From: Anaerolineae bacterium
GTDB lineage: Bacteria; Chloroflexota; Anaerolineae; CG2-30-64-16
Assembly: GCA_034434235.1 (NCBI GenBank)
Contig: DAOTZV010000192.1
Span: 5,037 to 69,036, forward strand
DNA length: 64,000 nucleotides
Direction of reading: 5' to 3'
Positions 1-64,000 of this stretch are shown piece after piece. Under the pieces are notes generated by a model. That model was not told the origin of the DNA and made no database searches. It saw only the letters and a list, made by a program, of their open reading frames with translations. Both the position numbers and the translations under genes were made by a program. Within the stretch, counting starts at the first letter, position 1, and the number at the start of each line of letters is the position of its first letter.

Positions 1-478
1 GATTGACCCGCCACAGGCGCACGGCTTCGCCCAGCGCCCAGGTGGCCGCTTCCCAGTGCGCTACGCCGGACGGGTCGGCATCCAGGGAGATGGCGATGGC
101 CGGCGCGCCCAGCAGGTGCGCGGTCAGCGCTGCGCCGACCGTGCCGGAATAGAAGACATCGCGGCCCAGATTGGCGCCGTGGTTGATGCCGCTGACGACC
201 AGATCGCAAGGAGCGGCCAGCAAGCCGCGCAAGCCGACGTGGACGCAGGTGGCCGGCGTGCCCGCCAGGGCGTAAGCGGTGACGTTGCGAGGCTGGCCGT
301 CCGGATGTCGGTAGGGGAAGCAAGAGAAGGAGCGGGACGGCGGCAGGGCCGCGCCGTAGCCACTATAGTTGGTCGTCGGCGCCAGGATGGTGACCTGCCC
401 CACTTTGGCCAGGGCACGCGCGGCGGCCCAGAGCCCGGGCGCAGCGATGCCGTCGTCGTTAGTTAACAGGATGTTCAT
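1..478 (-). CDS. surE: 5'/3'-nucleotidase SurE (3' end runs off window)
   Basis: Own translation from ATG 478: MNILLTNDDGIAAPGLWAAARAL...VVSGINHGANLGRDVFYSGTVGAA, with the SurE NDDG and SGINxGxNxG/SGT motifs. Not in the ORF track because it is truncated. Confidence 0.93.
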   Translation of the reverse strand, partial: MNILLTNDDGIAAPGLWAAARALAKVGQVTILAPTTNYSGYGAALPPSRSFSCFPYRHPDGQPRNVTAYALAGTPATCVHVGLRGLLAAPCDLVVSGINHGANLGRDVFYSGTVGAALTAHLLGAPAIAISLDADPSGVAHWEAATWALGEAVRLWRVN

Positions 479-671
479 CGCTCCACTCCTCGGCCTGTTG
501 CTCAGGGCTTTCAGCGCCGCGAGCCAACATCTGGGCGATTTCACTGGCCAATGCCTTTCGTCTGCCAAAAGGATCGCGCCGGATCGGCCGGCTGCCGTAT
601 AGCCGATGGAGTTGGGTCAAGAGGTTTTGGGGAGAAGAGCGATGATTGGCTTCTTTCGCTGACGTCGCCAT
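459..671 (-). CDS. Putative 70-aa small protein upstream of and overlapping surE
   Basis: GGGAGG 7 nt before ATG 671; stop overlaps the surE start by 20 nt; no recognisable domain. Confidence 0.4.
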   Translation of the reverse strand: MATSAKEANHRSSPQNLLTQLHRLYGSRPIRRDPFGRRKALASEIAQMLARGAESPEQQAEEWSDEHPVN

Positions 672-896
672 GCTATAGCCTCCCTTCGTGCTGTGTACTG
701 ATCACTCTACGAGGCAGTATTACAGAGGGTCGTAAAATTGAGGCTAAGAGCAGGTTATGGGGATATTAGCGATGTGTTAAGGTTTGCTAATCCGTCGGAA
801 GTCCCAGTTCTCGATGCTACTCATGGATATGGGTTCCACTGATGCGGCGGAAGGCTCAGATTGTCAAACGGAGTTGTCGGTCATAGGATGACAGGG

Positions 897-1919
897 TTAT
901 TTCAATCCATCCACGATCGCCTTCACGTTGTACTTCATCATGTCAATGTAGGTCGGCGCCGGGCCGTTGGCTTCGGTGATCGAATGGGTGAACAGTTCGG
1001 TCACCACTTTGATCCCGACTTCCTGCGCCAATTGGCGGGCAAGCTGCGGGTTCGTGCCGGTCTCCAGGAAGATGGCCGGCGCGCCGGTCGCGCGGATGTG
1101 CTCCACCAATTGGGCCATCTGTTGGGCCGACGGCGAGGCCCCGGTGCTGACGCTGGGGATCACCGCGCCGACGATGGTGAAGCCGTAGCGGTCGGCGAAG
1201 TAGCCGAAGCTCTCGTGGTTGGTCACCAACAACCGCCTTTCGGCCGGGATCTGGCTGACCTGCTCGCGGATCCAGGCGTCGAGCTCTTTGAGTTTGGCGA
1301 TGTACGCATCGGCATTGCGAGCGTAGATCGCCGCCCCGCCGGGATCGGCCTGGCTCAAACCGTCGCGGATGTTTTCGGTGTACTTGATTGCGTTGATCGG
1401 ATCGAGCCAGAAATGCGGGTCGCCTTCGTGATGGTGGTGCCCGGCATGCTCATCGGCGGCCGGGGTGGCGGCGGCCGCGCCAGGCTGGTGTTCCTCATCC
1501 TCATCTTCGTGCGCGGCTTCCTCGCTGCCCGGCTCGCGCGTGGTCAGCCCGGCCGAGGCCACGATGACGGCGCGCTGGCCGCCGGCATTCGCCAGGACGT
1601 CTTCCAGCCAGCTCTCGAAGCCGGCCCCGTTGACGATCAACACCTGGCTTTCGGCGATCCTGGCCACATCCTGCGGCGTGGGCTCGAACCCATGGGGATC
1701 CACCCCGATCGGGATGAGCGCGGCGACCTTGAGGCGGTCGCCCGCTACGTTCTGCGCGATGTCGGCCAGGAAGGTTTCGACGGCCAACGCTTTGAGCGCC
1801 GCGCGACCCGCATCCGTCGAGGGCCGGGACGCGGGTTGCGGGCCTGCCGTACTGCAGGCCGTCAGGCCGAGCAGGGCCAAAGCGATGATCAACCCGCGGA
1901 GAACAGAAAAGCGGCTCAT
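897..1919 (-). CDS. Metal ABC transporter substrate-binding lipoprotein (cluster A-I, ZnuA/TroA/PsaA family)
   Basis: Lipobox LTAC; DPHGFEP, DPHFW and NHES motifs; His/Glu-rich loop; AGGAGG RBS before ATG 1919. Confidence 0.92.
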   Translation of the reverse strand: MSRFSVLRGLIIALALLGLTACSTAGPQPASRPSTDAGRAALKALAVETFLADIAQNVAGDRLKVAALIPIGVDPHGFEPTPQDVARIAESQVLIVNGAGFESWLEDVLANAGGQRAVIVASAGLTTREPGSEEAAHEDEDEEHQPGAAAATPAADEHAGHHHHEGDPHFWLDPINAIKYTENIRDGLSQADPGGAAIYARNADAYIAKLKELDAWIREQVSQIPAERRLLVTNHESFGYFADRYGFTIVGAVIPSVSTGASPSAQQMAQLVEHIRATGAPAIFLETGTNPQLARQLAQEVGIKVVTELFTHSITEANGPAPTYIDMMKYNVKAIVDGLK

Positions 1920-2003
1920 GTCAACCTCCTGAATTTGATAATCTATTTCGATTTTTCTCGATAGAACTTCTGCATCTCCAGATGATGCGAGTCCCTGACG
2001 AAT

Positions 2004-2022
2004 ATTGATAATAATTATCAAT
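2004..2022. promoter_or_regulatory. Fur-family (Fur/Zur-type) operator
   Basis: ATTGATAAT-A-ATTATCAAT, a perfect 9-1-9 inverted repeat containing the Fur 7-1-7 consensus TGATAATnATTATCA; lies just downstream of the promoter of the metal-binding protein. Confidence 0.85.
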
Positions 2023-2033
2023 TTTCATTTGCC

Positions 2034-2062
2034 AGTATACCATAGATGCGCCTGGCTGTCAA
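2034..2062 (-). promoter_or_regulatory. Sigma70-type promoter of the metal-binding lipoprotein gene
   Basis: TTGACA (2062-2057), 17 bp, TATACT (2039-2034). Confidence 0.8.
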
Positions 2063-2168
2063 ATCCGGCAGGTGGGATGCAGCAATTCCAAATGCGCCGC
2101 GCGCGTTGCCGGCGCGTTGTGCGTCCGGCGGGACCACCCCCAGGGCCGCCCCCAGCGGGGCTGTCCCC

Positions 2169-2571
2169 AGCTCGCCGTACAATGGCCGGACGAGCTGAAG
2201 CTCGCCGTACAACGGCCGGACGAGCTGAAGTTCGCTGTACAATGGCCGGACGAGCTGAAGCTCGCCGTACAACGGCCGGACGAGCTGAAGTTCGCTGTAC
2301 AACGGCCGGACGAGCTGAAGCTCGCCGTACAACGGCCGGACGAGCTGAAGCTCGCCGTACAACGGCCGGACGAGCTGAAGCTCGCCGTACAATGGCCGGA
2401 CGAGCTGAAGCTCGCCGTACAATGGCCGGACGAGCTGAAGCTCGCCGCACAATGGCCGGACGAGCTGAAGCTCGCTGTACAACGGCCGGACGAGCTGAAG
2501 CTCGCCGCACAACGGCCGGACGAGCTGAAGCTCGCTGTACAATGGCCCGACGAGCTGAAGCTCGCCCTACA
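2169..2571. repeat. Tandem array of about 13.4 copies of a 30-bp REP-like unit
   Basis: Unit CGAGCTGAAGCTCGCCGTACAAYGGCCGGA at 2191, 2221 ... 2521 plus partial end units; internal hairpin CGAGC-TGAA-GCTCG; no spacers. Confidence 0.97.
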
Positions 2572-3430
2572 GGCGTTCGACCTGACAGGGGTTGGTCAGT
2601 GCGCCGATCCCTTCCACTTCGACCGTCACCACATCGCCGTCCCGCAGGAAGACGGGCGGCTTGCGGAACGCGCCGACCCCGGGCGGGGTGCCCGTCAGGA
2701 TGATGTCGCCGGGCAACAGGGTGAAGGCGCGCGTGATGAATTCGATCAGCTCGGGGATGCGGAAGATAAGCTGATCGGTGCGCGAGTCCTGCATTACCCG
2801 GCCGTTGACGCGCGTGCGGATCGGCAGGCCGTGCGGCTCGGGCACCTCGTCGCGCGTCACGATCCACGGCCCGAGCGGGCAGAAGGTGTCGAGCGATTTG
2901 CCGCGCACCCACTGGCCGTCTCCCTTCTGGAGGTCGCGCGCGGTCACGTCGTTCGCCACGGTGTAGCCGAAGACGTAATCGTAGGCGTCGCGGGCGGCCA
3001 CGCGGCGGGCCGACCGGCCGATCACTACGGCCAGCTCGGCCTCCCAGTCTATCTGGTCCGACAGGCCCGGGTCCCAGCGGATCTCATCGCCCGGGCCGAT
3101 CACCGCGGTGGGGAACTTGGCGAAGATGATCGGCCGTTCCGGCAGCGCCGCGTTCTGTTCGCGCACGTGATCGAAGTAGTTCTGGCCGATGGCCACGATC
3201 TTCGAGGGCCGCACGGGCGGGCCTAGCTTGAGGCCCGCCAGCGGCCGCGCGTAAGCCGACCGGTCGCGCGCGGCCAGGTCGCGCGCCAGTCGCGTCCAGG
3301 CGTCGGGCCCGGCGGCGATCAACGATGCCATGTCGCTGATGGCCGCCGCCGCGGTCAGGTCAATGACCTGTTCGCCGTGCAGGGCACCCACGCGGGTTTG
3401 CCCTTCATGCAGAAATGTCAACAGACGCAT
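2567..3430 (-). CDS. Fumarylacetoacetate hydrolase family protein
   Basis: KIVAIGQNY, DWEAELAVVIG, NDVTARD, GKSLDTFCPLGP and GDIILTGTPPGVG motifs. Confidence 0.93.
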   Translation of the reverse strand: MRLLTFLHEGQTRVGALHGEQVIDLTAAAAISDMASLIAAGPDAWTRLARDLAARDRSAYARPLAGLKLGPPVRPSKIVAIGQNYFDHVREQNAALPERPIIFAKFPTAVIGPGDEIRWDPGLSDQIDWEAELAVVIGRSARRVAARDAYDYVFGYTVANDVTARDLQKGDGQWVRGKSLDTFCPLGPWIVTRDEVPEPHGLPIRTRVNGRVMQDSRTDQLIFRIPELIEFITRAFTLLPGDIILTGTPPGVGAFRKPPVFLRDGDVVTVEVEGIGALTNPCQVERL

Positions 3431-4097
3431 GATGCTCTTCTCCAGACAGGATCAACGCCAGCCGGATGATGCGGCGCAGGGCCGTTTCGTAGCCCAGCTC
3501 GGCCAGCAGTTCATCGGGCCGGCCGGTGGCGGCCGGCTCGATCCGCACTTCTGTCTCAAAGGATTGGCCCAGGTCGCAAGGGCCGGTGTAGGCGAGGGAC
3601 CGGATCAACGGCCGCAGGTCGTAGCGGCTGATCTCCTTGCCGCGACGCCGCTCGCGCCATGCTTCGGGCCGGGCCATGAAGCGCGCCAGGCGGTCGGCGA
3701 ACGCCGCGGCCGGCTCGTCCGTCTCCACCTCGACCCGATAGCGCGCGCCGCACACGGCCGCCTGCAGCGCCGGCCACGCGCGGGGCACCGGCTCGGCGGC
3801 GATCAGCCGGATGCCGGACGGCAACGCCGGCGCCAGCCGCGCCAGGAAGTCGGCCGGGGCCAGCTCTTCGTTCAGGAACACGTCCACCAGCTCGGCCTGG
3901 CCGGTGAAGCCGACCGGCAACGCGGCCGCGAAGTGCAGCCGCGCCTGGGGATTGAACCCCTGCGAGTAGGCCAGCGGCAGCCGCGCCCGCCGGATGGCCC
4001 GTTCCCACGTGCGCGCCATGTCGAGATGGCCGACATACTTCACGCTGTCGTCCGTGGCAAAGGTGACCCGCATCCGCTGCGCGTACGTCTCGCTCAT
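3405..4097 (-). CDS. Radical SAM-linked protein (TIGR03936/DUF2344 type)
   Basis: KYVGHLDMARTWERAIRRARLPLAYSQGFNP motif; ATG 4097 overlaps the upstream stop (ATGA). Confidence 0.88.
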   Translation of the reverse strand: MSETYAQRMRVTFATDDSVKYVGHLDMARTWERAIRRARLPLAYSQGFNPQARLHFAAALPVGFTGQAELVDVFLNEELAPADFLARLAPALPSGIRLIAAEPVPRAWPALQAAVCGARYRVEVETDEPAAAFADRLARFMARPEAWRERRRGKEISRYDLRPLIRSLAYTGPCDLGQSFETEVRIEPAATGRPDELLAELGYETALRRIIRLALILSGEEHHASVDISA

Positions 4098-5557
4098 TCT
4101 ATCGTGCGCGGGAAATACGGTTCCGGGCCTTGCGGCACCTTGCTGTCTATCTGCAGGTAGCCGGCGTCCATGTACTCCCAGATCACCTGGAACGGCTCCT
4201 TGCCCGCCACCCATTTTTCCACGATGAAGACGCCGTGCGTCGGCAGCAGCGTGAACGCCACCTGGCGCGGGTCGTCGGGGTTGAGCAGGCATTGGGCCTG
4301 GGCGAAGACCGAGCGCACCCCCTGCGCCTGGGCATATGTGCCGCAGGTGACCGGCAACGCGAAGTAGACGGCCGCCATCGGCACGTATTCCACCCGCCGC
4401 GGGTCGTACGCCAGGACGCCGCGATGGCTGTGCAGCTTCGAGCGCACCACCGGCACGGGCCGCTCCACGCCCCAGGCCGGATCGAGCCGGACGCGCGGCA
4501 GGGCATTGTCCAGGTCTATCATCTCGAATCCTTCGGAGGAGGGCGGATCGTTGCGCAATCCTTCGACATGGCGCACCACCACCCCGCGACCGTTGGGCTG
4601 CACCCCCGTCACCACGGCCAGGTCGTTTTCGGTCAGGTGCCCTTTGTCCACCGGCCGGGCGCTGCCGGTGGTGGTGGCGATCAGCGCGTCCAGGTCGGGC
4701 TCCCAGGTGGAGAAGCACCCTTCGCTGTACTGGCTGGCGACCGCGTCGGTCATGGCCGGCACCGACACCAGGTCGGCGATGCGCACCATCTCGGTGAAGA
4801 AGCCGCGGCCGCCGAACTCCAGGCTCGCGCGTTGCATCGCCCTGGGGGTCGAGAGGCGTTCCCACACCGCGCGCGGCACCGGAGGCGGTTCCACTACGTA
4901 GCGGGCCACTTCCTCCGCGCTCATTGCGGTGACGATGCGCAACACCACGTCGTCGTAGAACCCCGGCGCACGGGCGTCGCTGCGCGCGTAGCTGCCGACC
5001 AGGTTGAAATGGTAGGCGTACTCCGGGGTCTCATCGCCGATCACCAGGAGGATGCCCAGGGTGAGGCCTTGCGCCTGCAAGAGGCGCTCGACCGAGAGGA
5101 TGGCGCCGGCGCGACGGCCCTGTTCGACCAGCGGACGGTAGGCGGTGGGCGCAAGGCCGGGGAACTGAAAGTCGGCCAGGTCAATCGGGTCTTTGGCCAG
5201 GGCGCGCTCGAAGTGGGCCAACAGCGCGTCGAACTCGGCCGGCCGCGCCTGCATGATGGTCCAAAACTGAGGCGTGTGCGAGAGGCCGAACTGCCGTCGC
5301 AATTGGAACGCCGGCGCCTGACGCCAGCTCAGCGGCTCGCCGAAACGGGCCGTGGTGAATACGACATCCGTCTCATCGGTCGGCCGCTCCTGCACCACGT
5401 GGCCCAGCTCGCCGAAGCGTTGGATCAGCCGCTCGGCGACTTCGGCCGACATCGGCGTGGATGGACCGGGCAGATAGGTCACATGTAGCTTTTTGAGCCA
5501 CGGATGCACCGGACGGGTCAACAGCGCAGGTGAAGCAAAGGCGGCTTCAACAGTCAT
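4094..5557 (-). CDS. Uncharacterised 487-aa protein; C-terminus resembles a class II aldolase/adducin domain
   Basis: ATGA overlaps at both ends; KLHSHRG and LLPTHGVFIV resemble the HxH and NHG metal motifs of class II aldolases. Confidence 0.7.
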   Translation of the reverse strand: MTVEAAFASPALLTRPVHPWLKKLHVTYLPGPSTPMSAEVAERLIQRFGELGHVVQERPTDETDVVFTTARFGEPLSWRQAPAFQLRRQFGLSHTPQFWTIMQARPAEFDALLAHFERALAKDPIDLADFQFPGLAPTAYRPLVEQGRRAGAILSVERLLQAQGLTLGILLVIGDETPEYAYHFNLVGSYARSDARAPGFYDDVVLRIVTAMSAEEVARYVVEPPPVPRAVWERLSTPRAMQRASLEFGGRGFFTEMVRIADLVSVPAMTDAVASQYSEGCFSTWEPDLDALIATTTGSARPVDKGHLTENDLAVVTGVQPNGRGVVVRHVEGLRNDPPSSEGFEMIDLDNALPRVRLDPAWGVERPVPVVRSKLHSHRGVLAYDPRRVEYVPMAAVYFALPVTCGTYAQAQGVRSVFAQAQCLLNPDDPRQVAFTLLPTHGVFIVEKWVAGKEPFQVIWEYMDAGYLQIDSKVPQGPEPYFPRTIE

Positions 5558-6342
5558 CTCTCTTTTTCCTCCAAACCTTCCAGGTGAAATATGCGAACGG
5601 CCCAATCGCCCAGGCGGGGCGAGAGCCAATCGGCAAGCAAAAGGGCCCAGGCGGTGGCCGGCAGGATCGTCTCGGCCCGGCGATGGCGGATCGCGGCGAC
5701 GATGGCGTGCGCAACGTTCTCGGCCGGGATGGGCCGCGAGATCCAGGGTATGTTCATCCCGGCAATGAGCGGAGTGGCCACCCGGCCGGGGAAGATGATG
5801 GACACGTCCACGCCGGTGCCGTACAGGTCCTGGCGCAACGCTTCGCCGAAGCCGGCCACCGCAAACTTGGTTGCCGCGTAGGGCGCGTCGGTGCGGATCG
5901 CCTTCTTGCCGTCCACCGACGAGAGCAGCACGATGTGGCCGCGGCGTTGCGCCCGCATGTACGGCAAGGCCGCCAGCACGGGATAGACCGTGCCGAAGAA
6001 GTTCACGGCCATGCATCGCTCGAAATCGGCGGCCGTGAGGGTCTCGATCGGCCCGCGCACGTAGATGCCGGCGCAGGTCACCAGCACGTCCACCCCGCCC
6101 CAGGTTTCGACCGTGCGGCGCACGACCTCTTCGGCCTGCTCCTGGCGGCTGATGTCGGCCGGCAACACCAGGGCGCGGCCGGCCAGCGCCCGTATCTCCG
6201 CGGCCACGGCTTCCAGTTCGGCCTGGCGGCGGGCGGTGAGGACCAGATGCGCGCCCGCGCGCGCCAGGGCCAGGGCCGTGGCCCGGCCGATGCCGCTCGA
6301 TGCGCCTGTTACGATGGCGATCCTGTCGCGCAGTGAGTCCAT
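5554..6342 (-). CDS. Short-chain dehydrogenase/reductase
   Basis: TGASSGIG, TCAG and catalytic YAATK. Confidence 0.93.
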   Translation of the reverse strand: MDSLRDRIAIVTGASSGIGRATALALARAGAHLVLTARRQAELEAVAAEIRALAGRALVLPADISRQEQAEEVVRRTVETWGGVDVLVTCAGIYVRGPIETLTAADFERCMAVNFFGTVYPVLAALPYMRAQRRGHIVLLSSVDGKKAIRTDAPYAATKFAVAGFGEALRQDLYGTGVDVSIIFPGRVATPLIAGMNIPWISRPIPAENVAHAIVAAIRHRRAETILPATAWALLLADWLSPRLGDWAVRIFHLEGLEEKER

Positions 6343-6405
6343 GGTTGGAAGCTGGAAGCTGGGTAACAACATAATAACAACACCGGTTTTGGAGCGAAGT
6401 TGCGC

Positions 6406-8430
6406 TCAATCGGTGTCGGACTTCGGTGCGCGCTGCCGGCCGGCGCGTTGCGGCACGCGTGGGCCGGCCCGGGCGGCCAGCTCCGGGCTCATCTCTTCGT
6501 TGAAATAGAGCGGCACCGGCCGGGGGCTCACCGGCTGGCGCTTCTTGCCGCTGCCAAGGGGCGGGCATCCCCAGGCGTCGTCCGGCGCGCTGCGTCGCGC
6601 CTCTTTGAACTGGCCCAGGATGCCGCACGAGTAACAGTGTTCGCGACAGTCGTCTATCACGCCGCCGGCCAGGGCGTGGCGATACTCGGCCTCCAGGAAC
6701 GATCGCTTCACCCCCACGCTGACGAAATCCCACGGCAGGATCTCGTCCAGGGGGCGCTCGCGGCGGGCATACCAGTCGGGATCGAGCCCGTGGGCCGCGA
6801 AGGCCTGTCGCCAGGCGGCCAGGTTGAACTGGTCGCCCCAGCCGTCGAAGCGGGCGCCCAGCCGCCAGGCCGTCTCGATCACGTCGGCCAGGCGCCGGTC
6901 GCCGCGCGAGAGGGCCGCTTCGATCAGGGTTTCGTCCGGGTTGTTGTAGCTGAACTCGATGCCCGGGCCGCGCAATTGCCGTTCCAGCAGGGCGATCTGG
7001 CTGCGGATCGTCGCGTCATCGGCCAGGGGCGCCCACTGAAACGGCGTATGCGCCTTGGGCACCAGCGTGCTCACGCCCACCCGCACGTTGGCTTTGCCGC
7101 CCAACTCCTGCCGGCCGATGCGCCGCACCTGATGCGTCAGATCGGCGATGGCCTGGACGTCGGCCAGGGTTTGCGTCGGATGGCCGATCATGAAGTAGAG
7201 TTTGATCGTGGTCCACCCGCGACGGTAGACCTGGCGGGCCGTCTCCAGCAGCAGCTCGGTGGCGATCGGCTTGTTGATCACATCGCGCAGCCGGTCGGTG
7301 GCCGCTTCGGGCGCGAAGGTGAAGCCCGAGCGCCGGCGCCCCTTCTCCAGTTGTTCCATCAGCTCGACGCTGAAGGTCTCGATGCGCAGGCTCGGCAGGC
7401 CGATGGAGAGCTTCTCGCTGCCGTAGCGCGCCACCACCTGGCGCACCAGCTCGCCGATGGCATGGTAGTCGGACGAGCTGAGGGAGAGGAAGCTGATCTC
7501 CTCGAAGCCGGTGGCCGCGACGATCTCGTCTACGGCGGCCAGTACCTCGGCCAGGGGACGCTCGCGCACCGGCCGGTAGATCATGCCGGCCTGGCAGAAG
7601 CGACAGCCGCGCGTGCAACCGCGCTGGATCTCGATGGCGGCGCGATTGTGCACCGTGTCTATGAACGGCACGATGAAGCGCGTGACCGGCGGCGGCAGGG
7701 TGGGCACGATGCGCTTCACGATGGTCGGCCGGCCGGCCGGATCGAGCGAGGTGCGGCCGGCGATGGTCCCATCGGGGTGATAGTGCACCGCGTAAAAGGC
7801 CGGCACATAGACCCCCTCGATGCCGGCCAGGCGCACCAGCGCCTGCCGCCGGCTCAGGCCGGCGCGGCGGGCGTCGGTCCAGGTGCGCACGATCTCCGTG
7901 ATCGCCTCTTCTCCTTCGCCGAAGAAAAACGCGTCGAAGAAAGCGTGCATCGGCTCGGGGTTCAGACAGGCGGAGCCGCCGGCCAGGATGAGCGGCGCGT
8001 CGTCCCCGCGCTCGGCCGCGCGCAGGGGAATGCCGGCCAGGTCAAGGGTGGTCAGGACGTTGGTGTAGAGCTGCTCGTAGGGCAACGAGAAGCCGATCAC
8101 GTCGAAGTCGGCCAGGGGATGCCGCGTTTCGAGGGAATAGAGCGGGATGCCCTCGCGGCGCATCGCCGCGATCATGTCCACCCAGGGCGTGTAGGCGCGC
8201 TCGGCCAGCATGTCGGGCTGGCGGTTGACGATGTCGTAGAGCACCGCCAGGCCCAGGTTCGACATGCCCAGGTCGTAGATGTCGGGGAAGACCAGCGCCA
8301 GCCGATAGGGGATCTCGTCCCACGGCTTGACAACGCAGTTGTATTCGCCGCCGGTATAGCGAGCGGGCTTCTGCACGGTGGGCAAGGCCCGCTCCAGCCG
8401 GCGCGTAATCGCCTGAGGTGTCGGTTCCAT
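6406..8430 (-). CDS. B12-binding radical SAM protein (TIGR03960 type)
   Basis: KPARYTGGE, FPDIYDLGMSN, RGCTRGCRFC (CX3CX2C), FAPEAAT, IKLYFMIG and PKAHTPFQW. Confidence 0.93.
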   Translation of the reverse strand: MEPTPQAITRRLERALPTVQKPARYTGGEYNCVVKPWDEIPYRLALVFPDIYDLGMSNLGLAVLYDIVNRQPDMLAERAYTPWVDMIAAMRREGIPLYSLETRHPLADFDVIGFSLPYEQLYTNVLTTLDLAGIPLRAAERGDDAPLILAGGSACLNPEPMHAFFDAFFFGEGEEAITEIVRTWTDARRAGLSRRQALVRLAGIEGVYVPAFYAVHYHPDGTIAGRTSLDPAGRPTIVKRIVPTLPPPVTRFIVPFIDTVHNRAAIEIQRGCTRGCRFCQAGMIYRPVRERPLAEVLAAVDEIVAATGFEEISFLSLSSSDYHAIGELVRQVVARYGSEKLSIGLPSLRIETFSVELMEQLEKGRRRSGFTFAPEAATDRLRDVINKPIATELLLETARQVYRRGWTTIKLYFMIGHPTQTLADVQAIADLTHQVRRIGRQELGGKANVRVGVSTLVPKAHTPFQWAPLADDATIRSQIALLERQLRGPGIEFSYNNPDETLIEAALSRGDRRLADVIETAWRLGARFDGWGDQFNLAAWRQAFAAHGLDPDWYARRERPLDEILPWDFVSVGVKRSFLEAEYRHALAGGVIDDCREHCYSCGILGQFKEARRSAPDDAWGCPPLGSGKKRQPVSPRPVPLYFNEEMSPELAARAGPRVPQRAGRQRAPKSDTD

Positions 8431-8486
8431 ATACTCTCCTCATACCTGTTTACATCAACAGGGCGGGACTAAAACCCGCGTTGTAA

Positions 8487-8522
8487 TACGTGCCAGGCAT
8501 CTTGCAGAGTGCCTGGCACGTA
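8487..8522. repeat. Dispersed palindrome (GTGCCAGGCAC family), copy 1
   Basis: 13-bp stem TACGTGCCAGGCA/TGCCTGGCACGTA; the same core occurs at 39492-39525. Confidence 0.8.
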
Positions 8523-8546
8523 AGCGTCGCTCAATACCCGATATCT

Positions 8547-8650
8547 TCTCGCTAACCGGGTGACGCCGCCGGTCACAGACCGGCTGCAAGCTCGAAAGCT
8601 CGATCCTCTCTCGCTAACCGGGAGGGACGCCGGTCGCAGATCGGTTGGGA
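8547..8650. repeat. Degenerate 62-bp duplication carrying CCGGTCRCAGAYCGG palindromes
   Basis: TCTCGCTAACCGGG at 8547 and 8609; 8568-8587 is an exact 20-bp reverse complement of 56613-56632. Confidence 0.7.
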
Positions 8651-8656
8651 ACAAGA

Positions 8657-8717
8657 ATACCCAATACCTGATGCCCAACCCCCAACCCCCAGCCCCCAGT
8701 CCCCAGCCCCCAACCCT
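8657..8717. repeat. Heptamer tandem repeat (AGCCCCC/AACCCCC type)
   Basis: 7-bp periodicity directly after the DapA-like stop codon. Confidence 0.8.
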
Positions 8718-8719
8718 CG

Positions 8720-9643
8720 TTACGCCAATCCCGCCTCGCGCAACAGCGCCGCGATGGCCTCGCGTTCGGCGGCGTTGCAGGGTCGCAGCGGCGCGGCCGG
8801 CGGCCCGGCCGGAATGCCGAGGATCTCGAGCGCAGCCTTGAGGCCGACGATGAACCCATCGCCCCACGACTCGGTGGCCGCGACCTTGTAGATCGCCTTC
8901 AGCCGGTTGATCTTGAGCTGCGCGACGGCGCTGCGTTGCCAGTCGCCGGCCACGGCCGCGGCGTAGGCCTCGGCCAGATGCGGCATGGCGATGTTGCCGA
9001 TCGAGGGCACCGTGCCCTGGGCGCCGAGCAACACGGCCACGTCGGTCAGCGCGTCGGTGCCGAGGAACAGGCGGAAGTCCCGGCCATCGGCGCGCAGGCG
9101 CTCGATCATGTGGCGGAACTCCGTCACGTCGGCCTGCGAATCCTTTACCCCGACGATGCCGGGGATCTCGGCCAGCGCCTCGTAGGTGGGCAGGGTGATG
9201 GATGTCTTGACGATGCCGGGGAACTGATAGATCAGGATCGGCAGGTCGGCGGCCGCGGCGAGCGCGGCGAAGTGGCGGATGATGTCGGCCTGGCTGGGCG
9301 GCGTGTAGTAGGGCGCCAGCGATACCGCGACATCCGCGCCGAGGCGGGCCGCCCGGCGCACGCGGGCGACCGCGCCGGCCGTCGAGGGATGGCTGACGCC
9401 GGCGTAGAACGGCACGCGGCCGGCGCACGCCTCCACGCCGGCCGCCACCAGCCGCTCCCACTGTACGTCGTCCAGCGCCCATACTTCGCCGGTGGTGCCG
9501 CCGACGAAGATGCCGTGCGCGCCCTGCCGGATGAGCCGGTCCACCAGTTGCTGAAGGCCGGCCGTGTTGACGGTCACGCCATCGTCGTGCAAAGGGGTGA
9601 TGAGGGGGACGACGACCCCCTGCAAACGCGAACGTTCGATCAA
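8720..9643 (-). CDS. Dihydrodipicolinate synthase family aldolase/dehydratase
   Basis: GGTTGE, ILIYQFP and GVKDS; TTG start with AGGAG RBS. Confidence 0.88.
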   Translation of the reverse strand: MIERSRLQGVVVPLITPLHDDGVTVNTAGLQQLVDRLIRQGAHGIFVGGTTGEVWALDDVQWERLVAAGVEACAGRVPFYAGVSHPSTAGAVARVRRAARLGADVAVSLAPYYTPPSQADIIRHFAALAAAADLPILIYQFPGIVKTSITLPTYEALAEIPGIVGVKDSQADVTEFRHMIERLRADGRDFRLFLGTDALTDVAVLLGAQGTVPSIGNIAMPHLAEAYAAAVAGDWQRSAVAQLKINRLKAIYKVAATESWGDGFIVGLKAALEILGIPAGPPAAPLRPCNAAEREAIAALLREAGLA

Positions 9644-9668
9644 GGCGAATGCTCCTGGTGAGGATAGG

Positions 9669-10391
9669 TTAGCGGCGGGCCACGCGTGCCCGCAGGGCAT
9701 CTACCCGGCTGCGCATCTCGGCGACGGCCTGGCGCAGGCGTTGCGGCGTGGGGTTGGGCTCGCGCATGGCGCCCAGCACGATCGCCTCGGCCGCGATGAA
9801 CTCGTCGGCCACGTCGGCCACGTCGGCCGCAATGTCGTGCGGGATGGTGGTCACGCCGTTGCAGTCGCCGTGGAGCAGGTCGTCCGGGTAGACGACGATC
9901 CCGCCGACATGGACCGGCGTCATGATGTTCAGGATGTGGGTGTAGCCGTGCGCGCAGATCGTGCCGTTGGTGAAGACCGGGAAGCCGAGCGCGCGCACCT
10001 GTTGCAGATCGCGGCCGGCGCCGCTGGTGATCAGGCCCACCGCGCCGAACGCCTTGTAGGTGGTGCACATCACCTCGCCGAAGGTGGCCGCGGCGGGCGG
10101 GTTGTCCAGGTCTTGAAAGACGACTACGGCCGGGCCCGATAGCTCCGCGAAGCGCTCCACCTGGTCGGCGGTGGAAGCGTAGGCGTCTCCCTTGCGGGGC
10201 GGCGCGGCCGAGCGGAAGCCGGCCGTGGCCGCGAAGCCGACCATGGGCGGCATTTCCGGGAAGGCGGCCACGATGCGGCCGTCCATGTAGCCGGTGTTGC
10301 GCGGCCGCACGTTGAACAGCTCGATCACGTTGCAGATGGTGGGCGTGTCGATCGTCCGCAATTTTTCCAGGGTGGCAGAGGTGATAGGCAT
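9669..10391 (-). CDS. RraA family / HMG-CHA aldolase-like protein
   Basis: FGEVM...GAGRD and DLLHGDCNGV motifs. Confidence 0.88.
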   Translation of the reverse strand: MPITSATLEKLRTIDTPTICNVIELFNVRPRNTGYMDGRIVAAFPEMPPMVGFAATAGFRSAAPPRKGDAYASTADQVERFAELSGPAVVVFQDLDNPPAAATFGEVMCTTYKAFGAVGLITSGAGRDLQQVRALGFPVFTNGTICAHGYTHILNIMTPVHVGGIVVYPDDLLHGDCNGVTTIPHDIAADVADVADEFIAAEAIVLGAMREPNPTPQRLRQAVAEMRSRVDALRARVARR

Positions 10392-10407
10392 CGGTGTTCT
10401 CCTTGAT

Positions 10408-10776
10408 TCATGACGACGCTACGACAAAGGCAATGGCCATGCCGCCATCGTGCGAGAGACTGAGCGCCCATTGGCGCAAGCCGCGGCGCTGCGCGAGGAC
10501 GGCGGCGGCGCCGTGCAACCGAACCTGGGGGCACCCGGCCTGGTCGCGCACGATTTCGATGTCCAGGAAGCTGATCGGGCCGAAGCCGGTGCCCAGCGCC
10601 TTCGCCACGGCCTCCTTGCCGGCCCAGCGCGCGGCCAGCGAAGCGGGCCGGCCGGCGCAGTCGGCGCGCTCCTGTTCGGTGAACACGCGGCGCTCGAAGC
10701 GCTCGCCGTGTTCCTCCAGGAGCTTGGCGATTCGCTGCACGGCAACCAGGTCTACGCCTGCGGCCAGATGATCCAT
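10408..10776 (-). CDS. acpS: Holo-[acyl-carrier-protein] synthase
   Basis: GVDLV, FTEQE and AARWAGKEAVAKALGTG. Confidence 0.93.
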   Translation of the reverse strand: MDHLAAGVDLVAVQRIAKLLEEHGERFERRVFTEQERADCAGRPASLAARWAGKEAVAKALGTGFGPISFLDIEIVRDQAGCPQVRLHGAAAVLAQRRGLRQWALSLSHDGGMAIAFVVASS

Positions 10777-10788
10777 GCTATCGTCTTT

Positions 10789-10934
10789 GTAGGACGATCT
10801 TCAGATCGTCCTGAGCGATTGACCAGTCAAAGGGCGATCTGAAGATCGCCGTACGCTATTGGCGAGCCAAAGGGCGATCTGAAGATCGCCGTACGCTATT
10901 GGCGAGTCAAAGGGCGATCTGAAGATCGCCGTAC
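10789..10934. repeat. REP cluster: one forward plus three inverted copies, 40-bp period
   Basis: GTAGGACGATC-TTCA-GATCGTCC at 10789, then GGGCGATC-TGAA-GATCGCC-GTAC at 10832, 10872 and 10912. Confidence 0.92.
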
Positions 10935-12268
10935 ATGGGGCCGGCGACGGCGAGGGCGTACTTGTCGGCCGCCAGGTATTTCTGCGCGACTTCGAGCACG
11001 TCGTCGGCCGTCAGGCCGTTGATGATGTCGCAGTAGCGCTGCACGTAGTCCAGCCCCAGGCCGTGCCATTCGATGTCGGCCAGGATGCTGGCGACGCCGT
11101 CGTTGGTCTCGAGCTGGAGCGGCAACGAGCCGGTCAAATAGCGTTTGCAGTCTTCCAGTTCGTCCGCGGGCACGCGCTCGTTGGCCAGGCGTTCCACCTC
11201 TTCGAGCATGGCGCGTATGGCGCGTTCGATATTGGCCGGGTTGACGCCCGCGCTGGCGAGCCACAGCCCCGACTGTTTGTTCGCGGCAAGCCGGCTGTAG
11301 GCGTAGTAGGCCATCCCCTGCCGCTCGCGCACGCTGGCGCCCAGTCGGCCCATCATGCCGAAGACGCCGAGCACGGTGTTCGCCAGCCGGGCCTTCTCGA
11401 AGTCGGGATGGAGCCGGGGCATGGCCGGCCAGCCGAGGATGATGTCGGCCTGGCTCTTGTCGGGCATGGGCACGCGGCGCTCGCGCACGCCGTCGAGGCC
11501 GGGGACGACCGGCAAGGCGGGCCGCGCCGGCCGCTCGCCGGCCCAATCGCCGAACACGCCGGCAACTTTTGCCGCCGCTTCCTCGGCCCCGATCGCGCCC
11601 ACGACGACCACCACCATGCCCTGCGGCCGATAGAAGGTTTCGTAGAACTCCACAAGCGCGTCGCGCTGGATGGCGGCGTTCGATTGCTCCGTGCCCAGCA
11701 GATCGCGGCCCAGGGGGTGGTCGGCGTACATCAGCTCGCGCAGCGCCAGGCCGGCCATCTGCCGGGTGTCGTTCGCGCGTTCGGCGATGGCGGTCATGCG
11801 CTGGCCGCGCACCTTCTCCACATGGTCGGCCGGAAAGGCCGGTGCGCGCAGCTCGTCGGCCAGGATCTCCAGCACCAGGTCCAGGTCTTCGGCCAGCGAC
11901 TTGGTCGAAAAGCTGGTCGTATAGCGGTCGGCGCCGAAGCCGATGGACGCACCGACCGACTCGATCGCCTCGTTGATCTCGGCGAACGAGCGATGGCGCG
12001 TGCCGCGGCTCAACATGTTCGCGGTGTACGAGGCAAGCCCGGTCAGATCTTCCGGTTCGTCCAGGTTGCCCACCAGCAGATAGCCCTCCAGGACGACCGA
12101 CGGCGCGCTCCAGTTCTCGCGCGCCAGGACGGTGATGCCGTTCGGCAGGGTGCGCCGCAGGACGTCGTCGGGCCCGGGCAGGGCGGTGACGGGCTGCTGG
12201 GGCGACGCGGCGACAAGACGGCGGGGCGATGTCGAGACTTTGGTCGAAGGGTAATCCGATCTTTTCAT
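10907..12268 (-). CDS. M16 family peptidase, non-catalytic subunit
   Basis: M16 fold without HXXEH; C-terminal R-E-x-x-G-x-A-Y motif; last residues encoded by a REP copy. Confidence 0.9.
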   Translation of the reverse strand: MKRSDYPSTKVSTSPRRLVAASPQQPVTALPGPDDVLRRTLPNGITVLARENWSAPSVVLEGYLLVGNLDEPEDLTGLASYTANMLSRGTRHRSFAEINEAIESVGASIGFGADRYTTSFSTKSLAEDLDLVLEILADELRAPAFPADHVEKVRGQRMTAIAERANDTRQMAGLALRELMYADHPLGRDLLGTEQSNAAIQRDALVEFYETFYRPQGMVVVVVGAIGAEEAAAKVAGVFGDWAGERPARPALPVVPGLDGVRERRVPMPDKSQADIILGWPAMPRLHPDFEKARLANTVLGVFGMMGRLGASVRERQGMAYYAYSRLAANKQSGLWLASAGVNPANIERAIRAMLEEVERLANERVPADELEDCKRYLTGSLPLQLETNDGVASILADIEWHGLGLDYVQRYCDIINGLTADDVLEVAQKYLAADKYALAVAGPMYGDLQIAL

Positions 12269-12282
12269 TTCATTGCTCCTTG

Positions 12283-13590
12283 TCACCCTGTCACCTGGTC
12301 GTCTGCATCATCGCCCGTCGGCACATACCAGCCCACCGTGCGCAGTCGGGGCTGAAGTCGCTCCCGCGCCACCCGCTGCACGTCGGCGACGGTGACGGCC
12401 GCCAGCCGGTCCAGGAACTGCTCGAACCAGTTCACATCGGCCACGATCTCGCTGAAGCCGAGCCAATAGCCCTGGTCGGTCACGCTTTCGCTCGAATAGG
12501 CGAACTGGGCGCGCGTTTGCTTGATCGCCTTGGCGAGCTCTTCTTCGCTCACCGGCTCGTCGATCACCCGCTCGATCTCGGCCAGGAGCGCGGCCTCGAC
12601 TTCCTGCAGGGTGCGCCCCTGCCGGACGGTGGCCGAGAAGCTGAAGAGATACGGATCAACGGTCGAGCTCATCGAGCAGTCGGCGTCGGCGGCCAGCTCG
12701 GTCTCGACCAGCGCCTTGTAGAGCCGCGAGCTGCGGTTGGGGGTGCCGCCGCCCCAGAGCGACATCCCCTTGGCGCCGCCCAGGATGGTGTCGAGCACGA
12801 CCATGGCGTGGTAGTCGGGGTCGGTGGCCGCGGGCGCGCGGAAGGCCACTTCGAGGTACGCGGTGGCGCCCGGCCCTTCCACAACCACGCGACGTTCCCC
12901 GCGCTGCGGCGGCTCCTGCGCGGTGAAGCGCGGCAGCGGCGGCCCGGGCGGGATGGCGCCGAACAGCCCGGCGATGCGCTCGATCATCGCCTGGCGGTCG
13001 AAGTCGCCGGCTACCGCCACGATCGCGTTGTTGGGCGCGTAGTAGGTGCGGTAGTGCGCATAGAGCTGATCGCGCGTCATCGTCTCCAGATCGCATTGCC
13101 AGCCGATGACCGAATGATGATATGGGTGCGCCTGAAACGCGGCCGCCTGCAACGCCTCGCCCAGGAGGAAGGTCGGGTTGTTCTCGCTGCCCTGGCGCTC
13201 CGAGATGATCACCGTGCGCTCCAGCTCGGTCTCGGCCGGATCGAAGAGCGCGTTGGCCATGCGGTCCGCCTCGATCTGCAACGCCAGGTCAATGCGGTCG
13301 GAGGGCAACGTCTCGAAGTAGGTGGTGAAGTCGATCCAGGTCATGCCGTTGAACATGCCGCCCTCGCGGGCGATGGCTTTGTCGAGCTCGCCCTGCGGGA
13401 AGGTCGGCGTGCCCTTGAAGAGCATGTGCTCGACCCAATGCGAGATGCCGGTGATCCCCTCGTGTTCGTTGCGGCTGCCCACCCGGTACCAGATCCAGAA
13501 GCTGGTGACGGGCGCGTGATGCATCTCGCGCAAGACGACCGTCAGGCCGTTGTCGAGTGTGGTCTTGTAGATCGGATTGAGTTGGGTCAC
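12283..13590 (-). CDS. M16 family peptidase, catalytic subunit
   Basis: HWVEH (HXXEH) plus downstream E..V..SER; GTG start with GGAG. Confidence 0.92.
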   Translation of the reverse strand: MTQLNPIYKTTLDNGLTVVLREMHHAPVTSFWIWYRVGSRNEHEGITGISHWVEHMLFKGTPTFPQGELDKAIAREGGMFNGMTWIDFTTYFETLPSDRIDLALQIEADRMANALFDPAETELERTVIISERQGSENNPTFLLGEALQAAAFQAHPYHHSVIGWQCDLETMTRDQLYAHYRTYYAPNNAIVAVAGDFDRQAMIERIAGLFGAIPPGPPLPRFTAQEPPQRGERRVVVEGPGATAYLEVAFRAPAATDPDYHAMVVLDTILGGAKGMSLWGGGTPNRSSRLYKALVETELAADADCSMSSTVDPYLFSFSATVRQGRTLQEVEAALLAEIERVIDEPVSEEELAKAIKQTRAQFAYSSESVTDQGYWLGFSEIVADVNWFEQFLDRLAAVTVADVQRVARERLQPRLRTVGWYVPTGDDADDQVTG

Positions 13591-13603
13591 GGAAGGCTCC
13601 GGG

Positions 13604-13683
13604 AAACGTGAAACGTAAAACGTAAAACGTAAAACGTGAGCACGTGAGCACGTGAGCACCTGAGCACGTGAGCACGTGAACAC
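13604..13683. repeat. Composite short tandem repeat: (AAACGTR)x5 followed by about 5 AGCACGTG units
   Basis: Direct reading of the intergenic sequence. Confidence 0.9.
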
Positions 13684-13684
13684 A

Positions 13685-16426
<2,742 letters not shown>

Positions 16427-16447
16427 GTACGCAAGCTCCTCGACTTC

Positions 16448-17440
16448 TCACTCATCTCGCGATATGGCCGCGGCCTCGCGCCAGCCCATGCCGGCCCGCA
16501 ACATGTAATAGCCGCCCAACGCGGTGATGGGGAACCAGAGCGCGACGTGCAACACGATCGTATAGCCGAACGCCAGGCTATACGGCACGCCCAGCGCCTC
16601 CAGCACCCGCGCGCCCACCTCGAACGTGCCGATGTAGCCGGGCGCAGAGGGCAGAGTCGTTGTCAGGTTCACCACTCCGTTCATCAGCATCAGGCCGATG
16701 AAGGTGACCGCGAAGGCAAAGGCGTGCATGACGAACCAATACTTCACCGTCTCCAGCAGCCAGATCACCACCGAGGTGACGAAGACCATGAGCACGTCGC
16801 GGCCGCTGCGCAGGAACGAAAGCCCGACCATGAAGCGGCGGTAAAAGCCTTCGACCGGCGCGGCCAGGCGGCGGGGCAAAAACCGGTCGGCAAAGAAATG
16901 GTAGAGGGCATCGGCGCGCGGCGGGTTGGCGGCCGCGGCCAGGAAGACGATCAGTGCGCCGAAGAAGAGCCCGCTGGCGCCCACCACCACCCCGCGATAC
17001 ACGGTCGGAATGTGCTCGGCGCCCACGAACGGCAACGCGAAGAACACGAAGAGCAACATCACCAGGCCGTCGAACACGCGCTCGATGATGATCGGCGCCA
17101 GCGAGGTGCTGATCGGCACGCCGGCATCGCGGCGCAACACATAGGCGCGCAGCAGCTCGCCCAGCCGCGCCGGAAAGACGTTGTTGCCGAAATAGCCGAT
17201 GCACACGATGGGGAAGAGCCGGCGGATCTCCAGCACCTTTACCGGCCGCAAGAGGTAATACCAGCGCCAGGTGCGCGCCCAAACCGCCAGGAAATAGACC
17301 GCCACCCCCGGCGCGATCCACCCGTAGTTGGCCGTGCGCAGATAGAACCAGACTTCTTGCAGGTGAAGCCCCTGCACCGCGAACCAGAGGAACGCCAGGC
17401 TGATCACGATGCCCAGCGCGAATTGCCATCGTCGCTTCAA
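16448..17440 (-). CDS. Lysylphosphatidylglycerol synthase-like transmembrane (flippase-like) protein
   Basis: RTWRW, GNNVFPARLGE..R, ERVFD and PSAPGYIGTFE; TTG start inferred from GGAG. Confidence 0.85.
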   Translation of the reverse strand: MKRRWQFALGIVISLAFLWFAVQGLHLQEVWFYLRTANYGWIAPGVAVYFLAVWARTWRWYYLLRPVKVLEIRRLFPIVCIGYFGNNVFPARLGELLRAYVLRRDAGVPISTSLAPIIIERVFDGLVMLLFVFFALPFVGAEHIPTVYRGVVVGASGLFFGALIVFLAAAANPPRADALYHFFADRFLPRRLAAPVEGFYRRFMVGLSFLRSGRDVLMVFVTSVVIWLLETVKYWFVMHAFAFAVTFIGLMLMNGVVNLTTTLPSAPGYIGTFEVGARVLEALGVPYSLAFGYTIVLHVALWFPITALGGYYMLRAGMGWREAAAISRDE

Positions 17441-17547
17441 ACGTTTTCTCCATGGCCGCCGGAAAGGAGCGGGCGGATCGGCACCTGTCGCGGCCAATCG
17501 AACGCAAGCGCCGCCGACCCGCCCAATTGCTCGCGCCTATTGCCGAT

Positions 17548-17796
17548 TCATTCCGTGGTCGGGGTCGGCGAGCTCAACATGACGCCGAGCACCCGTTCCA
17601 TCGCCATCGTATGGCTGCAAACCCCGCGCTGCTCGAAGAAATCGCATCCGCAATGCCAGACGCCGTTATCAAAGGTGACCGTATAGGACTGGTGCTTGCC
17701 CTGAAATTCCGCCGTAAAGCTCTTGAAGCTGATCCGTTCCGGCTCCTGCGCATACTCGCGCGCCTTACTGATCTTTGCGATCATCGCCGAATCCAT
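17548..17796 (-). CDS. Small SWIM zinc-finger protein
   Basis: CGCDFFEQRGVCSH = CxCxnCxH. Confidence 0.85.
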   Translation of the reverse strand: MDSAMIAKISKAREYAQEPERISFKSFTAEFQGKHQSYTVTFDNGVWHCGCDFFEQRGVCSHTMAMERVLGVMLSSPTPTTE

Positions 17797-17837
17797 AAGC
17801 AGGCCTCCTCATGACTGAAAATTGAGCGGTTGCGCGT

Positions 17838-19166
17838 CTACTTCTGTTCCACCGGCTTTCCTCCATCCGCGCCGGCCAACAAATAGAACCGGCCGCCCTG
17901 CACCTGTTGTACCGTGTTCACCAGGCCCGCATTCCCCTGGCGGATCCACAGGTCATGGCCGGCTTCATTGAGTTGTTCGTTCAGGATCTTCTCCGCAGCG
18001 GGATCGGGGAAGAGGCCGAGGCGGACGGCCAGCAGACCTGTGCGCAGCAGTTCGACGCGCGCCTGGCTGGCATCGGCCGGGCTCAGGGTGTCGAGCTGTT
18101 GGCCGTAGCCGTTGATCAGGTCGGTGTAAGTCGCGGCCAGCTCCGCACGCAGGGCATCGGCCTGCGGCGACCAATCGGGGACCAGGTCGCTGCCGAACCC
18201 GCCGATGGCAACGCGATATTTGATCGTGAGCCAGGCAATGCGATCGTGCCGGAGGGCCAGCCGGTCGGCTTCCGCCAGCTCCGCCGAGGCATCGTAGAAG
18301 GCGGTTCGGGCCGCATCTTCCGCCAGCAGCGTCCGGCCCAGGGCTTCGGCGAGCGCCTGGCGTTCGGCCGGCGATGCCCCAAGCCAACGGCCGGCCATCT
18401 GAGCCGCGGCCTGCTGCCGTTCGGCGATGGCCGCGACCACGGCCGGGGGCAACGTCACCCCACCGCGCAGGACCGGCAACCACATTTGTGGCGGCGCGAG
18501 CTGCACGCCCGGCCCGGCGCTGGCGGCCACCAGGTCGCGACGCACCGCGTCGGCCGCGGCCTCTTCGCCGAGCCGGCGATAGGCCGCCTCGACTCGCTCC
18601 AGGATCGCGCGGCGCTGTGCCGGCAAGAGATACAGGCTATAGCGGCCGACCGTCTCGGCCTGCGCCAGCGCCAGCCGGGCGGCCGCTATCTGGTGGAGGG
18701 CGGCATAGCGCGAGGCAACTTGCAGCGAGGTGTCGGCCCGACCCATGTCGCCCACCGTCGGGCTCAGCGCGGCAATGTCTAGCGCGGCCTGAAGCGCCAC
18801 GAGCGCGCGTGCCGGCTCGGTTTGCCGGTAGCGGTCGGCCAGGAGCAACCAGTGGCCGCCGCGCAGCGTGTCGGGGAGCAAGACGCTGAAGGCCAGGCCG
18901 GCGTACGCGGTCTCGAGCTCGCCGGCGTCCAGCGCGGCCCGAATCACCCGATCGTCCCCTTCGCCGGCCAGGGTGAGCACCGCCAGGTCGGCCGCGACCG
19001 CCTTGGGCCGCACCGCGCCGATCGGATCGGCCCAGGCGAGGGATCTCTCCGGCTGGCGCGCCGAGAGGAAATAGGCCGCCAACAGGCCCAGGCCCACCAA
19101 CGTCAAGATCACTGCTCCGCCCAGCAAGACGATGAACAGCCGGTTCGAGTTGCGGAGCCGTCTCAT
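17838..19166 (-). CDS. Hypothetical membrane-anchored helical protein
   Basis: N-terminal TM segment; Ala/Leu-rich helical body; GGGAG before ATG 19166. Confidence 0.75.
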   Translation of the reverse strand: MRRLRNSNRLFIVLLGGAVILTLVGLGLLAAYFLSARQPERSLAWADPIGAVRPKAVAADLAVLTLAGEGDDRVIRAALDAGELETAYAGLAFSVLLPDTLRGGHWLLLADRYRQTEPARALVALQAALDIAALSPTVGDMGRADTSLQVASRYAALHQIAAARLALAQAETVGRYSLYLLPAQRRAILERVEAAYRRLGEEAAADAVRRDLVAASAGPGVQLAPPQMWLPVLRGGVTLPPAVVAAIAERQQAAAQMAGRWLGASPAERQALAEALGRTLLAEDAARTAFYDASAELAEADRLALRHDRIAWLTIKYRVAIGGFGSDLVPDWSPQADALRAELAATYTDLINGYGQQLDTLSPADASQARVELLRTGLLAVRLGLFPDPAAEKILNEQLNEAGHDLWIRQGNAGLVNTVQQVQGGRFYLLAGADGGKPVEQK

Positions 19167-19288
19167 GCTCCCACCATACGGTCCAAATCGCCTCCCGATC
19201 GCCTGCTCTCTCAGGCGCACAGGCAAACTGTTCCGGCGGCCGCGCGCCGCCGGCCGATAGCCGATATAGAGTATCCTCTCCAGGGAAC

Positions 19289-19338
19289 GGCGGTCGCAGA
19301 CCGCCTACGAGCCTGCTTCCAGGGGGTCTGCGACCCCC
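19289..19338. repeat. REP-like palindromes (GGTCGCAGACC family)
   Basis: GGCGGTCGCAGACCGCCTAC and GGGGGTCTGCGACCCCC; related copy at 56670-56684. Confidence 0.7.
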
Positions 19339-19434
19339 ATCGGCTCCTACGAGAAGATACCCGATAAACGAGTCTAGTATACCACACGGTTCCCCGGTCG
19401 GAAAATTGCCCGCATCCGCGCGCGATCCTCTGAA

Positions 19435-19463
19435 TTGACACAATGGCGGCCTGCGGAGATAAT
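19435..19463 (+). promoter_or_regulatory. Sigma70-type promoter of the sugar-acid operon
   Basis: TTGACA, 17 bp, GATAAT. Confidence 0.65.
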
Positions 19464-19514
19464 TCGCTGAGCAGGTTGAACCGATGCCAGCGTCATCGTT
19501 TGTGGAGCATTCCG

Positions 19515-20306
19515 ATGCAAAAAGTGCTCATCACCGGCGCCTATGGCCTGGTAGGGAACGTTGCCTATCGCCGACTGGCGTCTCTCCCCGATCGCTACGA
19601 TGTCTACGGCATGGTGCGCCGACGCGTCCCCTCGGTCCGCCTGCCGGAGGCCGACCTGGAGCCCATCCCCGACGCCAGGCTGCGGATTGCCGATCTGACC
19701 GACTTCTCCGCGGTGCAACGGGCCGTCGAGGGCATGGACGCGGTGGTGCATCTCGCCGCTACCCCCGATCAGACCGCTCCCTGGGAGCTGGTTCACGCCA
19801 ACAACATCGTCGGTACTTATCACCTCTTCGAGGCGTGCCGGCTGGCCGGCGTCCGCCGCGTGGTCTTTGCCAGCACCATTCAAGTGGTCTTCGGTTACCG
19901 GAGCGAGGAGCCGTATCGGTCGTTGCTGGAGGGGCGCTTCGAGGCGGTCTCGTTGGCCGATCTGCGGCCGATCCGCTCCGATCAGCCGCCGCGGCCGCTG
20001 AACCTGTATGCCGCGAGCAAGGTGTGGGGCGAGGCGGCGGCGCACATGTACGCGTACACGCACGGATTGTCGTGCCTGGTGTTGCGCATCGGCTGGGTGT
20101 TGGCCGACGATCGCGTGCCGCAGCGCTGGGGCGAGTCGGTCTTCGTCAGCCGACGCGACATCGCGCAGATCATCGAGCGTTGCGTCGCCGCACCGGCCGG
20201 CCTGCGCTTCGGCATCTTCTTTGGCCTGTCCAATAACCGCTACAACCTGGCCGACATCACGCCGGCGCGCGAGGTGTTGGGGTACGCGCCGGAAGATGGG
20301 TATTAG
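19515..20306 (+). CDS. NAD-dependent epimerase/dehydratase (uronate dehydrogenase-like)
   Basis: ITGAYGLVG, VVHLAA, VVFAST and YAASK. Confidence 0.88.
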   Translation: MQKVLITGAYGLVGNVAYRRLASLPDRYDVYGMVRRRVPSVRLPEADLEPIPDARLRIADLTDFSAVQRAVEGMDAVVHLAATPDQTAPWELVHANNIVGTYHLFEACRLAGVRRVVFASTIQVVFGYRSEEPYRSLLEGRFEAVSLADLRPIRSDQPPRPLNLYAASKVWGEAAAHMYAYTHGLSCLVLRIGWVLADDRVPQRWGESVFVSRRDIAQIIERCVAAPAGLRFGIFFGLSNNRYNLADITPAREVLGYAPEDGY

Positions 20307-20329
20307 GGATTGGGGATAAGGAGCTTGCG

Positions 20330-21229
20330 ATGTCACATCCATCCTGGCGCGGCAGCTTTGCCATTCCGATGACCCCGTTCGACGAGCGGGACCGGATCGA
20401 CGAAGAGGTGCTGGCCGCGGAGATCGAGTTCTGCATCCAATCACGCGTCGGCGGCATCGTGACGCCGGTGATGGTGAGCGAGTTTCAGACCCTCTCCGAA
20501 GAGGAGCGCCGACTGATGATCCGCGTGCCGGTCGAAGTGGCGCGCGGCCGCGTGCCGGTCGTCGCGAACTGCGCTGCGGTCAATACGCCGCTGGCGGTCC
20601 GCTATGCGGTCTACGCGGAACAGGTAGGCGCGGCCGCGGTGATCGCCATGCCGCCCTACGGCCTCCCCGCCGATTTCGACACCGTTTACGCCTACTACAA
20701 GGCGATCTCCGATGCGATTTCCATCCCGATCTGGATCCAAAACGCCGGCGTGGCGCCCCTCTCGCTCGATCAGGTCGTCCGCCTGTGCACCGAGATCGAG
20801 CACGTGAGCTGGGTGAAAGAGGAGGTGAATCCGGGCCCGCAACGGATCGGCATGTTGCTCGATCGCAAGTGCCCGGCCATCCACGGGGTGATGGGCGGCT
20901 ACGGCGGCCGCTACATGATCACCGAGTGGGCGCGCGGCGCGGCCGGGGTGATCCACGCCTGCCAGTTCTGCGACGTGGTGCAACGGGTGTGGGAGCTGCT
21001 GGACGCCGGCCAGGAGGATGCGGCGCGCGATCTCTTCGAACATCTCTTGCCCGGCCTGACGCTGGAAGGGCTGATGGGGATGGCCTTCGCCAAGGAGATC
21101 ATGGTGCGCCGGGGCATCTTCAAGAACCATCGGATGCGCAGCCAGGCGCGTCCGCTGGATGCGCACGACATGCGCGAGATAGATCGGGTGTGGGAGCGCA
21201 TCCAGCCCTATCTGATCTGGCGCAAATGA
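20330..21229 (+). CDS. DapA-family protein (2-keto-3-deoxy sugar acid dehydratase-like)
   Basis: MTPF, VMVSE in place of GxxGE, AMPPY and WVKEE. Confidence 0.82.
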   Translation: MSHPSWRGSFAIPMTPFDERDRIDEEVLAAEIEFCIQSRVGGIVTPVMVSEFQTLSEEERRLMIRVPVEVARGRVPVVANCAAVNTPLAVRYAVYAEQVGAAAVIAMPPYGLPADFDTVYAYYKAISDAISIPIWIQNAGVAPLSLDQVVRLCTEIEHVSWVKEEVNPGPQRIGMLLDRKCPAIHGVMGGYGGRYMITEWARGAAGVIHACQFCDVVQRVWELLDAGQEDAARDLFEHLLPGLTLEGLMGMAFAKEIMVRRGIFKNHRMRSQARPLDAHDMREIDRVWERIQPYLIWRK

Positions 21230-21246
21230 ATAAGTGGAGGGACGGT

Positions 21247-22476
21247 GTGAGCAAGGCTTTTTCTGTCCGCGCAGTGCATTGTGACTATCGCGCCAGCGAG
21301 GAAGAGGTGTATCGGGCGCTCAAGCGCGCCACCGATCCGCTGGCGCGTGCCTGGGAGAAGCTGGAGCGGGCCCGGCGCATCGGCATCAAGTTCAACCATC
21401 ACTGGTCGCCGGGCCGGGTGGTGATGTATCAGGGCCATCGCCAGCAGTTGGTGAGCGATGTGGTGGCGCGCGCGGTCCTGCGCCTGTTGCGCGAGCGCAC
21501 GCGGGCCGAGCTGTTCGTCGTGGACGTGGGGGTGGAGCGGCCGCTGCCGGGCGAATCGCCCGAGTCGCTCGTGCAGCTCATGCCGGTTCTGCAAGAATTC
21601 GACGTGCCGTTCATTGACGGCCATCGGGATAAGGTGGTCTGGGCGGAAGTGCCCGGCGGCGGGCAGATGTTCCGGCGCTATCCCGTGCCCCAGTGCACGG
21701 TCGAGGCCGATGCGATGGTGTCGGTGCAAAAGCTCAAGAACCACCTGTTCGCCGGCGTTACCCTCTGCTTGAAGAACCTGTTCGGCCTGATGCCGATCCA
21801 ACCGCATGGCCGGCCGCGCGGCTATTACCATCACCTGGTGCGCATGCCCTATGTCTTTGCCGATCTGGGCCGCATCTTCGACCCGGCGCTCAACATCCTC
21901 GATGGACTGGTGTGCCAGGCCGGCGAGGAATGGGGCAAGGGCGAACATCGGCGCATCTGCAACACGCTGATCGCCGGCGACCAGGTGATCGCGACCGACG
22001 CGTGCGCCGCGCACCTGATGGGCCATGATCCGCAGGCCGATTGGCCGACCCCGCCGTTCCTGCGCGATCGCAACACTTTGCTGGTGGCGGCCCAGGCCGG
22101 CTTCGGCACCGTGGATCTGCAGGAAATTGACTTTCAAACGGAGGTGGCGGCCCCGCTCGGCGAGTTTTTCGCCAAGACGATAGATCCACCGGAGACGATC
22201 CGAAGCTGGCGCCGTACTATGGCCGAACAGGCGCTCTATTACGCGGAGCACAAGGAGGCTTTCGCGCAGAAGTACGCCGGCAAGTATATCCTGCTTCAGA
22301 TGGGCGAGGTGCGCTGGTCGAGCGAGACGGGTAACCTCACGGTCAGCCGCCGCGAGCTGGCCGGCGACTTCCCCGCCCAGGCCATGTGGCTGAAGTACGT
22401 GGATCCCCAGGAGACCGAAGGGGAGCATTACGGGGTATATGAGGAGACGCTGAGGAAGATGGGGCGCGAAGAGTGA
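21247..22476 (+). CDS. DUF362 domain protein with an extra C-terminal domain
   Basis: IGIKFN, KLKNHLFAGVTLCLKNLFG, LNILDG and IATDA; GTG start. Confidence 0.85.
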   Translation: MSKAFSVRAVHCDYRASEEEVYRALKRATDPLARAWEKLERARRIGIKFNHHWSPGRVVMYQGHRQQLVSDVVARAVLRLLRERTRAELFVVDVGVERPLPGESPESLVQLMPVLQEFDVPFIDGHRDKVVWAEVPGGGQMFRRYPVPQCTVEADAMVSVQKLKNHLFAGVTLCLKNLFGLMPIQPHGRPRGYYHHLVRMPYVFADLGRIFDPALNILDGLVCQAGEEWGKGEHRRICNTLIAGDQVIATDACAAHLMGHDPQADWPTPPFLRDRNTLLVAAQAGFGTVDLQEIDFQTEVAAPLGEFFAKTIDPPETIRSWRRTMAEQALYYAEHKEAFAQKYAGKYILLQMGEVRWSSETGNLTVSRRELAGDFPAQAMWLKYVDPQETEGEHYGVYEETLRKMGREE

Positions 22477-22592
22477 AACGTGAAACGCAAAAACGTAAAA
22501 CGTAAAAACGTAAAGCGTAAAACATCGTGCGTCATAGATCAAAGGCTAAGCAAAACATAATGACGTTTCACGTTTCGCGTTTGACGCTTTTC
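22474..22592. repeat. Heptamer repeat tracts (AAACGTA and inverted TTTCACG)
   Basis: Two oppositely oriented tracts after the stop codon. Confidence 0.75.
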
Positions 22593-22620
22593 ACACAACA
22601 CCCAAAGAGAGGATCTACCC

Positions 22621-23940
22621 ATGACATCTACCCAAAGCCAGGCCGTCGAGCAGGCGTTGGATAAGGTCAACACCTATTCCCGGCCGTCCGACCTCAAGAT
22701 CACCGATCTGCGGGTGGCGGTGGTCTGCTCGAATTACGATTATCCGATCATCCGCATTGACACCAATCAGGGGGTGTACGGCATCGGCGAGGTGCGCGAC
22801 GCCGGCCACAAGGAGAACGCGCTCCAGTTCAAGAGCATGCTCCTGGGCCAGAACCCGTGCAACGTGGACATGATCTTTCGCGCCATCAAACGCTTCGGCA
22901 ACTGGGGGCGCGAAGGGGGTGGGGTCTCGGGCATCGAGATCGCGCTCTGGGATCTGGTGGGCAAAGTGTACGGCGTGCCGTGCTATCAGTTCCTGGGCGG
23001 CAAGTATCGGGATCGGGTGCGCATCTACGCGGACACGCCCACGCCCGAACAGCCCACCCCCGAGGCCTACGTCCAACGCGTGCTCGGCCGCAAGGCGCTG
23101 GGGCTCACCTTTATCAAGTTCGACATCCGGCCGGAGATATGGGAGGTCAACCCGGATTGCCTGATCGGCACGCCGCCGCGCGGCGAATACGCGATGGGGC
23201 TGCGCTGGCGCGCGCCCGGCGCCGGCTTCGGCAGCCGCATCACCGACGCCGGCATCGAGCGCGTGCGCGAGATCGTCGCGGCCGTGCGCCAGGCGGTCGG
23301 CTGGGAGACGTCGCTCTGCATTGATCACTTCGGGCACGGCCACATGACCGCCAAGGAGGTGATCCGCCTGGGCCGGGCGCTGGAGCCGTACGGCCTGGCG
23401 TGGATGGAGGATCCGATGCCCTGGTGGGACATCGCCGGCCATAAGGAGGTGACCGATGCGATCGGCGTGCCCACGGCCGCGGGCGAGGAGCTCTATCTGT
23501 GGGACGGCTTCCGGGAGATGATCGAGACGCGGGCGGTGGACATCCTCCATCCCGATCTGCTCACGGCCGGCGGAATGCTGGAGACGAAGCGGATCGCGGA
23601 TTACGGCGAACGGTATGGCCTGCCGACCGCGCTGCACTTTGCCGGTTCGCCCATCGCCTTCATGGCCAATCTGCACACGGCCGCCGCCATTCCCAGCTTC
23701 GTGGCGCTGGAACATCACGGCCTCGATCTGCCGTTCTGGAGCAGCCTGGTGAAGGGCCTGCCCGAGCCGCTCATGGAGGATGGCTTCGTGCGCGTGCCCG
23801 AGCGGCCCGGGCTGGGCGTGGACCTGGACTACGACGGGATCGCGGCCAACCTGCGCTTCCCCGGCCTCTTTGAGCCCACCGACGAGTGGAACACGCCGAA
23901 GCTGGGGTTCTGGCAGCCGGATCGGCGGTGGGATAAGTAG
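22621..23940 (+). CDS. Mandelate racemase/muconate lactonizing enzyme family acid-sugar dehydratase
   Basis: SGIEIALWDLVGK, FIKFD, DHFGH, WMEDP, AGEE and HPD. Confidence 0.92.
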   Translation: MTSTQSQAVEQALDKVNTYSRPSDLKITDLRVAVVCSNYDYPIIRIDTNQGVYGIGEVRDAGHKENALQFKSMLLGQNPCNVDMIFRAIKRFGNWGREGGGVSGIEIALWDLVGKVYGVPCYQFLGGKYRDRVRIYADTPTPEQPTPEAYVQRVLGRKALGLTFIKFDIRPEIWEVNPDCLIGTPPRGEYAMGLRWRAPGAGFGSRITDAGIERVREIVAAVRQAVGWETSLCIDHFGHGHMTAKEVIRLGRALEPYGLAWMEDPMPWWDIAGHKEVTDAIGVPTAAGEELYLWDGFREMIETRAVDILHPDLLTAGGMLETKRIADYGERYGLPTALHFAGSPIAFMANLHTAAAIPSFVALEHHGLDLPFWSSLVKGLPEPLMEDGFVRVPERPGLGVDLDYDGIAANLRFPGLFEPTDEWNTPKLGFWQPDRRWDK

Positions 23941-23948
23941 GGGGTCGG

Positions 23949-23996
23949 GCGTAAAACGTCAAACGTTAAACGTAAAGCGTAAAACGTAAAACGTCA
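23949..23996. repeat. Heptamer tandem repeat (AAACGTA)
   Basis: Lies between convergent genes and abuts the stop codon at 23994. Confidence 0.8.
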
Positions 23997-24818
23997 GGCG
24001 TCGGGGTCGGTCGGTTCGTTCAGGTTGATTTCGATTTCCGGCAGGCCTTCGTTTTTGCGCGGCCGCGGCCTGGTGGTCGGCTCGGGTTTGGCCGCGCTGG
24101 AGGCCGGCTTCGGTTTGGCCGCGCCGGTGGTCGGCTTGGGCTTGGCCGCGCTCGAGGCCGGCTTCGGTTTGGCAGCCGTTTGCGTTGTCGGCCTGGGTTT
24201 GGCGGTGCTCGAGGCCGGTTTCGGCTTGGGCTTGGCGGTGCTGGAAGCTGGCTTCGGCCTGGTCGTGGCATCGGTCGGCTTCGGTTTGGCGGCCGATTGC
24301 GTGGTCGGCCTGGGCTTTGCGCCGGCCGTCGGCTTCAGGCCCGGCAGGTTGAAGAGGCCGCCCAACAGCGGCAGGAGCTTTTGCAGCGCTTTGATCGCGG
24401 CGCTCAAGTCGAGGCCGGTCGTCTTCATCAGTTCCTGCGGCAGGCCGCTGGCCTTGAGCGCGTTCGGGTCCGGTTCTTCGCCGCTGCTCGCCTGCGCCAG
24501 GAGCGCGCTCAGGTCAATGCCGGCTGCTTTCCGGGCGGCTTCTCCCTGACCGGCTTCGCCGGCCAGACGGCCGGCGAGCAGGGCAAGCACCGCCTGAACG
24601 ACGGCCGGCGTCACCTGGGCTTGTTCGGCCAGGCCCGCTACCGGATCGCCGGCCGGCGCCGCTCCGCCGGCCAGGAGCGACGAGAGCAGCCCTGCCGGCG
24701 AGCTGCCTTCTTTTCCTTCGGCCCCGCCCAGCAGCGCGGCCAACAGATGGCCGAGCGGATCGCTCTCCTGCTGGGCTTTGCCTTTGTTTCCTCCGAGCAA
24801 TTGCATCAGCTCGTCCAT
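23994..24818 (-). CDS. Hypothetical protein: DUF937-like N-terminus and Lys/Pro/Ala-rich AAKPKP repeat tail
   Basis: LGHLLAALLGG...GLLSSLL helices; about 8 AKP(K/R/E)P(ASS/TT) repeats. Confidence 0.75.
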   Translation of the reverse strand: MDELMQLLGGNKGKAQQESDPLGHLLAALLGGAEGKEGSSPAGLLSSLLAGGAAPAGDPVAGLAEQAQVTPAVVQAVLALLAGRLAGEAGQGEAARKAAGIDLSALLAQASSGEEPDPNALKASGLPQELMKTTGLDLSAAIKALQKLLPLLGGLFNLPGLKPTAGAKPRPTTQSAAKPKPTDATTRPKPASSTAKPKPKPASSTAKPRPTTQTAAKPKPASSAAKPKPTTGAAKPKPASSAAKPEPTTRPRPRKNEGLPEIEINLNEPTDPDA

Positions 24819-24861
24819 TTTGCCCTCTCTGTCTTGGTCTAGCAATTCCGCGCGCCGCGGC

Positions 24862-27429
24862 TCACGCCAGATGCAACCGCATCACGTCCTGATCGTAAGT
24901 GATATCCATGGTGTCGGCCGGGAACTCGGCCTGGCCGTAGATGCTCTCGTGATGTTTGAAGCCAACGATCGGCTCTTCCCGGCCGTTGCGGAGCAGGGGA
25001 CCGGTCCAATCGAACTCGAGGTGTTCGTCGCGGATCGTGCGCCAGGAGACGCGAAGCCCGTCCACGACCGGCGGCCGGGCCAATACCCGCCGGCGAAACG
25101 CCTCGAAGCTGCCATCCATTTCCTTCGATCCCATTTGACATAACCATACGTTGCGCGGCCCCGGCGAACGCAGCTCGCGATAGGCGTCCGGGCCGGTGCG
25201 CATCAAGGTGAATCCCTGGCCGGCGTAGAGCGCCAGATAGCCTTCTTCCACCCGTGCAAAGGCCCAACCGCCCTCGATCACGTGCTCTTTGAACGCGTAG
25301 GTCGGGAAGTAGGCGTGCGTGAAGCCCAACCAGTCGTCTGCGGGCAGTTGGTAGAGCGCGATCAGCGCGTCCTTCCACTGCGCCACGCGCGGCAGCCGGC
25401 CGTTGCCGCGCCACCAGCCCGCCGCGCGGCCATCCGACTCGCTGAAGCTGGTCGGATGGTTGGTGAAGACCAGCGCCTCCGGGCTCATGGTGGCCTGCCA
25501 GATGTGCTCGCAGCGGCCGCGGGCGCCGGGCCGATAGTCCTGGGCCGAGCTGAGCATGAAGTCGGCCGTGCGGTAGGTGGCGGTGTTCACCTCAATCGCG
25601 GATGCCGCGGCCGCGTCGGCCGGCTCGACGCCCGACTGGCGGCCGCGCGCCCACACCTCGCGCTCGACGTCGGTCGCGATCGAGTGGATGACGGTCGGCA
25701 GCTCGTAGCTGCGGCCGGCCACCATCAGGCTGATCGCGGCGATCATGCCGCCCTGCGGGCCGCCCATGCCCCACAACATGCGGCCCACCGCCGCTTCGGG
25801 CGCGAAGCGGGCGCTGCGCAGGGTGGCCACGTCGGTCAGGCCGCGGCTGCCGCCGAAGCTGCCGTGGAACGATTGCACGGCCACATCGAACAGCACCTTG
25901 TCCAGCAGCACGGCCGCATGATCCATGATGGCTTCGGCCTTGGCCAGGTCCACCAGGTGGAGGAGCGCGGCGATGATCAGGTCGGTCTGCGCGTTCCAGA
26001 GCCCGAAGCCCGTGCGCGCGTGCGTCTTCAACCAGGCGGCCGCGCGGGTCTCGCCTTCGCTGCGTTCCTGGCGGCCGGTGCGTCCCGTGGCCGCGAAACG
26101 GTGGCGGCCGAAGATCTGTCCGGCCAGGATCTGGCACGTGTAGAGCACGATCTGCTCGGCTTCGGTGAGGGGCGGGTAGCCGGCCGGCATGCCTCGATAG
26201 TCGAAGCCGAGCAGCGCCGCGTCCAGCTCTTCGAGCAGGTCGGCCGGGAACTTCGCGTGGCTCGCCATGCGCTGCCGTATGCTCACCAGCCCGAGCAGGT
26301 CGGGCAGGCAACCGAGCTCCCGGCGGTTCACCCGGCCGATGCCGGCGCGGATGTTCTTCGCATCCACCGTGCCCCACCAGTCGGCCGCCATCTGGCCGAG
26401 CTCGCCGAACACGGTGCCGCTCTGCGAGGCGTGGCGCAACAGATCGCGCAGGCCCTGGCTATAGTCTGCTTCGGGCGTCTCGGAGAAGGGGCGGTTGGCC
26501 ACCCAGAAGCGATATGTGCGCTGGGCGCGCAGGTTGGCCTCGTAGAACAAGGTGGGCGGAGGCATCAGGACCGCCTGCATGGGGCCGGGCGGCAACTGCA
26601 CCCCGTAGATGGTGTTGATCTGTGCGCCGGATTGCACCGAGCCGTGCGATTCGCCGTAGATCCAGCCCTCCGGCGTTTGCAGGCGCAGCACCGACTCGTA
26701 CGCGGCCGGCGTATCGTCCGGGCTGATCAGCCGTGCAACGTCGTCGGCCGTCACCACGGCCCGGTCGAGATAGGGGAACTGGTAGGCGCGTTCGACGGCC
26801 AGCCGATCCTTCGGCCGCAGGGTCAACGTCATCAGTTTGGCCTTGACCGAGGAGGCCGCTGCGCCCGCGATCCGCAGCCCGAAGGCCAGCGCGGCGTCGC
26901 CGATGGCGATCTGTTCCAGCCGGACGAGCAGGCGATTGTCGCGCGGCCGCAACTGGACGGTTCGGGTGAGCGTGCGCAGCGACTGGTCGGCGGGGTCGGC
27001 GAAGAGGTCTTCATCGGCGCCGAAATGGACGGCTTTGTCGTTCAGCCATACGGTCGTCGGGCAGGTCGCGAAGAGCTGCAGTTCGACTTCCTGCCCGCCG
27101 GCCGAGGAGAGGATCGTATAGGCCCAAACGCGGCGGGCCGTGTAGTTTTTGAAGGAAGCGCTGAAATCGAGCAAATGATCGGCCTCGCAATGGGCCGCCT
27201 CCCAGTAGTGAGGTTCACCTCTGCCCTCGCAGGTAAAGCGATCCAGCTCGGTGGGATCATCGAAGTCGGGCCTGGTTCGATCGGCAGAAGCGAGCATTCG
27301 GCGTCGGAAAGCCGGTTCGGATTCGGCCGGCTCGGGGCGGGCCGTCAGCTCGGTGTCGCACGGGCCCAGGATCAGCCAGTCGTGCACATAGCCGTCGGCG
27401 AGTTGGTAGGAGAGCGCGGTTTTCTTCAT
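24862..27429 (-). CDS. Large uncharacterised protein, possibly carbohydrate-active
   Basis: N-terminal WLILGP...VWLND...NRLLVR beta-sandwich pattern; C-terminal HIWQATM..EALVFTNHP and WWRGNGRLPRVAQ blocks; strong codon bias. Confidence 0.8.
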   Translation of the reverse strand: MKKTALSYQLADGYVHDWLILGPCDTELTARPEPAESEPAFRRRMLASADRTRPDFDDPTELDRFTCEGRGEPHYWEAAHCEADHLLDFSASFKNYTARRVWAYTILSSAGGQEVELQLFATCPTTVWLNDKAVHFGADEDLFADPADQSLRTLTRTVQLRPRDNRLLVRLEQIAIGDAALAFGLRIAGAAASSVKAKLMTLTLRPKDRLAVERAYQFPYLDRAVVTADDVARLISPDDTPAAYESVLRLQTPEGWIYGESHGSVQSGAQINTIYGVQLPPGPMQAVLMPPPTLFYEANLRAQRTYRFWVANRPFSETPEADYSQGLRDLLRHASQSGTVFGELGQMAADWWGTVDAKNIRAGIGRVNRRELGCLPDLLGLVSIRQRMASHAKFPADLLEELDAALLGFDYRGMPAGYPPLTEAEQIVLYTCQILAGQIFGRHRFAATGRTGRQERSEGETRAAAWLKTHARTGFGLWNAQTDLIIAALLHLVDLAKAEAIMDHAAVLLDKVLFDVAVQSFHGSFGGSRGLTDVATLRSARFAPEAAVGRMLWGMGGPQGGMIAAISLMVAGRSYELPTVIHSIATDVEREVWARGRQSGVEPADAAAASAIEVNTATYRTADFMLSSAQDYRPGARGRCEHIWQATMSPEALVFTNHPTSFSESDGRAAGWWRGNGRLPRVAQWKDALIALYQLPADDWLGFTHAYFPTYAFKEHVIEGGWAFARVEEGYLALYAGQGFTLMRTGPDAYRELRSPGPRNVWLCQMGSKEMDGSFEAFRRRVLARPPVVDGLRVSWRTIRDEHLEFDWTGPLLRNGREEPIVGFKHHESIYGQAEFPADTMDITYDQDVMRLHLA

Positions 27430-27540
27430 GCGGTTTGCCTGAATGAAAGGTGTGATGCGTGAACGACAGATAGCAGGATAACACAGGCGGTGATGGCTGT
27501 CAAAGAAAGAGCAACGGCGCAACATCGCAACGAACGGCTT

Positions 27541-27600
27541 CCCTCTCCATCCCCAACCCCCAACCCCTAGCTTCCAGCCCCCAGCTCCCAGCCCCCAGCG
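27541..27600. repeat. Heptamer tandem repeat (AGCCCCC type)
   Basis: 7-bp periodicity between divergent genes. Confidence 0.75.
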
Positions 27601-27658
27601 GTTTGCACAATTCAGGGGCTACGTGTACACTGGTTATAAAGTTGCACGGAGGCATCCC

Positions 27659-28690
27659 TTGCGTATTCATCTCACGCGCGCTCATTTGATCGGCATCTTA
27701 CGGTTAACGCGGTATCGAGAGTACATCTGGTTCGTCGTCGTGAGCACCTGCCTGGGCACGCTCGCGGCGTACGGCGCTGTCGGCTGGAAGCTGGCGGTGG
27801 TGCTCCTGGCGAACGAGCTGGCGGTTGCCTTCGCGTTCATGATCAACGACGTGGAGGATGCGGCCGATGACGCGCTGGACGAGGCGAAGGCGCGGCGCAA
27901 TCCGGTCTCGGCCGGCCTGATCTCGCGGCCGATAGCCTACGGGGCCTCGTTTCTGGCCGCGGCGCTGGCCGCGGCGCTGTATGCCCTCCTCGGGCGATGG
28001 CCGCTGATCGTCGGCGCGACCTGTTTGCTGCTGGCGTTCCTCTATTCCTGGCGTCCCGTGCGGCTGAAGGCGATTCCGGTGGCCGACCTGGTGTCCCATG
28101 CGTTGATGTTGGCGGGGCTTCAGTTTGCGGCCGCGTACGTGACCTTCAACCTGACGCCCGGCCCGCGCTTCTTCTGGCCCCTGGCGATGGCCCTGGCCAT
28201 CAGCGCCTATGGGGAGCTGTTCAATGAGCTGCGGGATCTGGAGGGGGATCGCAAGGCCGGGGTGACGCATACCGCGAGCCTGCTGGGGGCCGAGGCGGCG
28301 CGCCAGCTGGCGGCCGTTTGCGCGTTGATCGGCCTGTTCGCGGCCTTTGTGTCGTTCTTCGTGGTGCAGTTGGCGCCGCTGTGGGTGATGGGGCTATCGG
28401 CGGCGGTGGCCGCGCTGCTGCTGATCCAGCCCGTGCGCCGCCTGCGCCGCCGAGGCGGCCCGGCGCCTTCGCAAGCGCTCCTCCACAAGCCGGTGGAGAT
28501 CGGCACCGCGTTCGCGTTGAGCGTGCGTGTGATCAGTCCGTGGTTGAGCCTGCTGGCCAACACGGCGACGAACGCCTTCCTCCATTCGCCGCTCGGCCAG
28601 TTGGTGATGTCTTCGTCGTGGGTGGCGTGGCTACAACAGCTTCAGCGCATGTGGCAATTGCAGATGGAACTGCTGTTGCGTTTATTCTGA
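27659..28690 (+). CDS. UbiA family prenyltransferase
   Basis: NDVEDAADD, RRNPV, YSWRPVRLK and NELRDLEGD; TTG start after GGAGG. Confidence 0.88.
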   Translation: MRIHLTRAHLIGILRLTRYREYIWFVVVSTCLGTLAAYGAVGWKLAVVLLANELAVAFAFMINDVEDAADDALDEAKARRNPVSAGLISRPIAYGASFLAAALAAALYALLGRWPLIVGATCLLLAFLYSWRPVRLKAIPVADLVSHALMLAGLQFAAAYVTFNLTPGPRFFWPLAMALAISAYGELFNELRDLEGDRKAGVTHTASLLGAEAARQLAAVCALIGLFAAFVSFFVVQLAPLWVMGLSAAVAALLLIQPVRRLRRRGGPAPSQALLHKPVEIGTAFALSVRVISPWLSLLANTATNAFLHSPLGQLVMSSSWVAWLQQLQRMWQLQMELLLRLF

Positions 28691-28729
28691 GATCTTCGAC
28701 CCGCTGAAGAGGAGCCCCCAATCCAGTCA

Positions 28730-28802
28730 TACCCCTGGCTGGATTCGAACCAGCGGCCTTGTGCTTAGAAGGCACCCGCTCTGACCACTGAGCTACAGGG
28801 GC
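28730..28802 (-). tRNA. tRNA-Arg(UCU)
   Basis: Cloverleaf GCCCCTG/CAGGGGT, D arm GCTC/GAGC, loop CTTCTAA, T arm GCTGG-TTCGAAT-CCAGC; CCA not encoded. Confidence 0.95.
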
Positions 28803-28839
28803 TTCACATGCACCATTGTAGTCCAGACGCGACGGCCTG

Positions 28840-29262
28840 TCAAACCAATGCCAGGGGCGACTCGACCGCCGCGAGCGCGGCCAGGAAGCTCGCCAGATCA
28901 GGGAACACGCGGCGGGAGAGGGCGATCACCACCCAATTGGTCGCCAGCGGCGAGATGGTGATCACCGGCACCCCGCGCTGATAGGCGACGTACATCTCCA
29001 GGGCCGTGCCCATGCTGGCGGTCGGCACGTAGGCGATCACCAGGTCGCTGCTCGCGGCGCGCGCCAGCATGTCGAACAGAGTCGTGCGCGCCGTCGTGTC
29101 GTCGTACTCCACGCTGTTGGGGTGCAGGCTGAACGGGTCAACGATCTCGATGTCGGGCCAGCGCGCTTTGAGCGCGGCCGCGATCTGCCGGCGATAGCCC
29201 TGATCCACGATCCCCTTGCCCGGGTTCGAGGCCTGCATCACTCCGCCGATGAAAATGCGCAT
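28840..29262 (-). CDS. Nucleoside 2-deoxyribosyltransferase-like protein
   Basis: RIFIGG...SSDLVIAY...SMGTALEMYVA...PV pattern. Confidence 0.7.
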   Translation of the reverse strand: MRIFIGGVMQASNPGKGIVDQGYRRQIAAALKARWPDIEIVDPFSLHPNSVEYDDTTARTTLFDMLARAASSDLVIAYVPTASMGTALEMYVAYQRGVPVITISPLATNWVVIALSRRVFPDLASFLAALAAVESPLALV

Positions 29263-29427
29263 GGCTCCTTTGCCTCCGCGAAAGATGGGATACGCTATTC
29301 TACATCGGCGGCCGCGAATCCGAAAAAACGCGCGCGGAATCGGAAGCGCCGATTTGCCAGATTCGCCTTCGCGCGTTAAGATGTGCATGGCGTTGAGAAG
29401 CTGTGATTTTCAGGCCAGGAGCACGCC

Positions 29428-30549
29428 ATGCCCATCACTCCCATCCGGCCGAAATGGCCCGGCACCATGACCGACCGCGAGCGCTTCGTCCGCCAGATGC
29501 ATTATGCGCCCGTGGACCGCTGCTTCAACATGGAATTCGGCTATTGGAACGAAAACTTCACTCAGTGGCCCCTCTTCTACGAGAACGGCATCACCAACAA
29601 CGCCGAGGCCGACATCTTCTTCAACTTCGACCGCATCGTCACGGTCGGCGGCTGCATCTGGATGCATCCCACCTTCGAGAACGTCGTCGTCGAGGAGCGC
29701 GAGACGACAAAGGTCATCATGAACGCGGACGGCCTGTTGGCCGAAGTGCCCAAGGACGGCCACGATACCATCCCCCACTACCTCAAGTCGAGCATCCAGA
29801 CGCCGGCCGACTGGCAGAGGGTGAAGGAAGAGCGCTTTCGCCGCGATGACCCCGCGCGCAAGGTGGACGTGCAACTGCTCAAGGAGCTCCACCCTTCCAG
29901 TCGCGACTATCCGCTTGGCGTCCACTGCGGCTCGATGATCGGCAAGATCCGCGATATGCTGACGTTCGAGGGATTGGCCTATGCCATCTACGACTACCCG
30001 GAGATGGTCGAGGACATGGTCGAGACGGCCTGCCTGCTCGTCGAGGACTTCCTGGATCAGGTGCTCGGCCATATTGACTTCGACTTCGCGTCGGGGTGGG
30101 AGGATATCTGCTATAAGGGCGGCCCGATCGTCTCGGTGAAGTTCTTCAAGAACGTGGTGATGCCGCGCTACAAGCGCATTCACGCCAAATTGAAGGCGGC
30201 CGGCATTGACCTGTGGTATACCGATTGCGACGGCGATGTGCGGCCGCTTTTGCCTTATTTCATGGAGGGCGGCATCAACTGCCTCTTCCCCTACGAGGTC
30301 AACAGTTGCGCGCACCCCGGCGAGCTGCTGAACAAATACGGGAAGGAGCTGCGCATCATGGGCGGCTTCGACAAGTTGCAGCTCGGCGCCGGCCGTGCAG
30401 CCATCAAGGCCTACATGGAAACCCTGGTTCCGCTGGTCGAACGGGGCGGCTACATCCCCTTCTGCGACCACCGTTGCCCGCCCAACGTGGACCCGGACGA
30501 TTATCTGTACTATCTGGATCTCAAGGAACAGATGTTCGGGATGAAGTAG
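29428..30549 (+). CDS. Uroporphyrinogen decarboxylase/MtaA-CmuA-fold protein
   Basis: GWEDICY, YTDCDGD, GGFDK and GGYIPFCDHRCPPNV; no HemE-specific N-terminal RQAGR motif. Confidence 0.85.
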   Translation: MPITPIRPKWPGTMTDRERFVRQMHYAPVDRCFNMEFGYWNENFTQWPLFYENGITNNAEADIFFNFDRIVTVGGCIWMHPTFENVVVEERETTKVIMNADGLLAEVPKDGHDTIPHYLKSSIQTPADWQRVKEERFRRDDPARKVDVQLLKELHPSSRDYPLGVHCGSMIGKIRDMLTFEGLAYAIYDYPEMVEDMVETACLLVEDFLDQVLGHIDFDFASGWEDICYKGGPIVSVKFFKNVVMPRYKRIHAKLKAAGIDLWYTDCDGDVRPLLPYFMEGGINCLFPYEVNSCAHPGELLNKYGKELRIMGGFDKLQLGAGRAAIKAYMETLVPLVERGGYIPFCDHRCPPNVDPDDYLYYLDLKEQMFGMK

Positions 30550-30683
30550 GACCGAATTTATTCGGCCTTATGCGATGGAGGAGGCCGAATGAATTCGGCC
30601 TTACATCATTATGTGATGGGTGGCCGAATGAATTCGGCCTTACATCTTACGTGATGGAGAAGGTCGAATGAATTCGGCCTTAC
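30546..30683. repeat. REP cluster: one forward plus three inverted copies, 39-40-bp period
   Basis: GTAGGACCGAATTTATTCGGCC, then GGYCGAATGAATTCGGCCTTAC at 30583, 30622 and 30662. Confidence 0.92.
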
Positions 30684-30710
30684 ATAACGCAGAGTGACGA
30701 GGAGCAAGCC

Positions 30711-31991
30711 ATGTCCGCAGATACCACCATTGTTTCGGTCACCGCCCGCCAGGTCTATTCCGATCGCGGCCATCCGGGCGTTGAAGCGACGGTGAAGACC
30801 GCCAACGGCGCGCAGGGGGTTGCCATCTGCACCGCGGGCATCTCGGTCGGCACCCACGAGGTCGAGTTCGCCTACGACGGTGGCCCCAAATGGCGCGGCA
30901 AGGGCGTCATGCGCGCGGTCAATGCGGTGAACGAGATCATTGCGCCGGTGCTCAAGGGAATGGACGCCACCCGGCAGCAGGCCATTGACCAGGCGATGCT
31001 CGACCTGGGCAAGCAGCGGGTGGGCGGCAACGCGACCGCGGCGGTCTCGGCTGCGGCGCTGAAGGCCGGCGCGGCTGCGCTCGGCATTCCGCTCTACCAG
31101 CACATCGGCGGCGTCAACGCCTGCACCCTGCCCGTGCCGGGGGTCATCTGTCTGGTGGGCAGCGATCGCTATGGCGGCGGCGCGCGCTCGGGCGGCAAGC
31201 CGAGCTACGCGTTCATGTGCTACGGCTTCGATACCTTCTCCGAAGCTTCCTACGCCGGCTGGGACATCTCGGTCGAGTGGTCCGATGTGTTGAACAAGAA
31301 GCTCGGCGTGCCCAAGCATTCGGTCACCCACGCGCCGGGCGTGCCGCGCGGCTACGTCAAGGACGATCGCGAGATCTGGGACCTGATGGTGCAGACGATC
31401 AACAAGCTCGGCTACGAGGGGAAGATCGGCATCCAGGTGGATGTGGCGTCGGAGACCTACTGGGAGGAAGCCGAGGGACGCTACATCGGCCTCTTCTCGG
31501 AGACGCCGAAGACGAAGGACGATCTGTTCAAGATCTACCACATGATGGCGCGGGACTATCCCTTTGTCATCATCGAAGATCCGTTCGACGAGGACGATTA
31601 CGAGAGCCACGCCATCCTGACGCGCGAGCTGGACATCCAGATCGTGGGCGATGATCTGTTCACCACCGATCCAGCGCGCGTACAGAAGGGGATCGACGCG
31701 GGCGCGGCCAACTGCGTGCTGCTCAAGGTCAACCAGATCGGCACCATCTCCGAGGCGCTCGACATGATCCAGCTCGCTTATCGCCACGGCTACGGCGTGA
31801 TGCCGTGCTCCAGCCGGGGCGAGGGCGCGGACATCGCGGACTACTGCGTGGGGATCAACGCCGGCACGGTGCGCGAGAGCGCCACCGGCCCGGCCGGCAA
31901 CCGCTTCCTGCAGATCGAGGCCGAGCTGGGCAAGCGCGCCAAATTCCTGGGCAAGCGCGGGTTGAAGGGCCGGCGGTTCCAGGGAGGATGA
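30711..31991 (+). CDS. Divergent enolase-like protein
   Basis: Enolase scaffold (RGHPGVE, GKGVMRAV, IEDP, VGDDLF, LLKVNQIG) without NGGxH, QEF, GDEGG or SHRSGE. Confidence 0.88.
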   Translation: MSADTTIVSVTARQVYSDRGHPGVEATVKTANGAQGVAICTAGISVGTHEVEFAYDGGPKWRGKGVMRAVNAVNEIIAPVLKGMDATRQQAIDQAMLDLGKQRVGGNATAAVSAAALKAGAAALGIPLYQHIGGVNACTLPVPGVICLVGSDRYGGGARSGGKPSYAFMCYGFDTFSEASYAGWDISVEWSDVLNKKLGVPKHSVTHAPGVPRGYVKDDREIWDLMVQTINKLGYEGKIGIQVDVASETYWEEAEGRYIGLFSETPKTKDDLFKIYHMMARDYPFVIIEDPFDEDDYESHAILTRELDIQIVGDDLFTTDPARVQKGIDAGAANCVLLKVNQIGTISEALDMIQLAYRHGYGVMPCSSRGEGADIADYCVGINAGTVRESATGPAGNRFLQIEAELGKRAKFLGKRGLKGRRFQGG

Positions 31992-32068
31992 GGTTAAGGC
32001 CAAGGCTGCTGAAGCTTGCGTTACAATGAGCGGGACGCGCCATGCGCGTCCCGCTATGTCGTGCATCT

Positions 32069-32512
32069 CTACAGACGGGAGACGAGGGCCGCCGCACGGC
32101 CGGCGCGGCGCAGCAGGACGACCAGCGGCGGAGGCGCGTCGCGGCGATAGGCCACGGCCGCGCGCAGCACGTCGAGCGCCACCGCGAAGTCGGCCGGCGC
32201 GGCGGCCGCGAAGATCCCCGCATCCTCGTACAAAACCAGGTGGCCGGCCGCGGCCGGCGCCCACGAGAGATCGCGCAGGCAGTCGGCCAGGGCGTCCCAG
32301 TTCCGGCCGAAATAGGCCGGAAATGCCAGCGCCCGGCTGCAGGCCTCCAGGAAGGCCGCCTTCGAGCGGATCTGGCGGCCCTCCAGTCGGGCGAAGCGCC
32401 AGCCGCAGCGATCGGCGCGCGCCGCGATCTCGTTCGCGAGGATCGGCTGCGTCAGACGGTAGACGTCCGGCGCGATGCGGCCGGCCAGCAGATCGTCCAA
32501 TCTGTCCTTCAT
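32069..32512 (-). CDS. Barstar family ribonuclease inhibitor
   Basis: FPAYFGRNWDALADCLRDLSW; ATGA overlap with the RNase gene. Confidence 0.92.
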   Translation of the reverse strand: MKDRLDDLLAGRIAPDVYRLTQPILANEIAARADRCGWRFARLEGRQIRSKAAFLEACSRALAFPAYFGRNWDALADCLRDLSWAPAAAGHLVLYEDAGIFAAAAPADFAVALDVLRAAVAYRRDAPPPLVVLLRRAGRAAALVSRL

Positions 32513-33123
32513 GGGATCACCCGCCGAAAGCTGTTGTAGTGGTCATCGGTGTAATACAGTTCGCCCTGGTTGCCCCGCACTAACCGCCGCGCCCCGCGAT
32601 CGGCCGAGCCGGGCGTGACCACCGTGTATTCCCGGTAGTAGCCGGCCGGCTTGCGCGGCAGGCGTCCCTCGCGATTCTCGAACACCACCCCATCCTGGCG
32701 ATAGGGAAACGGCCCGCCGGCCGCGATCAGGCGGAGCGTGTCGTGCGCCTCGGCCGGCAACTGATCCAGCCGGATCGTTCGCATCGGGTCGCCGGGCAAC
32801 GGCGTGGCGATGAGCAGGCCGCCGGGGGCTGGGGATGGGGGGGTGGGGGCTGGGGGCTGGGGGCTGGGGGCAAGATGAGGCGTCGGTGTGAACGAGGTCG
32901 GCCGCGTCGCCGCGGGGGAGGCCGGGTGCGTCGGCGCGGGGGAAGCCGGGCGTGTCGGCGCGGGGGAGGCCGGACGCGTTGGCGCGGGGGAGGCCGGGTG
33001 CGTCGGCGCGGGGGAGGCCGGGCGCGTCAGCGCAAACACTGCCAGGCCGACGGCTACGATCAGGAGCGCCAGGACGGCAAGGGTGCGCAGGTTGCGCTGC
33101 ATCGGTGATCGTCGTTGCGCCAT
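32509..33123 (-). CDS. Guanyl-specific ribonuclease (N1/T1/Sa family) with signal/TM segment and Pro-rich linker
   Basis: GPFPYRQDGVVFENREGRLP, YYREYTV, RGARR and YYTDDHY; start at 33123 (TGATG overlap) or 33102. Confidence 0.92.
   Translation of the reverse strand: MAQRRSPMQRNLRTLAVLALLIVAVGLAVFALTRPASPAPTHPASPAPTRPASPAPTRPASPAPTHPASPAATRPTSFTPTPHLAPSPQPPAPTPPSPAPGGLLIATPLPGDPMRTIRLDQLPAEAHDTLRLIAAGGPFPYRQDGVVFENREGRLPRKPAGYYREYTVVTPGSADRGARRLVRGNQGELYYTDDHYNSFRRVIP
32826..33021. repeat. In-frame repeats in the RNase linker: heptamer tract plus five 24-bp units (PASPAPT[H/R])
   Basis: Direct translation and DNA periodicity. Confidence 0.85.
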
Positions 33124-34550
33124 CAGACTTTGGCTCCTTCCGCCAGTTGCCGCCGCGTCCAGCCGTTCAGGATCGGATCGCGCGTCTCCTCCAGCCACGC
33201 GAGCATGCGCCGGCGCAAGCGGGCCAGCTCGGCCGCGGCGGCCGGGTCGGTCGCCCGGTTGACGATCTCGACCGGATCGGTCGCCAGGTCATAAAGTTCG
33301 TCTTCGGCGGTCAGGTTCCAGACGTACTTCCAGCGCCGATCGCGCACCATCCGCTGGCTGTAGAGGCCGAACTGATTGCCGAAGTAGGTGCAGAAGATGT
33401 CTTCCCGGCCATTGGCCTCTTCCCCGCGGGCCGGCGGCAACAGGCTCTTGCCGACGAAGGTGGCCGGCGGGGGCGCGCCGGCCGCATCGCAAAAAGTGGC
33501 CGCCAGATCAATGCCCGCCGAGACGAACGCGTCGCAGGTCCGGCCCGCGGGGAGGCCGGCCGGCCAGCGCATGATCAGCGGGACGCGCGCCACGTCGTCG
33601 TACATGACGTAGTGCTTGTCGGCCATGCCATGCGCGCCGCACAGGTCGCCGTGATCGGCCGTGTAGATCACCAGCGTGTTCTCCGCCAGTCCCAACGCGT
33701 CCAGCGCGGCCAGGATGCGGCCGATCTGAGCATCAATCAGCGAGATCTCGCCCAGGTAGCGCGCCGCGATCGGCGCCCATTGCTCCCACGTCCACCCCTC
33801 GATGCCCCAGCTCCGCAATTGCTGGCGCTGGATGTACGGCTTGCCGATCAGCGGATCGCCGAAGCTGGGCCAGGGCGGGACGGCGGCCGGATCGTACATG
33901 GAGGCATACGGCTCGGGCACGATGTTCGGCAGGTGCGGCTCGTCGGTGTCCCAGCGGAGGAAGAAGGGCCGATCCCCTTGGGCCGCCCGCTCCAGGAGGC
34001 GGATCAGCTCGCTCGCGCCCCATCCCAGCCGCGATTGCTCCGGCGTGATGGCCCCATCCGGTTCGCCCCAATAGCCGTTCGTGCGCGGGACCGGCGGCAA
34101 GCCCTGCGCCTGCCGCCACGCGCGATAAGCGCTGTTCGGCACGTAGTCGTGGAAGCCGAATTGCGTGGGGTCGCGCTCCTGATCCACCTGCCACTTGCCC
34201 ACGTACCCCAAATAGTAGGGGCGGAAGCCTTCCGCCCCAGGGCGGAGGCCCTCCGCCCCTGCGCGGCCGGCCAACACTTCGCTCCACATCGGCAGGCCGG
34301 GGCGCAGCGCGGCGGTCGGCTCCAGGTTTTCGTTGCAGATCACGCCGTGCCGCGTGGGCCACACGCCGGTCATCAGCGAGGCGCGCGCCGGCCGGCACAC
34401 CGGGCTGGCGCAGAACGCATGGCTGAACGTCACGCCCTCGCGGATCAGGCGATCCAGGTTGGGCGTGCGGATCAGCGGGTGGCCGTGGCCGGCGATGCAG
34501 TCGTAGCGGTGTTGATCGGCCTGGATGAACAGGATGTTCGGTGCGGGCAT
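33123..34550 (-). CDS. Formylglycine-dependent sulfatase (S1)
   Basis: PNILFIQADQ, CRPAR (CxPxR), GKW, YTADHG, DELYDL..DP. Confidence 0.93.
   Translation of the reverse strand: MPAPNILFIQADQHRYDCIAGHGHPLIRTPNLDRLIREGVTFSHAFCASPVCRPARASLMTGVWPTRHGVICNENLEPTAALRPGLPMWSEVLAGRAGAEGLRPGAEGFRPYYLGYVGKWQVDQERDPTQFGFHDYVPNSAYRAWRQAQGLPPVPRTNGYWGEPDGAITPEQSRLGWGASELIRLLERAAQGDRPFFLRWDTDEPHLPNIVPEPYASMYDPAAVPPWPSFGDPLIGKPYIQRQQLRSWGIEGWTWEQWAPIAARYLGEISLIDAQIGRILAALDALGLAENTLVIYTADHGDLCGAHGMADKHYVMYDDVARVPLIMRWPAGLPAGRTCDAFVSAGIDLAATFCDAAGAPPPATFVGKSLLPPARGEEANGREDIFCTYFGNQFGLYSQRMVRDRRWKYVWNLTAEDELYDLATDPVEIVNRATDPAAAAELARLRRRMLAWLEETRDPILNGWTRRQLAEGAKV
34215..34262. repeat. REP-like tandem palindrome in frame inside the sulfatase
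   Basis: GTAG-GGGCGGAAG-C-CTTCCGCCCC plus a degenerate second copy; encodes GAEGLRP-GAEGFRP. Confidence 0.75.
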
Positions 34551-34591
34551 GTTGGACGTTGGCGATCTCCCTTGGCAAGTTCGGCGTGCGC

Positions 34592-36205
34592 CTACGGCCG
34601 TTCCAGGACGAGCACCCAATCCTGGAACACCGGCGGCTTGGGCACGACGTAGTCGGCGCCGCCGACGACCTCGCCCAGGGCGTGTTCGGCGCCGTTCGTG
34701 GGGTCGAAGTAGAATGCCCGGTAGCGCGCGTCCGATTCCAGCCCTTTGACGGCCATCTGGCCGCGCCAGGCGATCCACGACGCCTCGGCCGGGATGTAGA
34801 TGATGCGCACCCGGCCGGGGATGCCGGCCGCGTAGGGCAACATGCGATTCCCGGCGGTTTGATGCGGCTCGATCCACTCGTGATGCGTCTCGAACTGCGC
34901 CCACGGGTAGCGTTCGAGCAGCCGCTTCGCCAGGCCGAGCTGGGCCGAGCCGGGGAGCACCGCGGCCTCGTCCCACGGCCGGTTGCCCCAAGAGGAGCCG
35001 TGCGGCGAAGGGCCGAAAGGCATCTCCCTTGTGTTCACCTGCCAGATGCCGTTGGCGCCGTAGGTGTGGCCCATCGCGCCGGAAAGCATGGCCGTCCAGA
35101 AGAGGAAGCGTTGCATTTCCTCCCGGCTCGATTCCATGATCCCTTCGTAGTTGGCCTCGCCGATCAGCACGGGCATGGTCGGCGCCGCGGCGAGCGACTC
35201 TTCGAGGAACTGCACCGAGTTGGCCAGGGTCGGATAGCCGCTGTGGCCGGTCTGGAGCATCTCGAAGTCGAGCACGCCGGGATCGTCCACCTGCTGGCGG
35301 CCGTAGCGGGTCGGGTGGATGGTGATCGGGTGCTTGTTGGGGTCGAGCGCGCGGATGTAGCGGATGAGGTCGGACCATTGCGCCTGGCGGCCGCGCTTCC
35401 AGGCGTCGCTGTCGCGCTGAGGATCCTTCAGCAGGTAGTAGTTCATCATCGCCTCGCCGGCCGCGCACCAGACGACCGGATAGGCGCTGTAGCGGGCGAT
35501 CAGGTAGCGCCAGTGCTTCTTCAGCACTTCCGGTCCGGCGATGTCCATGAAGTAGCCCCACTCGCCCACGATGCACGGCACGATGCCCGCGCGCACCAGA
35601 TGGGCGATGCGCAGGTCGGCCATGTCGAAGTAGGCGGGGTTGACGGCGGAGAAATCCCTGGCCCACGGGAAGCCGGCCTCGTTTGCGCCGCGCTCATCGT
35701 ACCAGTCCATGTCGGGATAGAGCCCGGCCACGATCTGGACGACGGTGAAGCCCTTGGCCACCCGGTCGGCCGCGAGCGCCTGGAAATCGGCGGGCCAGCT
35801 CAGCCGTTTGGTGAGGCCCATCCACCAGGTGTCGGCGAGCCAGAAGAAGGGCGTGCCGTCGGCATGTTCCAGGTGGCGGCGATCGGCGGCCACGCGCAGG
35901 AAGCCGCGGCGCAGCAGCGGATTGAGGCCGTCGTAGCGCGCGACCAGGATCGTGCCGGTGCGGTCGTGGAGGTCGGCGTTGCCGGTGTCCGAGCAGACGG
36001 TGCGGAAGGTGTAGCGGCCGATCTGCCGCGGGGCAAAGCGCACGCGCCACGTCTGATCGCCGGCCCAAAACGCGGGGACGACGACCTCCTGGCCGTCCCC
36101 ATCGCTGATGAGGACGTTCAGCTCGACGTCGTTGAAGGGATCCAGGTAGGTCTTGCCGGAGGTGTAACTCCATTCGATGAGACAATTGCGTCGAGTGTAG
36201 AACAT
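34592..36205 (-). CDS. DUF5060/DUF4038 (apiosidase-like) putative glycoside hydrolase
   Basis: DGTPFFWLADTWW, KGFTVVQ, YLIARY, LQTGH, EANYEG and GHTYGANGIW; C-terminal DWVLVL. Confidence 0.88.
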   Translation of the reverse strand: MFYTRRNCLIEWSYTSGKTYLDPFNDVELNVLISDGDGQEVVVPAFWAGDQTWRVRFAPRQIGRYTFRTVCSDTGNADLHDRTGTILVARYDGLNPLLRRGFLRVAADRRHLEHADGTPFFWLADTWWMGLTKRLSWPADFQALAADRVAKGFTVVQIVAGLYPDMDWYDERGANEAGFPWARDFSAVNPAYFDMADLRIAHLVRAGIVPCIVGEWGYFMDIAGPEVLKKHWRYLIARYSAYPVVWCAAGEAMMNYYLLKDPQRDSDAWKRGRQAQWSDLIRYIRALDPNKHPITIHPTRYGRQQVDDPGVLDFEMLQTGHSGYPTLANSVQFLEESLAAAPTMPVLIGEANYEGIMESSREEMQRFLFWTAMLSGAMGHTYGANGIWQVNTREMPFGPSPHGSSWGNRPWDEAAVLPGSAQLGLAKRLLERYPWAQFETHHEWIEPHQTAGNRMLPYAAGIPGRVRIIYIPAEASWIAWRGQMAVKGLESDARYRAFYFDPTNGAEHALGEVVGGADYVVPKPPVFQDWVLVLERP

Positions 36206-36221
36206 CGGGCCTCCTCAGATT

Positions 36222-36278
36222 GCAGGGCCGAATTTATTCGGCCCTGCCCGTTGCGGGGCCGAATGAATTCGGCCCTAC
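36222..36278. repeat. REP doublet (REPIN-like) overlapping the LacI 3' end
   Basis: GCAGGGCCGAATTTATTCGGCCC ... GGGCCGAATGAATTCGGCCCTAC; same family as 30546-30683. Confidence 0.88.
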
Positions 36279-37289
36279 GCCCGTCGAGCTCCTGATCACC
36301 AGCTCGGTCGGGATGGCGACGCGTTGCGGCGGCCGGTCGGGGTCGGCCAGGCGGGCGAAGAGCAGCGCGGCGGCCTGGCGGCCGATCTCTTCGCCGTGGG
36401 CGCGCACGGTGGTGAGGGGCGGCGTCAGGTGCTCGGCGAAGTCCATGTCGTCGAAGCCGGCCACCGAGAGGTCGGCCGGCACGGCAAGCCCCCGCTCGTA
36501 GGCGGCCTGGAGCGCGCCCATGGCCATCAGGTCGTTGACGCCCAGGATGGCCGTGGGCCGGGGCGAGAGGTCGAGCAGGCGCCGGGCCGCGCACGCGCCG
36601 TCGTCGGGATCGGGGCCGCACTGGGCGATGAGCGCCTTTTCGTAGGGCAGGCCGGCCGCCCGCAGCGCGCGGCGATACGCGAAGAGGCGATCGGCGCCCA
36701 GGCCGGCGCGCGCCACGCCGTGGATGAACCCGATGCGGGTATGGCCCAGCTTCATCAGGTGGTCCATCAGCTCGCAGGTGCCCGGGCCGTAGTCTTGCGT
36801 GACCAGGTCCTTGCCCGGCAGTTCGTGGCCGAAGGTCACGATCGGGCTTCCCTGGAGGCGCAGCGCGTCCAGCTCATCGGCCAGGCGGCCCGGGTAGGTG
36901 AGGATCAGGATCAGGCCGTCGAAGCGCTGCTCGGCCAGGGCGCGCAGCGAGCGGCGCTCGCGTTCGGCCTCCTGGCCCGAGATGCTGAGGACGAGCTGGC
37001 AGCCGTGCTCGCGCGCCACCGCCTCGACCCCGCGCACGATGGCCCACCAATGGGGGTTGCGGCCGTCCGGGATGAGGAGGGCGATCGTGTCGGTGCGGCC
37101 CGAACGCAGACTGCGCGCGGCCGCGTGGGGCTGATAGCCCAACTGCGCGATGGCGGCCAGCACGCGGCGCCGCGTCTCCTCGGTGATCTGGACGCTGCCG
37201 CCGGTATGGCCGGTGACCACGTTGGAAACCGTGGCGCGGGACACGCCCGCCAGGCGGGCCACATCGCTCTGCGTAACGCGTTTCGCCAC
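36234..37289 (-). CDS. LacI family transcriptional regulator
   Basis: VTQSDVARLAGVSRATVS HTH, LGYQP..AARSL, GFDD and PPLTTV. Confidence 0.95.
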   Translation of the reverse strand: MAKRVTQSDVARLAGVSRATVSNVVTGHTGGSVQITEETRRRVLAAIAQLGYQPHAAARSLRSGRTDTIALLIPDGRNPHWWAIVRGVEAVAREHGCQLVLSISGQEAERERRSLRALAEQRFDGLILILTYPGRLADELDALRLQGSPIVTFGHELPGKDLVTQDYGPGTCELMDHLMKLGHTRIGFIHGVARAGLGADRLFAYRRALRAAGLPYEKALIAQCGPDPDDGACAARRLLDLSPRPTAILGVNDLMAMGALQAAYERGLAVPADLSVAGFDDMDFAEHLTPPLTTVRAHGEEIGRQAAALLFARLADPDRPPQRVAIPTELVIRSSTGVGPNSFGPATGRAE

Positions 37290-37322
37290 CGGAGCTCCTG
37301 GGAATTAGGGTAACACGTACAG

Positions 37323-37336
37323 GCTTACACGTGTCA
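37323..37336. promoter_or_regulatory. Candidate LacI operator 1
   Basis: GCTTACACGTGTCA, exact reverse complement of 37439-37452. Confidence 0.75.
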
Positions 37337-37342
37337 TGGGCG

Positions 37343-37371
37343 ATTATCGCCCAAACGAGGGCGTTTGTCAA
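37343..37371 (-). promoter_or_regulatory. Sigma70 promoter of the lacI-glycosidase-sulfatase arm
   Basis: TTGACA, 17 bp, GATAAT. Confidence 0.75.
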
Positions 37372-37403
37372 AAGACCCCGCCCGGCAATTCTCGTCTCGC
37401 GGG

Positions 37404-37432
37404 TTGACAGGCGCTGGCCTTCCCGCTATAAT
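37404..37432 (+). promoter_or_regulatory. Consensus sigma70 promoter of the sulfotransferase arm
   Basis: TTGACA, 17 bp, TATAAT. Confidence 0.88.
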
Positions 37433-37438
37433 ATGCCT

Positions 37439-37452
37439 TGACACGTGTAAGC
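37439..37452. promoter_or_regulatory. Candidate LacI operator 2
   Basis: TGACACGTGTAAGC at the predicted transcription start. Confidence 0.75.
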
Positions 37453-37485
37453 TTGCACGTGCCAAACCCCGCGAAAGGTGTGAAC

Positions 37486-38259
37486 ATGTCCCTCATCACC
37501 GTGATCGGCCGCGGGCATTCCGGCACGCGGGCGATCTCTCATACGCTTTCGGCCAGCGGCGTCTTCATGGGCGCGCCGCAAAACGTATCGGGCGACCTCT
37601 TGCCACCCCAGGCCATGTACGACGCGTGTCGGGTCTTTGCGCGCTACGTGCGCTGGTGCGGCGGGCTGGAATGGTGCTGGGATGAAGTGTTCGCCATGGA
37701 CATCCCGGGCGAGTTCACCCAATTGATCGAGCAGTATCTGGTCTCGGTGCGAGAGAGCCCGGCCGAACACAAGGGCTGGAAGATCCCGGAGACCACCCTG
37801 GTCTTCCCCTGGATCGCCCGCATGTTCCCCGAGGCAAAGTACATCTTTTGGATCCGCAACCCGCGCGATTGCATCCTCGGCCGACACCTGACCGACGACC
37901 TGCGCGACTTCGGGATCGAGTATCCTCCGACCGACGATCTTCGCCTGCGGCGGGCGATCTCCTGGATCTACCAGTACAAGCTGGTGAAGGCCACGCCCAA
38001 GCCGGCGCACTGGATCGAGGTGCGCTTCGAGGATTTCGTGTTGCGGCAGGACGAGACCCTGGCCCGGCTGGAGGATTTCCTCGGGATCAAGCTGGCGAAG
38101 ATTCCGGTGCGGCCCGAGGCGGTGGATCGCTGGAAGCAGGACGACGGCGTGAACTACTTCGACTTCTTCGCGCCGGCCATGCAGGAATACAACTATCCGA
38201 TACCCGCTGCCCAGACGGGCGATGGGGAACCCACAGAAATCCAGGAGGTGACAGCATGA
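37486..38259 (+). CDS. Sulfotransferase family protein
   Basis: 5'-PSB-like GRGHSGTR, GWKIP, IRNPRD and VRFED. Confidence 0.85.
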   Translation: MSLITVIGRGHSGTRAISHTLSASGVFMGAPQNVSGDLLPPQAMYDACRVFARYVRWCGGLEWCWDEVFAMDIPGEFTQLIEQYLVSVRESPAEHKGWKIPETTLVFPWIARMFPEAKYIFWIRNPRDCILGRHLTDDLRDFGIEYPPTDDLRLRRAISWIYQYKLVKATPKPAHWIEVRFEDFVLRQDETLARLEDFLGIKLAKIPVRPEAVDRWKQDDGVNYFDFFAPAMQEYNYPIPAAQTGDGEPTEIQEVTA

Positions 38260-39476
38260 TCAAATCCGATGTGGCCGGACAGGTGGGCATGTCGGCCGAG
38301 CGCCTGGCGCGCATCAGCCGGATGTTGCAGCGGTACGTGGCGCAGCAGACGGTGGCCGGCATCGTGGCGACGGTGGCGCGACGCGGACAGACGGTCTATC
38401 TGGAGAAGTTCGGCTATGCCGATCTCGAAGCGGCCGCGCCGATGGAGTTCGATACGATCTTCCGGATCGCCTCCATGACCAAGCCGATCACCGCCGTCGC
38501 GGCCATGATGCTCTACGAAGAAGGCTGGTTCGACCTGAACACCTTCGTGCACGAGTTCATTCCCGCATTCAAGGACCTCAAGGTCTTCGTGCGCCAGACG
38601 AAGGCCGGCCCCGAGCTGGAGCCGCTCGCCCGGCCGATCACCTTCCGCCATCTGTTCACCCACACCGCCGGGCTGAGCTACGGCTTCGATCCGCAGGACC
38701 CGGTGGATCGCCTCTACCACGAGGCGGGCGCCACGCTGTTGCACTTCTACGCGCCCGGCGCGCGCTTCACGAACAAAGACGTGGTGGACGCGCTGACGCG
38801 GCTGCCGCTGGCGTTCCAGCCCGGCGCCCACTGGCGCTACAGCCTCTCGATTGACGTGCTCGGCTATCTGGTAGAGCTCATCTCGGGGAAGCCGCTCGAC
38901 GTCTTCCTGCGCGAGCGCATCTTCGAGCCGCTCGGCATGGCCGACACCGATTTCTACGTGCCGCCGGCCAGGTTGTCGCGGCTGGCGAAGATCTATTGCA
39001 CCGATCCGAGCGGGACGGGCCTGGCCCGCGTCGATCTGCCCGTGCCGACCGAGCCGCCGGCCTTCCTGTCGGGCGGCGGCGGGCTGTTCTCCACGATCGG
39101 CGACTATAGCCGCTTCGCGCAGATGCTGGTCAACGGCGGCGAGCTGAACGGCGTCCGGCTGCTCAGTCCGCGCACGGTGGCGCTGATGGAGATGAACCAG
39201 GCGCCGGCCGAGGCGTTGCCCTACGAGCAGAGCGCCGGCAGCTTGAAGAACGCCGGCTACGGCTACGGACTGGGCATGCGCGTCCTCACCGACGTGGCGG
39301 CTTCGGGCCGCGCCGGTTCGGTCGGCGAGTTCGGCTGGGACGGCGCGTTCGCCACCTACTTCTGGGTGGATCGCAAGGAGGCGCTCTACGGCCTGCTGAT
39401 GACCCAGCACCAGGCCTGGTCCTTCCCGCTCCACCAGCAATTCAAGATCCTGACCTATCAGGCGTTGACCGACTGA
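38256..39476 (+). CDS. Serine hydrolase, beta-lactamase/esterase family
   Basis: SMTK (SxxK), LFTHTAG, WRYS and SGGGGL. Confidence 0.92.
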   Translation: MIKSDVAGQVGMSAERLARISRMLQRYVAQQTVAGIVATVARRGQTVYLEKFGYADLEAAAPMEFDTIFRIASMTKPITAVAAMMLYEEGWFDLNTFVHEFIPAFKDLKVFVRQTKAGPELEPLARPITFRHLFTHTAGLSYGFDPQDPVDRLYHEAGATLLHFYAPGARFTNKDVVDALTRLPLAFQPGAHWRYSLSIDVLGYLVELISGKPLDVFLRERIFEPLGMADTDFYVPPARLSRLAKIYCTDPSGTGLARVDLPVPTEPPAFLSGGGGLFSTIGDYSRFAQMLVNGGELNGVRLLSPRTVALMEMNQAPAEALPYEQSAGSLKNAGYGYGLGMRVLTDVAASGRAGSVGEFGWDGAFATYFWVDRKEALYGLLMTQHQAWSFPLHQQFKILTYQALTD

Positions 39477-39491
39477 CTGAAAGCTCACCGT

Positions 39492-39525
39492 ACGTGCCAG
39501 GCACCCTCCCAGGTGCCTGGCACGT
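39492..39525. repeat. Dispersed palindrome (GTGCCAGGCAC family), copy 2
   Basis: 14-bp stem ACGTGCCAGGCACC/GGTGCCTGGCACGT. Confidence 0.8.
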
Positions 39526-39571
39526 GAAGCACCGGTCATTTTCAGTATCCCACCCCGAAAGAGGCGCTAAC

Positions 39572-40564
39572 ATGCTTCGAGTCTGTGTTATCGGCATGGG
39601 CCCGATCGGCAATCGCCATGCCATGATCTACAAAGAGGATCCCCTGGCCGAGCTGGTCGGCGTGTGCGACATCCGCAAGGACCGCGCCGACGCGGCTGCT
39701 GCCCGCCACGGCGTGCCGGCGTTCTACGACGCGCAGGAGATGCTGGACGCGCTCAAGCCCGACGTGTGCAGCATCACCACCGGCGGCTATGAGTACGGCA
39801 GCGATCACTATCTGCCGACCATGCAGGCGTTCGAGGCCGGCTGTCACGTGTTGGGCGAGAAGCCGATCTCCAACGACATCGCGGAGGCCGAGCAGATGGT
39901 GGCCAAGGCGCGCGAGAAGGGCCTTTGCTACGGCATCAACCTCAACCATCGTTTCACCGAGGCGGCCTATATCGCGAAGCGATGGCAGAACGAGGGCCGG
40001 CTGGGCCATCTGCTCTTCGTCAACATGAGCATGTGGATCAAGAATCCGGCCGAAAGCTCGCCCTATTACATGATCAAGGCACTCAATCCCCATTCGGTGG
40101 ACGTGATGCGCCACTTCTGCGGCGACATCGAAGCCGTGCAATGCTTCGCGCAGAAGGCGCCCGGCCGCCAGATCTGGTCTACGGCGCACTTCAGCATGAA
40201 GTTCAAGAACGGCTGCGTCGGCGGGCTGACCGCTTCGTACGACATCGAGCGAGGCCATCCGATGGAGCGGTGCGAGGTGGCGGGCACGAAGGGCCGCTTC
40301 GTCCTGGAAGACATGTGGCGCGAGGTGACCCTCTATCCGGCCGGCGACCTGGAGAAGCGGGTCTACACCAATCCGGTCTTCGGGGGCCATCGCGATTTCG
40401 AGGATACCTTCCGCAACCGCATCCACAAGTTCCTGCAACAGATCGCCGACGGCGCGAAGCCGGAGGAGATAGACGGTTCGGGCGCCGACGGCCTGGCCGC
40501 CCAGAAGGTCCTCCAGGCCGCCATCGAGTCGCTGGAGACGGGGAAGATCGTGTACGTGAAGTAA
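39572..40564 (+). CDS. Gfo/Idh/MocA oxidoreductase
   Basis: IGMGPIG, HVLGEKP and HSVD. Confidence 0.92.
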   Translation: MLRVCVIGMGPIGNRHAMIYKEDPLAELVGVCDIRKDRADAAAARHGVPAFYDAQEMLDALKPDVCSITTGGYEYGSDHYLPTMQAFEAGCHVLGEKPISNDIAEAEQMVAKAREKGLCYGINLNHRFTEAAYIAKRWQNEGRLGHLLFVNMSMWIKNPAESSPYYMIKALNPHSVDVMRHFCGDIEAVQCFAQKAPGRQIWSTAHFSMKFKNGCVGGLTASYDIERGHPMERCEVAGTKGRFVLEDMWREVTLYPAGDLEKRVYTNPVFGGHRDFEDTFRNRIHKFLQQIADGAKPEEIDGSGADGLAAQKVLQAAIESLETGKIVYVK

Positions 40565-40593
40565 AACTTGCGTTCTAAAGAAAGGATACTCTC

Positions 40594-41697
40594 ATGGCTC
40601 TCAAAGTCGGTGTCGTCGGCATGCGCGGGATCGGCAACCAGCATGCCGCCTGTCACAAGAGCGATCCCCTTGCCGAGCTGGTCGCGGTATGCGACGTGGT
40701 CAAAGAGCGGGCCGATGCGGCCGCGGCGAAGTACGGCGTGAGGGCATATTACAGCCTGACCGACATGCTGCGCAACGAGGAACTCGACATCGTGGATGTG
40801 ACCACGGGCGGGTTCGAGAACGGGAGCTGGCACTTCGAGCCGGTGATGGAGGCGCTGGAGGCCGGCAAGCACGTGCTCGTCGAGAAGCCGATCTCCAACA
40901 ACATCGTCGAGGCGCGGCAGATGGTGGCGAAGGCGGCCGAGAAGAAGCTCTATCTGGGCTGCAACCTGAACCACTACTTCACCCCGACCGCCGAGCGCGC
41001 CATGAAGTACATGAAGGAGGGCGGGATCGGCGAGCTGGTCTATTGCCTGCACAAGGTCGGCTTCAACGGCGGCGAGGAGGGCTATCGCGGCCCCGGCCCC
41101 GGCACGCGCTTGCCCGGCTGGCCCTACGCCCACCTGAAGGCGTTCCTGGCGCATCCCTTCGCGTGCATGCGCTATTTCTGCGGCGACATCACCCACATCC
41201 AGGCGTTCGTCGAGCGGCCCGGCCATCGGCGCCGCGCCAACGACCTCATGCTGTCGGTCGTCAGCGTGAACATGCGCTTCGCCAACGGGTGCGTCGGCAG
41301 CCTGATCAGCCAGCGCGGGGACGCGCCGTGGGGCCTGGGCGGCTGGTGGAGCCTGGAGGTGGCGGGCACGAAGGGCGCCTTCTGCATCGAGAACTGCATC
41401 GAGAAGCTGTATTACTGGAAAGCGGGCGGCAATCCGATGGGCACCTTGCCGCCGACCGAGGTGTACGACAGCGGCATCAAGGACTTCAACCAGACCTTCC
41501 CGCGGCGCATCCATGCCTTCCTGGAGGATGTGACCAACAAGGTCTTCCACGAAGACCTGCGCGCCTCGGGCCGCGATGCGCTGGCCACGCTGGAATACAC
41601 CTGGGCCGTGATCGAGTCGTACGAGAGCGGCGGGGCCATGGTGCGGCCGCATCCGTTGCCGCCGCTCCACGGCGATCCGAAGAAGCTGCTCGATTGA
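40594..41697 (+). CDS. Gfo/Idh/MocA oxidoreductase
   Basis: VGMRGIG and HVLVEKP. Confidence 0.92.
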   Translation: MALKVGVVGMRGIGNQHAACHKSDPLAELVAVCDVVKERADAAAAKYGVRAYYSLTDMLRNEELDIVDVTTGGFENGSWHFEPVMEALEAGKHVLVEKPISNNIVEARQMVAKAAEKKLYLGCNLNHYFTPTAERAMKYMKEGGIGELVYCLHKVGFNGGEEGYRGPGPGTRLPGWPYAHLKAFLAHPFACMRYFCGDITHIQAFVERPGHRRRANDLMLSVVSVNMRFANGCVGSLISQRGDAPWGLGGWWSLEVAGTKGAFCIENCIEKLYYWKAGGNPMGTLPPTEVYDSGIKDFNQTFPRRIHAFLEDVTNKVFHEDLRASGRDALATLEYTWAVIESYESGGAMVRPHPLPPLHGDPKKLLD

Positions 41698-41708
41698 GGG
41701 AGCACACC

Positions 41709-42506
41709 ATGAAACTCGGAGCCAATTCGGTCCTTTTCGGCGGCCACAGCCTGGAGACCGCGTTCAAGTATCTCGCGATGGCCGGCTACGACGGCATCGA
41801 GCTCTCGGCGATTGACGGCATGAGCGAGCACCTGGTCCTGGATCGCTGGCAGGAGATCGCGCCCGAGATCAAGCGGCTCTCCCGCGAATACGGGCTGGAG
41901 CTGCTGGCGATGGAGCAGCCTTCGCAGGATCCGGCCAAGATGGAGAAGGCGTTTCAGGCCGCGGTCGAGATCGGCATCCCGATCGTCAACTGCGGGCCGG
42001 GCGGCAAGACCGGCGATGAGGCCAGCTTCCAGCAGGCGGTGGATTCGATCGGCCGGCTGTGTCAGATGGCCGAGCGCTACGGCGTCACCCTCTGCGTGAA
42101 GGCGCACGTCGGCGCGGCGATCTACAACACGCCGACCACCTTGCGCCTGATGGAGGCGATCAGCTCGCCGGCGTTCGGGGTGGACATGGATCCGTCGCAC
42201 ATCTACCGGGCGGGCGAAGACCCCGTGGAGGCGATCAAGGCGGTGGTGCACCGCGTGAAGCACGTGCACATCCGCGATTGCAAGGGCCGGCAGCAAAGCC
42301 CCGGCAAGCCGGAGATGCAGGCGAACGGCCGCGGCGATATCAACCTGCTCGGCTACATTCGGGCGCTGCACGAGGCCGGCTACACCGGGCCGCTCGACCT
42401 GGAGGTGATCGGAGCGAAGTCCTACGACGTGATCCAGTGCGCGATCATCGCGGCCGAAGCGCGCGGGCACATGCAGGCGTGTCTCCAGGCGTGCGGCGCG
42501 CGGTAG
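41709..42506 (+). CDS. Sugar phosphate isomerase/epimerase-type TIM barrel (AP-endonuclease-2 family)
   Basis: GYDGIEL, DMDPSH, HVHIRD and DLEV. Confidence 0.9.
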   Translation: MKLGANSVLFGGHSLETAFKYLAMAGYDGIELSAIDGMSEHLVLDRWQEIAPEIKRLSREYGLELLAMEQPSQDPAKMEKAFQAAVEIGIPIVNCGPGGKTGDEASFQQAVDSIGRLCQMAERYGVTLCVKAHVGAAIYNTPTTLRLMEAISSPAFGVDMDPSHIYRAGEDPVEAIKAVVHRVKHVHIRDCKGRQQSPGKPEMQANGRGDINLLGYIRALHEAGYTGPLDLEVIGAKSYDVIQCAIIAAEARGHMQACLQACGAR

Positions 42507-42512
42507 GTTTGT

Positions 42513-45266
42513 CTACGGCAGCAGTCCCAGGTTTCGCCCCAGGGTCGTGATGGTCAATTCGGCGCCCGCGAACAGCACGCCCAGGGCCGAGAGGCCGACG
42601 AAGAAGAGCGCCATGCCGGCCACGGGCAGGATCACCGTGCGCCGGCCGCTCAGGCCATGCACCTCGACGCCGGCCATCCAGAGGGCCACGAACGATGCCG
42701 CGGACGCGCTGAACCGGGCCAGCGGCGCCAGGAACGGAATGAGCGCCAGCAGGTTGAGCAGATGGGCGGTCGCGGCGAAGCCAAGCCCGCGCAGGGTGCG
42801 GGTGTAGCTCGCCTGGCCGCCCAACGACCGGCCCGCGGCCGTGATCACCTCGACCATGATCAGCCAGACGCCGATCTGTTCGAGCCAGGTGGCCGTCTGC
42901 CAGCCGGTGGGGCTGAAGAGGACGGCCAGCGCCAGGCCCCCGAGCGCCAGCACGAGCGCCGGGCCGGTCATCCGCGGGTCGTCGGCCGCTTCGGCAAACG
43001 CCGCGCGGTCGAGGATCAGGCTGCGCAGCGCGAGCGCCAGCCAGCGGCTGGGCCGGCGCAACACCCCGTCCGCCAGGTAGGCCAGACGCCAGACGTGGTC
43101 GTCGGCCCCGCCCGCGAGATGGGAGGGCGCCCCCCTGGCCCCCCAACCCTGGGGGGAACGGGGGGCCGCTTTTTCAGCCCCCCAGACTTGGGGGGAACGG
43201 GGGGCATCGGCCGGAGCCGCGAGCAAGCCGCGACGGCCGTTCAGGATGGGGTACAGGTCGGCCGCGTTGCGCGTTGGGCCGACGACCATGTCGGCCGGAT
43301 GGAACAGGAACGCGTCGGTCTGTTCGCCGCCCAGGCCGCCGTGGCTTCCGATCAGCTCTTCGAAGGCCGCCACCGTGCCGTCCGGGTAGAGCGTGCTGAT
43401 CACCATCAGATCGCCGGAGTGGGGAAAGTCCATCACCCGTTTGATCTGCCATGCTCGCAAGGCCACGTCGCCGTACGGCCTGAGCGGGTCTTCGCCGACC
43501 ACCTCGCCGGTGCGCAGGTTGTGTTGCCCCCTTTTGCCGAGGACGATCGGGGTGTCGGCATCCAGGTAGCCGGCCACCAGGCCGATCCCCTCGTGCGCCA
43601 CCAGCGCGCTGACCATGCCCGGATAGACGGCATCCAGTTCCGGCAGGGTCACGCGGCGCGGGTGAAAGTCGAAGTAAACCTGGGCCAGGTTGCCGCTGCC
43701 GACCACCACCACCTGGGCGGCCGGCGGCGGGCCGATCTCCTCTTCGCGGCGCTGGACCGCCTTTTGCGCGGCCTTTTGGCTGCTCTTGACCACCGCCGCA
43801 CCCATCCGGCCGGTCATGCCCTGCTCCTGCACGTTCGCCAGCTCGGCCGACATGGCCGAGACCGCGATGATGCCGTTGTCGCCGCCGATGCGCTGTTGGA
43901 CCGTCGTGCCGGCCGGCAACTGGCGCTCGATGAATTCCTTGAGCGTCAGGCCGTAGCGTTGTTTGAAAGTGGCGCCGAACGACTGGCCGTGGTCCGACAG
44001 GACGATCAGCTCATACGGCCGCGGCGCTTTTTGCCGCATGAAGCGCACGATGCGTCGGAAGACGCGGTCGTATTTCCTGAGCACGCGCAGCGCATCCTTT
44101 GACCAGGGCCCGGAATGATGCGCCACCTCGTCGTAGCCGGGCCAGGTCACATAGATGACGGGCGCGCCGCGCAGGATGTCGAGCGCGGCCAGGTGCGCGC
44201 CGACGTCGCGCAGCAGGATGTTGGCCGTGGCCCGAATGAGCGGATAGAGCCGGTGGAGCCGATCCACGCGCGGCCGGACATTGCGGATGCAGGCTTTGGC
44301 GTATTGAAAAAGCTCCAGCAGCATGTCCCCGATCATCAGCACCATCGTCCGCGTCAGGAAGTAGGGGTTGGCCGCCAGCAGATAGATGTCTTGCGCGCGG
44401 CGGCTTTTCTGCTCCCAACTGCCGGAGTTCAGATCGGCCAGGGTGAGGATGGACTTCTCCGCGTCGCCGTTGAGCATGTTGTTGATGCTCGATCCCCCGC
44501 GCAGCAGGCCGTGGCCGCGGGCGAAACGGGCGTTGATGGCCGCCGCATCTTCGCCCGAGACATACAGCTTGCGCTGTTCCTTGTCGTACCAGCGGAACGC
44601 GGGAATGTCGTAGTTGTCGCCGAACATGATCCCCGCCTGGCACGCCGAGGTCTGCGAGGGCAATCCGCATTCCACCCGCGAGAGCACGTAGCCCTCTTCC
44701 TGCATCAGCTTGCCGAGGGTCGGCAAGAGGCCGGCCTCCAGCGCGTATTTCATGTGCCAGTAGCTCAGGCCGTCTATCTCCAGCAACACCAGTCCGCGGC
44801 CGGGTTCGGCCGCGCCGCGGAAGGTCTGGAGCCGGGCGATCCGTTCGATCAGTCCTTCGTAGAACGATCCCTCGTCGTCCAGCGTGATGATCCCCGTGAG
44901 CAGGGTGTTGACGGCCGCCAGTACCAGGCCACCGGCCGCGGCCGCCAGGAAGCCGTCCACCTGGAAGAACGGTAGCAAGCGCGAGGTGATCAGCAGGGTC
45001 AGCGCGTTCGCCAGCAGGCCGAAGATGAAGGTGGCCAGGAAGCCGAACGGCAGGGCCAGCAACAGAATCAGCGGCCGGATCAGCAGGTTGACGATGCCCA
45101 ACATGAACGCCGCGGCCGCGGCCACCACCAGCCGATCATCGAGATCGGCCGCCAGCAGATGCACGCCCGGCACGATCAGCGCCGCGCTGAGCAGCGAAAG
45201 GCCGTCCACGACCCAGACGACGCCGAAACGCAACAGCCATCGTGCGACGTATCGGATTGCGTCCAT
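42513..45266 (-). CDS. Fusion of 4-TM holin-like (DUF360) domain, alkaline-phosphatase-superfamily domain and Yip1-like TM domain
   Basis: GIVNLLIRP..LLLALPF; EIDGL, SQTSACQAG, DEVAH, SDHG and GSHGGLGG; hydrophobic C-terminus. Confidence 0.85.
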   Translation of the reverse strand: MDAIRYVARWLLRFGVVWVVDGLSLLSAALIVPGVHLLAADLDDRLVVAAAAAFMLGIVNLLIRPLILLLALPFGFLATFIFGLLANALTLLITSRLLPFFQVDGFLAAAAGGLVLAAVNTLLTGIITLDDEGSFYEGLIERIARLQTFRGAAEPGRGLVLLEIDGLSYWHMKYALEAGLLPTLGKLMQEEGYVLSRVECGLPSQTSACQAGIMFGDNYDIPAFRWYDKEQRKLYVSGEDAAAINARFARGHGLLRGGSSINNMLNGDAEKSILTLADLNSGSWEQKSRRAQDIYLLAANPYFLTRTMVLMIGDMLLELFQYAKACIRNVRPRVDRLHRLYPLIRATANILLRDVGAHLAALDILRGAPVIYVTWPGYDEVAHHSGPWSKDALRVLRKYDRVFRRIVRFMRQKAPRPYELIVLSDHGQSFGATFKQRYGLTLKEFIERQLPAGTTVQQRIGGDNGIIAVSAMSAELANVQEQGMTGRMGAAVVKSSQKAAQKAVQRREEEIGPPPAAQVVVVGSGNLAQVYFDFHPRRVTLPELDAVYPGMVSALVAHEGIGLVAGYLDADTPIVLGKRGQHNLRTGEVVGEDPLRPYGDVALRAWQIKRVMDFPHSGDLMVISTLYPDGTVAAFEELIGSHGGLGGEQTDAFLFHPADMVVGPTRNAADLYPILNGRRGLLAAPADAPRSPQVWGAEKAAPRSPQGWGARGAPSHLAGGADDHVWRLAYLADGVLRRPSRWLALALRSLILDRAAFAEAADDPRMTGPALVLALGGLALAVLFSPTGWQTATWLEQIGVWLIMVEVITAAGRSLGGQASYTRTLRGLGFAATAHLLNLLALIPFLAPLARFSASAASFVALWMAGVEVHGLSGRRTVILPVAGMALFFVGLSALGVLFAGAELTITTLGRNLGLLP
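43138..43205. repeat. Two 29-bp G/C-run elements, 39-bp period, in frame in an interdomain linker
   Basis: GCCCCCCAACCCTGGGGGGAACGGGGGGC and GCCCCCCAGACTTGGGGGGAACGGGGGGC; encode PRSPQ[V/G]WGA. Confidence 0.8.
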
Positions 45267-45439
45267 TGAAGCCTCGTTGTGATATGGATGGTGTGCGCCA
45301 GTCATGGGGCCTGCACCAGGGCCGAAGATCTCCGGCCTATTATACCCTACCCTCAGACCAGCCAAAACGCAAGAGTGCAAACATCGCGCCCCGCGCGTTT
45401 CTGCGGGTTGGGGTATAATAAGCATCAGGAGTGCAATGC

Positions 45440-46981
45440 ATGAGCGAGATCTTTCCTGGGGAACCCATCGCGAGGGGGCCCGCTGCGGCCGGAGCGGAAA
45501 CGCCCGACCCGGCGCCTCCGACCGTCGTCGTCATCGGCGGGGGGTTGGCCGGCAGCGAGGCCGCGTGGCAGGCCGCCCAGGCCGGCGTGCGCGTGATCCT
45601 CTACGAGATGCGGCCGCACCGCATGACCCCCGCCCACCAGACCGGCAACCTGGCCGAGCTGGTCTGTTCCAACAGCCTGGGCTCGGCCCTGCCCGACCGC
45701 GCGCTCGGCCTGTTGAAGGAAGAGCTGCGTCGGCTCGGCTCTCTCATCATCGCCTGCGCCGAGAGGACGGCCGTGCCGGCCGGCGATGCGCTGGCGGTGG
45801 ATCGCGAAGCGTTCAGCCAGGCGGTGACCGATGCCATCGGCCGGCATCCCAACATCGAGGTGCGCCGCGCCGAGGTCGCGGCGCTGGCCGAGGCGGGCTT
45901 GCCGACCGCCGAGGGGTCCGGGCCGGCGATCGTCGTGGCCAGCGGTCCGCTTACCTCGCCGGCCCTCGCCGCCGAGCTCGAGCAGATGGCCGGCCAGAAG
46001 ATGCTCGCGTTCTACGACGCAATGGCGCCCATCGTGACGGCCGAGAGCATTGACATGACGATTGCCTGGCGCGGGAATCGGTGGGAAGGCGGCAAATCGG
46101 CAGAGCGGCAAGGCGGCGAGGCGGCGGGCCCGCAGGATGGGGATTACATCAACTGTCCGTTGACGCGCGAGGAGTACTTTGCGTTCGTGGAGGCGATCAA
46201 TGCGGCCGAGAAGATCCGCCTGCGCGAGTTCGAGCTGGATGAGGCGAGCCGACGTTACTTCGAGGCGTGCCTGCCGATCGAGGTGTTGGCCGCCCGCGAT
46301 CCGCAGGCGCTGGCCTTCGGGCCGATGACTCCGATCGGCCTGCGCGATCCCCGCACGGGCCGGCGGCCGTATGCCGTGGTGCAATTGCGCCAGGATAACG
46401 TGGCCGGCACGCTGTACAACATCGTCGGCTTTCAGACCAATCTCAAATGGAGCGAGCAGGAGCGCATCCTGCGCATGATTCCCGGCCTGGCTCATGCCGA
46501 ATTCGTCCGCTTCGGCCAGATGCATCGCAATACCTTCATCTGCAGTCCGGCCCTGCTTCGCCCCACCCTGCAATGGCGCGGCCGGGACGATCTCTTCTTC
46601 GCGGGGCAGATTACCGGCACCGAGGGATACGTCGGCTCTACCGGCAGCGGGCTGGTGGCCGGGCTGAACGCCGCGCGCGTCGTTGTGGGCCGGCCGCCCC
46701 TGGTGTTCCCGCCGACGACGATGTTGGGCGCGCTTCTGCACTACATCACGCATGCCGACCCCTCCTCCTTCCAGCCGATGAAGGCCAATTTCGGCCTGTT
46801 GCCCGAGCTCGACTCGCCGGTCCGGGACAAACGCCAGCGCCATGCCGCGCTGGCGCGCCGCGCCCTGGCCGATCTGGAGCAGTTCGTGCGCGCCAATGGC
46901 CTGGCGGCCGGGGCCGCAGGGCCGCCAGACGATCAATCGCCGGGTTGGTTGCATTTGCAACCATTCCATGTTATAGTGTGA
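45440..46981 (+). CDS. trmFO: Methylenetetrahydrofolate-tRNA-(uracil-5)-methyltransferase
   Basis: [31 protein letters not shown] and [10 protein letters not shown]. Confidence 0.95.
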
Positions 46982-47081
46982 GCGTCAAACTGCCACGAAT
47001 CGCCGTGCCGGGCAATGCAATGGTCTCGTGCGCCGGGCGCGATGGCTGTCGTCCCGGACTCATCAGCAGCAAGGAGGCACG

Positions 47082-48680
47082 ATGTTCAAACGCAAGCAGC
47101 CAATGATCGCGATCGCGATGACGATCGCGCTGTTTGCCGGCCTCGTCTTGGGGAGCGCAACCGGCCTGGCGGTGACGCAACAGGAAGTGCTCTTCAACGG
47201 CAATTTCGAAAGCGGCTTCTCGCAGATCCCCGGCTGCGGCATGGTCGGCAATGGGTGGGGATGCTTCACGAACGGCGGGTCGGTGACCTACGGCTTCTAC
47301 GACGATCAATGGGCGCCCGTGCGGGCCGACGGCGCGCATAGCCAGCTCATCGAGATGAACACGATGCAGCCGGCCGCGTCGGAAGCCGACCGCTACGCCG
47401 GCATCTATCAGACGGTCAACGTGGTCAAGGGCGGCAAGTATGAGTTCAAGGTCAGCGGTCTGGTGCGCGAGGCCTTGAAGGACGGCATGAAGCCCGATCC
47501 CAACGACGACCGCTATCGCTATCGCGTCCAGTGGGGCTATACCGCGGACGGCTCCACCGACTGGACGAAGGTGACCAACTGGGTCGAACTCCCTTGGGAC
47601 AAGATAGACCCTCGCACCGCGCCTACCGGCCTGCAAAGCTTCTCCACCTCCTTCGTCGCGCCGGGCGACCGCATCACGATCTTCATCCGCCTGTGGAAGA
47701 AGTGGGGGACGGTCTATCGCGAGGTGGACTTCAACGTGGATGCCATCAGCCTGTGGGGGCCGGCCGTGGCCGCGCCGCCGACGGGCGTGGTGGTCATCCC
47801 GCCGCCGGCCGACCGGAAGCCGCCGACGCCGCCCGTTGTGGTACAGCCGCCGGCCGTGGTGCCGCCGCCGGTCGTGATCCCGCCACCACCGCCGGGCGCG
47901 TGCGCCGGCCCGAACCTGGTGATGAACGGCAGCTTCGAAGCCGGCTTCACCAACGGGGTCGCCAACTATTGGACGAGCTACACGAACGGCGGCCGCGCCA
48001 GTTACGGCTTCTATGACGACATGTGGCCGCCGGTGGTGAAGGACGGCGCGCACAGCCAGTTGATCGAGATCAACACGAAGGAGATGGCGCTCGCCGACGG
48101 GAACCGCGTGGCGGGCATCTACCAGATCGTGTCGGGCCTGACGCCGGGCATGACCTATCAGTTATCGTTGTGGGGCCAGATGCGCGAGGAGGCGGCCCAC
48201 CCGGCCGAGGACAAATATCGCTATCGGGTGCAGTGGGGGTATGCGCCGGCGGCTCCGGGCGTGTCGCCTTCGGCCATTACCAACTGGACCGAGATCTCGT
48301 GGGATGATATCTATGTCCGCACGTCGCCCGGGCCGATGAGCTACTACAGCGCGAAGTTCGTGGCGCCCAGCAAGCAGATCATCCTGGCCGTGCAGGCGCT
48401 CAAGAAGTGGGGCACGCCGTATCGCGAGCTGGATGTCAACCTGGATCTGATCCAGGTGCAGGGTTGTCCGTATCCGCCGACGAACGGCGTGATCGTGATC
48501 CCGCCGACCAACGGCGGCAACGTGTGTGCCACCTGGTATACGGTGAAGAAGGGCGACACCCTGGCCGCGATCGCCGGCCGCTACCGCGTGACCGTGGCGC
48601 AGATCGTCAAGCTGAACCACATCAAGAACGCGAACCTGATCTACGCCGGCCAGCGGCTCTGCATCCCGCCCGACCCCTGA
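47082..48680 (+). CDS. Secreted protein with two repeated CBM-like domains, Pro-rich linker and C-terminal LysM
   Basis: Signal peptide; NGxFExGF...YGFYDD...HSQLIE twice; YTVKKGDTLAAIA...NLIYAGQRL. Confidence 0.88.
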   Translation: MFKRKQPMIAIAMTIALFAGLVLGSATGLAVTQQEVLFNGNFESGFSQIPGCGMVGNGWGCFTNGGSVTYGFYDDQWAPVRADGAHSQLIEMNTMQPAASEADRYAGIYQTVNVVKGGKYEFKVSGLVREALKDGMKPDPNDDRYRYRVQWGYTADGSTDWTKVTNWVELPWDKIDPRTAPTGLQSFSTSFVAPGDRITIFIRLWKKWGTVYREVDFNVDAISLWGPAVAAPPTGVVVIPPPADRKPPTPPVVVQPPAVVPPPVVIPPPPPGACAGPNLVMNGSFEAGFTNGVANYWTSYTNGGRASYGFYDDMWPPVVKDGAHSQLIEINTKEMALADGNRVAGIYQIVSGLTPGMTYQLSLWGQMREEAAHPAEDKYRYRVQWGYAPAAPGVSPSAITNWTEISWDDIYVRTSPGPMSYYSAKFVAPSKQIILAVQALKKWGTPYRELDVNLDLIQVQGCPYPPTNGVIVIPPTNGGNVCATWYTVKKGDTLAAIAGRYRVTVAQIVKLNHIKNANLIYAGQRLCIPPDP

Positions 48681-48689
48681 TTGGATTGT

Positions 48690-48763
48690 TTTGGATTGCG
48701 ACGCTGCGGCGTCGCTCTGGTTGGCGGGGCCCAGGAAAGCGGCGCTGTGCGTCGCAATCCAAA
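48690..48763. repeat. Inverted-repeat element (MITE/REPIN-like)
   Basis: 15-bp perfect inverted ends TTTGGATTGCGACGC/GCGTCGCAATCCAAA. Confidence 0.7.
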
Positions 48764-48792
48764 AAGCCGCCAGAAAACTTTCTGGCGGCTTT
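48761..48792. terminator. Bidirectional intrinsic terminator
   Basis: AAAGCCGCCAGAAA-AC-TTTCTGGCGGCTTT between convergent genes. Confidence 0.8.
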
Positions 48793-48816
48793 GCGCGTCT
48801 GTTCGCAGAACGGCCT

Positions 48817-49905
48817 CTACACGTTGAACCGGATGTTCAACACATCGCCGTTTTGCACGACGTACTCCTTCCCCTCCAGACGGATCAGGCCGCGCTGGCG
48901 CGCCGCGGCGAGGCTTCCCGCCGCGATCAGGTCGTCGTAGGAGATCACCTCGGCGCGGATGAAGCCGCGGGCCAGGTCGCTGTGGATGACGCCGGCCGCC
49001 TCGACGGCCGTCGCGCCCACCGGGATCGTCCACGCGCGCACCTCGTCCTCGCCGACCGTGAAGAAGCTGTGGAGGCCCAACAGATCATAGGAAAGGCGGA
49101 TCACCCGGTTCAGGCCCAGCTCGGCGATGTTGTATTCCGCCAGGAACTCGTCCACCTCCTCGGGCGGCAACTGCGCCAGCTCCATCTCCAGCCGGCCCTG
49201 GAGACAGGCGATGGACGTGTGGCGGTGCTGATAGTCGGCCAGGTCGTCCAACGCGCAATCGGCGCTCTGATCGCCCACGTTGAGCACGATCAGGAGCGGC
49301 TTGAGGGTGAGCAGGCCGAAGTTGCGCAACGCCTTCAGCTCGGCCGAGGCCAGCTCCAGGTCGCGCAGGGGGCGGCCGGCCTCCAACTGTTCGTGCAGGC
49401 GCCGCATGAGCGCCAGCTCCGCCTCGTTGGCGGCGCGCGTCTGCTTATCGCCCCCCTTCTTAAGCTGGGCTTCCAGTCGCTCGATCCGTCGCTCCACAAT
49501 GATCAGATCCGACAGCAACAGCTCGGTGTCCATGATCTCGATATCGCGACGGGGATTAACGCTTCCCTCGATGTGCGGCACGTCGGGGTCCTCGAACGCG
49601 CGCACCACGTGCAAAAGCGCGTCGCTCTGGCTGAGGGTGTTGAGCAGCGGGCCGCTCAGCCCGCCCTCGCTCACCCCCTTGGTCAGGCCCGCGATGTCGG
49701 CGTAGGTCACCCTGGCGTAGGTGGTCTTGCGCGGCCGGAACATGGCCGAGAGCCGATCCACGCGCGGATCGGGTACGTCCACGATCGCGGTGTGCACTTC
49801 GAACTGCCCTGTGCTGAACGCGCTGGTCTCGCGGTTGCCGCGCGTCAGCGCGTTGAAGATGGTGGTCTTGGTGCTGTTGGGCAGTCCGATGATGGCGATC
49901 TGCAT
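48817..49905 (-). CDS. ychF: Redox-regulated ATPase YchF (Obg family)
   Basis: VPDPRVD, DIAGL, HVVRAF, SFFTVGEDEVRAW, IHSDLARGFIRAE and GKEYVVQNGD. Confidence 0.93.
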   Translation of the reverse strand: MQIAIIGLPNSTKTTIFNALTRGNRETSAFSTGQFEVHTAIVDVPDPRVDRLSAMFRPRKTTYARVTYADIAGLTKGVSEGGLSGPLLNTLSQSDALLHVVRAFEDPDVPHIEGSVNPRRDIEIMDTELLLSDLIIVERRIERLEAQLKKGGDKQTRAANEAELALMRRLHEQLEAGRPLRDLELASAELKALRNFGLLTLKPLLIVLNVGDQSADCALDDLADYQHRHTSIACLQGRLEMELAQLPPEEVDEFLAEYNIAELGLNRVIRLSYDLLGLHSFFTVGEDEVRAWTIPVGATAVEAAGVIHSDLARGFIRAEVISYDDLIAAGSLAAARQRGLIRLEGKEYVVQNGDVLNIRFNV

Positions 49906-49912
49906 ACGTTTG

Positions 49913-50890
49913 TCACTCCTTGATGCCCAATTCGGTGACGGCGAGCGCCAGCGCGCCGAGCAGGCCGACATCATCGCCGAGCGCGGCCGGGACGATGGAA
50001 AGGCCTTCCAGATAGCCCGGCATGGCGCGGGCGCGAATCATCTCCCACATCGGGTCGAAGAGCAAGGGGCCGGCCTTGGTCACGCTTCCGCCGAGCACGA
50101 CCATGCGCGGGTTGAACAGGTGCAACAGGTTCACGATGCCCAGTCCCAGGTACTTGCCGGCCCGGCGGAACGCGTTGGCGGCCAGCTTATCGCCCGCGGC
50201 GGCCGCCTCGCTGACCACGCGGGCATCCACCTTGTTCAGGTCGCCGCCGACCAGCTTGAGCACCTTGCCGGACTTGCTTCCCTTGCCCGCCTTGAGCCGG
50301 CCGATCACATCCCGGCTGATGGCCGGTCCGGCCGCCAGCGCCTCCAGGCATCCCCGATTGCCGCAGCCGCACTTGGGGCCATCGGGCTGGATGACCATGT
50401 GGCCGGCCTCGGCCGCCAGGCCGCGCGCACCCAACAGCAGCCGGCCGTCCACGATGATGCCGCTGCCGATGCCCGTGCTGATCGTCAGATAGACCATATC
50501 CTTCACCCCGCGCGCCGCGCCGTAGGTCGCCTCGGCCAGGCCGGCCACGTTGGCGTCGTTGCCCAGGAAGGTGGGCTTGCCGAAGCGGGCGCTGATCAGG
50601 TTGCGCAGCGGCACATTGACCCAGCCCGGCAGGTTGGGCGCGGCCAGGATCATCCCCGCGGCCGGATCGAGCGGCCCGGGCGCGCCGATCCCGATGCCGA
50701 CGACCGCGTCCGGCGCGGTGCCTTCCAGCGCCTCGGCGATGCTCTCTTCAAGGCGCGTCAACACGGCCTGGGGGCCTTCTGCGGCCCGGGTCAGCTTCGC
50801 CACCCGGCGGTAGATCTGGCCCTGTGGGTCGCAAAGCGCGGCGCGGATCTGCGTGCCGCCGAGATCTACAGCGACGATGTAAGGATTCAT
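49913..50890 (-). CDS. ROK family sugar kinase
   Basis: DLGGT, GIGAPGP, NDAN, STGIGSG, AEAGH and CGCGNRGCLE. Confidence 0.93.
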   Translation of the reverse strand: MNPYIVAVDLGGTQIRAALCDPQGQIYRRVAKLTRAAEGPQAVLTRLEESIAEALEGTAPDAVVGIGIGAPGPLDPAAGMILAAPNLPGWVNVPLRNLISARFGKPTFLGNDANVAGLAEATYGAARGVKDMVYLTISTGIGSGIIVDGRLLLGARGLAAEAGHMVIQPDGPKCGCGNRGCLEALAAGPAISRDVIGRLKAGKGSKSGKVLKLVGGDLNKVDARVVSEAAAAGDKLAANAFRRAGKYLGLGIVNLLHLFNPRMVVLGGSVTKAGPLLFDPMWEMIRARAMPGYLEGLSIVPAALGDDVGLLGALALAVTELGIKE

Positions 50891-50891
50891 C

Positions 50892-51968
50892 TCAATATGC
50901 TCCGTACTTTGCTACCAGCTCCATCACCCGGCAATATTGGGCGAACGAAACGTTGTTCGGCACCGAATGATCGGAGTGGTAGATGTAGCCGCCGCCGACC
51001 TTGGCGGCCGTGATCTTGGTGGCGATCTCGCGCTCGAGGACGTCCGGGTCGGGGTCGTTGAAGGTGCGCACGTCAATGCCGCCCATGAATGCCAGATCCC
51101 GGCCGTACTGCTGTTTCAGCGTCACCACATCCATGCCGGCCTTCACCTCCAGCGGCTGGAGACAGTCCAGGCCGGCGTCGATCAGATCGGGGATCAACAT
51201 GCGCACATCGCCGCACGAATGGAGGATCACCTTCATGCCGCGGCTGTGGAAGAAATCGAACATCCGTCTGTCGGCCGGCTTGATCAGCTTGCGATAGACG
51301 CGCGGGGAAAAGAACGGGCCGTTGCGATAGCCCATGTCGTTGTACAGGAACGCGGCGTCGAAGGCGTACCCCTCGGCCATGATGATCTTCGCCATCTCGA
51401 TCACCATATCGGCCTGCGTCTCGATGATGTCCTGGATCCAGGCCGGATCGTCTATCAGCAGGGTCAGGAGCTGGTCGGAGCGGATGTAGGCCTGGCACAG
51501 GTCGTAGCCGGTGATCGCGCCGTAGGTGACGTACAGGTCTTCGCTGCGCGCCCGCTCGTAATTGTTCTTCAGCGTGACCCAATCGACGCGGGTGAAGCCG
51601 GGTTGCAAGCGGCGTTTAGCCGCTTCCCAATCGGCGCGCGTCTTGATCCCGTAGTCAATCAGCTCGGGTGTAGTCGAATAGTCCCGATGATTTTTGCGCA
51701 CGCCGCCATACGGGGTGCTCTCGACGATGTACTCGTCGTTGCGCTCGAGCACCCGCACGGGGTACTGCGGGGTCAGGTCGGCGCCGAAGCTGCGCAGGTG
51801 AAAGCCGAAATACTCCTCGACCGGGATGCCGTCGGGCAGGCCTTCGCGGCGCCAGCGGGTCACCGTGGCCGCCCAGACGCTATCGTGGACGGGGATCCGA
51901 TCCCCCTCTTTGTGGTCGAGGGCCAGTCGGACGCGCTCGCGGGGGGTGAGACGAGTTGTTGTTGACAT
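50892..51968 (-). CDS. Uroporphyrinogen decarboxylase/MtaA-CmuA-fold protein
   Basis: YNDMGY, ILHSCG, LQPLE, GGID and GGYIYHSDHSVP. Confidence 0.87.
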   Translation of the reverse strand: MSTTTRLTPRERVRLALDHKEGDRIPVHDSVWAATVTRWRREGLPDGIPVEEYFGFHLRSFGADLTPQYPVRVLERNDEYIVESTPYGGVRKNHRDYSTTPELIDYGIKTRADWEAAKRRLQPGFTRVDWVTLKNNYERARSEDLYVTYGAITGYDLCQAYIRSDQLLTLLIDDPAWIQDIIETQADMVIEMAKIIMAEGYAFDAAFLYNDMGYRNGPFFSPRVYRKLIKPADRRMFDFFHSRGMKVILHSCGDVRMLIPDLIDAGLDCLQPLEVKAGMDVVTLKQQYGRDLAFMGGIDVRTFNDPDPDVLEREIATKITAAKVGGGYIYHSDHSVPNNVSFAQYCRVMELVAKYGAY

Positions 51969-52043
51969 AAACATCTCCGGGTTGACAGGTTTCTGTATCG
52001 GTGAACCGCCTCACATGATAGCACAAATTGCCCAAAAAGCCAC

Positions 52044-52072
52044 TTGACAAATCGGGGCCTTTATGCTATAGT
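52044..52072 (+). promoter_or_regulatory. Sigma70 promoter of the lacI-ABC operon
   Basis: TTGACA, 17 bp, TATAGT with extended TG. Confidence 0.8.
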
Positions 52073-52081
52073 TTACGTTGT

Positions 52082-52095
52082 CGTCAACGTTGTCA
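52082..52095. promoter_or_regulatory. Candidate LacI operator
   Basis: CGTCAACGTTGTCA, an imperfect CG-centred palindrome just downstream of the promoter. Confidence 0.5.
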
Positions 52096-52179
52096 ATCCG
52101 ACGATCCCCTTTTCCGTCGTCCGTATTGTCGTATCGTCGAAGATAGCCCGGTTGTCACGTCCGTCTGCGAGGGAGAGCT

Positions 52180-53172
52180 TTGCCAGCGAAGTTGCGCGAT
52201 GTTGCACAGAGGGCCGGCGTCTCGATCAAGACCGTCTCGCGCGTGGTCAACAACCAGGGCGAGATCTCGGAGGCCACGCGCCAGCGCGTGCTGAAGGCCA
52301 TCGCCGAGTTGCGCTATCGGCCCAGCAAAGTGGCGCGTGCCCTGGTCACCCAGCACACCGATACGATCGGCCTGGTCGTGGGCGACATTACGAATCCCTT
52401 TTTCCCGGAAGTGGCGCGCGGCGTGTTGGATGTAGCCGAGCCGCGCGGCTACAACGTCTTTCTGTGTAATTCGGACGGTGAACTCGCTCGCGAGACCCGC
52501 ATCCTCGAATCGTTGCTGGATCACGGCGTAGACGGCATCATCATCTTCCCGACCTTCGAGCTGGAGCCGGCGCTGCGTCGGTTGGCCGGCCCCGAGCGGC
52601 CGGTGGTGGTGGTGAACCGGCCCTATGATCTGCCGGGCGTGAGCGCGGTGATGATCCATTCCCGTCGCGGCGCGCGGCTGGCCGTGGAACATCTGATCGC
52701 CAGGGGCCACACCGCGATCGCCATGCTGGCAGGGCAGAGCCATGAGATCGAGCGCTTGCAGCGCGTGCAAGGTTACCGCGAGGCCCTGCGCGCGCATGGC
52801 CTGCCGGTGCGCGAGGAGTGGATCGTCGGCGGCGCGCCGATCCAGAAGCGCGGCCGGGAGTCGGCCCTGGCGTTGCTGGCGCGCTATCCCGAGATCACCG
52901 CGATCTTTGCCTACAACGACCTGCTGGCATTGGGCGCCATCGAGGCGTGCCGCGAGCTGGGCCGCCGCGTGCCCGAAGATTGTGCGATCGTTGGCTTCGA
53001 TGATATCCCGCTGGCCGGCGTCGTAAACCCCGCCTTGACGACCGTGCGGGTGGATAAATACGACCTCGGACGGCAGTGCATGAATCGGCTGTTCGAAATG
53101 CTCGCCCATCCCGACCAGACATTCGAGCCGCTATGGGTGGATGTCGAACTGGTGGAGCGCGCATCGGCGTAA
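52180..53172 (+). CDS. LacI family transcriptional regulator
   Basis: [33 protein letters not shown] and PALTTV. Confidence 0.95.
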
Positions 53173-53198
53173 TCTCTGTGCTTGAGGCGATCAACGCG

Positions 53199-54230
<1,032 letters not shown>

Positions 54231-54372
54231 CACGAAAGGAGGTGATGACGGGAGGAGGGAGTCGCTGTGCACGGCACGCATGGAGCACCCGCCATGCGTC
54301 GAAGATCAGGTTCAACTCGGGTTGGCCATCGGGTGAACCAACCGTTCTACACCAAGCAGAGGAGATGTCAGA

Positions 54373-56589
54373 ATGAATACCCGCACGAAGTTGTGGACGC
54401 TGGCCTCGGTATTGCTGGTGGTGATGCTGCTGGTGGGCTGCGGCGCACCGGCCACGCCCGCGCCGGCGCCTGCTCCTGCCAAGGCCGAGCCGACCGCGGC
54501 GCCGGCTCCCACCAAGGCGCCCGAACCGACCAAAGCCCCCGAACCGACCAAGGCGCCTGAGCCGACCAAAGCTCCGGCTGCGGCTGCCGTCAAGCCGCCC
54601 ATTCCGTATCCCGATCCGCCCAAGCTGGAGATCGGCGGCGCGCCCGTCAAGCGCATGCCCATCAACCAGATCGTGACGTACAAGGCGCTGCCGGAATACA
54701 AGGAACCGGCCTGGGTCACCGAGCTGGTGAAGGCCGGCAAGCTGCCGCCCGTGAAGGATCGCCTGCCGAAGGAGCCCCAGGTCTACCTGAAGTCGGGCAT
54801 GAAGGACGGCATCGGCGTCTACGGCGACCTGTGGCGCGGCTTCTCGGCCTGCCCGACGGCCGGCTATAACGACATGGCCGGCATCACGATGGGGTGGTTC
54901 GGCATCGAGTCTTACACCTCGCGCTACGGCGCGCTGGTCAAGACCGGTCCGCTCTACCGCGCGGATCAGGACATCGAGCCGTTCCCCAACATCGCCAAGA
55001 GCTGGGAGTGGTCGGCCGACGGCAAGCAGTTGACCATGAAGCTGATCGAAGGCGCCAAGTGGTCGGACGGCGAGCCGTTCACGGCCGATGATGTGATGTT
55101 CACCTGGGAAGGCTACATCGTTGACAAGAACGTCAACGCCCCGCGCAAGCTGGACGCCTGGACCTTCGGCGGGGTGCCGACCAAGCTGGAGAAGGTGGAC
55201 GACTACACCATCCGGTTCACGTTCGGCGTCTCCAAGCCGATGAACGTGTTCTACATGATGAACGAGGACACCTTCCACGTCATGCCGGCGCACCAGCTCA
55301 AGCCGCTCCATCCGCAGTGGAGCACCGCCAGCCCGAAGCCGACCTACAAGGACTTCGAGAACGCGCTGCCGCCGAACAAGCTGCCGCTGGTGACGATGGG
55401 CCCGTGGGTCATCACCGAGTACAAGACGGACGAGCTGATGATCATGCGCCGCAACCCGTACTACTGGAAGGTGGACGAGGAAGGCCAGCAGCTCCCGTAC
55501 TTCGATGAGATCCAGTACCGCAAGGGGCCCAGCGGCATCGGCCGCGACCTGTGCACCATCGCGGGCGACTGCGACCACATGAACCTGGAGAACCCGAGCA
55601 CCTTCGTCGAGGCGATGACCAAGGCGCAGGATCCGAACGCCAAGTACTCTGTGTCGTGGGGGCCTGAGACGTTGGGCTACGGCGTCATCTTCAACTTCTC
55701 GCTCGACCAGGGCGTGAAGGACGACCGCGACAAGGCCGTGCGCGAGCTGTTCCGCGACGTGCGCTTCCGCAAGGCGCTCAGCTACGCCACCGACCGCGAC
55801 GGCATCGCCCAGTCCATCATGAAGGGCCCGTTCCTGCGCGGGTGGGCGGGTGGCCTCTATCCGGGCGCGCCCGAGTTCGACAAGACCTCGGTGGTCTACT
55901 ATCCGTACGATCCGCCGTCGGCCAAGGCGTTGTTGGCCGAGATCGGCCTGAAGGACACCAACAACGACGGCGTGCTCGAATGGACGAGCGGCCCGATGGC
56001 CGGCAAGCCGGTGGTGCTGGAACTGCGCGCGTCGCAGGACGCCAAGGAGACCCAGAGCGTCGCCGAGGCGCTGGTGAACCAGTGGGGCGCGGTCGGCATC
56101 AAGATCAACATGAAGGTGACCGACAGCGCCACCTTCAACGAGCTCAACCAGTCGGGCAACTGGGACATGCAGGCGTTCCGCGGCGGCCAGCCGTTCGCGC
56201 TGCCGTTCGTCAACCCGACCGCCCTGGCGCCGCTCACCAAGAACTTCACCATCCATCGCGAGGGCGATAAGCCGCGCGTCATGATGGACTTCGAGAAGCA
56301 ACTGGTGGACCTGGTGACCCAGTACCGCGACACGTTCGACGCCGCGAAGCGCAAGGAGCTGATGAAGCAGTACAACAAGATCTTCACCGAGAACGTGTAT
56401 CAGCTCGGCGTCTTCGTCGGCCGCTACGGCCTGGGCCTGACCAAGCGCGCCAAGAACGTGCCGGACGGCACGCCGGTCTTCATGTACACCTGGGTGGAGG
56501 ACGCGATCCTGCTCGACGCGCTCTGGACGCCGCTGGATCAGCAGTTGAAGCAGAATCGGCCGAACACCCTGCCGGTGTATACGAAGTAA
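54373..56589 (+). CDS. Family 5 substrate-binding lipoprotein, AgpA-like (alpha-galactoside binding)
   Basis: LVGC lipobox; PTKAPE linker repeats; KLPPVKDRLPKEP...GIGVYGD, AKSWEWSADG and WSDGEPFTADDV. Confidence 0.88.
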   Translation: MNTRTKLWTLASVLLVVMLLVGCGAPATPAPAPAPAKAEPTAAPAPTKAPEPTKAPEPTKAPEPTKAPAAAAVKPPIPYPDPPKLEIGGAPVKRMPINQIVTYKALPEYKEPAWVTELVKAGKLPPVKDRLPKEPQVYLKSGMKDGIGVYGDLWRGFSACPTAGYNDMAGITMGWFGIESYTSRYGALVKTGPLYRADQDIEPFPNIAKSWEWSADGKQLTMKLIEGAKWSDGEPFTADDVMFTWEGYIVDKNVNAPRKLDAWTFGGVPTKLEKVDDYTIRFTFGVSKPMNVFYMMNEDTFHVMPAHQLKPLHPQWSTASPKPTYKDFENALPPNKLPLVTMGPWVITEYKTDELMIMRRNPYYWKVDEEGQQLPYFDEIQYRKGPSGIGRDLCTIAGDCDHMNLENPSTFVEAMTKAQDPNAKYSVSWGPETLGYGVIFNFSLDQGVKDDRDKAVRELFRDVRFRKALSYATDRDGIAQSIMKGPFLRGWAGGLYPGAPEFDKTSVVYYPYDPPSAKALLAEIGLKDTNNDGVLEWTSGPMAGKPVVLELRASQDAKETQSVAEALVNQWGAVGIKINMKVTDSATFNELNQSGNWDMQAFRGGQPFALPFVNPTALAPLTKNFTIHREGDKPRVMMDFEKQLVDLVTQYRDTFDAAKRKELMKQYNKIFTENVYQLGVFVGRYGLGLTKRAKNVPDGTPVFMYTWVEDAILLDALWTPLDQQLKQNRPNTLPVYTK

Positions 56590-56612
56590 CAAGAGTTACG
56601 CAGTAGAAGCTC

Positions 56613-56752
56613 GCAGCCGGTCTGTGACCGGCGTCGTCGGCTTGCAAGCGTCGTCTTGGGCGGCCCGACGGGGGTCGCAGACCCCCTGCGAGCAAGAAGA
56701 AAGGACCTCGTAGCTACGCGCCCGGCGTCTTCGAAAGTGCCGGGCGCGTGAG
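56613..56752. repeat. Intercistronic hairpin/REP cluster after the binding-protein gene
   Basis: GCCGGTC-TGT-GACCGGC, GGGGTC-GCA-GACCCC and CGCGCCCGGC...GCCGGGCGCG. Confidence 0.7.
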
Positions 56753-56779
56753 CTCGGGAAGCAGGGCTCAGGAGATGGC

Positions 56780-57775
56780 ATGCTCAACTATATCTTCCGT
56801 CGCCTGATCGTGGCCTTTTTTTTGTTGATCGGCATCGGTGCCGTTTCGTTCATCGTCATCAAGCTGCCGCCGGGCGACTTCGCCAGCCGCTATCGCCAGT
56901 ACCTGATCGACCGCGGCACGCCCCAGGAAGAGGCCGATCGCGCCGCGCAGATCGTGCGCGAGCGCTATGATCTCGATAAGCCGGTGGCTGTGCAATTCCT
57001 CCTGTGGGCCAAGGGGATCGTCACCGAGGGCAAGTTCGGCTATTCCTTCGCCTATCGCAAAGACGTGGGCGAGCTGGTGGCCGAGCGCCTGCCCAAGACC
57101 CTGTTGCTGGCGGTCTTGTGTCACCTGATCTCCACCGTGGTCGGCGTGGGACTGGGGATCTTCGTGGCGCCCAGGAAGTATGGCTTTTGGGACAACTTCT
57201 GGGCGATCCTGGCCTTTATCTTTACGTCCGTGCCCCGCTTTTCGATCGCGATCATCCTGCTCTACATCCTCGTGATCCAGCTCCATCAGCCGAGCATCTC
57301 CTCTTTCTTTTCGCCGCAATTCGTGATGGCACCCTGGAGCCTGGAGCGGGTGATCGACATGTTGCGCCATATCTGGCCCGCGGTGCTGATCGCCGGCCTG
57401 GGCGGCGTGGCCCGCAACCTGCGCGTGATGCGCGGCAACCTGCTCGACGTGCTGGGCGCGCAATATGTGCAGACCGCGCGCTCCAAGGGCCTGAAGGAAA
57501 GCACCGTGATCCTGAAACATGCCGTGCCCAATGCCCTGCACACGATCGTCGCATATCAGGGCACGGTGCTCCCGTACATGATGCAGGGCGAGCTGGAGGC
57601 CGCCATCGTGTTGGGCCTGCCGACCATGGGCCCGCTCTTTTACGAGTCGCTGGTTAACCAGGACATCTACATCTCCGGCTCGTTGCTCCTGATGTACGGC
57701 TTCCTGATCCTGATGGGCAACCTGCTGGCCGACATCTTCCTGGCCGTCCTGGATCCGCGCATCCGCTACAGCTAG
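56780..57775 (+). CDS. ABC permease (OppB type)
   Basis: KLPPGD, ERLPKT and YVQTARSKGL (EAA loop). Confidence 0.95.
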   Translation: MLNYIFRRLIVAFFLLIGIGAVSFIVIKLPPGDFASRYRQYLIDRGTPQEEADRAAQIVRERYDLDKPVAVQFLLWAKGIVTEGKFGYSFAYRKDVGELVAERLPKTLLLAVLCHLISTVVGVGLGIFVAPRKYGFWDNFWAILAFIFTSVPRFSIAIILLYILVIQLHQPSISSFFSPQFVMAPWSLERVIDMLRHIWPAVLIAGLGGVARNLRVMRGNLLDVLGAQYVQTARSKGLKESTVILKHAVPNALHTIVAYQGTVLPYMMQGELEAAIVLGLPTMGPLFYESLVNQDIYISGSLLLMYGFLILMGNLLADIFLAVLDPRIRYS

Positions 57776-57793
57776 CCGAGTGAGAGAGAAGCC

Positions 57794-58930
57794 ATGAGCA
57801 ATGACGTCAAGCAAGTCGGCCAGGCCGACCTGACCTTCATCGAAGAGATCCACAACGAGAGCTATTTTCAGCTCGTGGCCCGGCGCTTCATGCGCAGTCG
57901 GGTCTCGCTGGTGGGGGCCTGTCTGGTGTTGATGCTGGTGACCCTGGCCGCGCTGGCCGATTTCTTCAGCCCCTATTCGATCTATCAGATCGACCTGCAA
58001 TCCACGTTCATTCCGCCCCAGCAGGTGCATTTCATTGATCACGAGGGCAACTTCCACTGGCGGCCTTTCGTCTACAACTATACTTACACCCTCAACCCGA
58101 AGACCTTCCAGGTGTATTGGGCCGAGGACACCAGCAAGCTCTATTACATCAACTTCTTCGTCAAGGGGCCGGAATACAAGCTGCTGGGGCTGATCCCGAC
58201 CGACCTGCACCTGTTCGGCGTGGAGGAGGGCGGGACGATTTACATCCTGGGCACCGACAAGATGGGCCGCGATCTGTGGGGCAAGGCGTGCGAGGCCGGC
58301 CGCATCTCGCTGACGATGAGCCTCTTCGGCACGATCATCAGCATCGCGGTCGGCTCGGTCCTGGGCATCGCGTCCGGCTACTACGGCGGCACGGTGGACA
58401 TGGTGCTCCAGCGCTTCACCGAGTTCGTGGCCGCGTTCCCCAACCTGCCGTTGTGGATGGCGCTTGCCGCGCTGGTGCCCAAGACCGCCGATTCGTTCAC
58501 GGTCTTCGTGCTCATGTCGTGCATCTTTGCCTTGCTCTCGTGGACCACCCTGGCGCGCGAGGTGCGCGGCAAGGTGCTTTCGCTGCGCCAGACCGATTTC
58601 ATCCTGGCGGCCAAGGAGATGGGCGCGTCCGACGCGCGCATCATCTTCCGTCACCTCTACCCCAACACGCTGAGCCATGTCATCGTGATCCTGACCCTGA
58701 CGATCCCCGGCGTGATCCTGGCCGAGTCGTTCCTCAGCTTCCTGGGGATCGGCATCAGCGAGCCGCTGATCAGTTGGGGCCTGATGATGCGCAACACCCA
58801 GGACATCCAGACGTTGGGCCAGAATAGCTGGATCCTGGCTCCGATCGCGTTCATCGTGGCGGCCGTGTTGGGGTTCAACTTCCTGGGCGACGGCCTGCGC
58901 GACGCGGCCGATCCCTACGCGACGGTTTAG
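57794..58930 (+). CDS. ABC permease (OppC type)
   Basis: [20 protein letters not shown] and [13 protein letters not shown]. Confidence 0.95.
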
Positions 58931-58936
58931 GAGGCG

Positions 58937-60742
58937 ATGATGCGCACTGCGTTGTTCGTTCTCGCTGGCGTTCTTCTGGCGCTGGGCGTTCTGGTGGCCT
59001 GCTATCCGCCGCCGGCGGCTCCGTTGCCGCTCGTCGCCGAGCTGCCCGCCCATGCGACCGGCCCGGCCGCCATCACGGCCACGCCCGCGCCGGCCACCGT
59101 AGCGGTGGCGGGCGTCGTGGTTTCGGCCGCCGGCGAGCCGTTGAGCGGCGCGCTCGTCCAGGTGCGCGGCAGCGCCAATCGGGTGCAGGCCGACGCGCGC
59201 GGGGCCTTTGCCCTGACCGGCATCAGCGCGGGGCAGCCGTTCACCGTGACGGCCTGGGCCCCCGGCCACTACGTGGGCTGGACGGCCTTGAATCCGACCG
59301 CGGCCGATTGGGATGGCCGCCGCGGCATCACGATCACGTTGAAGCTGCTCCCCCAGAAGGACAACGCCGATTACCCCTGGTTTTCCTTTGACGATGTCCA
59401 GGGCTCGGCCAGTTGCGGCCTGTGTCATCGCGAATACCAGGAGTGGCTGAAGGACGCGCACTCCCAGTCCGCCAAAAATCCTCGTTTCATCTCGATCTAT
59501 ACCGGCAACGATGTCAACGGCCGGCCCAACCAGCCCGTGCGGTGGGGAAATAACGGCGTCGCTTTGCCGCCCGATCCCAATCAGCCCTACTATGGCCCCG
59601 GCTTCCAGCTCGACAACCCCGGTCGGGCCGGCAACTGCGCCACCTGCCACACGCCGGTCGCCTCCAAGGTGCCCAATCGCCAGAATTGCGGCTGGTCGGG
59701 CTGCCATACCGACCTGACGATCGAGCGCTCTCGGGGCATCATCGCCCCGGCCACCAGCCCGCTGGTCTCGACCGGCGACGGCGCCGAGGGGGTCACGTGC
59801 GACTTCTGCCACAAGATCGGCGATGTGATCCTCGACCCGCACACGCGGTTGCCGCCGCCCGATATGCCCGGCATCCTCTCCTATCGGCTCTTCCGGCCCG
59901 AGGAAGGCCAACAGGTCTTCTTCGGCACGGTGCTCGACGTGACCCGCCGGGTGAGCTATCTGCCGTTGCAGTCGCAGAGCGAGTACTGCGCGCCGTGCCA
60001 CTATGGGGTCTTCGGCGGTGTGGTCGGCGTGGGCAAGGTGACCGGCGGCACGGTGATCTACAACTCCTACGGCGAATGGTTGAACAGCCCCTACAGCGAT
60101 CCGGTGAACGGCAAGACATGTCAGGATTGCCACATGCCGGTCTCGCCGGCCAAGTATTTCGTATTCCCGGAACGCGGGGGCATGGAGCGCGACTATGTTG
60201 CGCTGCACGATCACACGATGCCGGGCGCGTCGGACGAGAAGCTGTTGCAGAACTCGGTGACGATGACGACCACGGCGCAGCACCAGGACGGCCGGCTTCG
60301 GGTAGAAGTGAGCATCACCAACGACAAGACCGGCCACCACATCCCGACCGATGTGCCGATCCGCAGCATGATCCTGGTCGTCGAGGCACTGGACGCGGCG
60401 GGCAAGCCGTTGTCGCTCGTCCAGGGGCCGGTGAACCCGACCTGGGCCGGCAATTACGCCGGCAAGCCGGGCAAGACCTTCGCCCGAGTGTTGCGCGATG
60501 AGTGGACGGGCGAGGCGCCGACCGCGGCTTACTGGCGGCCCGTCACCGAGGTCGAAGATACTCGTTTGCCGGCATTGGCCACCGACGTCACGCGCTACAC
60601 CTTCGACCTGCCGGCCGGCCGGGCCGCGCAGGTGCAGGTGCGGCTGTTCTTCCGCCGCGCGTTCCAGGCGCTGGCGCAACAGAAGGGTTGGACCGATCCC
60701 GATATCCTGATGGAGGAAGCCACGCTCGCCGTGGCTCCGTGA
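58937..60742 (+). CDS. Multiheme c-type cytochrome lipoprotein with carboxypeptidase-regulatory-like domain
   Basis: LVAC lipobox; five CXXCH (CGLCH, CATCH, CDFCH, CAPCH, CQDCH) plus CGWSGCH; H-T-M-P-G and TGHHIPT. Confidence 0.9.
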
Positions 60743-60755
60743 GCGGATGCACGAC

Positions 60756-61778
60756 ATGGCCGAAAACCGAAACAACATCATCCTGGAAGTCAAGGACCTG
60801 AAGCTCTATTTCCCGATCTACCGCGGGCTGATCCAGCGGGTGGTCGGGCACGTCAAGGCCGTAGATGGCGTCAGCTTCTTCTTGCGAGAGCGCGAGGTGC
60901 TGGGCCTGGTGGGCGAGAGCGGCTGCGGGAAAACGACCGTCGGCCGTACCGTTTTGCGCCTCTACGATCCGACGGCCGGCGAGATCCGCTATCGGCGGGC
61001 GAGCGGCGAGTGGGTGGACATCGCGCGCATCAGCCAGCGCGACATGAAGCCGCTGCGCCGCGAGATGCGCATGATCTTTCAGGATCCGTTCAGCTCGCTC
61101 AACCCGCGGCTCACGGTCAAAGACATCATCGGCGAGCCGCTGGAGATCCACGGCGTGGCGCGCGGCAAGGCGGCCGAGCAGCGGGTGGCCGAGCTGATGG
61201 AGGCGGTGGGCCTGAATCCGGCCCTGATGCGCCGTTATCCGCACGAGTTCTCCGGCGGCCAGCGCCAGCGCATCGGCCTGGCGCGTACCCTCTCCCTCAA
61301 CCCCCGGCTGATCATCGCCGACGAGCCGGTCTCGGCCCTGGATGTGTCGGTGCAGGCGCAGGTGCTCAACCTGTTGCAGGAGCTTCAGGCGCGGCTCGGC
61401 CTGACGCTGATCTTCATCGCCCACGATCTGTCGGTGGTGGAGCACATCTCCGACCGCATCGCAGTGATGTATGTGGGCAAGATCGTCGAGCTGGCCGAGA
61501 CGGAAGAAGTGTTGCGCCACCCGTTGCATCCGTATACCGAGGCGCTGGTCTCGGCCATCCCGCCGGCCGACCCCGATATCCGCATGGAGCGCATTCCGCT
61601 GCGGGGCGAGGTGCCCAGTCCGGCCAACCCGCCCCCCGGCTGCGTTTTCCATCCGCGCTGCAACTATGCCCGGGACATTTGTAGCCAACAGGCCCCCACG
61701 CTGGTCGAAAGCAAGCCCGGCCACTTCGTGAGCTGTCATTTCGCCTCTGAATTGAGCCTGCGCGGCATTGGAGACTGA
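60756..61778 (+). CDS. ABC ATPase, OppF/DppF type
   Basis: [25 protein letters not shown] and IAHDL. Confidence 0.95.
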
Positions 61779-61780
61779 GC

Positions 61781-62131
61781 ATGAACGCATCGCAACGCAT
61801 CAACGCATTCCTGGCCTACCTCCTGTTGCCGATCGGCTGGCTGTATGTCTTGCTCTTTCACCGGCAGGACCGGTGGGTCGTGTTTCATTGCAAGCAGTCT
61901 ATCGCCATCGTGGCCTGGCTGGTGGCCGTTACGGTCGGTTGGGCCGTGGTCGGCTGGCTGCTGGCGTGGATTCCTTATGCCATCGTCCTCAGCATGGCGC
62001 TCTTCAGCCTGGTCATCGTGGCCTATGTGATCGCGGCGATCCTGTGGGTCGTCGGGATGGCGAACGCGCTGCGCGGCCATGCCCGGCGCCTGCCGATCGT
62101 CGGCCGCTGGGGACATCAACTACCGCTTTGA
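61781..62131 (+). CDS. Small membrane protein (DUF4870/Tic20-like)
   Basis: LAYLL..IGW, FHCKQS, three TM segments, RLPIVG. Confidence 0.78.
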   Translation: MNASQRINAFLAYLLLPIGWLYVLLFHRQDRWVVFHCKQSIAIVAWLVAVTVGWAVVGWLLAWIPYAIVLSMALFSLVIVAYVIAAILWVVGMANALRGHARRLPIVGRWGHQLPL

Positions 62132-62144
62132 GGAGCATCTTTCC

Positions 62145-63482
62145 ATGGCGCGCATTGCTTTGATCGGCGCGGGGAGCATCGTCTTCACCCGCAACCTGTG
62201 TAGCGATATTTTGTTGACGCCCGCACTGCAAGACAGCACCATCGCCTTGATGGACATTGACCCGGCGCGGCTGGCGCAGGCGCGCGACTTGGTGCAGGCG
62301 TTGATCGAGCGCCGCGGGCTCAAGGCGCGCGTCGAGGCGACCCTCGACCGCCGCAAGGCCGTGACCGGCGCCGACTATGTGATCACCACCTTTCAGCAGG
62401 GCGGGCTGGATGCTTACGCGCTCGACATCGAGATCCCGCGCAAGTACGGCGTCGAGCAGTGCGTCGGCGACACGTTGGGGCCGGGCGGCGTCTTCCGCGG
62501 GCTGCGCACGATCCCGGTGCTCTGGGACCTGTGCGATGAGATGGATGCGGTGGCCCCCGATGCGCTGCTCATCAACTACGTCAACCCGATGGCGATCAAC
62601 TGCTGGGCGGTGGAGGCGTATAGCGGCTGGCCGCACGTGGGGCTATGCCATAGCGTGCAGGGCACCAGCGAGATGCTGGCGCGCTGGATCGAGGTGCCCT
62701 ACGAGGAGATCAACTTCCTGTGCGCGGGCATCAATCACCAGGCGTGGTTCCTGGAGTTCCGCCGCGGCAAGGAGGATGTCTATCCGTTGATCTGGCAGGC
62801 CATCGAGCGGCCCGAGATCTACGAGCAGGAGCCGGTGCGCATTGATCTGATGAAGCACTTCGGCTATTTCGTCACCGAATCGAGCGGCCACGCCAGCGAA
62901 TATGTGCCCTATTTCCGCAAGACCGCGCGCATGGTCGAAGAGGAGCTGGTGCCGCGCTTCAAGAACCCGCGCGACTTCTGGTTCGATTTCGCGCGCACGG
63001 GCGGCTATCTGCGCCATTGCCAGAACCGGATCAAGGTGGCCGCGGAGGAATACCGGGAGCTGATCGACGGCACGCGGCCGATCCCGACCGTGCGCAGCCA
63101 CGAGTATGGCTCGATGATCATCGAGGCGATGGAGACGAACGTGCCGGCGCGCGTCAACGGCAACGTGCCGAACCGCGGGTTGATCACCAACCTGCCGGAG
63201 GGTTGTTGCGTCGAAGTGCCGTGCATGGTGGATGCCAACGGCATCCAGCCCACGGTGGTGGGCAATCTGCCGCCGCAACTGGCCGCGCTGAACCGGACGA
63301 ACATCAACGTCCAGTCGCTGGCGGTAGAGGCATGCCTGTCCGGCGATGTGGAGGCCGTCTATCATGCGGTCATGCTCGATCCGCTGACCGCGGCCGTCTG
63401 CACCCTGCCGCAGATCCGCGCGATGGTGGACGAGATGCTCGCGGCCCAAAAGCGGTGGTTGCCGCAGTTCGATCTGGATTGA
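62145..63482 (+). CDS. melA: GH4 alpha-galactosidase (NAD+/Mn2+-dependent)
   Basis: [43 protein letters not shown] and [10 protein letters not shown]. Confidence 0.9.
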
Positions 63483-63499
63483 GCCGTATCGGAGGGCAT

Positions 63500-64000
63500 A
63501 TGCAATATCGTTTCCTGGGCCGCACCGGCCTGAAAGTCAGCGAGCTGTGCCTGGGCACCATGACCTTCGGCCGCGAGGCCGACGAGGCGACCAGCTTCCA
63601 GATCATGGATCGCTTTGTCGCGGCCGGCGGCAATTTCCTCGACACCGCCAACGTCTATTCGCGCGGCCTTTCGGAGGAGATCATCGGCCGCTGGTTGAAG
63701 GGCAAACGTCGGGAGGACTTCGTGATTGCCACGAAGGTGCGCTGGCCGATGGGCGAAGGGCCGAACGACGTCGGCCTGAGCCGCAAGCACATCCTCGCCA
63801 GCGCGGAGGCAAGTCTGCGCCGGCTGGGCACTGACTACATTGACCTCTACCAGGTGCACGGATGGGACGGCTACACGCCGCTGGAAGAGACCCTCTCCGC
63901 GCTGGATGGCCTGGTGCGGGCGGGCAAGGTGCGCTATCTGGGCGCGAGCAACTACATGGCCTGGCAGCTCCAGAAGGCCGTTGACCTCAGCCGGCTTCAT
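63500..64000 (+). CDS. Aldo/keto reductase (3' end runs off window)
   Basis: Own translation: [24 protein letters not shown]...DTANVYS...ATKV...[16 protein letters not shown]. Confidence 0.93.

Follow-up and report, generated by a model that had tools for sequence, protein, structure and literature searches.

The initial annotation had placed two open reading frames at 29428–30549 and 30711–31991 of the 64-kb stretch of DNA analysed here (the window), and both were found exactly there:

29428–30549, + strand: UroD1, a divergent UroD/MtaA-fold protein of 373 aa (Pfam and structure search)
30550–30710, no strand: 161-bp spacer from UroD1 to enoV, REP-like and strongly structured
30711–31991, + strand: enoV, a variant enolase of 426 aa with an Enolase_N + Enolase_C fold and a rewired active site

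enoV matched the Pfam families Enolase_N (3.6e-33) and Enolase_C (1.4e-53), and also MR_MLE_C. Against the NCBI eno equivalog model (TIGR01060) it scored 281.4 bits, under the 300-bit cutoff, and thus fell outside the equivalog. An AlphaFold model of the protein (pLDDT 85.7) superposed on canonical enolases with a TM of 0.85 at 30–37% identity, and was weak at the active-site loops (pLDDT <50 at residues 44–63, and low at about 150–160 and 200–215). The fold of the enolase superfamily, an N-terminal capping domain plus a modified TIM barrel with three carboxylate metal ligands where strands 3–5 end, was present.

Active-site residues were mapped by alignment to the M. jannaschii enolase and 14 other canonical enolases, and are given in yeast numbering where compared. 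Every motif quoted in the initial annotation was found in enoV, both those kept (VDVASE 243–248, IEDP 288–291, GDD 313–315 and LLKVNQ 337–342) and those altered (LVGSDRY 148–154, SYAF 165–168, THAPG 206–210, CSSRGE 366–371 and RES 388–390). The alignment confirmed its proposal that enoV is an enolase paralogue in which the acid and substrate residues are replaced and the metal ligands and base Lys are kept. The relevant positions were:

30843–30845, + strand: Ser45 codon, equivalent to yeast S39 (second-Mg ligand, loop 1); invariant
31167–31172, + strand: Arg153-Tyr154 of lid loop 2, in place of His159-Ala; family-invariant, in a loop with a 2-residue insertion
31197–31205, + strand: Lys163-Pro164-Ser165, in place of (L/I/F)-Gln167-Glu168; family-invariant as K-P-S/T
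31329–31334, + strand: His207-Ala208, at the Asp210-Glu211 (general acid) position; hypervariable or gapped family-wide
31440–31442, + strand: Asp244, equivalent to Mg ligand D246 by alignment
31575–31577, + strand: Glu289, equivalent to Mg ligand E295 by alignment
31650–31652, + strand: Asp314, equivalent to Mg ligand D320 by alignment
31725–31727, + strand: Lys339, equivalent to catalytic base K345 by alignment; invariant in 64 family members
31806–31817, + strand: Cys366-Ser367-Ser368-Arg369, in place of Ser372-His373-Arg374-Ser375; C, S and R invariant, 367 variable
31872–31874, + strand: Arg388, in place of K396, followed by a 5-residue deletion in the alignment with canonical enolases

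S39, D246, E295, D320 and K345 were therefore retained: enoV has the second-metal ligand of enolases (Ser45) and, by alignment, the base that abstracts the proton alpha to the carboxylate in the superfamily (Lys339). The acid Glu211 and its companions Glu168 and His373 were absent, with A208, S165 and S367 at their positions (D210/E211 to H/A, E168 to S, H373 to S), and S372 was changed to C. The 2-PG binders His159, Gln167, Arg374, Ser375 and Lys396 were replaced by R153, P164, S368, R369 and R388, so that positive charges were partly preserved and no residue was identical. From this alignment, the enoV pocket is predicted to be more cationic than the canonical one, with C3-facing residues that vary by subclade.

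enoV belonged to a monophyletic family with 50–99% identity among members, found in Chloroflexota, Thermodesulfobacteriota, Bacillota, Spirochaetes and Bathyarchaeia. An identity gap parted this variant family (≥50%) from canonical enolases (≤40%), and it formed one clade on the tree; it filled only a few 50%-identity clusters, beyond which scores fell to canonical levels. Further non-canonical signatures were also seen among enolase homologues outside the family. Its signature, which enoV carries in full, was R-Y in lid loop 2, K-P-S/T, C-x-S-R and R at K396, together with the kept K345 and Mg ligands. R153, Y154, K163, P164, C366, S368, R369 and R388 showed no or almost no variation in sets of 40 and 64 sequences, and positions 210, 211 and 373 were hypervariable across the family. 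A dN/dS of 0.07–0.12 indicated strong purifying selection; conservation and dN/dS together ruled out enoV as a decaying pseudogene. Up to three divergent variant enolase paralogues occurred per MAG, in separate clusters (L022/L043/L046 and L021/L042/L050), and the tandem order enoV-kinase-kinase-enoV was found at L052.

Since the residue replacement is a family trait under purifying selection, it is reasonable to infer a non-canonical reaction for enoV. That the protein is instead non-catalytic or moonlighting would suit the loss of the canonical catalytic residues, and K345 or metal ligands are likewise missing from some relatives and from second copies in tandem pairs (the second copies of L056 and L063, and P0243, P0246, P0247 and P0249). 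This is highly improbable, given that the window's family never varies at the three metal ligands, at S39 or at K345 and has a new invariant active-site set, that dN/dS is about 0.1 and that the gene is in operonic linkage to a kinase. Proteins of the family carry the database names 'phosphopyruvate hydratase' or 'enolase', and in the literature on enolase-like paralogues and on MOFRL/DUF4147 linkage no publication on this family was found. A SAR202 'enolase paralog' paper deals with MR-type enzymes and was set aside as irrelevant.

The kinase concerned was a MOFRL/DUF4147 glycerate-2-kinase homologue, which adjoined the variant enolase gene on the same strand in 26 of the 40 distinct fully flanked loci (neighbours were counted after crude ORF calling, with clusters drawn at 30% identity). 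At L006, for example, the kinase gene spans 6382–7875 and the variant enolase gene 8001–9290. This adjacency was the ancestral state on the variant enolase tree. By tblastn, the 64-kb window contained no MOFRL gene, no canonical eno and no UroD2. No co-oriented kinase thus adjoined enoV here, and kinase coupling at this locus was extrapolated from relatives; the kinase neighbour was lost in the shallow terminal clade to which the window belongs, a derived twig of the tree. The partner kinases were homologous to the glycerate 2-kinases PH0495 (6e-56) and TM1585, and formed clades apart from PH0495 and from the kinases beside near-canonical enolases. On the NCBI glycerate-2-kinase models they reached only 94 bits, versus 215 for kinases beside near-canonical enolases.

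Other recurrent genes of the enoV clusters encoded MR/MLE dehydratases (20 loci had an MR_MLE family member close to enoV), DHDPS-type aldolases, PfkB kinases, 2-hydroxyacid dehydrogenases and LarA-like racemases, the last sometimes next to enoV (L030, L041). Bare two-gene kinase and enolase modules were present at L001 and L003–5. Two genes of these kinds were found in the window:

20330–21229, + strand: DHDPS/NAL-family aldolase or KdgD-like protein, sharing 74% identity with the gene directly downstream of enoV at L014
22621–23940, + strand: MR_MLE acid-sugar dehydratase homologue, galactonate/mannonate dehydratase-like

In the branched Entner-Doudoroff toolkit an enolase follows a MOFRL kinase (PMC2063504), and comparison with that toolkit showed that the enoV neighbours made up the same set.

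These neighbourhoods bear on whether enoV is a genuine 2-PG enolase isozyme dedicated to a pathway, in which the MOFRL kinase would make 2-PG from sugar-acid glycerate and enoV would make PEP, with a re-engineered acid (e.g. Lys163, Tyr154-Arg153 or a subclade-specific His/Tyr) replacing E211/E168/H373. The conserved partner is homologous to class-II glycerate 2-kinase, an enzyme that yields 2-PG (PMC2063504), and the MR_MLE, DHDPS aldolase, PfkB and D-2-hydroxyacid dehydrogenase neighbours would supply a full route to glycerate. Bare kinase and enolase modules suit a product passed straight into central metabolism; enoV keeps S39, the Mg ligands, K345 and basic side chains at the sites for phosphate and carboxylate; and the near-canonical enolase class is also MOFRL-linked. 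However, E168, E211, H373, Q167, H159 and K396 are replaced in every member, with the E211 site hypervariable or deleted, and enoV scores under the NCBI eno cutoff. A single substrate would hardly account for several divergent paralogues in one genome or for kinase/enolase pairs in tandem, and the partner kinases form a clade of their own that has diverged further than the kinases of near-canonical enolases. We therefore regard a 2-PG isozyme as a credible but unlikely reading.

The upstream gene was considered as another candidate partner. UroD1 has the UroD/MtaA fold proposed for it at the outset: its Pfam URO-D match was marginal (26.9 bits against a cutoff of 23.9), and structure search agreed, with Foldseek matches of its model (pLDDT 75) only to 4ay7/4ay8 (an MtaA-type methyltransferase) and UroDs at TM 0.55–0.64. 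By sequence it had no match in the PDB. The Zn-type character suggested in the initial annotation is putative: no clear counterpart of the MtaA H-x-C...C ligands emerged, although many Cys and His residues were invariant (C267, C346, H348 and C350). It scored 16.1 bits against the MtaA/CmuA subfamily model TIGR01463 (cutoff 235), and no corrinoid-protein (B12-binding) gene was found among the genes annotated at 19–52 kb of the window. Nor did it qualify as HemE: structural-alignment identity to solved members was 12–14%, and no haem genes lay nearby, in the window or at L086–L090. UroD1 orthologues were 77–93% identical across phyla, and those of Caldicoprobacter, Chloroflexi and Armatimonadota (78–79%) were solitary, in unrelated contexts with no enolase nearby. 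A distinct paralogue, UroD2 (24% identical to UroD1), lay 19–21 bp upstream of the enolase gene in a UroD2-enolase-MR_MLE operon of sister lineages, at L010, L040 and L093. The window also contained a third gene of this family:

50892–51974, – strand: UroD3, MtaA/CmuA-like, 25–29% identical to UroD1 and UroD2

The spacer between UroD1 and enoV comprised four tandem units of ~40 nt, each with the palindrome GGCCGAATGAATTCGGCC (at 30550–67, 30583–600, 30622–39 and 30662–79). This palindrome had 13 matches versus 0.1 expected, with further copies at 36226–36274. The spacer folded at –77.5 kcal/mol (z –9.6). An Rfam search of the 28–33.5 kb region of the window gave a tRNA-Arg only; spacer matches to MIR5998 and YrlB were weak, far under gathering scores, and were rejected.

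The initial annotation had suggested that UroD1 and enoV act in a two-step pathway, and this was not borne out, since the family-wide neighbour is the MOFRL kinase and UroD1 adjacency is lineage-specific. Consistent with such a pathway, UroD1 and enoV point the same way with 161 bp between them; a promoter-like site was seen upstream of UroD1 but not of enoV, and nothing resembling a terminator lay between the two genes on the + strand. UroD1 lay directly upstream of enoV in three lineages (the window, L009/L091/L092 and L095/L097), UroD2 lay upstream in its operon, and at L099 a weak URO-D-like protein (373 aa) was encoded upstream (Pfam URO-D E = 0.002), for which profile comparison with UroD1 gave a probability of 12.7%, a weak hint only. 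Against it, within the window's clade UroD1 and the enolase gene lay 2.6 kb apart at L093 and 8.4 kb apart at L094 and were parted by another gene at L099, with unrelated genes intervening in all three; UroD1 was absent within 6 kb of the enolase at L098, and unrelated non-coding DNA stood in its place in the 99%-identical relative L008. No UroD neighbour was found at the other ~50 variant family loci, orthologues of UroD1 stand alone in three further phyla, and the hairpin array of the spacer was absent from relatives. Comparative context thus ruled out UroD1-enoV as a conserved operon and made the two-gene pathway improbable; UroD1 is present here as a syntenic gene specific to the lineage and not as the family partner. 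From the UroD2-enolase-MR_MLE operon, some link between UroD-fold enzymes and the window's enolase subclade may nevertheless exist.

Taken with the kinase neighbourhoods, the residue pattern suggests what enoV could do. The kept half-site (S39, D246, E295, D320 and K345) would bind two Mg and the substrate carboxylate and remove the alpha-proton, and the replaced half-site (E168, E211 and H373) is the one that in enolase protonates and expels the 3-hydroxyl of 2-phosphoglycerate. Anion-binding residues are reshaped as well, through H159 to R, the R374/S375 swap, K396 to R and the new invariant Lys163 and Tyr154. Work attributed to Poyner et al. 1996, and to Reed, Brewer and others, reportedly found that the overall activity of yeast E168Q and E211Q drops by ~10^5 and that the C2 proton is still exchanged. 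The K345 half alone is retained in enoV, and enolisation without canonical dehydration is thus predicted.

We put at about even the chance that enoV, which belongs to an uncharacterised monophyletic family of the enolase subgroup, is functional and acts as a new kinase-linked lyase on 2-phospho-hydroxy-acids. A kinase would 2-O-phosphorylate a 2-hydroxy-carboxylic acid from sugar-acid breakdown, Lys339 of the variant enolase would enolise the phosphorylated acid, and beta-elimination or another fate of the enolate would give PEP or a PEP-like enol phosphate, with separate paralogues taking separate C3 substituents. Counting against a new lyase, the glycerate-kinase homologue, the 2-hydroxyacid dehydrogenase and the Entner-Doudoroff-type genes are precisely the context expected of a genuine 2-PG enolase, and invariant Lys163 or Tyr154 could serve as a substitute general acid. 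More broadly, enoV is probably an enzyme of sugar-acid breakdown that converts a phosphorylated hydroxy-acid, and not an ordinary glycolytic enolase.

A racemase, epimerase or isomerase would enolise and reprotonate a 2-phospho- or 2-hydroxy-acid (1,1- or 1,3-proton transfer) with no elimination. Conservation of the proton-abstraction half-site alone is consistent with this. The ManD subgroup uses a Tyr-Arg dyad as base, which the lid-loop Arg-Tyr pair resembles, and the adjacent LarA-type racemases show that stereo-inversion matters in enoV clusters. Such an activity is hardly probable, however: no conserved second acid/base was found opposite K345, pairing with a kinase suggests that ATP is spent for leaving-group chemistry or an energy-rich product, and LarA homologues already provide racemases.

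A more specific form of the kinase-linked lyase, itself quite unlikely, would be a new reaction class: enolisation of 2-phospho-3-X-carboxylates with departure of an anionic leaving group without acid catalysis, so that modified C3 fragments derived from sulfated or oxidised sugars would be turned directly into PEP. Sulfate, sulfite or phosphate might be expelled from 3-sulfo-, 3-sulfono- or 3-phospho-glycerate-type compounds, Arg153, Lys163, Arg369 and Arg388 would steady the leaving group, and the hypervariable 210/211/373 positions would tune paralogues to their substituents.

The enolase subgroup has long been regarded as isofunctional, so that annotation pipelines label the variant family 'phosphopyruvate hydratase' or 'enolase'. 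Here, a large, cross-phylum and strongly constrained clade has the dehydration half of the active site replaced and is coupled genomically to a co-diverged glycerate-kinase-like enzyme, within sugar-acid clusters of abundant uncultured anaerobes (Anaerolineae, Bathyarchaeia and Thermodesulfobacteriota). Systematic mis-annotation is likely, inflating apparent glycolytic capacity in MAG-based metabolic reconstructions. If the reaction is new, carbohydrate catabolism would gain a kinase/lyase route and the superfamily a new functional branch; if enoV is a true enolase, 2-PG dehydration would be possible without the textbook Glu168/Glu211/His373 triad.

Compared with known systems, UroD1 shares the (beta/alpha)8 fold of UroD (HemE) and MtaA/CmuA (PF01208) by structure search, and differs in its unusually high cross-phylum conservation and its own invariant Cys/His set. 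The variant loci resemble the glycerate 2-kinase and enolase branch of the non-phosphorylative Entner-Doudoroff pathway (PMC2063504) in their MR_MLE, NAL/DHDPS, PfkB and MOFRL genes and in kinase-then-enolase order, whereas the kinase and enolase both belong to divergent clades and the window locus lacks the kinase. Near-canonical MOFRL-linked enolases (Synergistota, Desulfovibrio and Bathyarchaeota; L067, L070–72 and L078) likewise have the kinase adjacent, often with a LarA-like racemase, belong to the enolase subgroup too, and are only 35–38% identical to enoV; unlike it, they keep E168, E211, K345, R374, S375 and K396 with only H159 to L and H373 to E changed, their kinases cluster with the characterised PH0495, and one (L071) scores 513 bits on TIGR01060.

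With enolase itself (EC 4.2.1.11; PF03952+PF00113; TIGR01060), enoV shares the two-domain fold, 30–40% identity, the Mg ligands, Ser39 and Lys345, and the variant family gene follows a MOFRL-type kinase in gene order. It differs in lacking H159, Q167, E168, E211, H373 and K396, in the swapped R374/S375, in lid loop 2, which carries Arg-Tyr and a 2-residue insertion, and in the deletion past the K396 strand. Canonical enolase is usually a single housekeeping copy, whereas the variant family is multi-copy and lies inside catabolic clusters. In that respect it is like the MR/ManD acid-sugar dehydratases, which keep metal-assisted enolisation fixed, vary acid/base and specificity residues, and have many paralogues per genome in sugar-acid clusters. 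Unlike them, enoV, which falls in a different subgroup, has an enolase-type N-domain and barrel with K345 instead of KxK/His-Asp, and the variant family would act on phosphorylated acids in a kinase-coupled route, whereas MR/ManD enzymes act on unphosphorylated acids with no kinase coupling.

The initial annotation had placed two co-oriented ORFs here, a UroD/MtaA-fold gene and an altered enolase paralogue, and both were found at exactly those positions:

29428–30549 (+), UroD1, UroD/MtaA-fold protein of 373 aa with a marginal Pfam URO-D match (26.9 vs 23.9 bits)
30550–30710, 161-bp spacer between UroD1 and enoV, a REP-like array of four tandem ~40-nt units
30711–31991 (+), enoV, variant enolase of 426 aa (Pfam Enolase_N, 3.6e-33; Enolase_C, 1.4e-53)

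The best PDB relatives of enoV were canonical enolases (e.g. 2pa6 of M. jannaschii, 3e-79). Its AlphaFold model, computed with 40 family sequences as input (pLDDT 85.7; active-site loops of low confidence), matched canonical enolases at TM 0.82–0.86 and 30–37% identity, and model comparison found no closer one among solved structures. On the NCBI eno equivalog model TIGR01060, enoV scored 281.4 bits against a cutoff of 300. Alignment with 15 canonical enolases (yeast numbering → enoV) showed that S39, D246, E295, D320 and K345 were retained, and that H159→R153, Q167→P164, E168→S165, D210/E211→H207/A208, S372→C366, H373→S367, R374→S368, S375→R369 and K396→R388 were substituted. All nine motifs quoted for the paralogue were located in enoV, and the residues listed as kept or lost agreed with this alignment. 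The pocket was more cationic, with two or three carboxylates fewer and Arg153 and Lys163 added. The enolase half for metal binding, carboxylate activation and proton abstraction was complete, and the half that expels hydroxide was missing. Yeast enolase mutants E168Q and E211Q show an overall activity loss of ~10^5 with persisting C2 proton exchange; enoV proteins are therefore predicted to enolise, but not to perform canonical 2-PG dehydration. That enoV is a racemase or epimerase appears improbable.

A word-indexed search with enoV returned >120 clusters at 69–94% identity, several annotated at source as “enolase” or “phosphopyruvate hydratase”. Scanning one genome per GTDB species gave 58 family loci at 50–99% identity, followed by a sharp fall to canonical enolases at ≤40%. 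They came from Chloroflexota (Anaerolineae, Caldilineaceae, Ktedonobacterales and Dehalococcoidales), Thermodesulfobacteriota/Syntrophaceae, Spirochaetes, Clostridia/Lachnospiraceae and Bathyarchaeia. The closest, L008 (Chloroflexota MAG CYS170214_bin_175), was 99% identical and is probably conspecific with the source organism of the window. When 1.84 billion representatives were searched exhaustively with HMMER, the family was confined to a few 50%-identity clusters, beyond which scores in bits dropped to the canonical range, and in a neighbour-joining tree it was monophyletic, apart from canonical enolases. Constant features were a 2-residue insertion in lid loop 2 with an invariant Arg-Tyr, (L/I/F)-Gln-Glu168 replaced by Lys-Pro-Ser/Thr, SHRSGET by C-x-S-R-G-E-G, K396 by Arg followed by a 5-residue deletion, and loop 1 E/R by F/Y. 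The equivalents of D210/E211 and H373 were hypervariable or deleted from subclade to subclade, and C3-facing residues differed between subclades.

dN/dS of the window enoV against eight clade members was 0.07–0.12, a strong purifying selection indicating a working protein with a different active site. A pseudoenzyme, contradicted by this ratio and by the invariant ligands, is very improbable for enoV. Either Lys345 (replaced by A, V or N) or metal ligands (E295→Q, D320→G/C) had been lost in tandem second copies (L056, 11311–12600; L063, 9125–10414) and in the relatives P0243, P0246, P0247 and P0249; these proteins, whose genes adjoin those for a catalytic copy and a MOFRL kinase, may be pseudoenzymes or subunits without catalytic activity.

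For UroD1, no PDB relative was detectable by sequence. The only structures that its model (pLDDT 75) matched were those of the MtaA-like methyltransferase (4ay7/4ay8) and of UroDs (TM 0.55–0.64, 12–14% identity); together with the marginal Pfam match this upheld the UroD/MtaA fold of the proposed “Zn-type TIM barrel”, but the “Zn-type” qualifier was not confirmed. H25, H112, H117, H155, C202, C228, C267, C285, C294, H296, C346, H348 and C350 were invariant in the UroD1 family (window and L086–L090). Orthologues 77–93% identical occurred in Chloroflexota, Armatimonadota, Bacillota (Caldicoprobacter) and Bacteroidota; in those other genomes the genes were solitary, in unrelated and non-conserved contexts, with no enolase nearby. 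UroD1 is an orphan family of at least four phyla without known function. A third protein of this fold, UroD3 (50892–51974, −; MtaA/CmuA-like, 53–56 bits), was 25–29% identical to UroD1 and to its paralogue UroD2, and lay near a ychF GTPase gene, which a UroD1 orthologue likewise adjoins in Armatimonadota (L089/L090).

The window enoV fell in a shallow terminal clade (88–99% identity) nested among MOFRL-linked clades, within which the immediate upstream gene was not constant:

Sequence immediately upstream of enoV
Window; L009, L091 and L092; L095 and L097: UroD1, 161, 63 and 215 bp away, respectively
L010, L040 and L093: UroD2 at 19–21 bp, in a UroD2–enoV–MR_MLE operon
L099: 373-aa protein whose URO-D match falls below threshold
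L094: unrelated repeat protein
L098: beta-helix protein
L008: unrelated non-coding DNA (434 nt, rich in repeats), with downstream synteny intact

UroD2 was MtaA/CmuA-like (Pfam URO-D, 76 bits) and 24% identical to UroD1. In L093 and L094, UroD1 was anchored beside gdh/gltB, and variable genes separated it from the enolase by 2.6 and 8.4 kb. The window adjacency is therefore lineage-specific synteny that followed loss of the intervening genes, and not a conserved functional unit. The two-step pathway proposed earlier for the UroD-fold enzyme and the enolase was not supported, as UroD1 is solitary elsewhere and the lineage-specific adjacency is replaced in the 99%-identical L008; we give a UroD-coupled pathway little chance.

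Window/L008 synteny stopped precisely where the enolase start codon lies (L008 1–434 vs window 30277–30710), with repeat-rich non-coding DNA containing GGGG/CCCC palindromes in L008 and UroD1 plus the REP array in the window; the junction looks like a rearrangement hotspot. The REP-like palindrome GGCCGAAT-GA-ATTCGGCC had 13 matches vs 0.1 expected, two further copies lying upstream of an apiosidase-like gene (36226–36274), and did not occur in any of the 94 related loci, L008 among them. The spacer folded at −77.5 kcal/mol (z = −9.6). Upstream, the UroD1–enolase segment was bordered by tRNA-Arg(TCT) (28730–28802, −), between a UbiA-family gene and a 182-aa nucleoside-deoxyribosyltransferase-like ORF. 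Beyond lay an 887-aa ORF (24862–27525, −) with good coding statistics and no Pfam match even at E ≤ 10, beside a 283-aa protein (23994–24845, −) whose tail is an Ala/Lys/Pro-rich run of “AKPKP(T/A)S” repeats. Directly downstream of enoV, 32069–33198 (−) encoded a 147-aa barstar-like inhibitor together with a secreted ribonuclease of the barnase/RNase Sa family that has a Pro-rich PASPAPT(H/R) repeat linker, a pair kept in L008.

ORFs were called (crudely) in 85 loci, clustered and ranked by recurrence. The top enoV neighbour was a ~490-aa DUF4147+MOFRL protein, co-oriented and <400 bp away in 26 of the 40 distinct family loci with complete flanks (31/56 overall). This linkage was spread over the whole enoV tree and is therefore ancestral; it also appeared in pre-annotated contigs (Thermodesulfobacteriota-like, Anaerolineae and other contexts). 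The partner was homologous to archaeal/Thermotoga class-II glycerate 2-kinases (PH0495, 6e-56; TM1585, 2.5e-45). MR_MLE dehydratases lay near enoV in 20 loci, and D-2-hydroxyacid dehydrogenase, PfkB kinase, LarA-like racemase, DHDPS/NAL-type aldolase, lactonase and sulfatase recurred. Within the 64-kb window no MOFRL gene, UroD2 orthologue or canonical eno was found; sulfatase, apiosidase-like GH, LacI and GFO/IDH/MocA genes were present, as were:

20330–21229, DHDPS-type gene, 74% identical to one flanking enoV in L014
22621–23940, MR_MLE dehydratase

MR-MLE dehydratase, NAL aldolase, PfkB kinase and MOFRL glycerate kinase form the branched Entner-Doudoroff toolkit, in which enolase is the step following the MOFRL kinase (PMC2063504). 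This context exactly fits the main rival reading, a pathway-dedicated genuine 2-PG enolase with Lys163, Tyr154 or a subclade-specific His/Tyr as substitute acid, which we regard as unlikely, though the least so of the alternatives.

Near-canonical enolases (L067, L070–72 and L078; Bathyarchaeota, Desulfovibrio and Synergistota) differed from canonical ones only at H159→L and H373→E and scored 513 bits on TIGR01060. They too were MOFRL-linked, usually with a LarA-like (malate/lactate-racemase-like) racemase, and this conserved racemase–enolase–kinase module suggests a route from 2-hydroxy-acid to PEP. Their kinases grouped with PH0495 (37–41% identity; 215 bits on the NCBI glycerate-2-kinase model), whereas enoV-adjacent kinases formed separate, longer clades (28–36%; 94 bits), indicating that kinase and enolase diverged together.

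We rate at about an even chance that enoV is a kinase-coupled lyase acting on a phosphorylated hydroxy-acid. The MOFRL homologue would 2-O-phosphorylate a 2-hydroxy-acid derived from sugar-acid breakdown; the variant enolase would enolise the product via Lys339, and then eliminate a beta-substituent or otherwise resolve the enolate, giving PEP or a PEP-like enol phosphate.

The literature searched contained no account of this family. By fold, metal ligands and base, enoV belongs to the enolase superfamily and the enolase subgroup, but it departs from enolase proper in three of the defining features tested (equivalog score, acid triad and 2-PG binding residues) and is not to be classed under EC 4.2.1.11. 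The representative search revealed further non-canonical signatures, including copies without K345 or metal ligands, suggesting that the subgroup is less uniform in function than is commonly supposed. Up to three divergent enoV paralogues per MAG, in separate clusters, the tandem enoV–kinase–kinase–enoV of L052 and the co-diverged kinases point to substrate diversification, a pattern resembling that of the MR/ManD-subgroup acid-sugar dehydratases.

Follow-up and report, generated by a model that had tools for sequence, protein, structure and literature searches.

Two divergent operons with eight genes (positions 33123-42506), found in a 64-kb stretch of DNA from an Anaerolineae bacterium (the window), place a sulfotransferase (ST) at the head of what appears to be a set of genes for sugar breakdown. 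The conserved unit is the right arm only, where the ST is joined by two Gfo/Idh/MocA oxidoreductases (Gfo1 and Gfo2) and a xylose-isomerase-like TIM barrel, a cassette that occurs with 60-95% protein identity in about ten phyla. This recurrence suggests a sugar pathway working on sulfate esters. We propose, with a probability of roughly 0.35, that the core enzymes act on a sulfated keto-sugar, with the ST working in the forward direction and feeding an unsulfated or de-esterified sugar into the route. No literature on this cassette was found.

Gene content and co-regulation of the locus

Genes were called in the window by GC3/frame analysis and translations, and their families were assigned with Pfam. 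The left operon, on the minus strand, starts with a LacI-family repressor of 351 aa (36234..37289; LacI HTH and Peripla_BP_1/3), continues with a DUF5060 plus GH140-like (Apiosidase-like/DUF4038) glycoside hydrolase of 537 aa (34592..36205; E 7e-67) and ends with a Cys-type S1 sulfatase of 475 aa (33123..34550; Sulfatase and SGSH_C, E 2e-35). The right operon, on the plus strand, opens with the ST of 257 aa (37486..38259; Sulfotransfer_3, PF13469, E 1.6e-15), followed by a family VIII carboxylesterase of 406 aa (38256..39476; Beta-lactamase family, E 5e-69), Gfo1 (330 aa, 39572..40564) and Gfo2 (367 aa, 40594..41697), and closes with the TIM barrel (265 aa, 41709..42506; AP_endonuc_2). All eight family assignments made in an earlier, sequence-only reading of this locus are correct by Pfam, but the left boundary drawn there, at 34592, cut off the sulfatase. 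Since no N-terminal signal peptides are seen by eye in these proteins, the enzymes are probably cytoplasmic.

The two arms diverge from a pair of sigma70-type promoters, a leftward one with the form TTGACA-17-GATAAT (37343..37371, minus strand; 11/12 consensus matches) and a rightward one with the form TTGACA-17-TATAAT (37404..37432, plus strand; 12/12). Each promoter has a predicted operator close behind it: O2 (CACGTGTAAGCCTGTACGTG on the minus strand, 37314..37333) immediately follows the -10 box of the leftward promoter, and the palindrome O1 (CACGTGTAAGCTTGCACGTG, 37442..37461) comes after that of the rightward one, ahead of the start codon of the ST. This 20-bp palindrome has two sites in the whole window, one per promoter, where none is expected by chance, and the motif is also present upstream of the ST operon in the related loci L001, L002 and L003. 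The LacI protein itself combines an N-terminal HTH with a periplasmic-binding-protein-like effector domain (PF00356, PF13377, PF00532), and its homologues (43-58% identity) adjoin the cassette in L032, L056, L059, L068 and L102. Within the operons the gaps between genes are tight or overlapping, with the ST stop codon overlapping the esterase start codon (ATGA), and no internal terminators are predicted. Because the same palindrome follows both promoters and occurs nowhere else in the window, control of both arms by one predicted LacI-type operator, and thus the co-regulation proposed earlier, is well supported.

A conserved cassette with an optional sulfotransferase

The ST-Gfo-Gfo-TIM block is found again in dozens of species, which, together with the two strong promoters and the two palindromes, places the arrangement far from chance. 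Its usual company is an Opp-type sugar ABC importer (SBP_bac_5/Opp-type; the closest relatives of known structure bind chitin oligosaccharides and alpha-galactosides), together with a regulator of the LacI or AraC family, in keeping with the catabolic and inducible setting that the sequence-only reading had assumed. Another usual partner is a sulfatase-like protein without the formylglycine motif (hereafter, SULFc), which is absent from the window.

Proteins 61-94% identical to the ST occur in at least 135 species genomes from many phyla, flanked by cassette-type Gfo genes in about 59 of 80 loci, by a sulfatase-like gene in 48 and by the TIM gene in 46. Devosia geojensis BD-c194 is a carrier in culture. 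Orthologues of Gfo1 (70-98% identical) come after the ST in most loci, those of Gfo2 show 61-98% identity, and the TIM barrel is 78-96% identical across phyla. The ST was singled out before as an unusual member of a catabolic operon, and it does sit in a conserved Gfo/TIM operon with importers, not among glycolipid biosynthesis genes. It is, moreover, an optional insert in the cassette: the ST is present in 26 of 57 loci anchored on the TIM gene, and otherwise identical cassettes lack it in L092, L100, L104, L105 and L116. A sulfatase-type gene is kept in nearly every ST cassette, L002 and L161 being cases with the ST and no such gene nearby. In 13 of 80 loci the ST occurs without the cassette. 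Copies of this kind elsewhere have GH4 as a neighbour, stand by themselves or form fusions with a GT61 or GT4 glycosyltransferase, so that the acceptor could be a more general one.

The remaining window genes are lineage-specific accessories. Among the compared loci, the esterase gene is found in the closest relatives only (L001-L003), the GH140-like gene adjoins the cassette in a single other locus (L048), and homologues of the Cys-type sulfatase (47-62% identity) do so in about 11 others, 8 of which carry the ST. The two arms had been read together as a candidate pathway; they do not form one conserved unit, the LacI-GH140-like-sulfatase arm being lineage-specific.

The sulfotransferase

The AlphaFold model of the ST (pLDDT 86) finds its best Foldseek matches in TPST1/2, the CurM ST and 3-OST, and the 50 PDB matches listed are all sulfotransferases, many of them solved with PAP bound. 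Invariant in its homologues are GRGHSGTR, GWKIPETT and R124. In the loop 8-GRGHSGTR-15, aligned by eye with known enzymes, the cationic position is occupied by His11 and not by Lys/Arg, while a HMMER alignment equates R124 with TPST2 R183 and K99 with K158, the Ser position falling on Gly132 or Arg133. The modelled fold is that of a true PAPS-type sulfotransferase, and with these motifs the protein is probably a real one. With TPST1/2, whose structures match it best (TM about 0.6, E 3e-7), it appears to share the 5'-PSB loop pattern x-S-G-T, the K158-equivalent Lys and the 3'-PB Arg; however, identity is about 17-21%, His11 stands at TPST2 Arg78, and the window protein is much smaller (about 240 aa), apparently cytoplasmic and encoded among sugar-related, not peptide-related, genes.

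As to the direction of the reaction, in L081 the genes cysC-cysD-cysNC come right after the cassette, and in the planctomycete locus L034 a cys cluster is located downstream of it at a distance of about 5 kb. These PAPS-synthesis neighbours, which accompany just 2 of about 165 loci, suggest that PAPS is consumed, and hence that the ST runs forward. A carbohydrate sulfotransferase beside cysD/cysN/cysC-type genes recalls rhizobial NodH with NodPQ as its dedicated PAPS supply, but NodH is biosynthetic (Nod factor), whereas the window-type ST has importer, dehydrogenase and sulfatase-type genes as neighbours, with LacI or AraC as the regulator. A link to ester hydrolysis, also raised before, gains support from the overlap of the ST and esterase codons and from an ST, 60% identical to that of the window, which is fused elsewhere to a CE15 esterase.

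The dehydrogenases and the TIM barrel

Gfo1 and Gfo2 carry the domains PF01408, PF22725 and PF02894, with GMGPIG and GMRGIG as GxGxxG sequences and EKPIS as EKP motif, and the best solved relative of both is DgpA (E 1e-15). The TIM barrel model (pLDDT 88) has its best Foldseek matches in UlaE (fold TM 0.81), ketose 3-epimerases and IolE. Its residues D161, H187 and E232 align with UlaE D185, H211 and E251, and an invariant Lys131 stands at the metal ligand Glu155, which leaves the E-D-H-E metal/catalytic tetrad of UlaE and the ketose 3-epimerases incomplete. UlaE, the closest fold, acts on an anionic keto-sugar, a point in favour of the pathway proposed below.

Membership in a 3-keto-glycoside or inositol pathway, as suggested by the sequence-only reading, was rejected: the NCBIfam models for BT_2158/2159 and levoglucosan dehydrogenase give 23-72 bits against cut-offs of 650-750, and the scores for IolG (88-107 bits against 355) and IolE (46 against 290) lie 3 to 6 times below the equivalog cut-offs. 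With scores so far below the cut-offs, both routes serve as analogies only. The 3-keto-glycoside routes (Bacteroides BT2156-2160, levoglucosan LgdA/B/C, the Agrobacterium 3-keto-glucoside lyase/hydratase and C-glycoside DgpA/B/C) likewise have sugar-inducible operons that combine Gfo/Idh/MocA enzymes and a TIM barrel of the xylose-isomerase type, but their barrels keep the metal-ligand Glu where that of the window has Lys, and none of them is known to include a sulfotransferase or a sulfatase-like partner. Inositol and rhizopine catabolism (IolG/IolE; MocA/MocB/MocC) resembles the cassette in its dehydrogenase, TIM-barrel dehydratase/isomerase, binding-protein-dependent importer and repressor, but the cassette adds ST and sulfatase genes, and no iolD, iolB, iolC or iolJ was found in the window cluster.

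Sulfatases, esterase and glycoside hydrolase

The window sulfatase carries the canonical formylglycine motif, CRPARASLMTG, and its best PDB match is an exo-2S-iota-carrageenan sulfatase (E 1e-46). The esterase belongs to the class-C beta-lactamase fold family, with the S-x-x-K nucleophile motif present as SMTK, and matches family VIII esterases in the PDB (E 6e-88 to 5e-79). The GH140-like protein has, by Pfam and by its PDB matches (3kzs/5msy, E 1e-21; apiosidase 8t9w, E 1e-20), an apiosidase-like catalytic domain. A formylglycine-type sulfatase with a glycoside hydrolase and a sugar-responsive regulator is also found in those polysaccharide utilisation loci of Bacteroidota and PVC bacteria that contain sulfatases; in contrast to these, the window enzymes appear cytoplasmic, SusC/D are missing, an ST is present and the conserved partner of the cassette is a sulfatase-like protein without formylglycine. 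That partner, SULFc, shows the formylglycine motif in 0 of 48 sequences, with an invariant Thr64 at that position, no sulfate-binding motif of the GKWH type and an NPP-like DSLRADH motif. SULFc could accordingly have the activity of a phosphatase, a phosphodiesterase or a mutase, in which case the idea of a sulfated intermediate would weaken.

A proposed pathway and its alternatives

The locus would represent LacI-repressed divergent operons through which a small sulfated carbohydrate, probably also esterified, is degraded in the cytoplasm after import. The core would consist of the TIM barrel, two or three dehydrogenases of the Gfo type and, in most cases, the sulfatase-like protein, acting on a sugar or cyclitol with a sulfate ester; a sulfated substrate is suggested by the recurrence of the Cys-type sulfatase beside the cassette. 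Oxidation of the sulfated sugar by a Gfo enzyme would yield a keto-sugar, on which the TIM barrel would then isomerise, epimerise or eliminate at the adjacent carbon, its invariant Lys, which replaces the usual metal-ligand Glu, perhaps holding the anionic group. The second Gfo enzyme would reduce the product. The sulfate would be taken off by a sulfatase-type enzyme, which in the window would be the left-arm Cys-type sulfatase. The ST would act as an optional, PAPS-consuming feeder step, comparable to the kinase that supplies a sugar-phosphate route, converting an unsulfated sugar (from deacylation by the co-translated esterase, for example, or from desulfation at another position) into the sulfated intermediate of the core, while the GH140-like hydrolase, sulfatase and esterase would perform lineage-specific pre-processing. 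A feeder, rather than a core step, is favoured because fewer than half of the TIM-anchored loci have the ST and the sulfatase-type gene is nearly always kept. Against this scheme, every sulfation with PAPS would, by general thermodynamic reasoning, consume about three ATP equivalents, an expense hard to justify in fermentative carriers of the cassette.

The CurM and OLS sulfotransferase domains offer a precedent for sulfate as a leaving group, through sulfation followed by elimination; they belong to polyketide synthases, act on acyl-ACP and are only about 14% identical to the window ST. Applied to this locus, the substrate would be unsulfated, the ST would sulfate a hydroxyl, Gfo would oxidise the adjacent carbon and the TIM barrel would eliminate the sulfate to give a deoxy-keto sugar. 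The place of the CurM ST near the top of the matches in both sequence and fold, the suitability of a Gfo and TIM pairing for oxidation-elimination, a 2-hydroxy-3-keto-glucal hydratase (AtHYD) among the TIM fold matches and the PAPS genes adjacent to two cassettes are all in its favour. However, such a role would make indispensable an enzyme that is missing from about half of otherwise identical cassettes, it leaves the near-constant sulfatase-type partner unexplained, and on general grounds a kinase could install a good enough leaving group for a third of the expense. We regard this scheme as unlikely.

Another scheme of low probability begins with SULFc, whose NPP-like motif and invariant Thr in the place of the nucleophile would suit a Thr-nucleophile phosphatase or phosphodiesterase acting on a phosphorylated or phosphodiester sugar or cyclitol (e.g., of the inositol type), with the Gfo and TIM proteins resembling IolG/IolE or MocA/MocC and the ST sulfating a product or aglycone so that it can be detoxified or exported. 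IolG and IolE are indeed the top NCBIfam matches of the Gfo proteins and the TIM barrel, the architecture is like that of the rhizopine moc genes, and an optional ST fits a side reaction. Yet these matches all fall far below cut-off, the further iol genes named above are missing from the cluster, true Cys-type sulfatases recur beside the cassette, and the ST is conserved to an extreme degree, which speaks for a single specific acceptor and not for varied aglycones.

The sequence-only reading suggested that the ST may run in reverse or act as a sulfohydrolase. In such a reverse or trans-sulfation scheme it would remove or relocate a sulfate of the sugar, with bound PAP as the recipient, for formylglycine-independent desulfation or PAPS salvage. 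Apparently intact PAP(S)-binding motifs, an otherwise catabolic cluster and a SULFc without formylglycine, which could make another desulfation route useful, are compatible with this idea, but moving the sulfuryl group of an alkyl sulfate onto PAP would be uphill by roughly 10 kcal/mol (an estimate from general thermodynamics), the ST accompanies true Cys-type sulfatases without replacing them, and the neighbouring cys genes point to PAPS use. Reversal thus appears distinctly improbable.

A biosynthetic ST (for a sulfated glycan, glycolipid or EPS), whose operon position carries no pathway meaning, would agree with the occurrence of the gene outside the cassette and with the fusion of 60%-identical ST domains to GT61, GT4 and TPR proteins. 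We find it very hard to reconcile with the insertion of the ST between cassette genes in many phyla, where stop and start codons frequently overlap, and with its place in the window as first gene behind a regulated promoter and predicted operator, where no glycosyltransferase, flippase or lipid gene adjoins it. Finally, by analogy with enolase and PEP, the Gfo and TIM enzymes might make an activated (enol/alpha-keto) sulfate from which a reversed ST would form PAPS from PAP, and the neighbouring APS kinase and ATP sulfurylase, likewise reversed, would form ATP, a most improbable use of sulfate esters as energy currency which, if true, would amount to substrate-level conservation of sulfate-ester energy.

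Organization and control of the locus

The window has a G+C content of about 66%, so that raw lists of open reading frames are full of spurious frames, and the gene map was drawn from third-position GC and frame plots combined with translations. On the reverse strand, the left arm carries a LacI-family regulator (36234-37289), a protein joining DUF5060 to a GH140-like (Apiosidase-like/DUF4038) domain (34592-36205), which matches 3kzs and 5msy together with an apiosidase (E ~1e-21), and a sulfatase with the canonical formylglycine motif CRPARASLMTG (33123-34550). Across an intergenic region of 196 bp, the forward-strand right arm starts with a sulfotransferase (ST, 37486-38259), whose stop codon overlaps the start codon of a beta-lactamase-fold protein (38256-39476); the latter is a family VIII carboxylesterase by its SMTK motif and its similarity to solved esterases (E 6e-88). 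Two Gfo/Idh/MocA oxidoreductases, Gfo1 (39572-40564) and Gfo2 (40594-41697), and a xylose-isomerase-like TIM barrel (41709-42506) complete the arm. The sequence-only reading had named all of these families correctly, as Pfam confirms for each one. Of the extent that it had proposed, 34592-42506, the right end stands and the left end has to be moved outwards to include the sulfatase, giving a feature of 33123-42506.

The neighbours that border the cluster are, to the left, a barnase-like/barstar pair (32069-33198, reverse strand) and, to the right, a convergent gene for a 970-aa membrane protein with a GIDA-family gene (Pfam PF01134) beyond it. Both borders have peculiarities of their own: the barnase-like ribonuclease shows a Pro-rich N-terminal repeat, PASPAPT[HR], in about five copies, and the 970-aa protein (42513-45425, reverse strand) is an unusual fusion of phage-holin-4-like membrane, type I phosphodiesterase and Yip1 domains.

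Two divergent sigma70-type promoters lie between the arms: TTGACA-17-TATAAT toward ST (37404-37432, 12/12 matches) and TTGACA-17-GATAAT toward the LacI gene (37371 to 37343, 11/12 matches). Directly downstream of each -10 box there is a copy of a 20-bp palindrome, CACGTGTAAGCTTGCACGTG on the ST side (37442-37461) and CACGTGTAAGCCTGTACGTG on the LacI side (37314-37333, reverse strand). Even at up to 3 mismatches the 64 kb contain no site beyond these two, and chance alone would be expected to give none. The three closest relatives also have the motif core immediately before the ST operon; in one of them, L003, it stands ahead of the operon's first gene. Within the arms, the spacing of genes ranges from a 4-base overlap to a gap of 95 bases, and neither arm has a predicted internal terminator. 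These features together indicate that the two arms are very probably a single LacI regulon under autoregulation, with the palindrome as the putative LacI operator, in line with the co-regulation proposed from the sequence. LacI homologues of 43-58% identity adjoin related gene sets in several phyla, and the repressor therefore belongs with them.

A cassette conserved across phyla

When one genome was searched per species, ST had at least 135 relatives. The best 80 of them, 61-94% identical, belong to Chloroflexota, Armatimonadota, Lentisphaerota, Verrucomicrobiota, Planctomycetota, Spirochaetia, Latescibacterota, Deinococcota, Poribacteria and Alphaproteobacteria (Devosia). Orthologues of the Gfo and TIM-barrel genes of the window (60-98% identity) surround ST in about 59 of the 80, where the stop codon of one gene often overlaps the start codon of the next, and 13 of the 80 have no cassette gene nearby. 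Recurrent partners, obtained by clustering all open reading frames of the loci, are three or four types of Gfo genes, the TIM barrel (46 loci), a sulfatase-like protein devoid of the formylglycine motif (SULFc, 48 loci), AraC or LacI regulators, and an Opp-type ABC importer (SBP_bac_5, two permeases and two ATPases), whose binding protein has its nearest solved relatives among those that bind chitin oligosaccharides and alpha-galactosides. In its minimal form, seen in Deinococcota, Devosia and Bauldia, the cassette consists of the importer divergent from SULFc-Gfo-ST-TIM.

The conserved unit is thus the right arm, and the left-arm enzymes of the window are accessories. The GH140-like gene stands beside the cassette in just one other locus (L048), and a Cys-type sulfatase like that of the window lies near it in about 11 loci (47-62% identity). 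Even in the right arm, the esterase is confined to the three closest relatives. The SULFc gene is absent throughout the window. A Pfam scan of 115 non-cassette neighbour proteins, whose list was filled by WD40 matches from Poribacteria, found no family in more than three of them, so there is seemingly no further universal partner. Among the NCBIfam equivalogs no protein of the cluster reaches a cut-off, ST being without any match, and a full-text literature search on this cassette found no paper. The locus represents a single variant of a cassette that is widespread, highly conserved and, as far as our search went, undescribed. The earlier impression that a sulfotransferase is odd in an inducible catabolic operon was well founded, since by current knowledge it is truly out of place there.

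The sulfotransferase

Sequence matches of ST in the PDB are marginal (the CurM sulfotransferase and TPST2, E ~0.3). Its AlphaFold model, built with 34 sequences and of good confidence (pLDDT 86, pTM 0.84), gave 50 best Foldseek matches that are all sulfotransferases, led by TPST1/2 (TM ~0.6), the CurM sulfotransferase and heparan sulfate 3-OST. The family is unusually constrained, with the invariant blocks 8-GRGHSGTR-15 and 97-GWKIPETT-104 and an invariant R124. A HMMER alignment places K99 and R124 over K158 and R183 of TPST2, and His11 presumably occupies, judging by eye from known motifs, the site of the catalytic Lys/Arg of the 5'-phosphosulfate loop. On the strength of the model and these motifs, we read ST as a putatively functional PAPS-type sulfotransferase of a distinct clade. 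This clade is large, as 3688 clusters of proteins formed at 90% identity match it with E <= 1e-5 and, at 50% identity, 162 representatives do so with E <= 1e-30. Two other readings were dropped: a kinase, because the loop has the sulfotransferase-typical pattern G-T-R and not the GK[ST] of kinases and the 50 listed Foldseek matches are all sulfotransferases, and a desulfonation of the sulfoquinovose type, because no sulfoquinovosidase was seen and the PAPS-type site looks intact.

The core enzymes

Gfo1 and Gfo2 show the Rossmann and EKP motifs, and the best solved relative of both is the C-glycoside 3-oxidoreductase DgpA, at just E 1e-15. The 3-keto-glycoside or inositol routes suggested from the sequence are parallels to which the set is not assigned, as both proteins score far below the cut-offs of the models for IolG, BT_2158/2159 and levoglucosan dehydrogenase.

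The TIM barrel, always of 265 aa, is 78-96% identical across phyla and has 5847 database clusters. Its model (pLDDT 88) has the L-xylulose-5-phosphate 3-epimerase UlaE as the closest fold (TM 0.81), followed by ketose 3-epimerases, IolE and AsbF and, lower down, by a 2-hydroxy-3-keto-glucal hydratase. In a profile alignment, D161, H187 and E232 coincide with the metal ligands D185, H211 and E251 of E. coli UlaE. In place of Glu155, which serves UlaE as first metal ligand and as catalytic base, the barrel has an invariant Lys131, and a short insert containing an invariant His133 comes after it, so the barrel is not a canonical epimerase. There are six invariant cysteines, including a C-terminal C258-x3-C262 pair. 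Lys131 might serve to bind an anionic group or take part in an elimination, and the closest fold, UlaE, acts on an anionic keto-sugar, which is at least compatible with sulfated intermediates.

A sulfatase-like partner with a predicted threonine nucleophile

SULFc matches the Pfam Sulfatase family (E 2e-52; for example L022:6519-7940 and 47 other loci, all outside the window), and none of its 48 sequences has the C/S-x-P-x-R motif. At the nucleophile position there is an invariant Thr64 (IPTTxxYxxMxTG), the sulfate-binding GKWH motif is missing, and the N-terminal metal motif GIDSLRADH is similar to the one in nucleotide pyrophosphatases. The D-H-G-E and D-H-H blocks are invariant. By its sequence, SULFc is thus a predicted alkaline-phosphatase-superfamily enzyme with a Thr nucleophile. 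A published Mn-dependent arylsulfatase was considered as a possible precedent for a sulfatase free of formylglycine and rejected, as that enzyme uses Cys/FGly.

SULFc could be a novel type of sulfatase, or else a phosphatase, a phosphodiesterase or a mutase, and its chemistry is the main uncertainty for models that assume sulfated intermediates. The latter activities would suit a phosphorylated sugar or a cyclitol as the substrate of the cassette, with sulfation as a side reaction, a reading that takes this uncertainty as its ground and that we regard as unlikely.

Direction and role of the sulfotransferase

Two loci place PAPS-forming functions close to the cassette. L081 continues on the same strand with a URO-D-like gene, cysC, cysD and a cysN-cysC fusion, and L034, from a planctomycete, has a sulfate transport and activation cluster about 5 kb downstream. 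Roughly 0.3 such adjacencies would be expected by chance among these loci; the two observed are suggestive of PAPS consumption by ST, and no proof of it.

A second scan, anchored on the TIM barrel, found relatives in at least 565 species. ST is present in 26 of the 57 TIM-anchored loci with enough upstream sequence, and otherwise identical SULFc-Gfo-Gfo-TIM cassettes lack it (L092, L100, L104, L105 and L116), which makes ST an optional insert and not the chemical heart of the pathway. Nearly every cassette with ST keeps SULFc or a Cys-type sulfatase (the exceptions are L002 and L161), and the Cys-type sulfatase occurs together with ST in 8 of the 11 loci having it; these two enzymes are associated and are not alternatives. 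ST is also linked to ester hydrolases in two independent cases. In a comparison of L092, L003 and the window, the ST-esterase pair of this lineage has the appearance of two genes inserted together between SULFc and Gfo1, and a metagenomic protein from a short contig (P0122) joins an ST domain of 60% identity to a CE15 glucuronoyl-esterase domain.

The adjacent cys genes, the optional presence of ST, its association with sulfatases and its link to ester hydrolases, taken together, fit a feeder role. The core would act on a sulfated sugar, ST, working in the forward direction, would make the sulfated form from an unsulfated one, for instance after de-esterification, and a sulfatase-type enzyme would take the sulfate off at another stage. 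This feeder role with sulfated intermediates is the reading that we favour, at a rough probability of 0.35. The pathway for a sulfated or acylated glycoside proposed in the sequence-only reading is supported in part, in that a co-regulated catabolic set related to sulfate and esters is retained.

Sulfation could instead activate the sugar, with sulfate departing in an elimination; as an obligatory step this fits less well, because ST would then have to be present in every cassette, and we hold it to be rather improbable. Still less probable is the earlier suggestion that ST runs in reverse or as a sulfohydrolase, here taken together with trans-sulfation: reverse action is by estimate thermodynamically uphill and would make ST a substitute for the sulfatases that it in fact accompanies. 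A biosynthetic ST, placed in the operon by coincidence, persists as a minority rival of very low probability owing to related domains, about 60% identical, fused in metagenomic proteins, whose contigs are too short to reveal the genomic surroundings, to GT61 (P0121, 61%), GT4 (P0166), TPR and methyltransferase (P0174) modules.

Sulfated sugars are a large pool of carbon and sulfur, and to our knowledge bacterial removal of sulfate before sugar catabolism is known via sulfatases only. If ST were catabolic across about ten phyla, some bacteria would metabolise sugars as sulfate esters, with sulfate in the part of phosphate, or would use sulfate as a leaving group, and either reading would amount to a new pathway logic. 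It would also provide a function for three very abundant families that have none: the ST clade, the 265-aa TIM barrel and SULFc. The locus offers testable parts in its defined operator and in a repressor whose ligand should be the substrate or an intermediate of the pathway, and cultured carriers include Devosia geojensis BD-c194, Oligosphaera ethanolica DSM 24202 and relatives of Capsulimonas or Litorilinea.

Other contexts and neighbouring genes

In Poribacteria, a Gfo gene and a HAD gene come after ST. In some Anaerolineae it is followed by an LplD-like GH4 glycosidase, 46% identical to the GH4 protein of the window (62079-63482); GH4 enzymes also work by NAD-dependent oxidation-elimination. 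This window gene belongs to a second LacI locus (52180-63482, forward strand), with an Opp-type ABC importer and the GH4 glycosidase, which could, given that identity, provide the transporter that the ST cluster lacks. A link with rhamnose or uronates was considered from GH78-like, GH106-like, rhaM, LplD-like GH4 and CE15 genes near ST in a few loci, and set aside, since these genes are suggestive and yet too sparse to name a substrate.

The window also holds two URO-D-like genes (29428-30549, forward strand; 50892-51974, reverse strand), which may represent further accessory steps. The first is 32% identical to the URO-D-like gene downstream of the TIM barrel in L081, of which L094 has a 57%-identical copy, also after the barrel. 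Farther away, a set with an NAD-dependent epimerase/dehydratase, a DHDPS-family aldolase and a mandelate-racemase-type dehydratase (19443-23940, forward strand) is probably catabolic for sugar acids and has no link to the ST finding. Lastly, a UDP-glucose/GDP-mannose dehydrogenase (13685-16426, reverse strand; 913 aa in total) is split by an intein with a LAGLIDADG homing-endonuclease domain.
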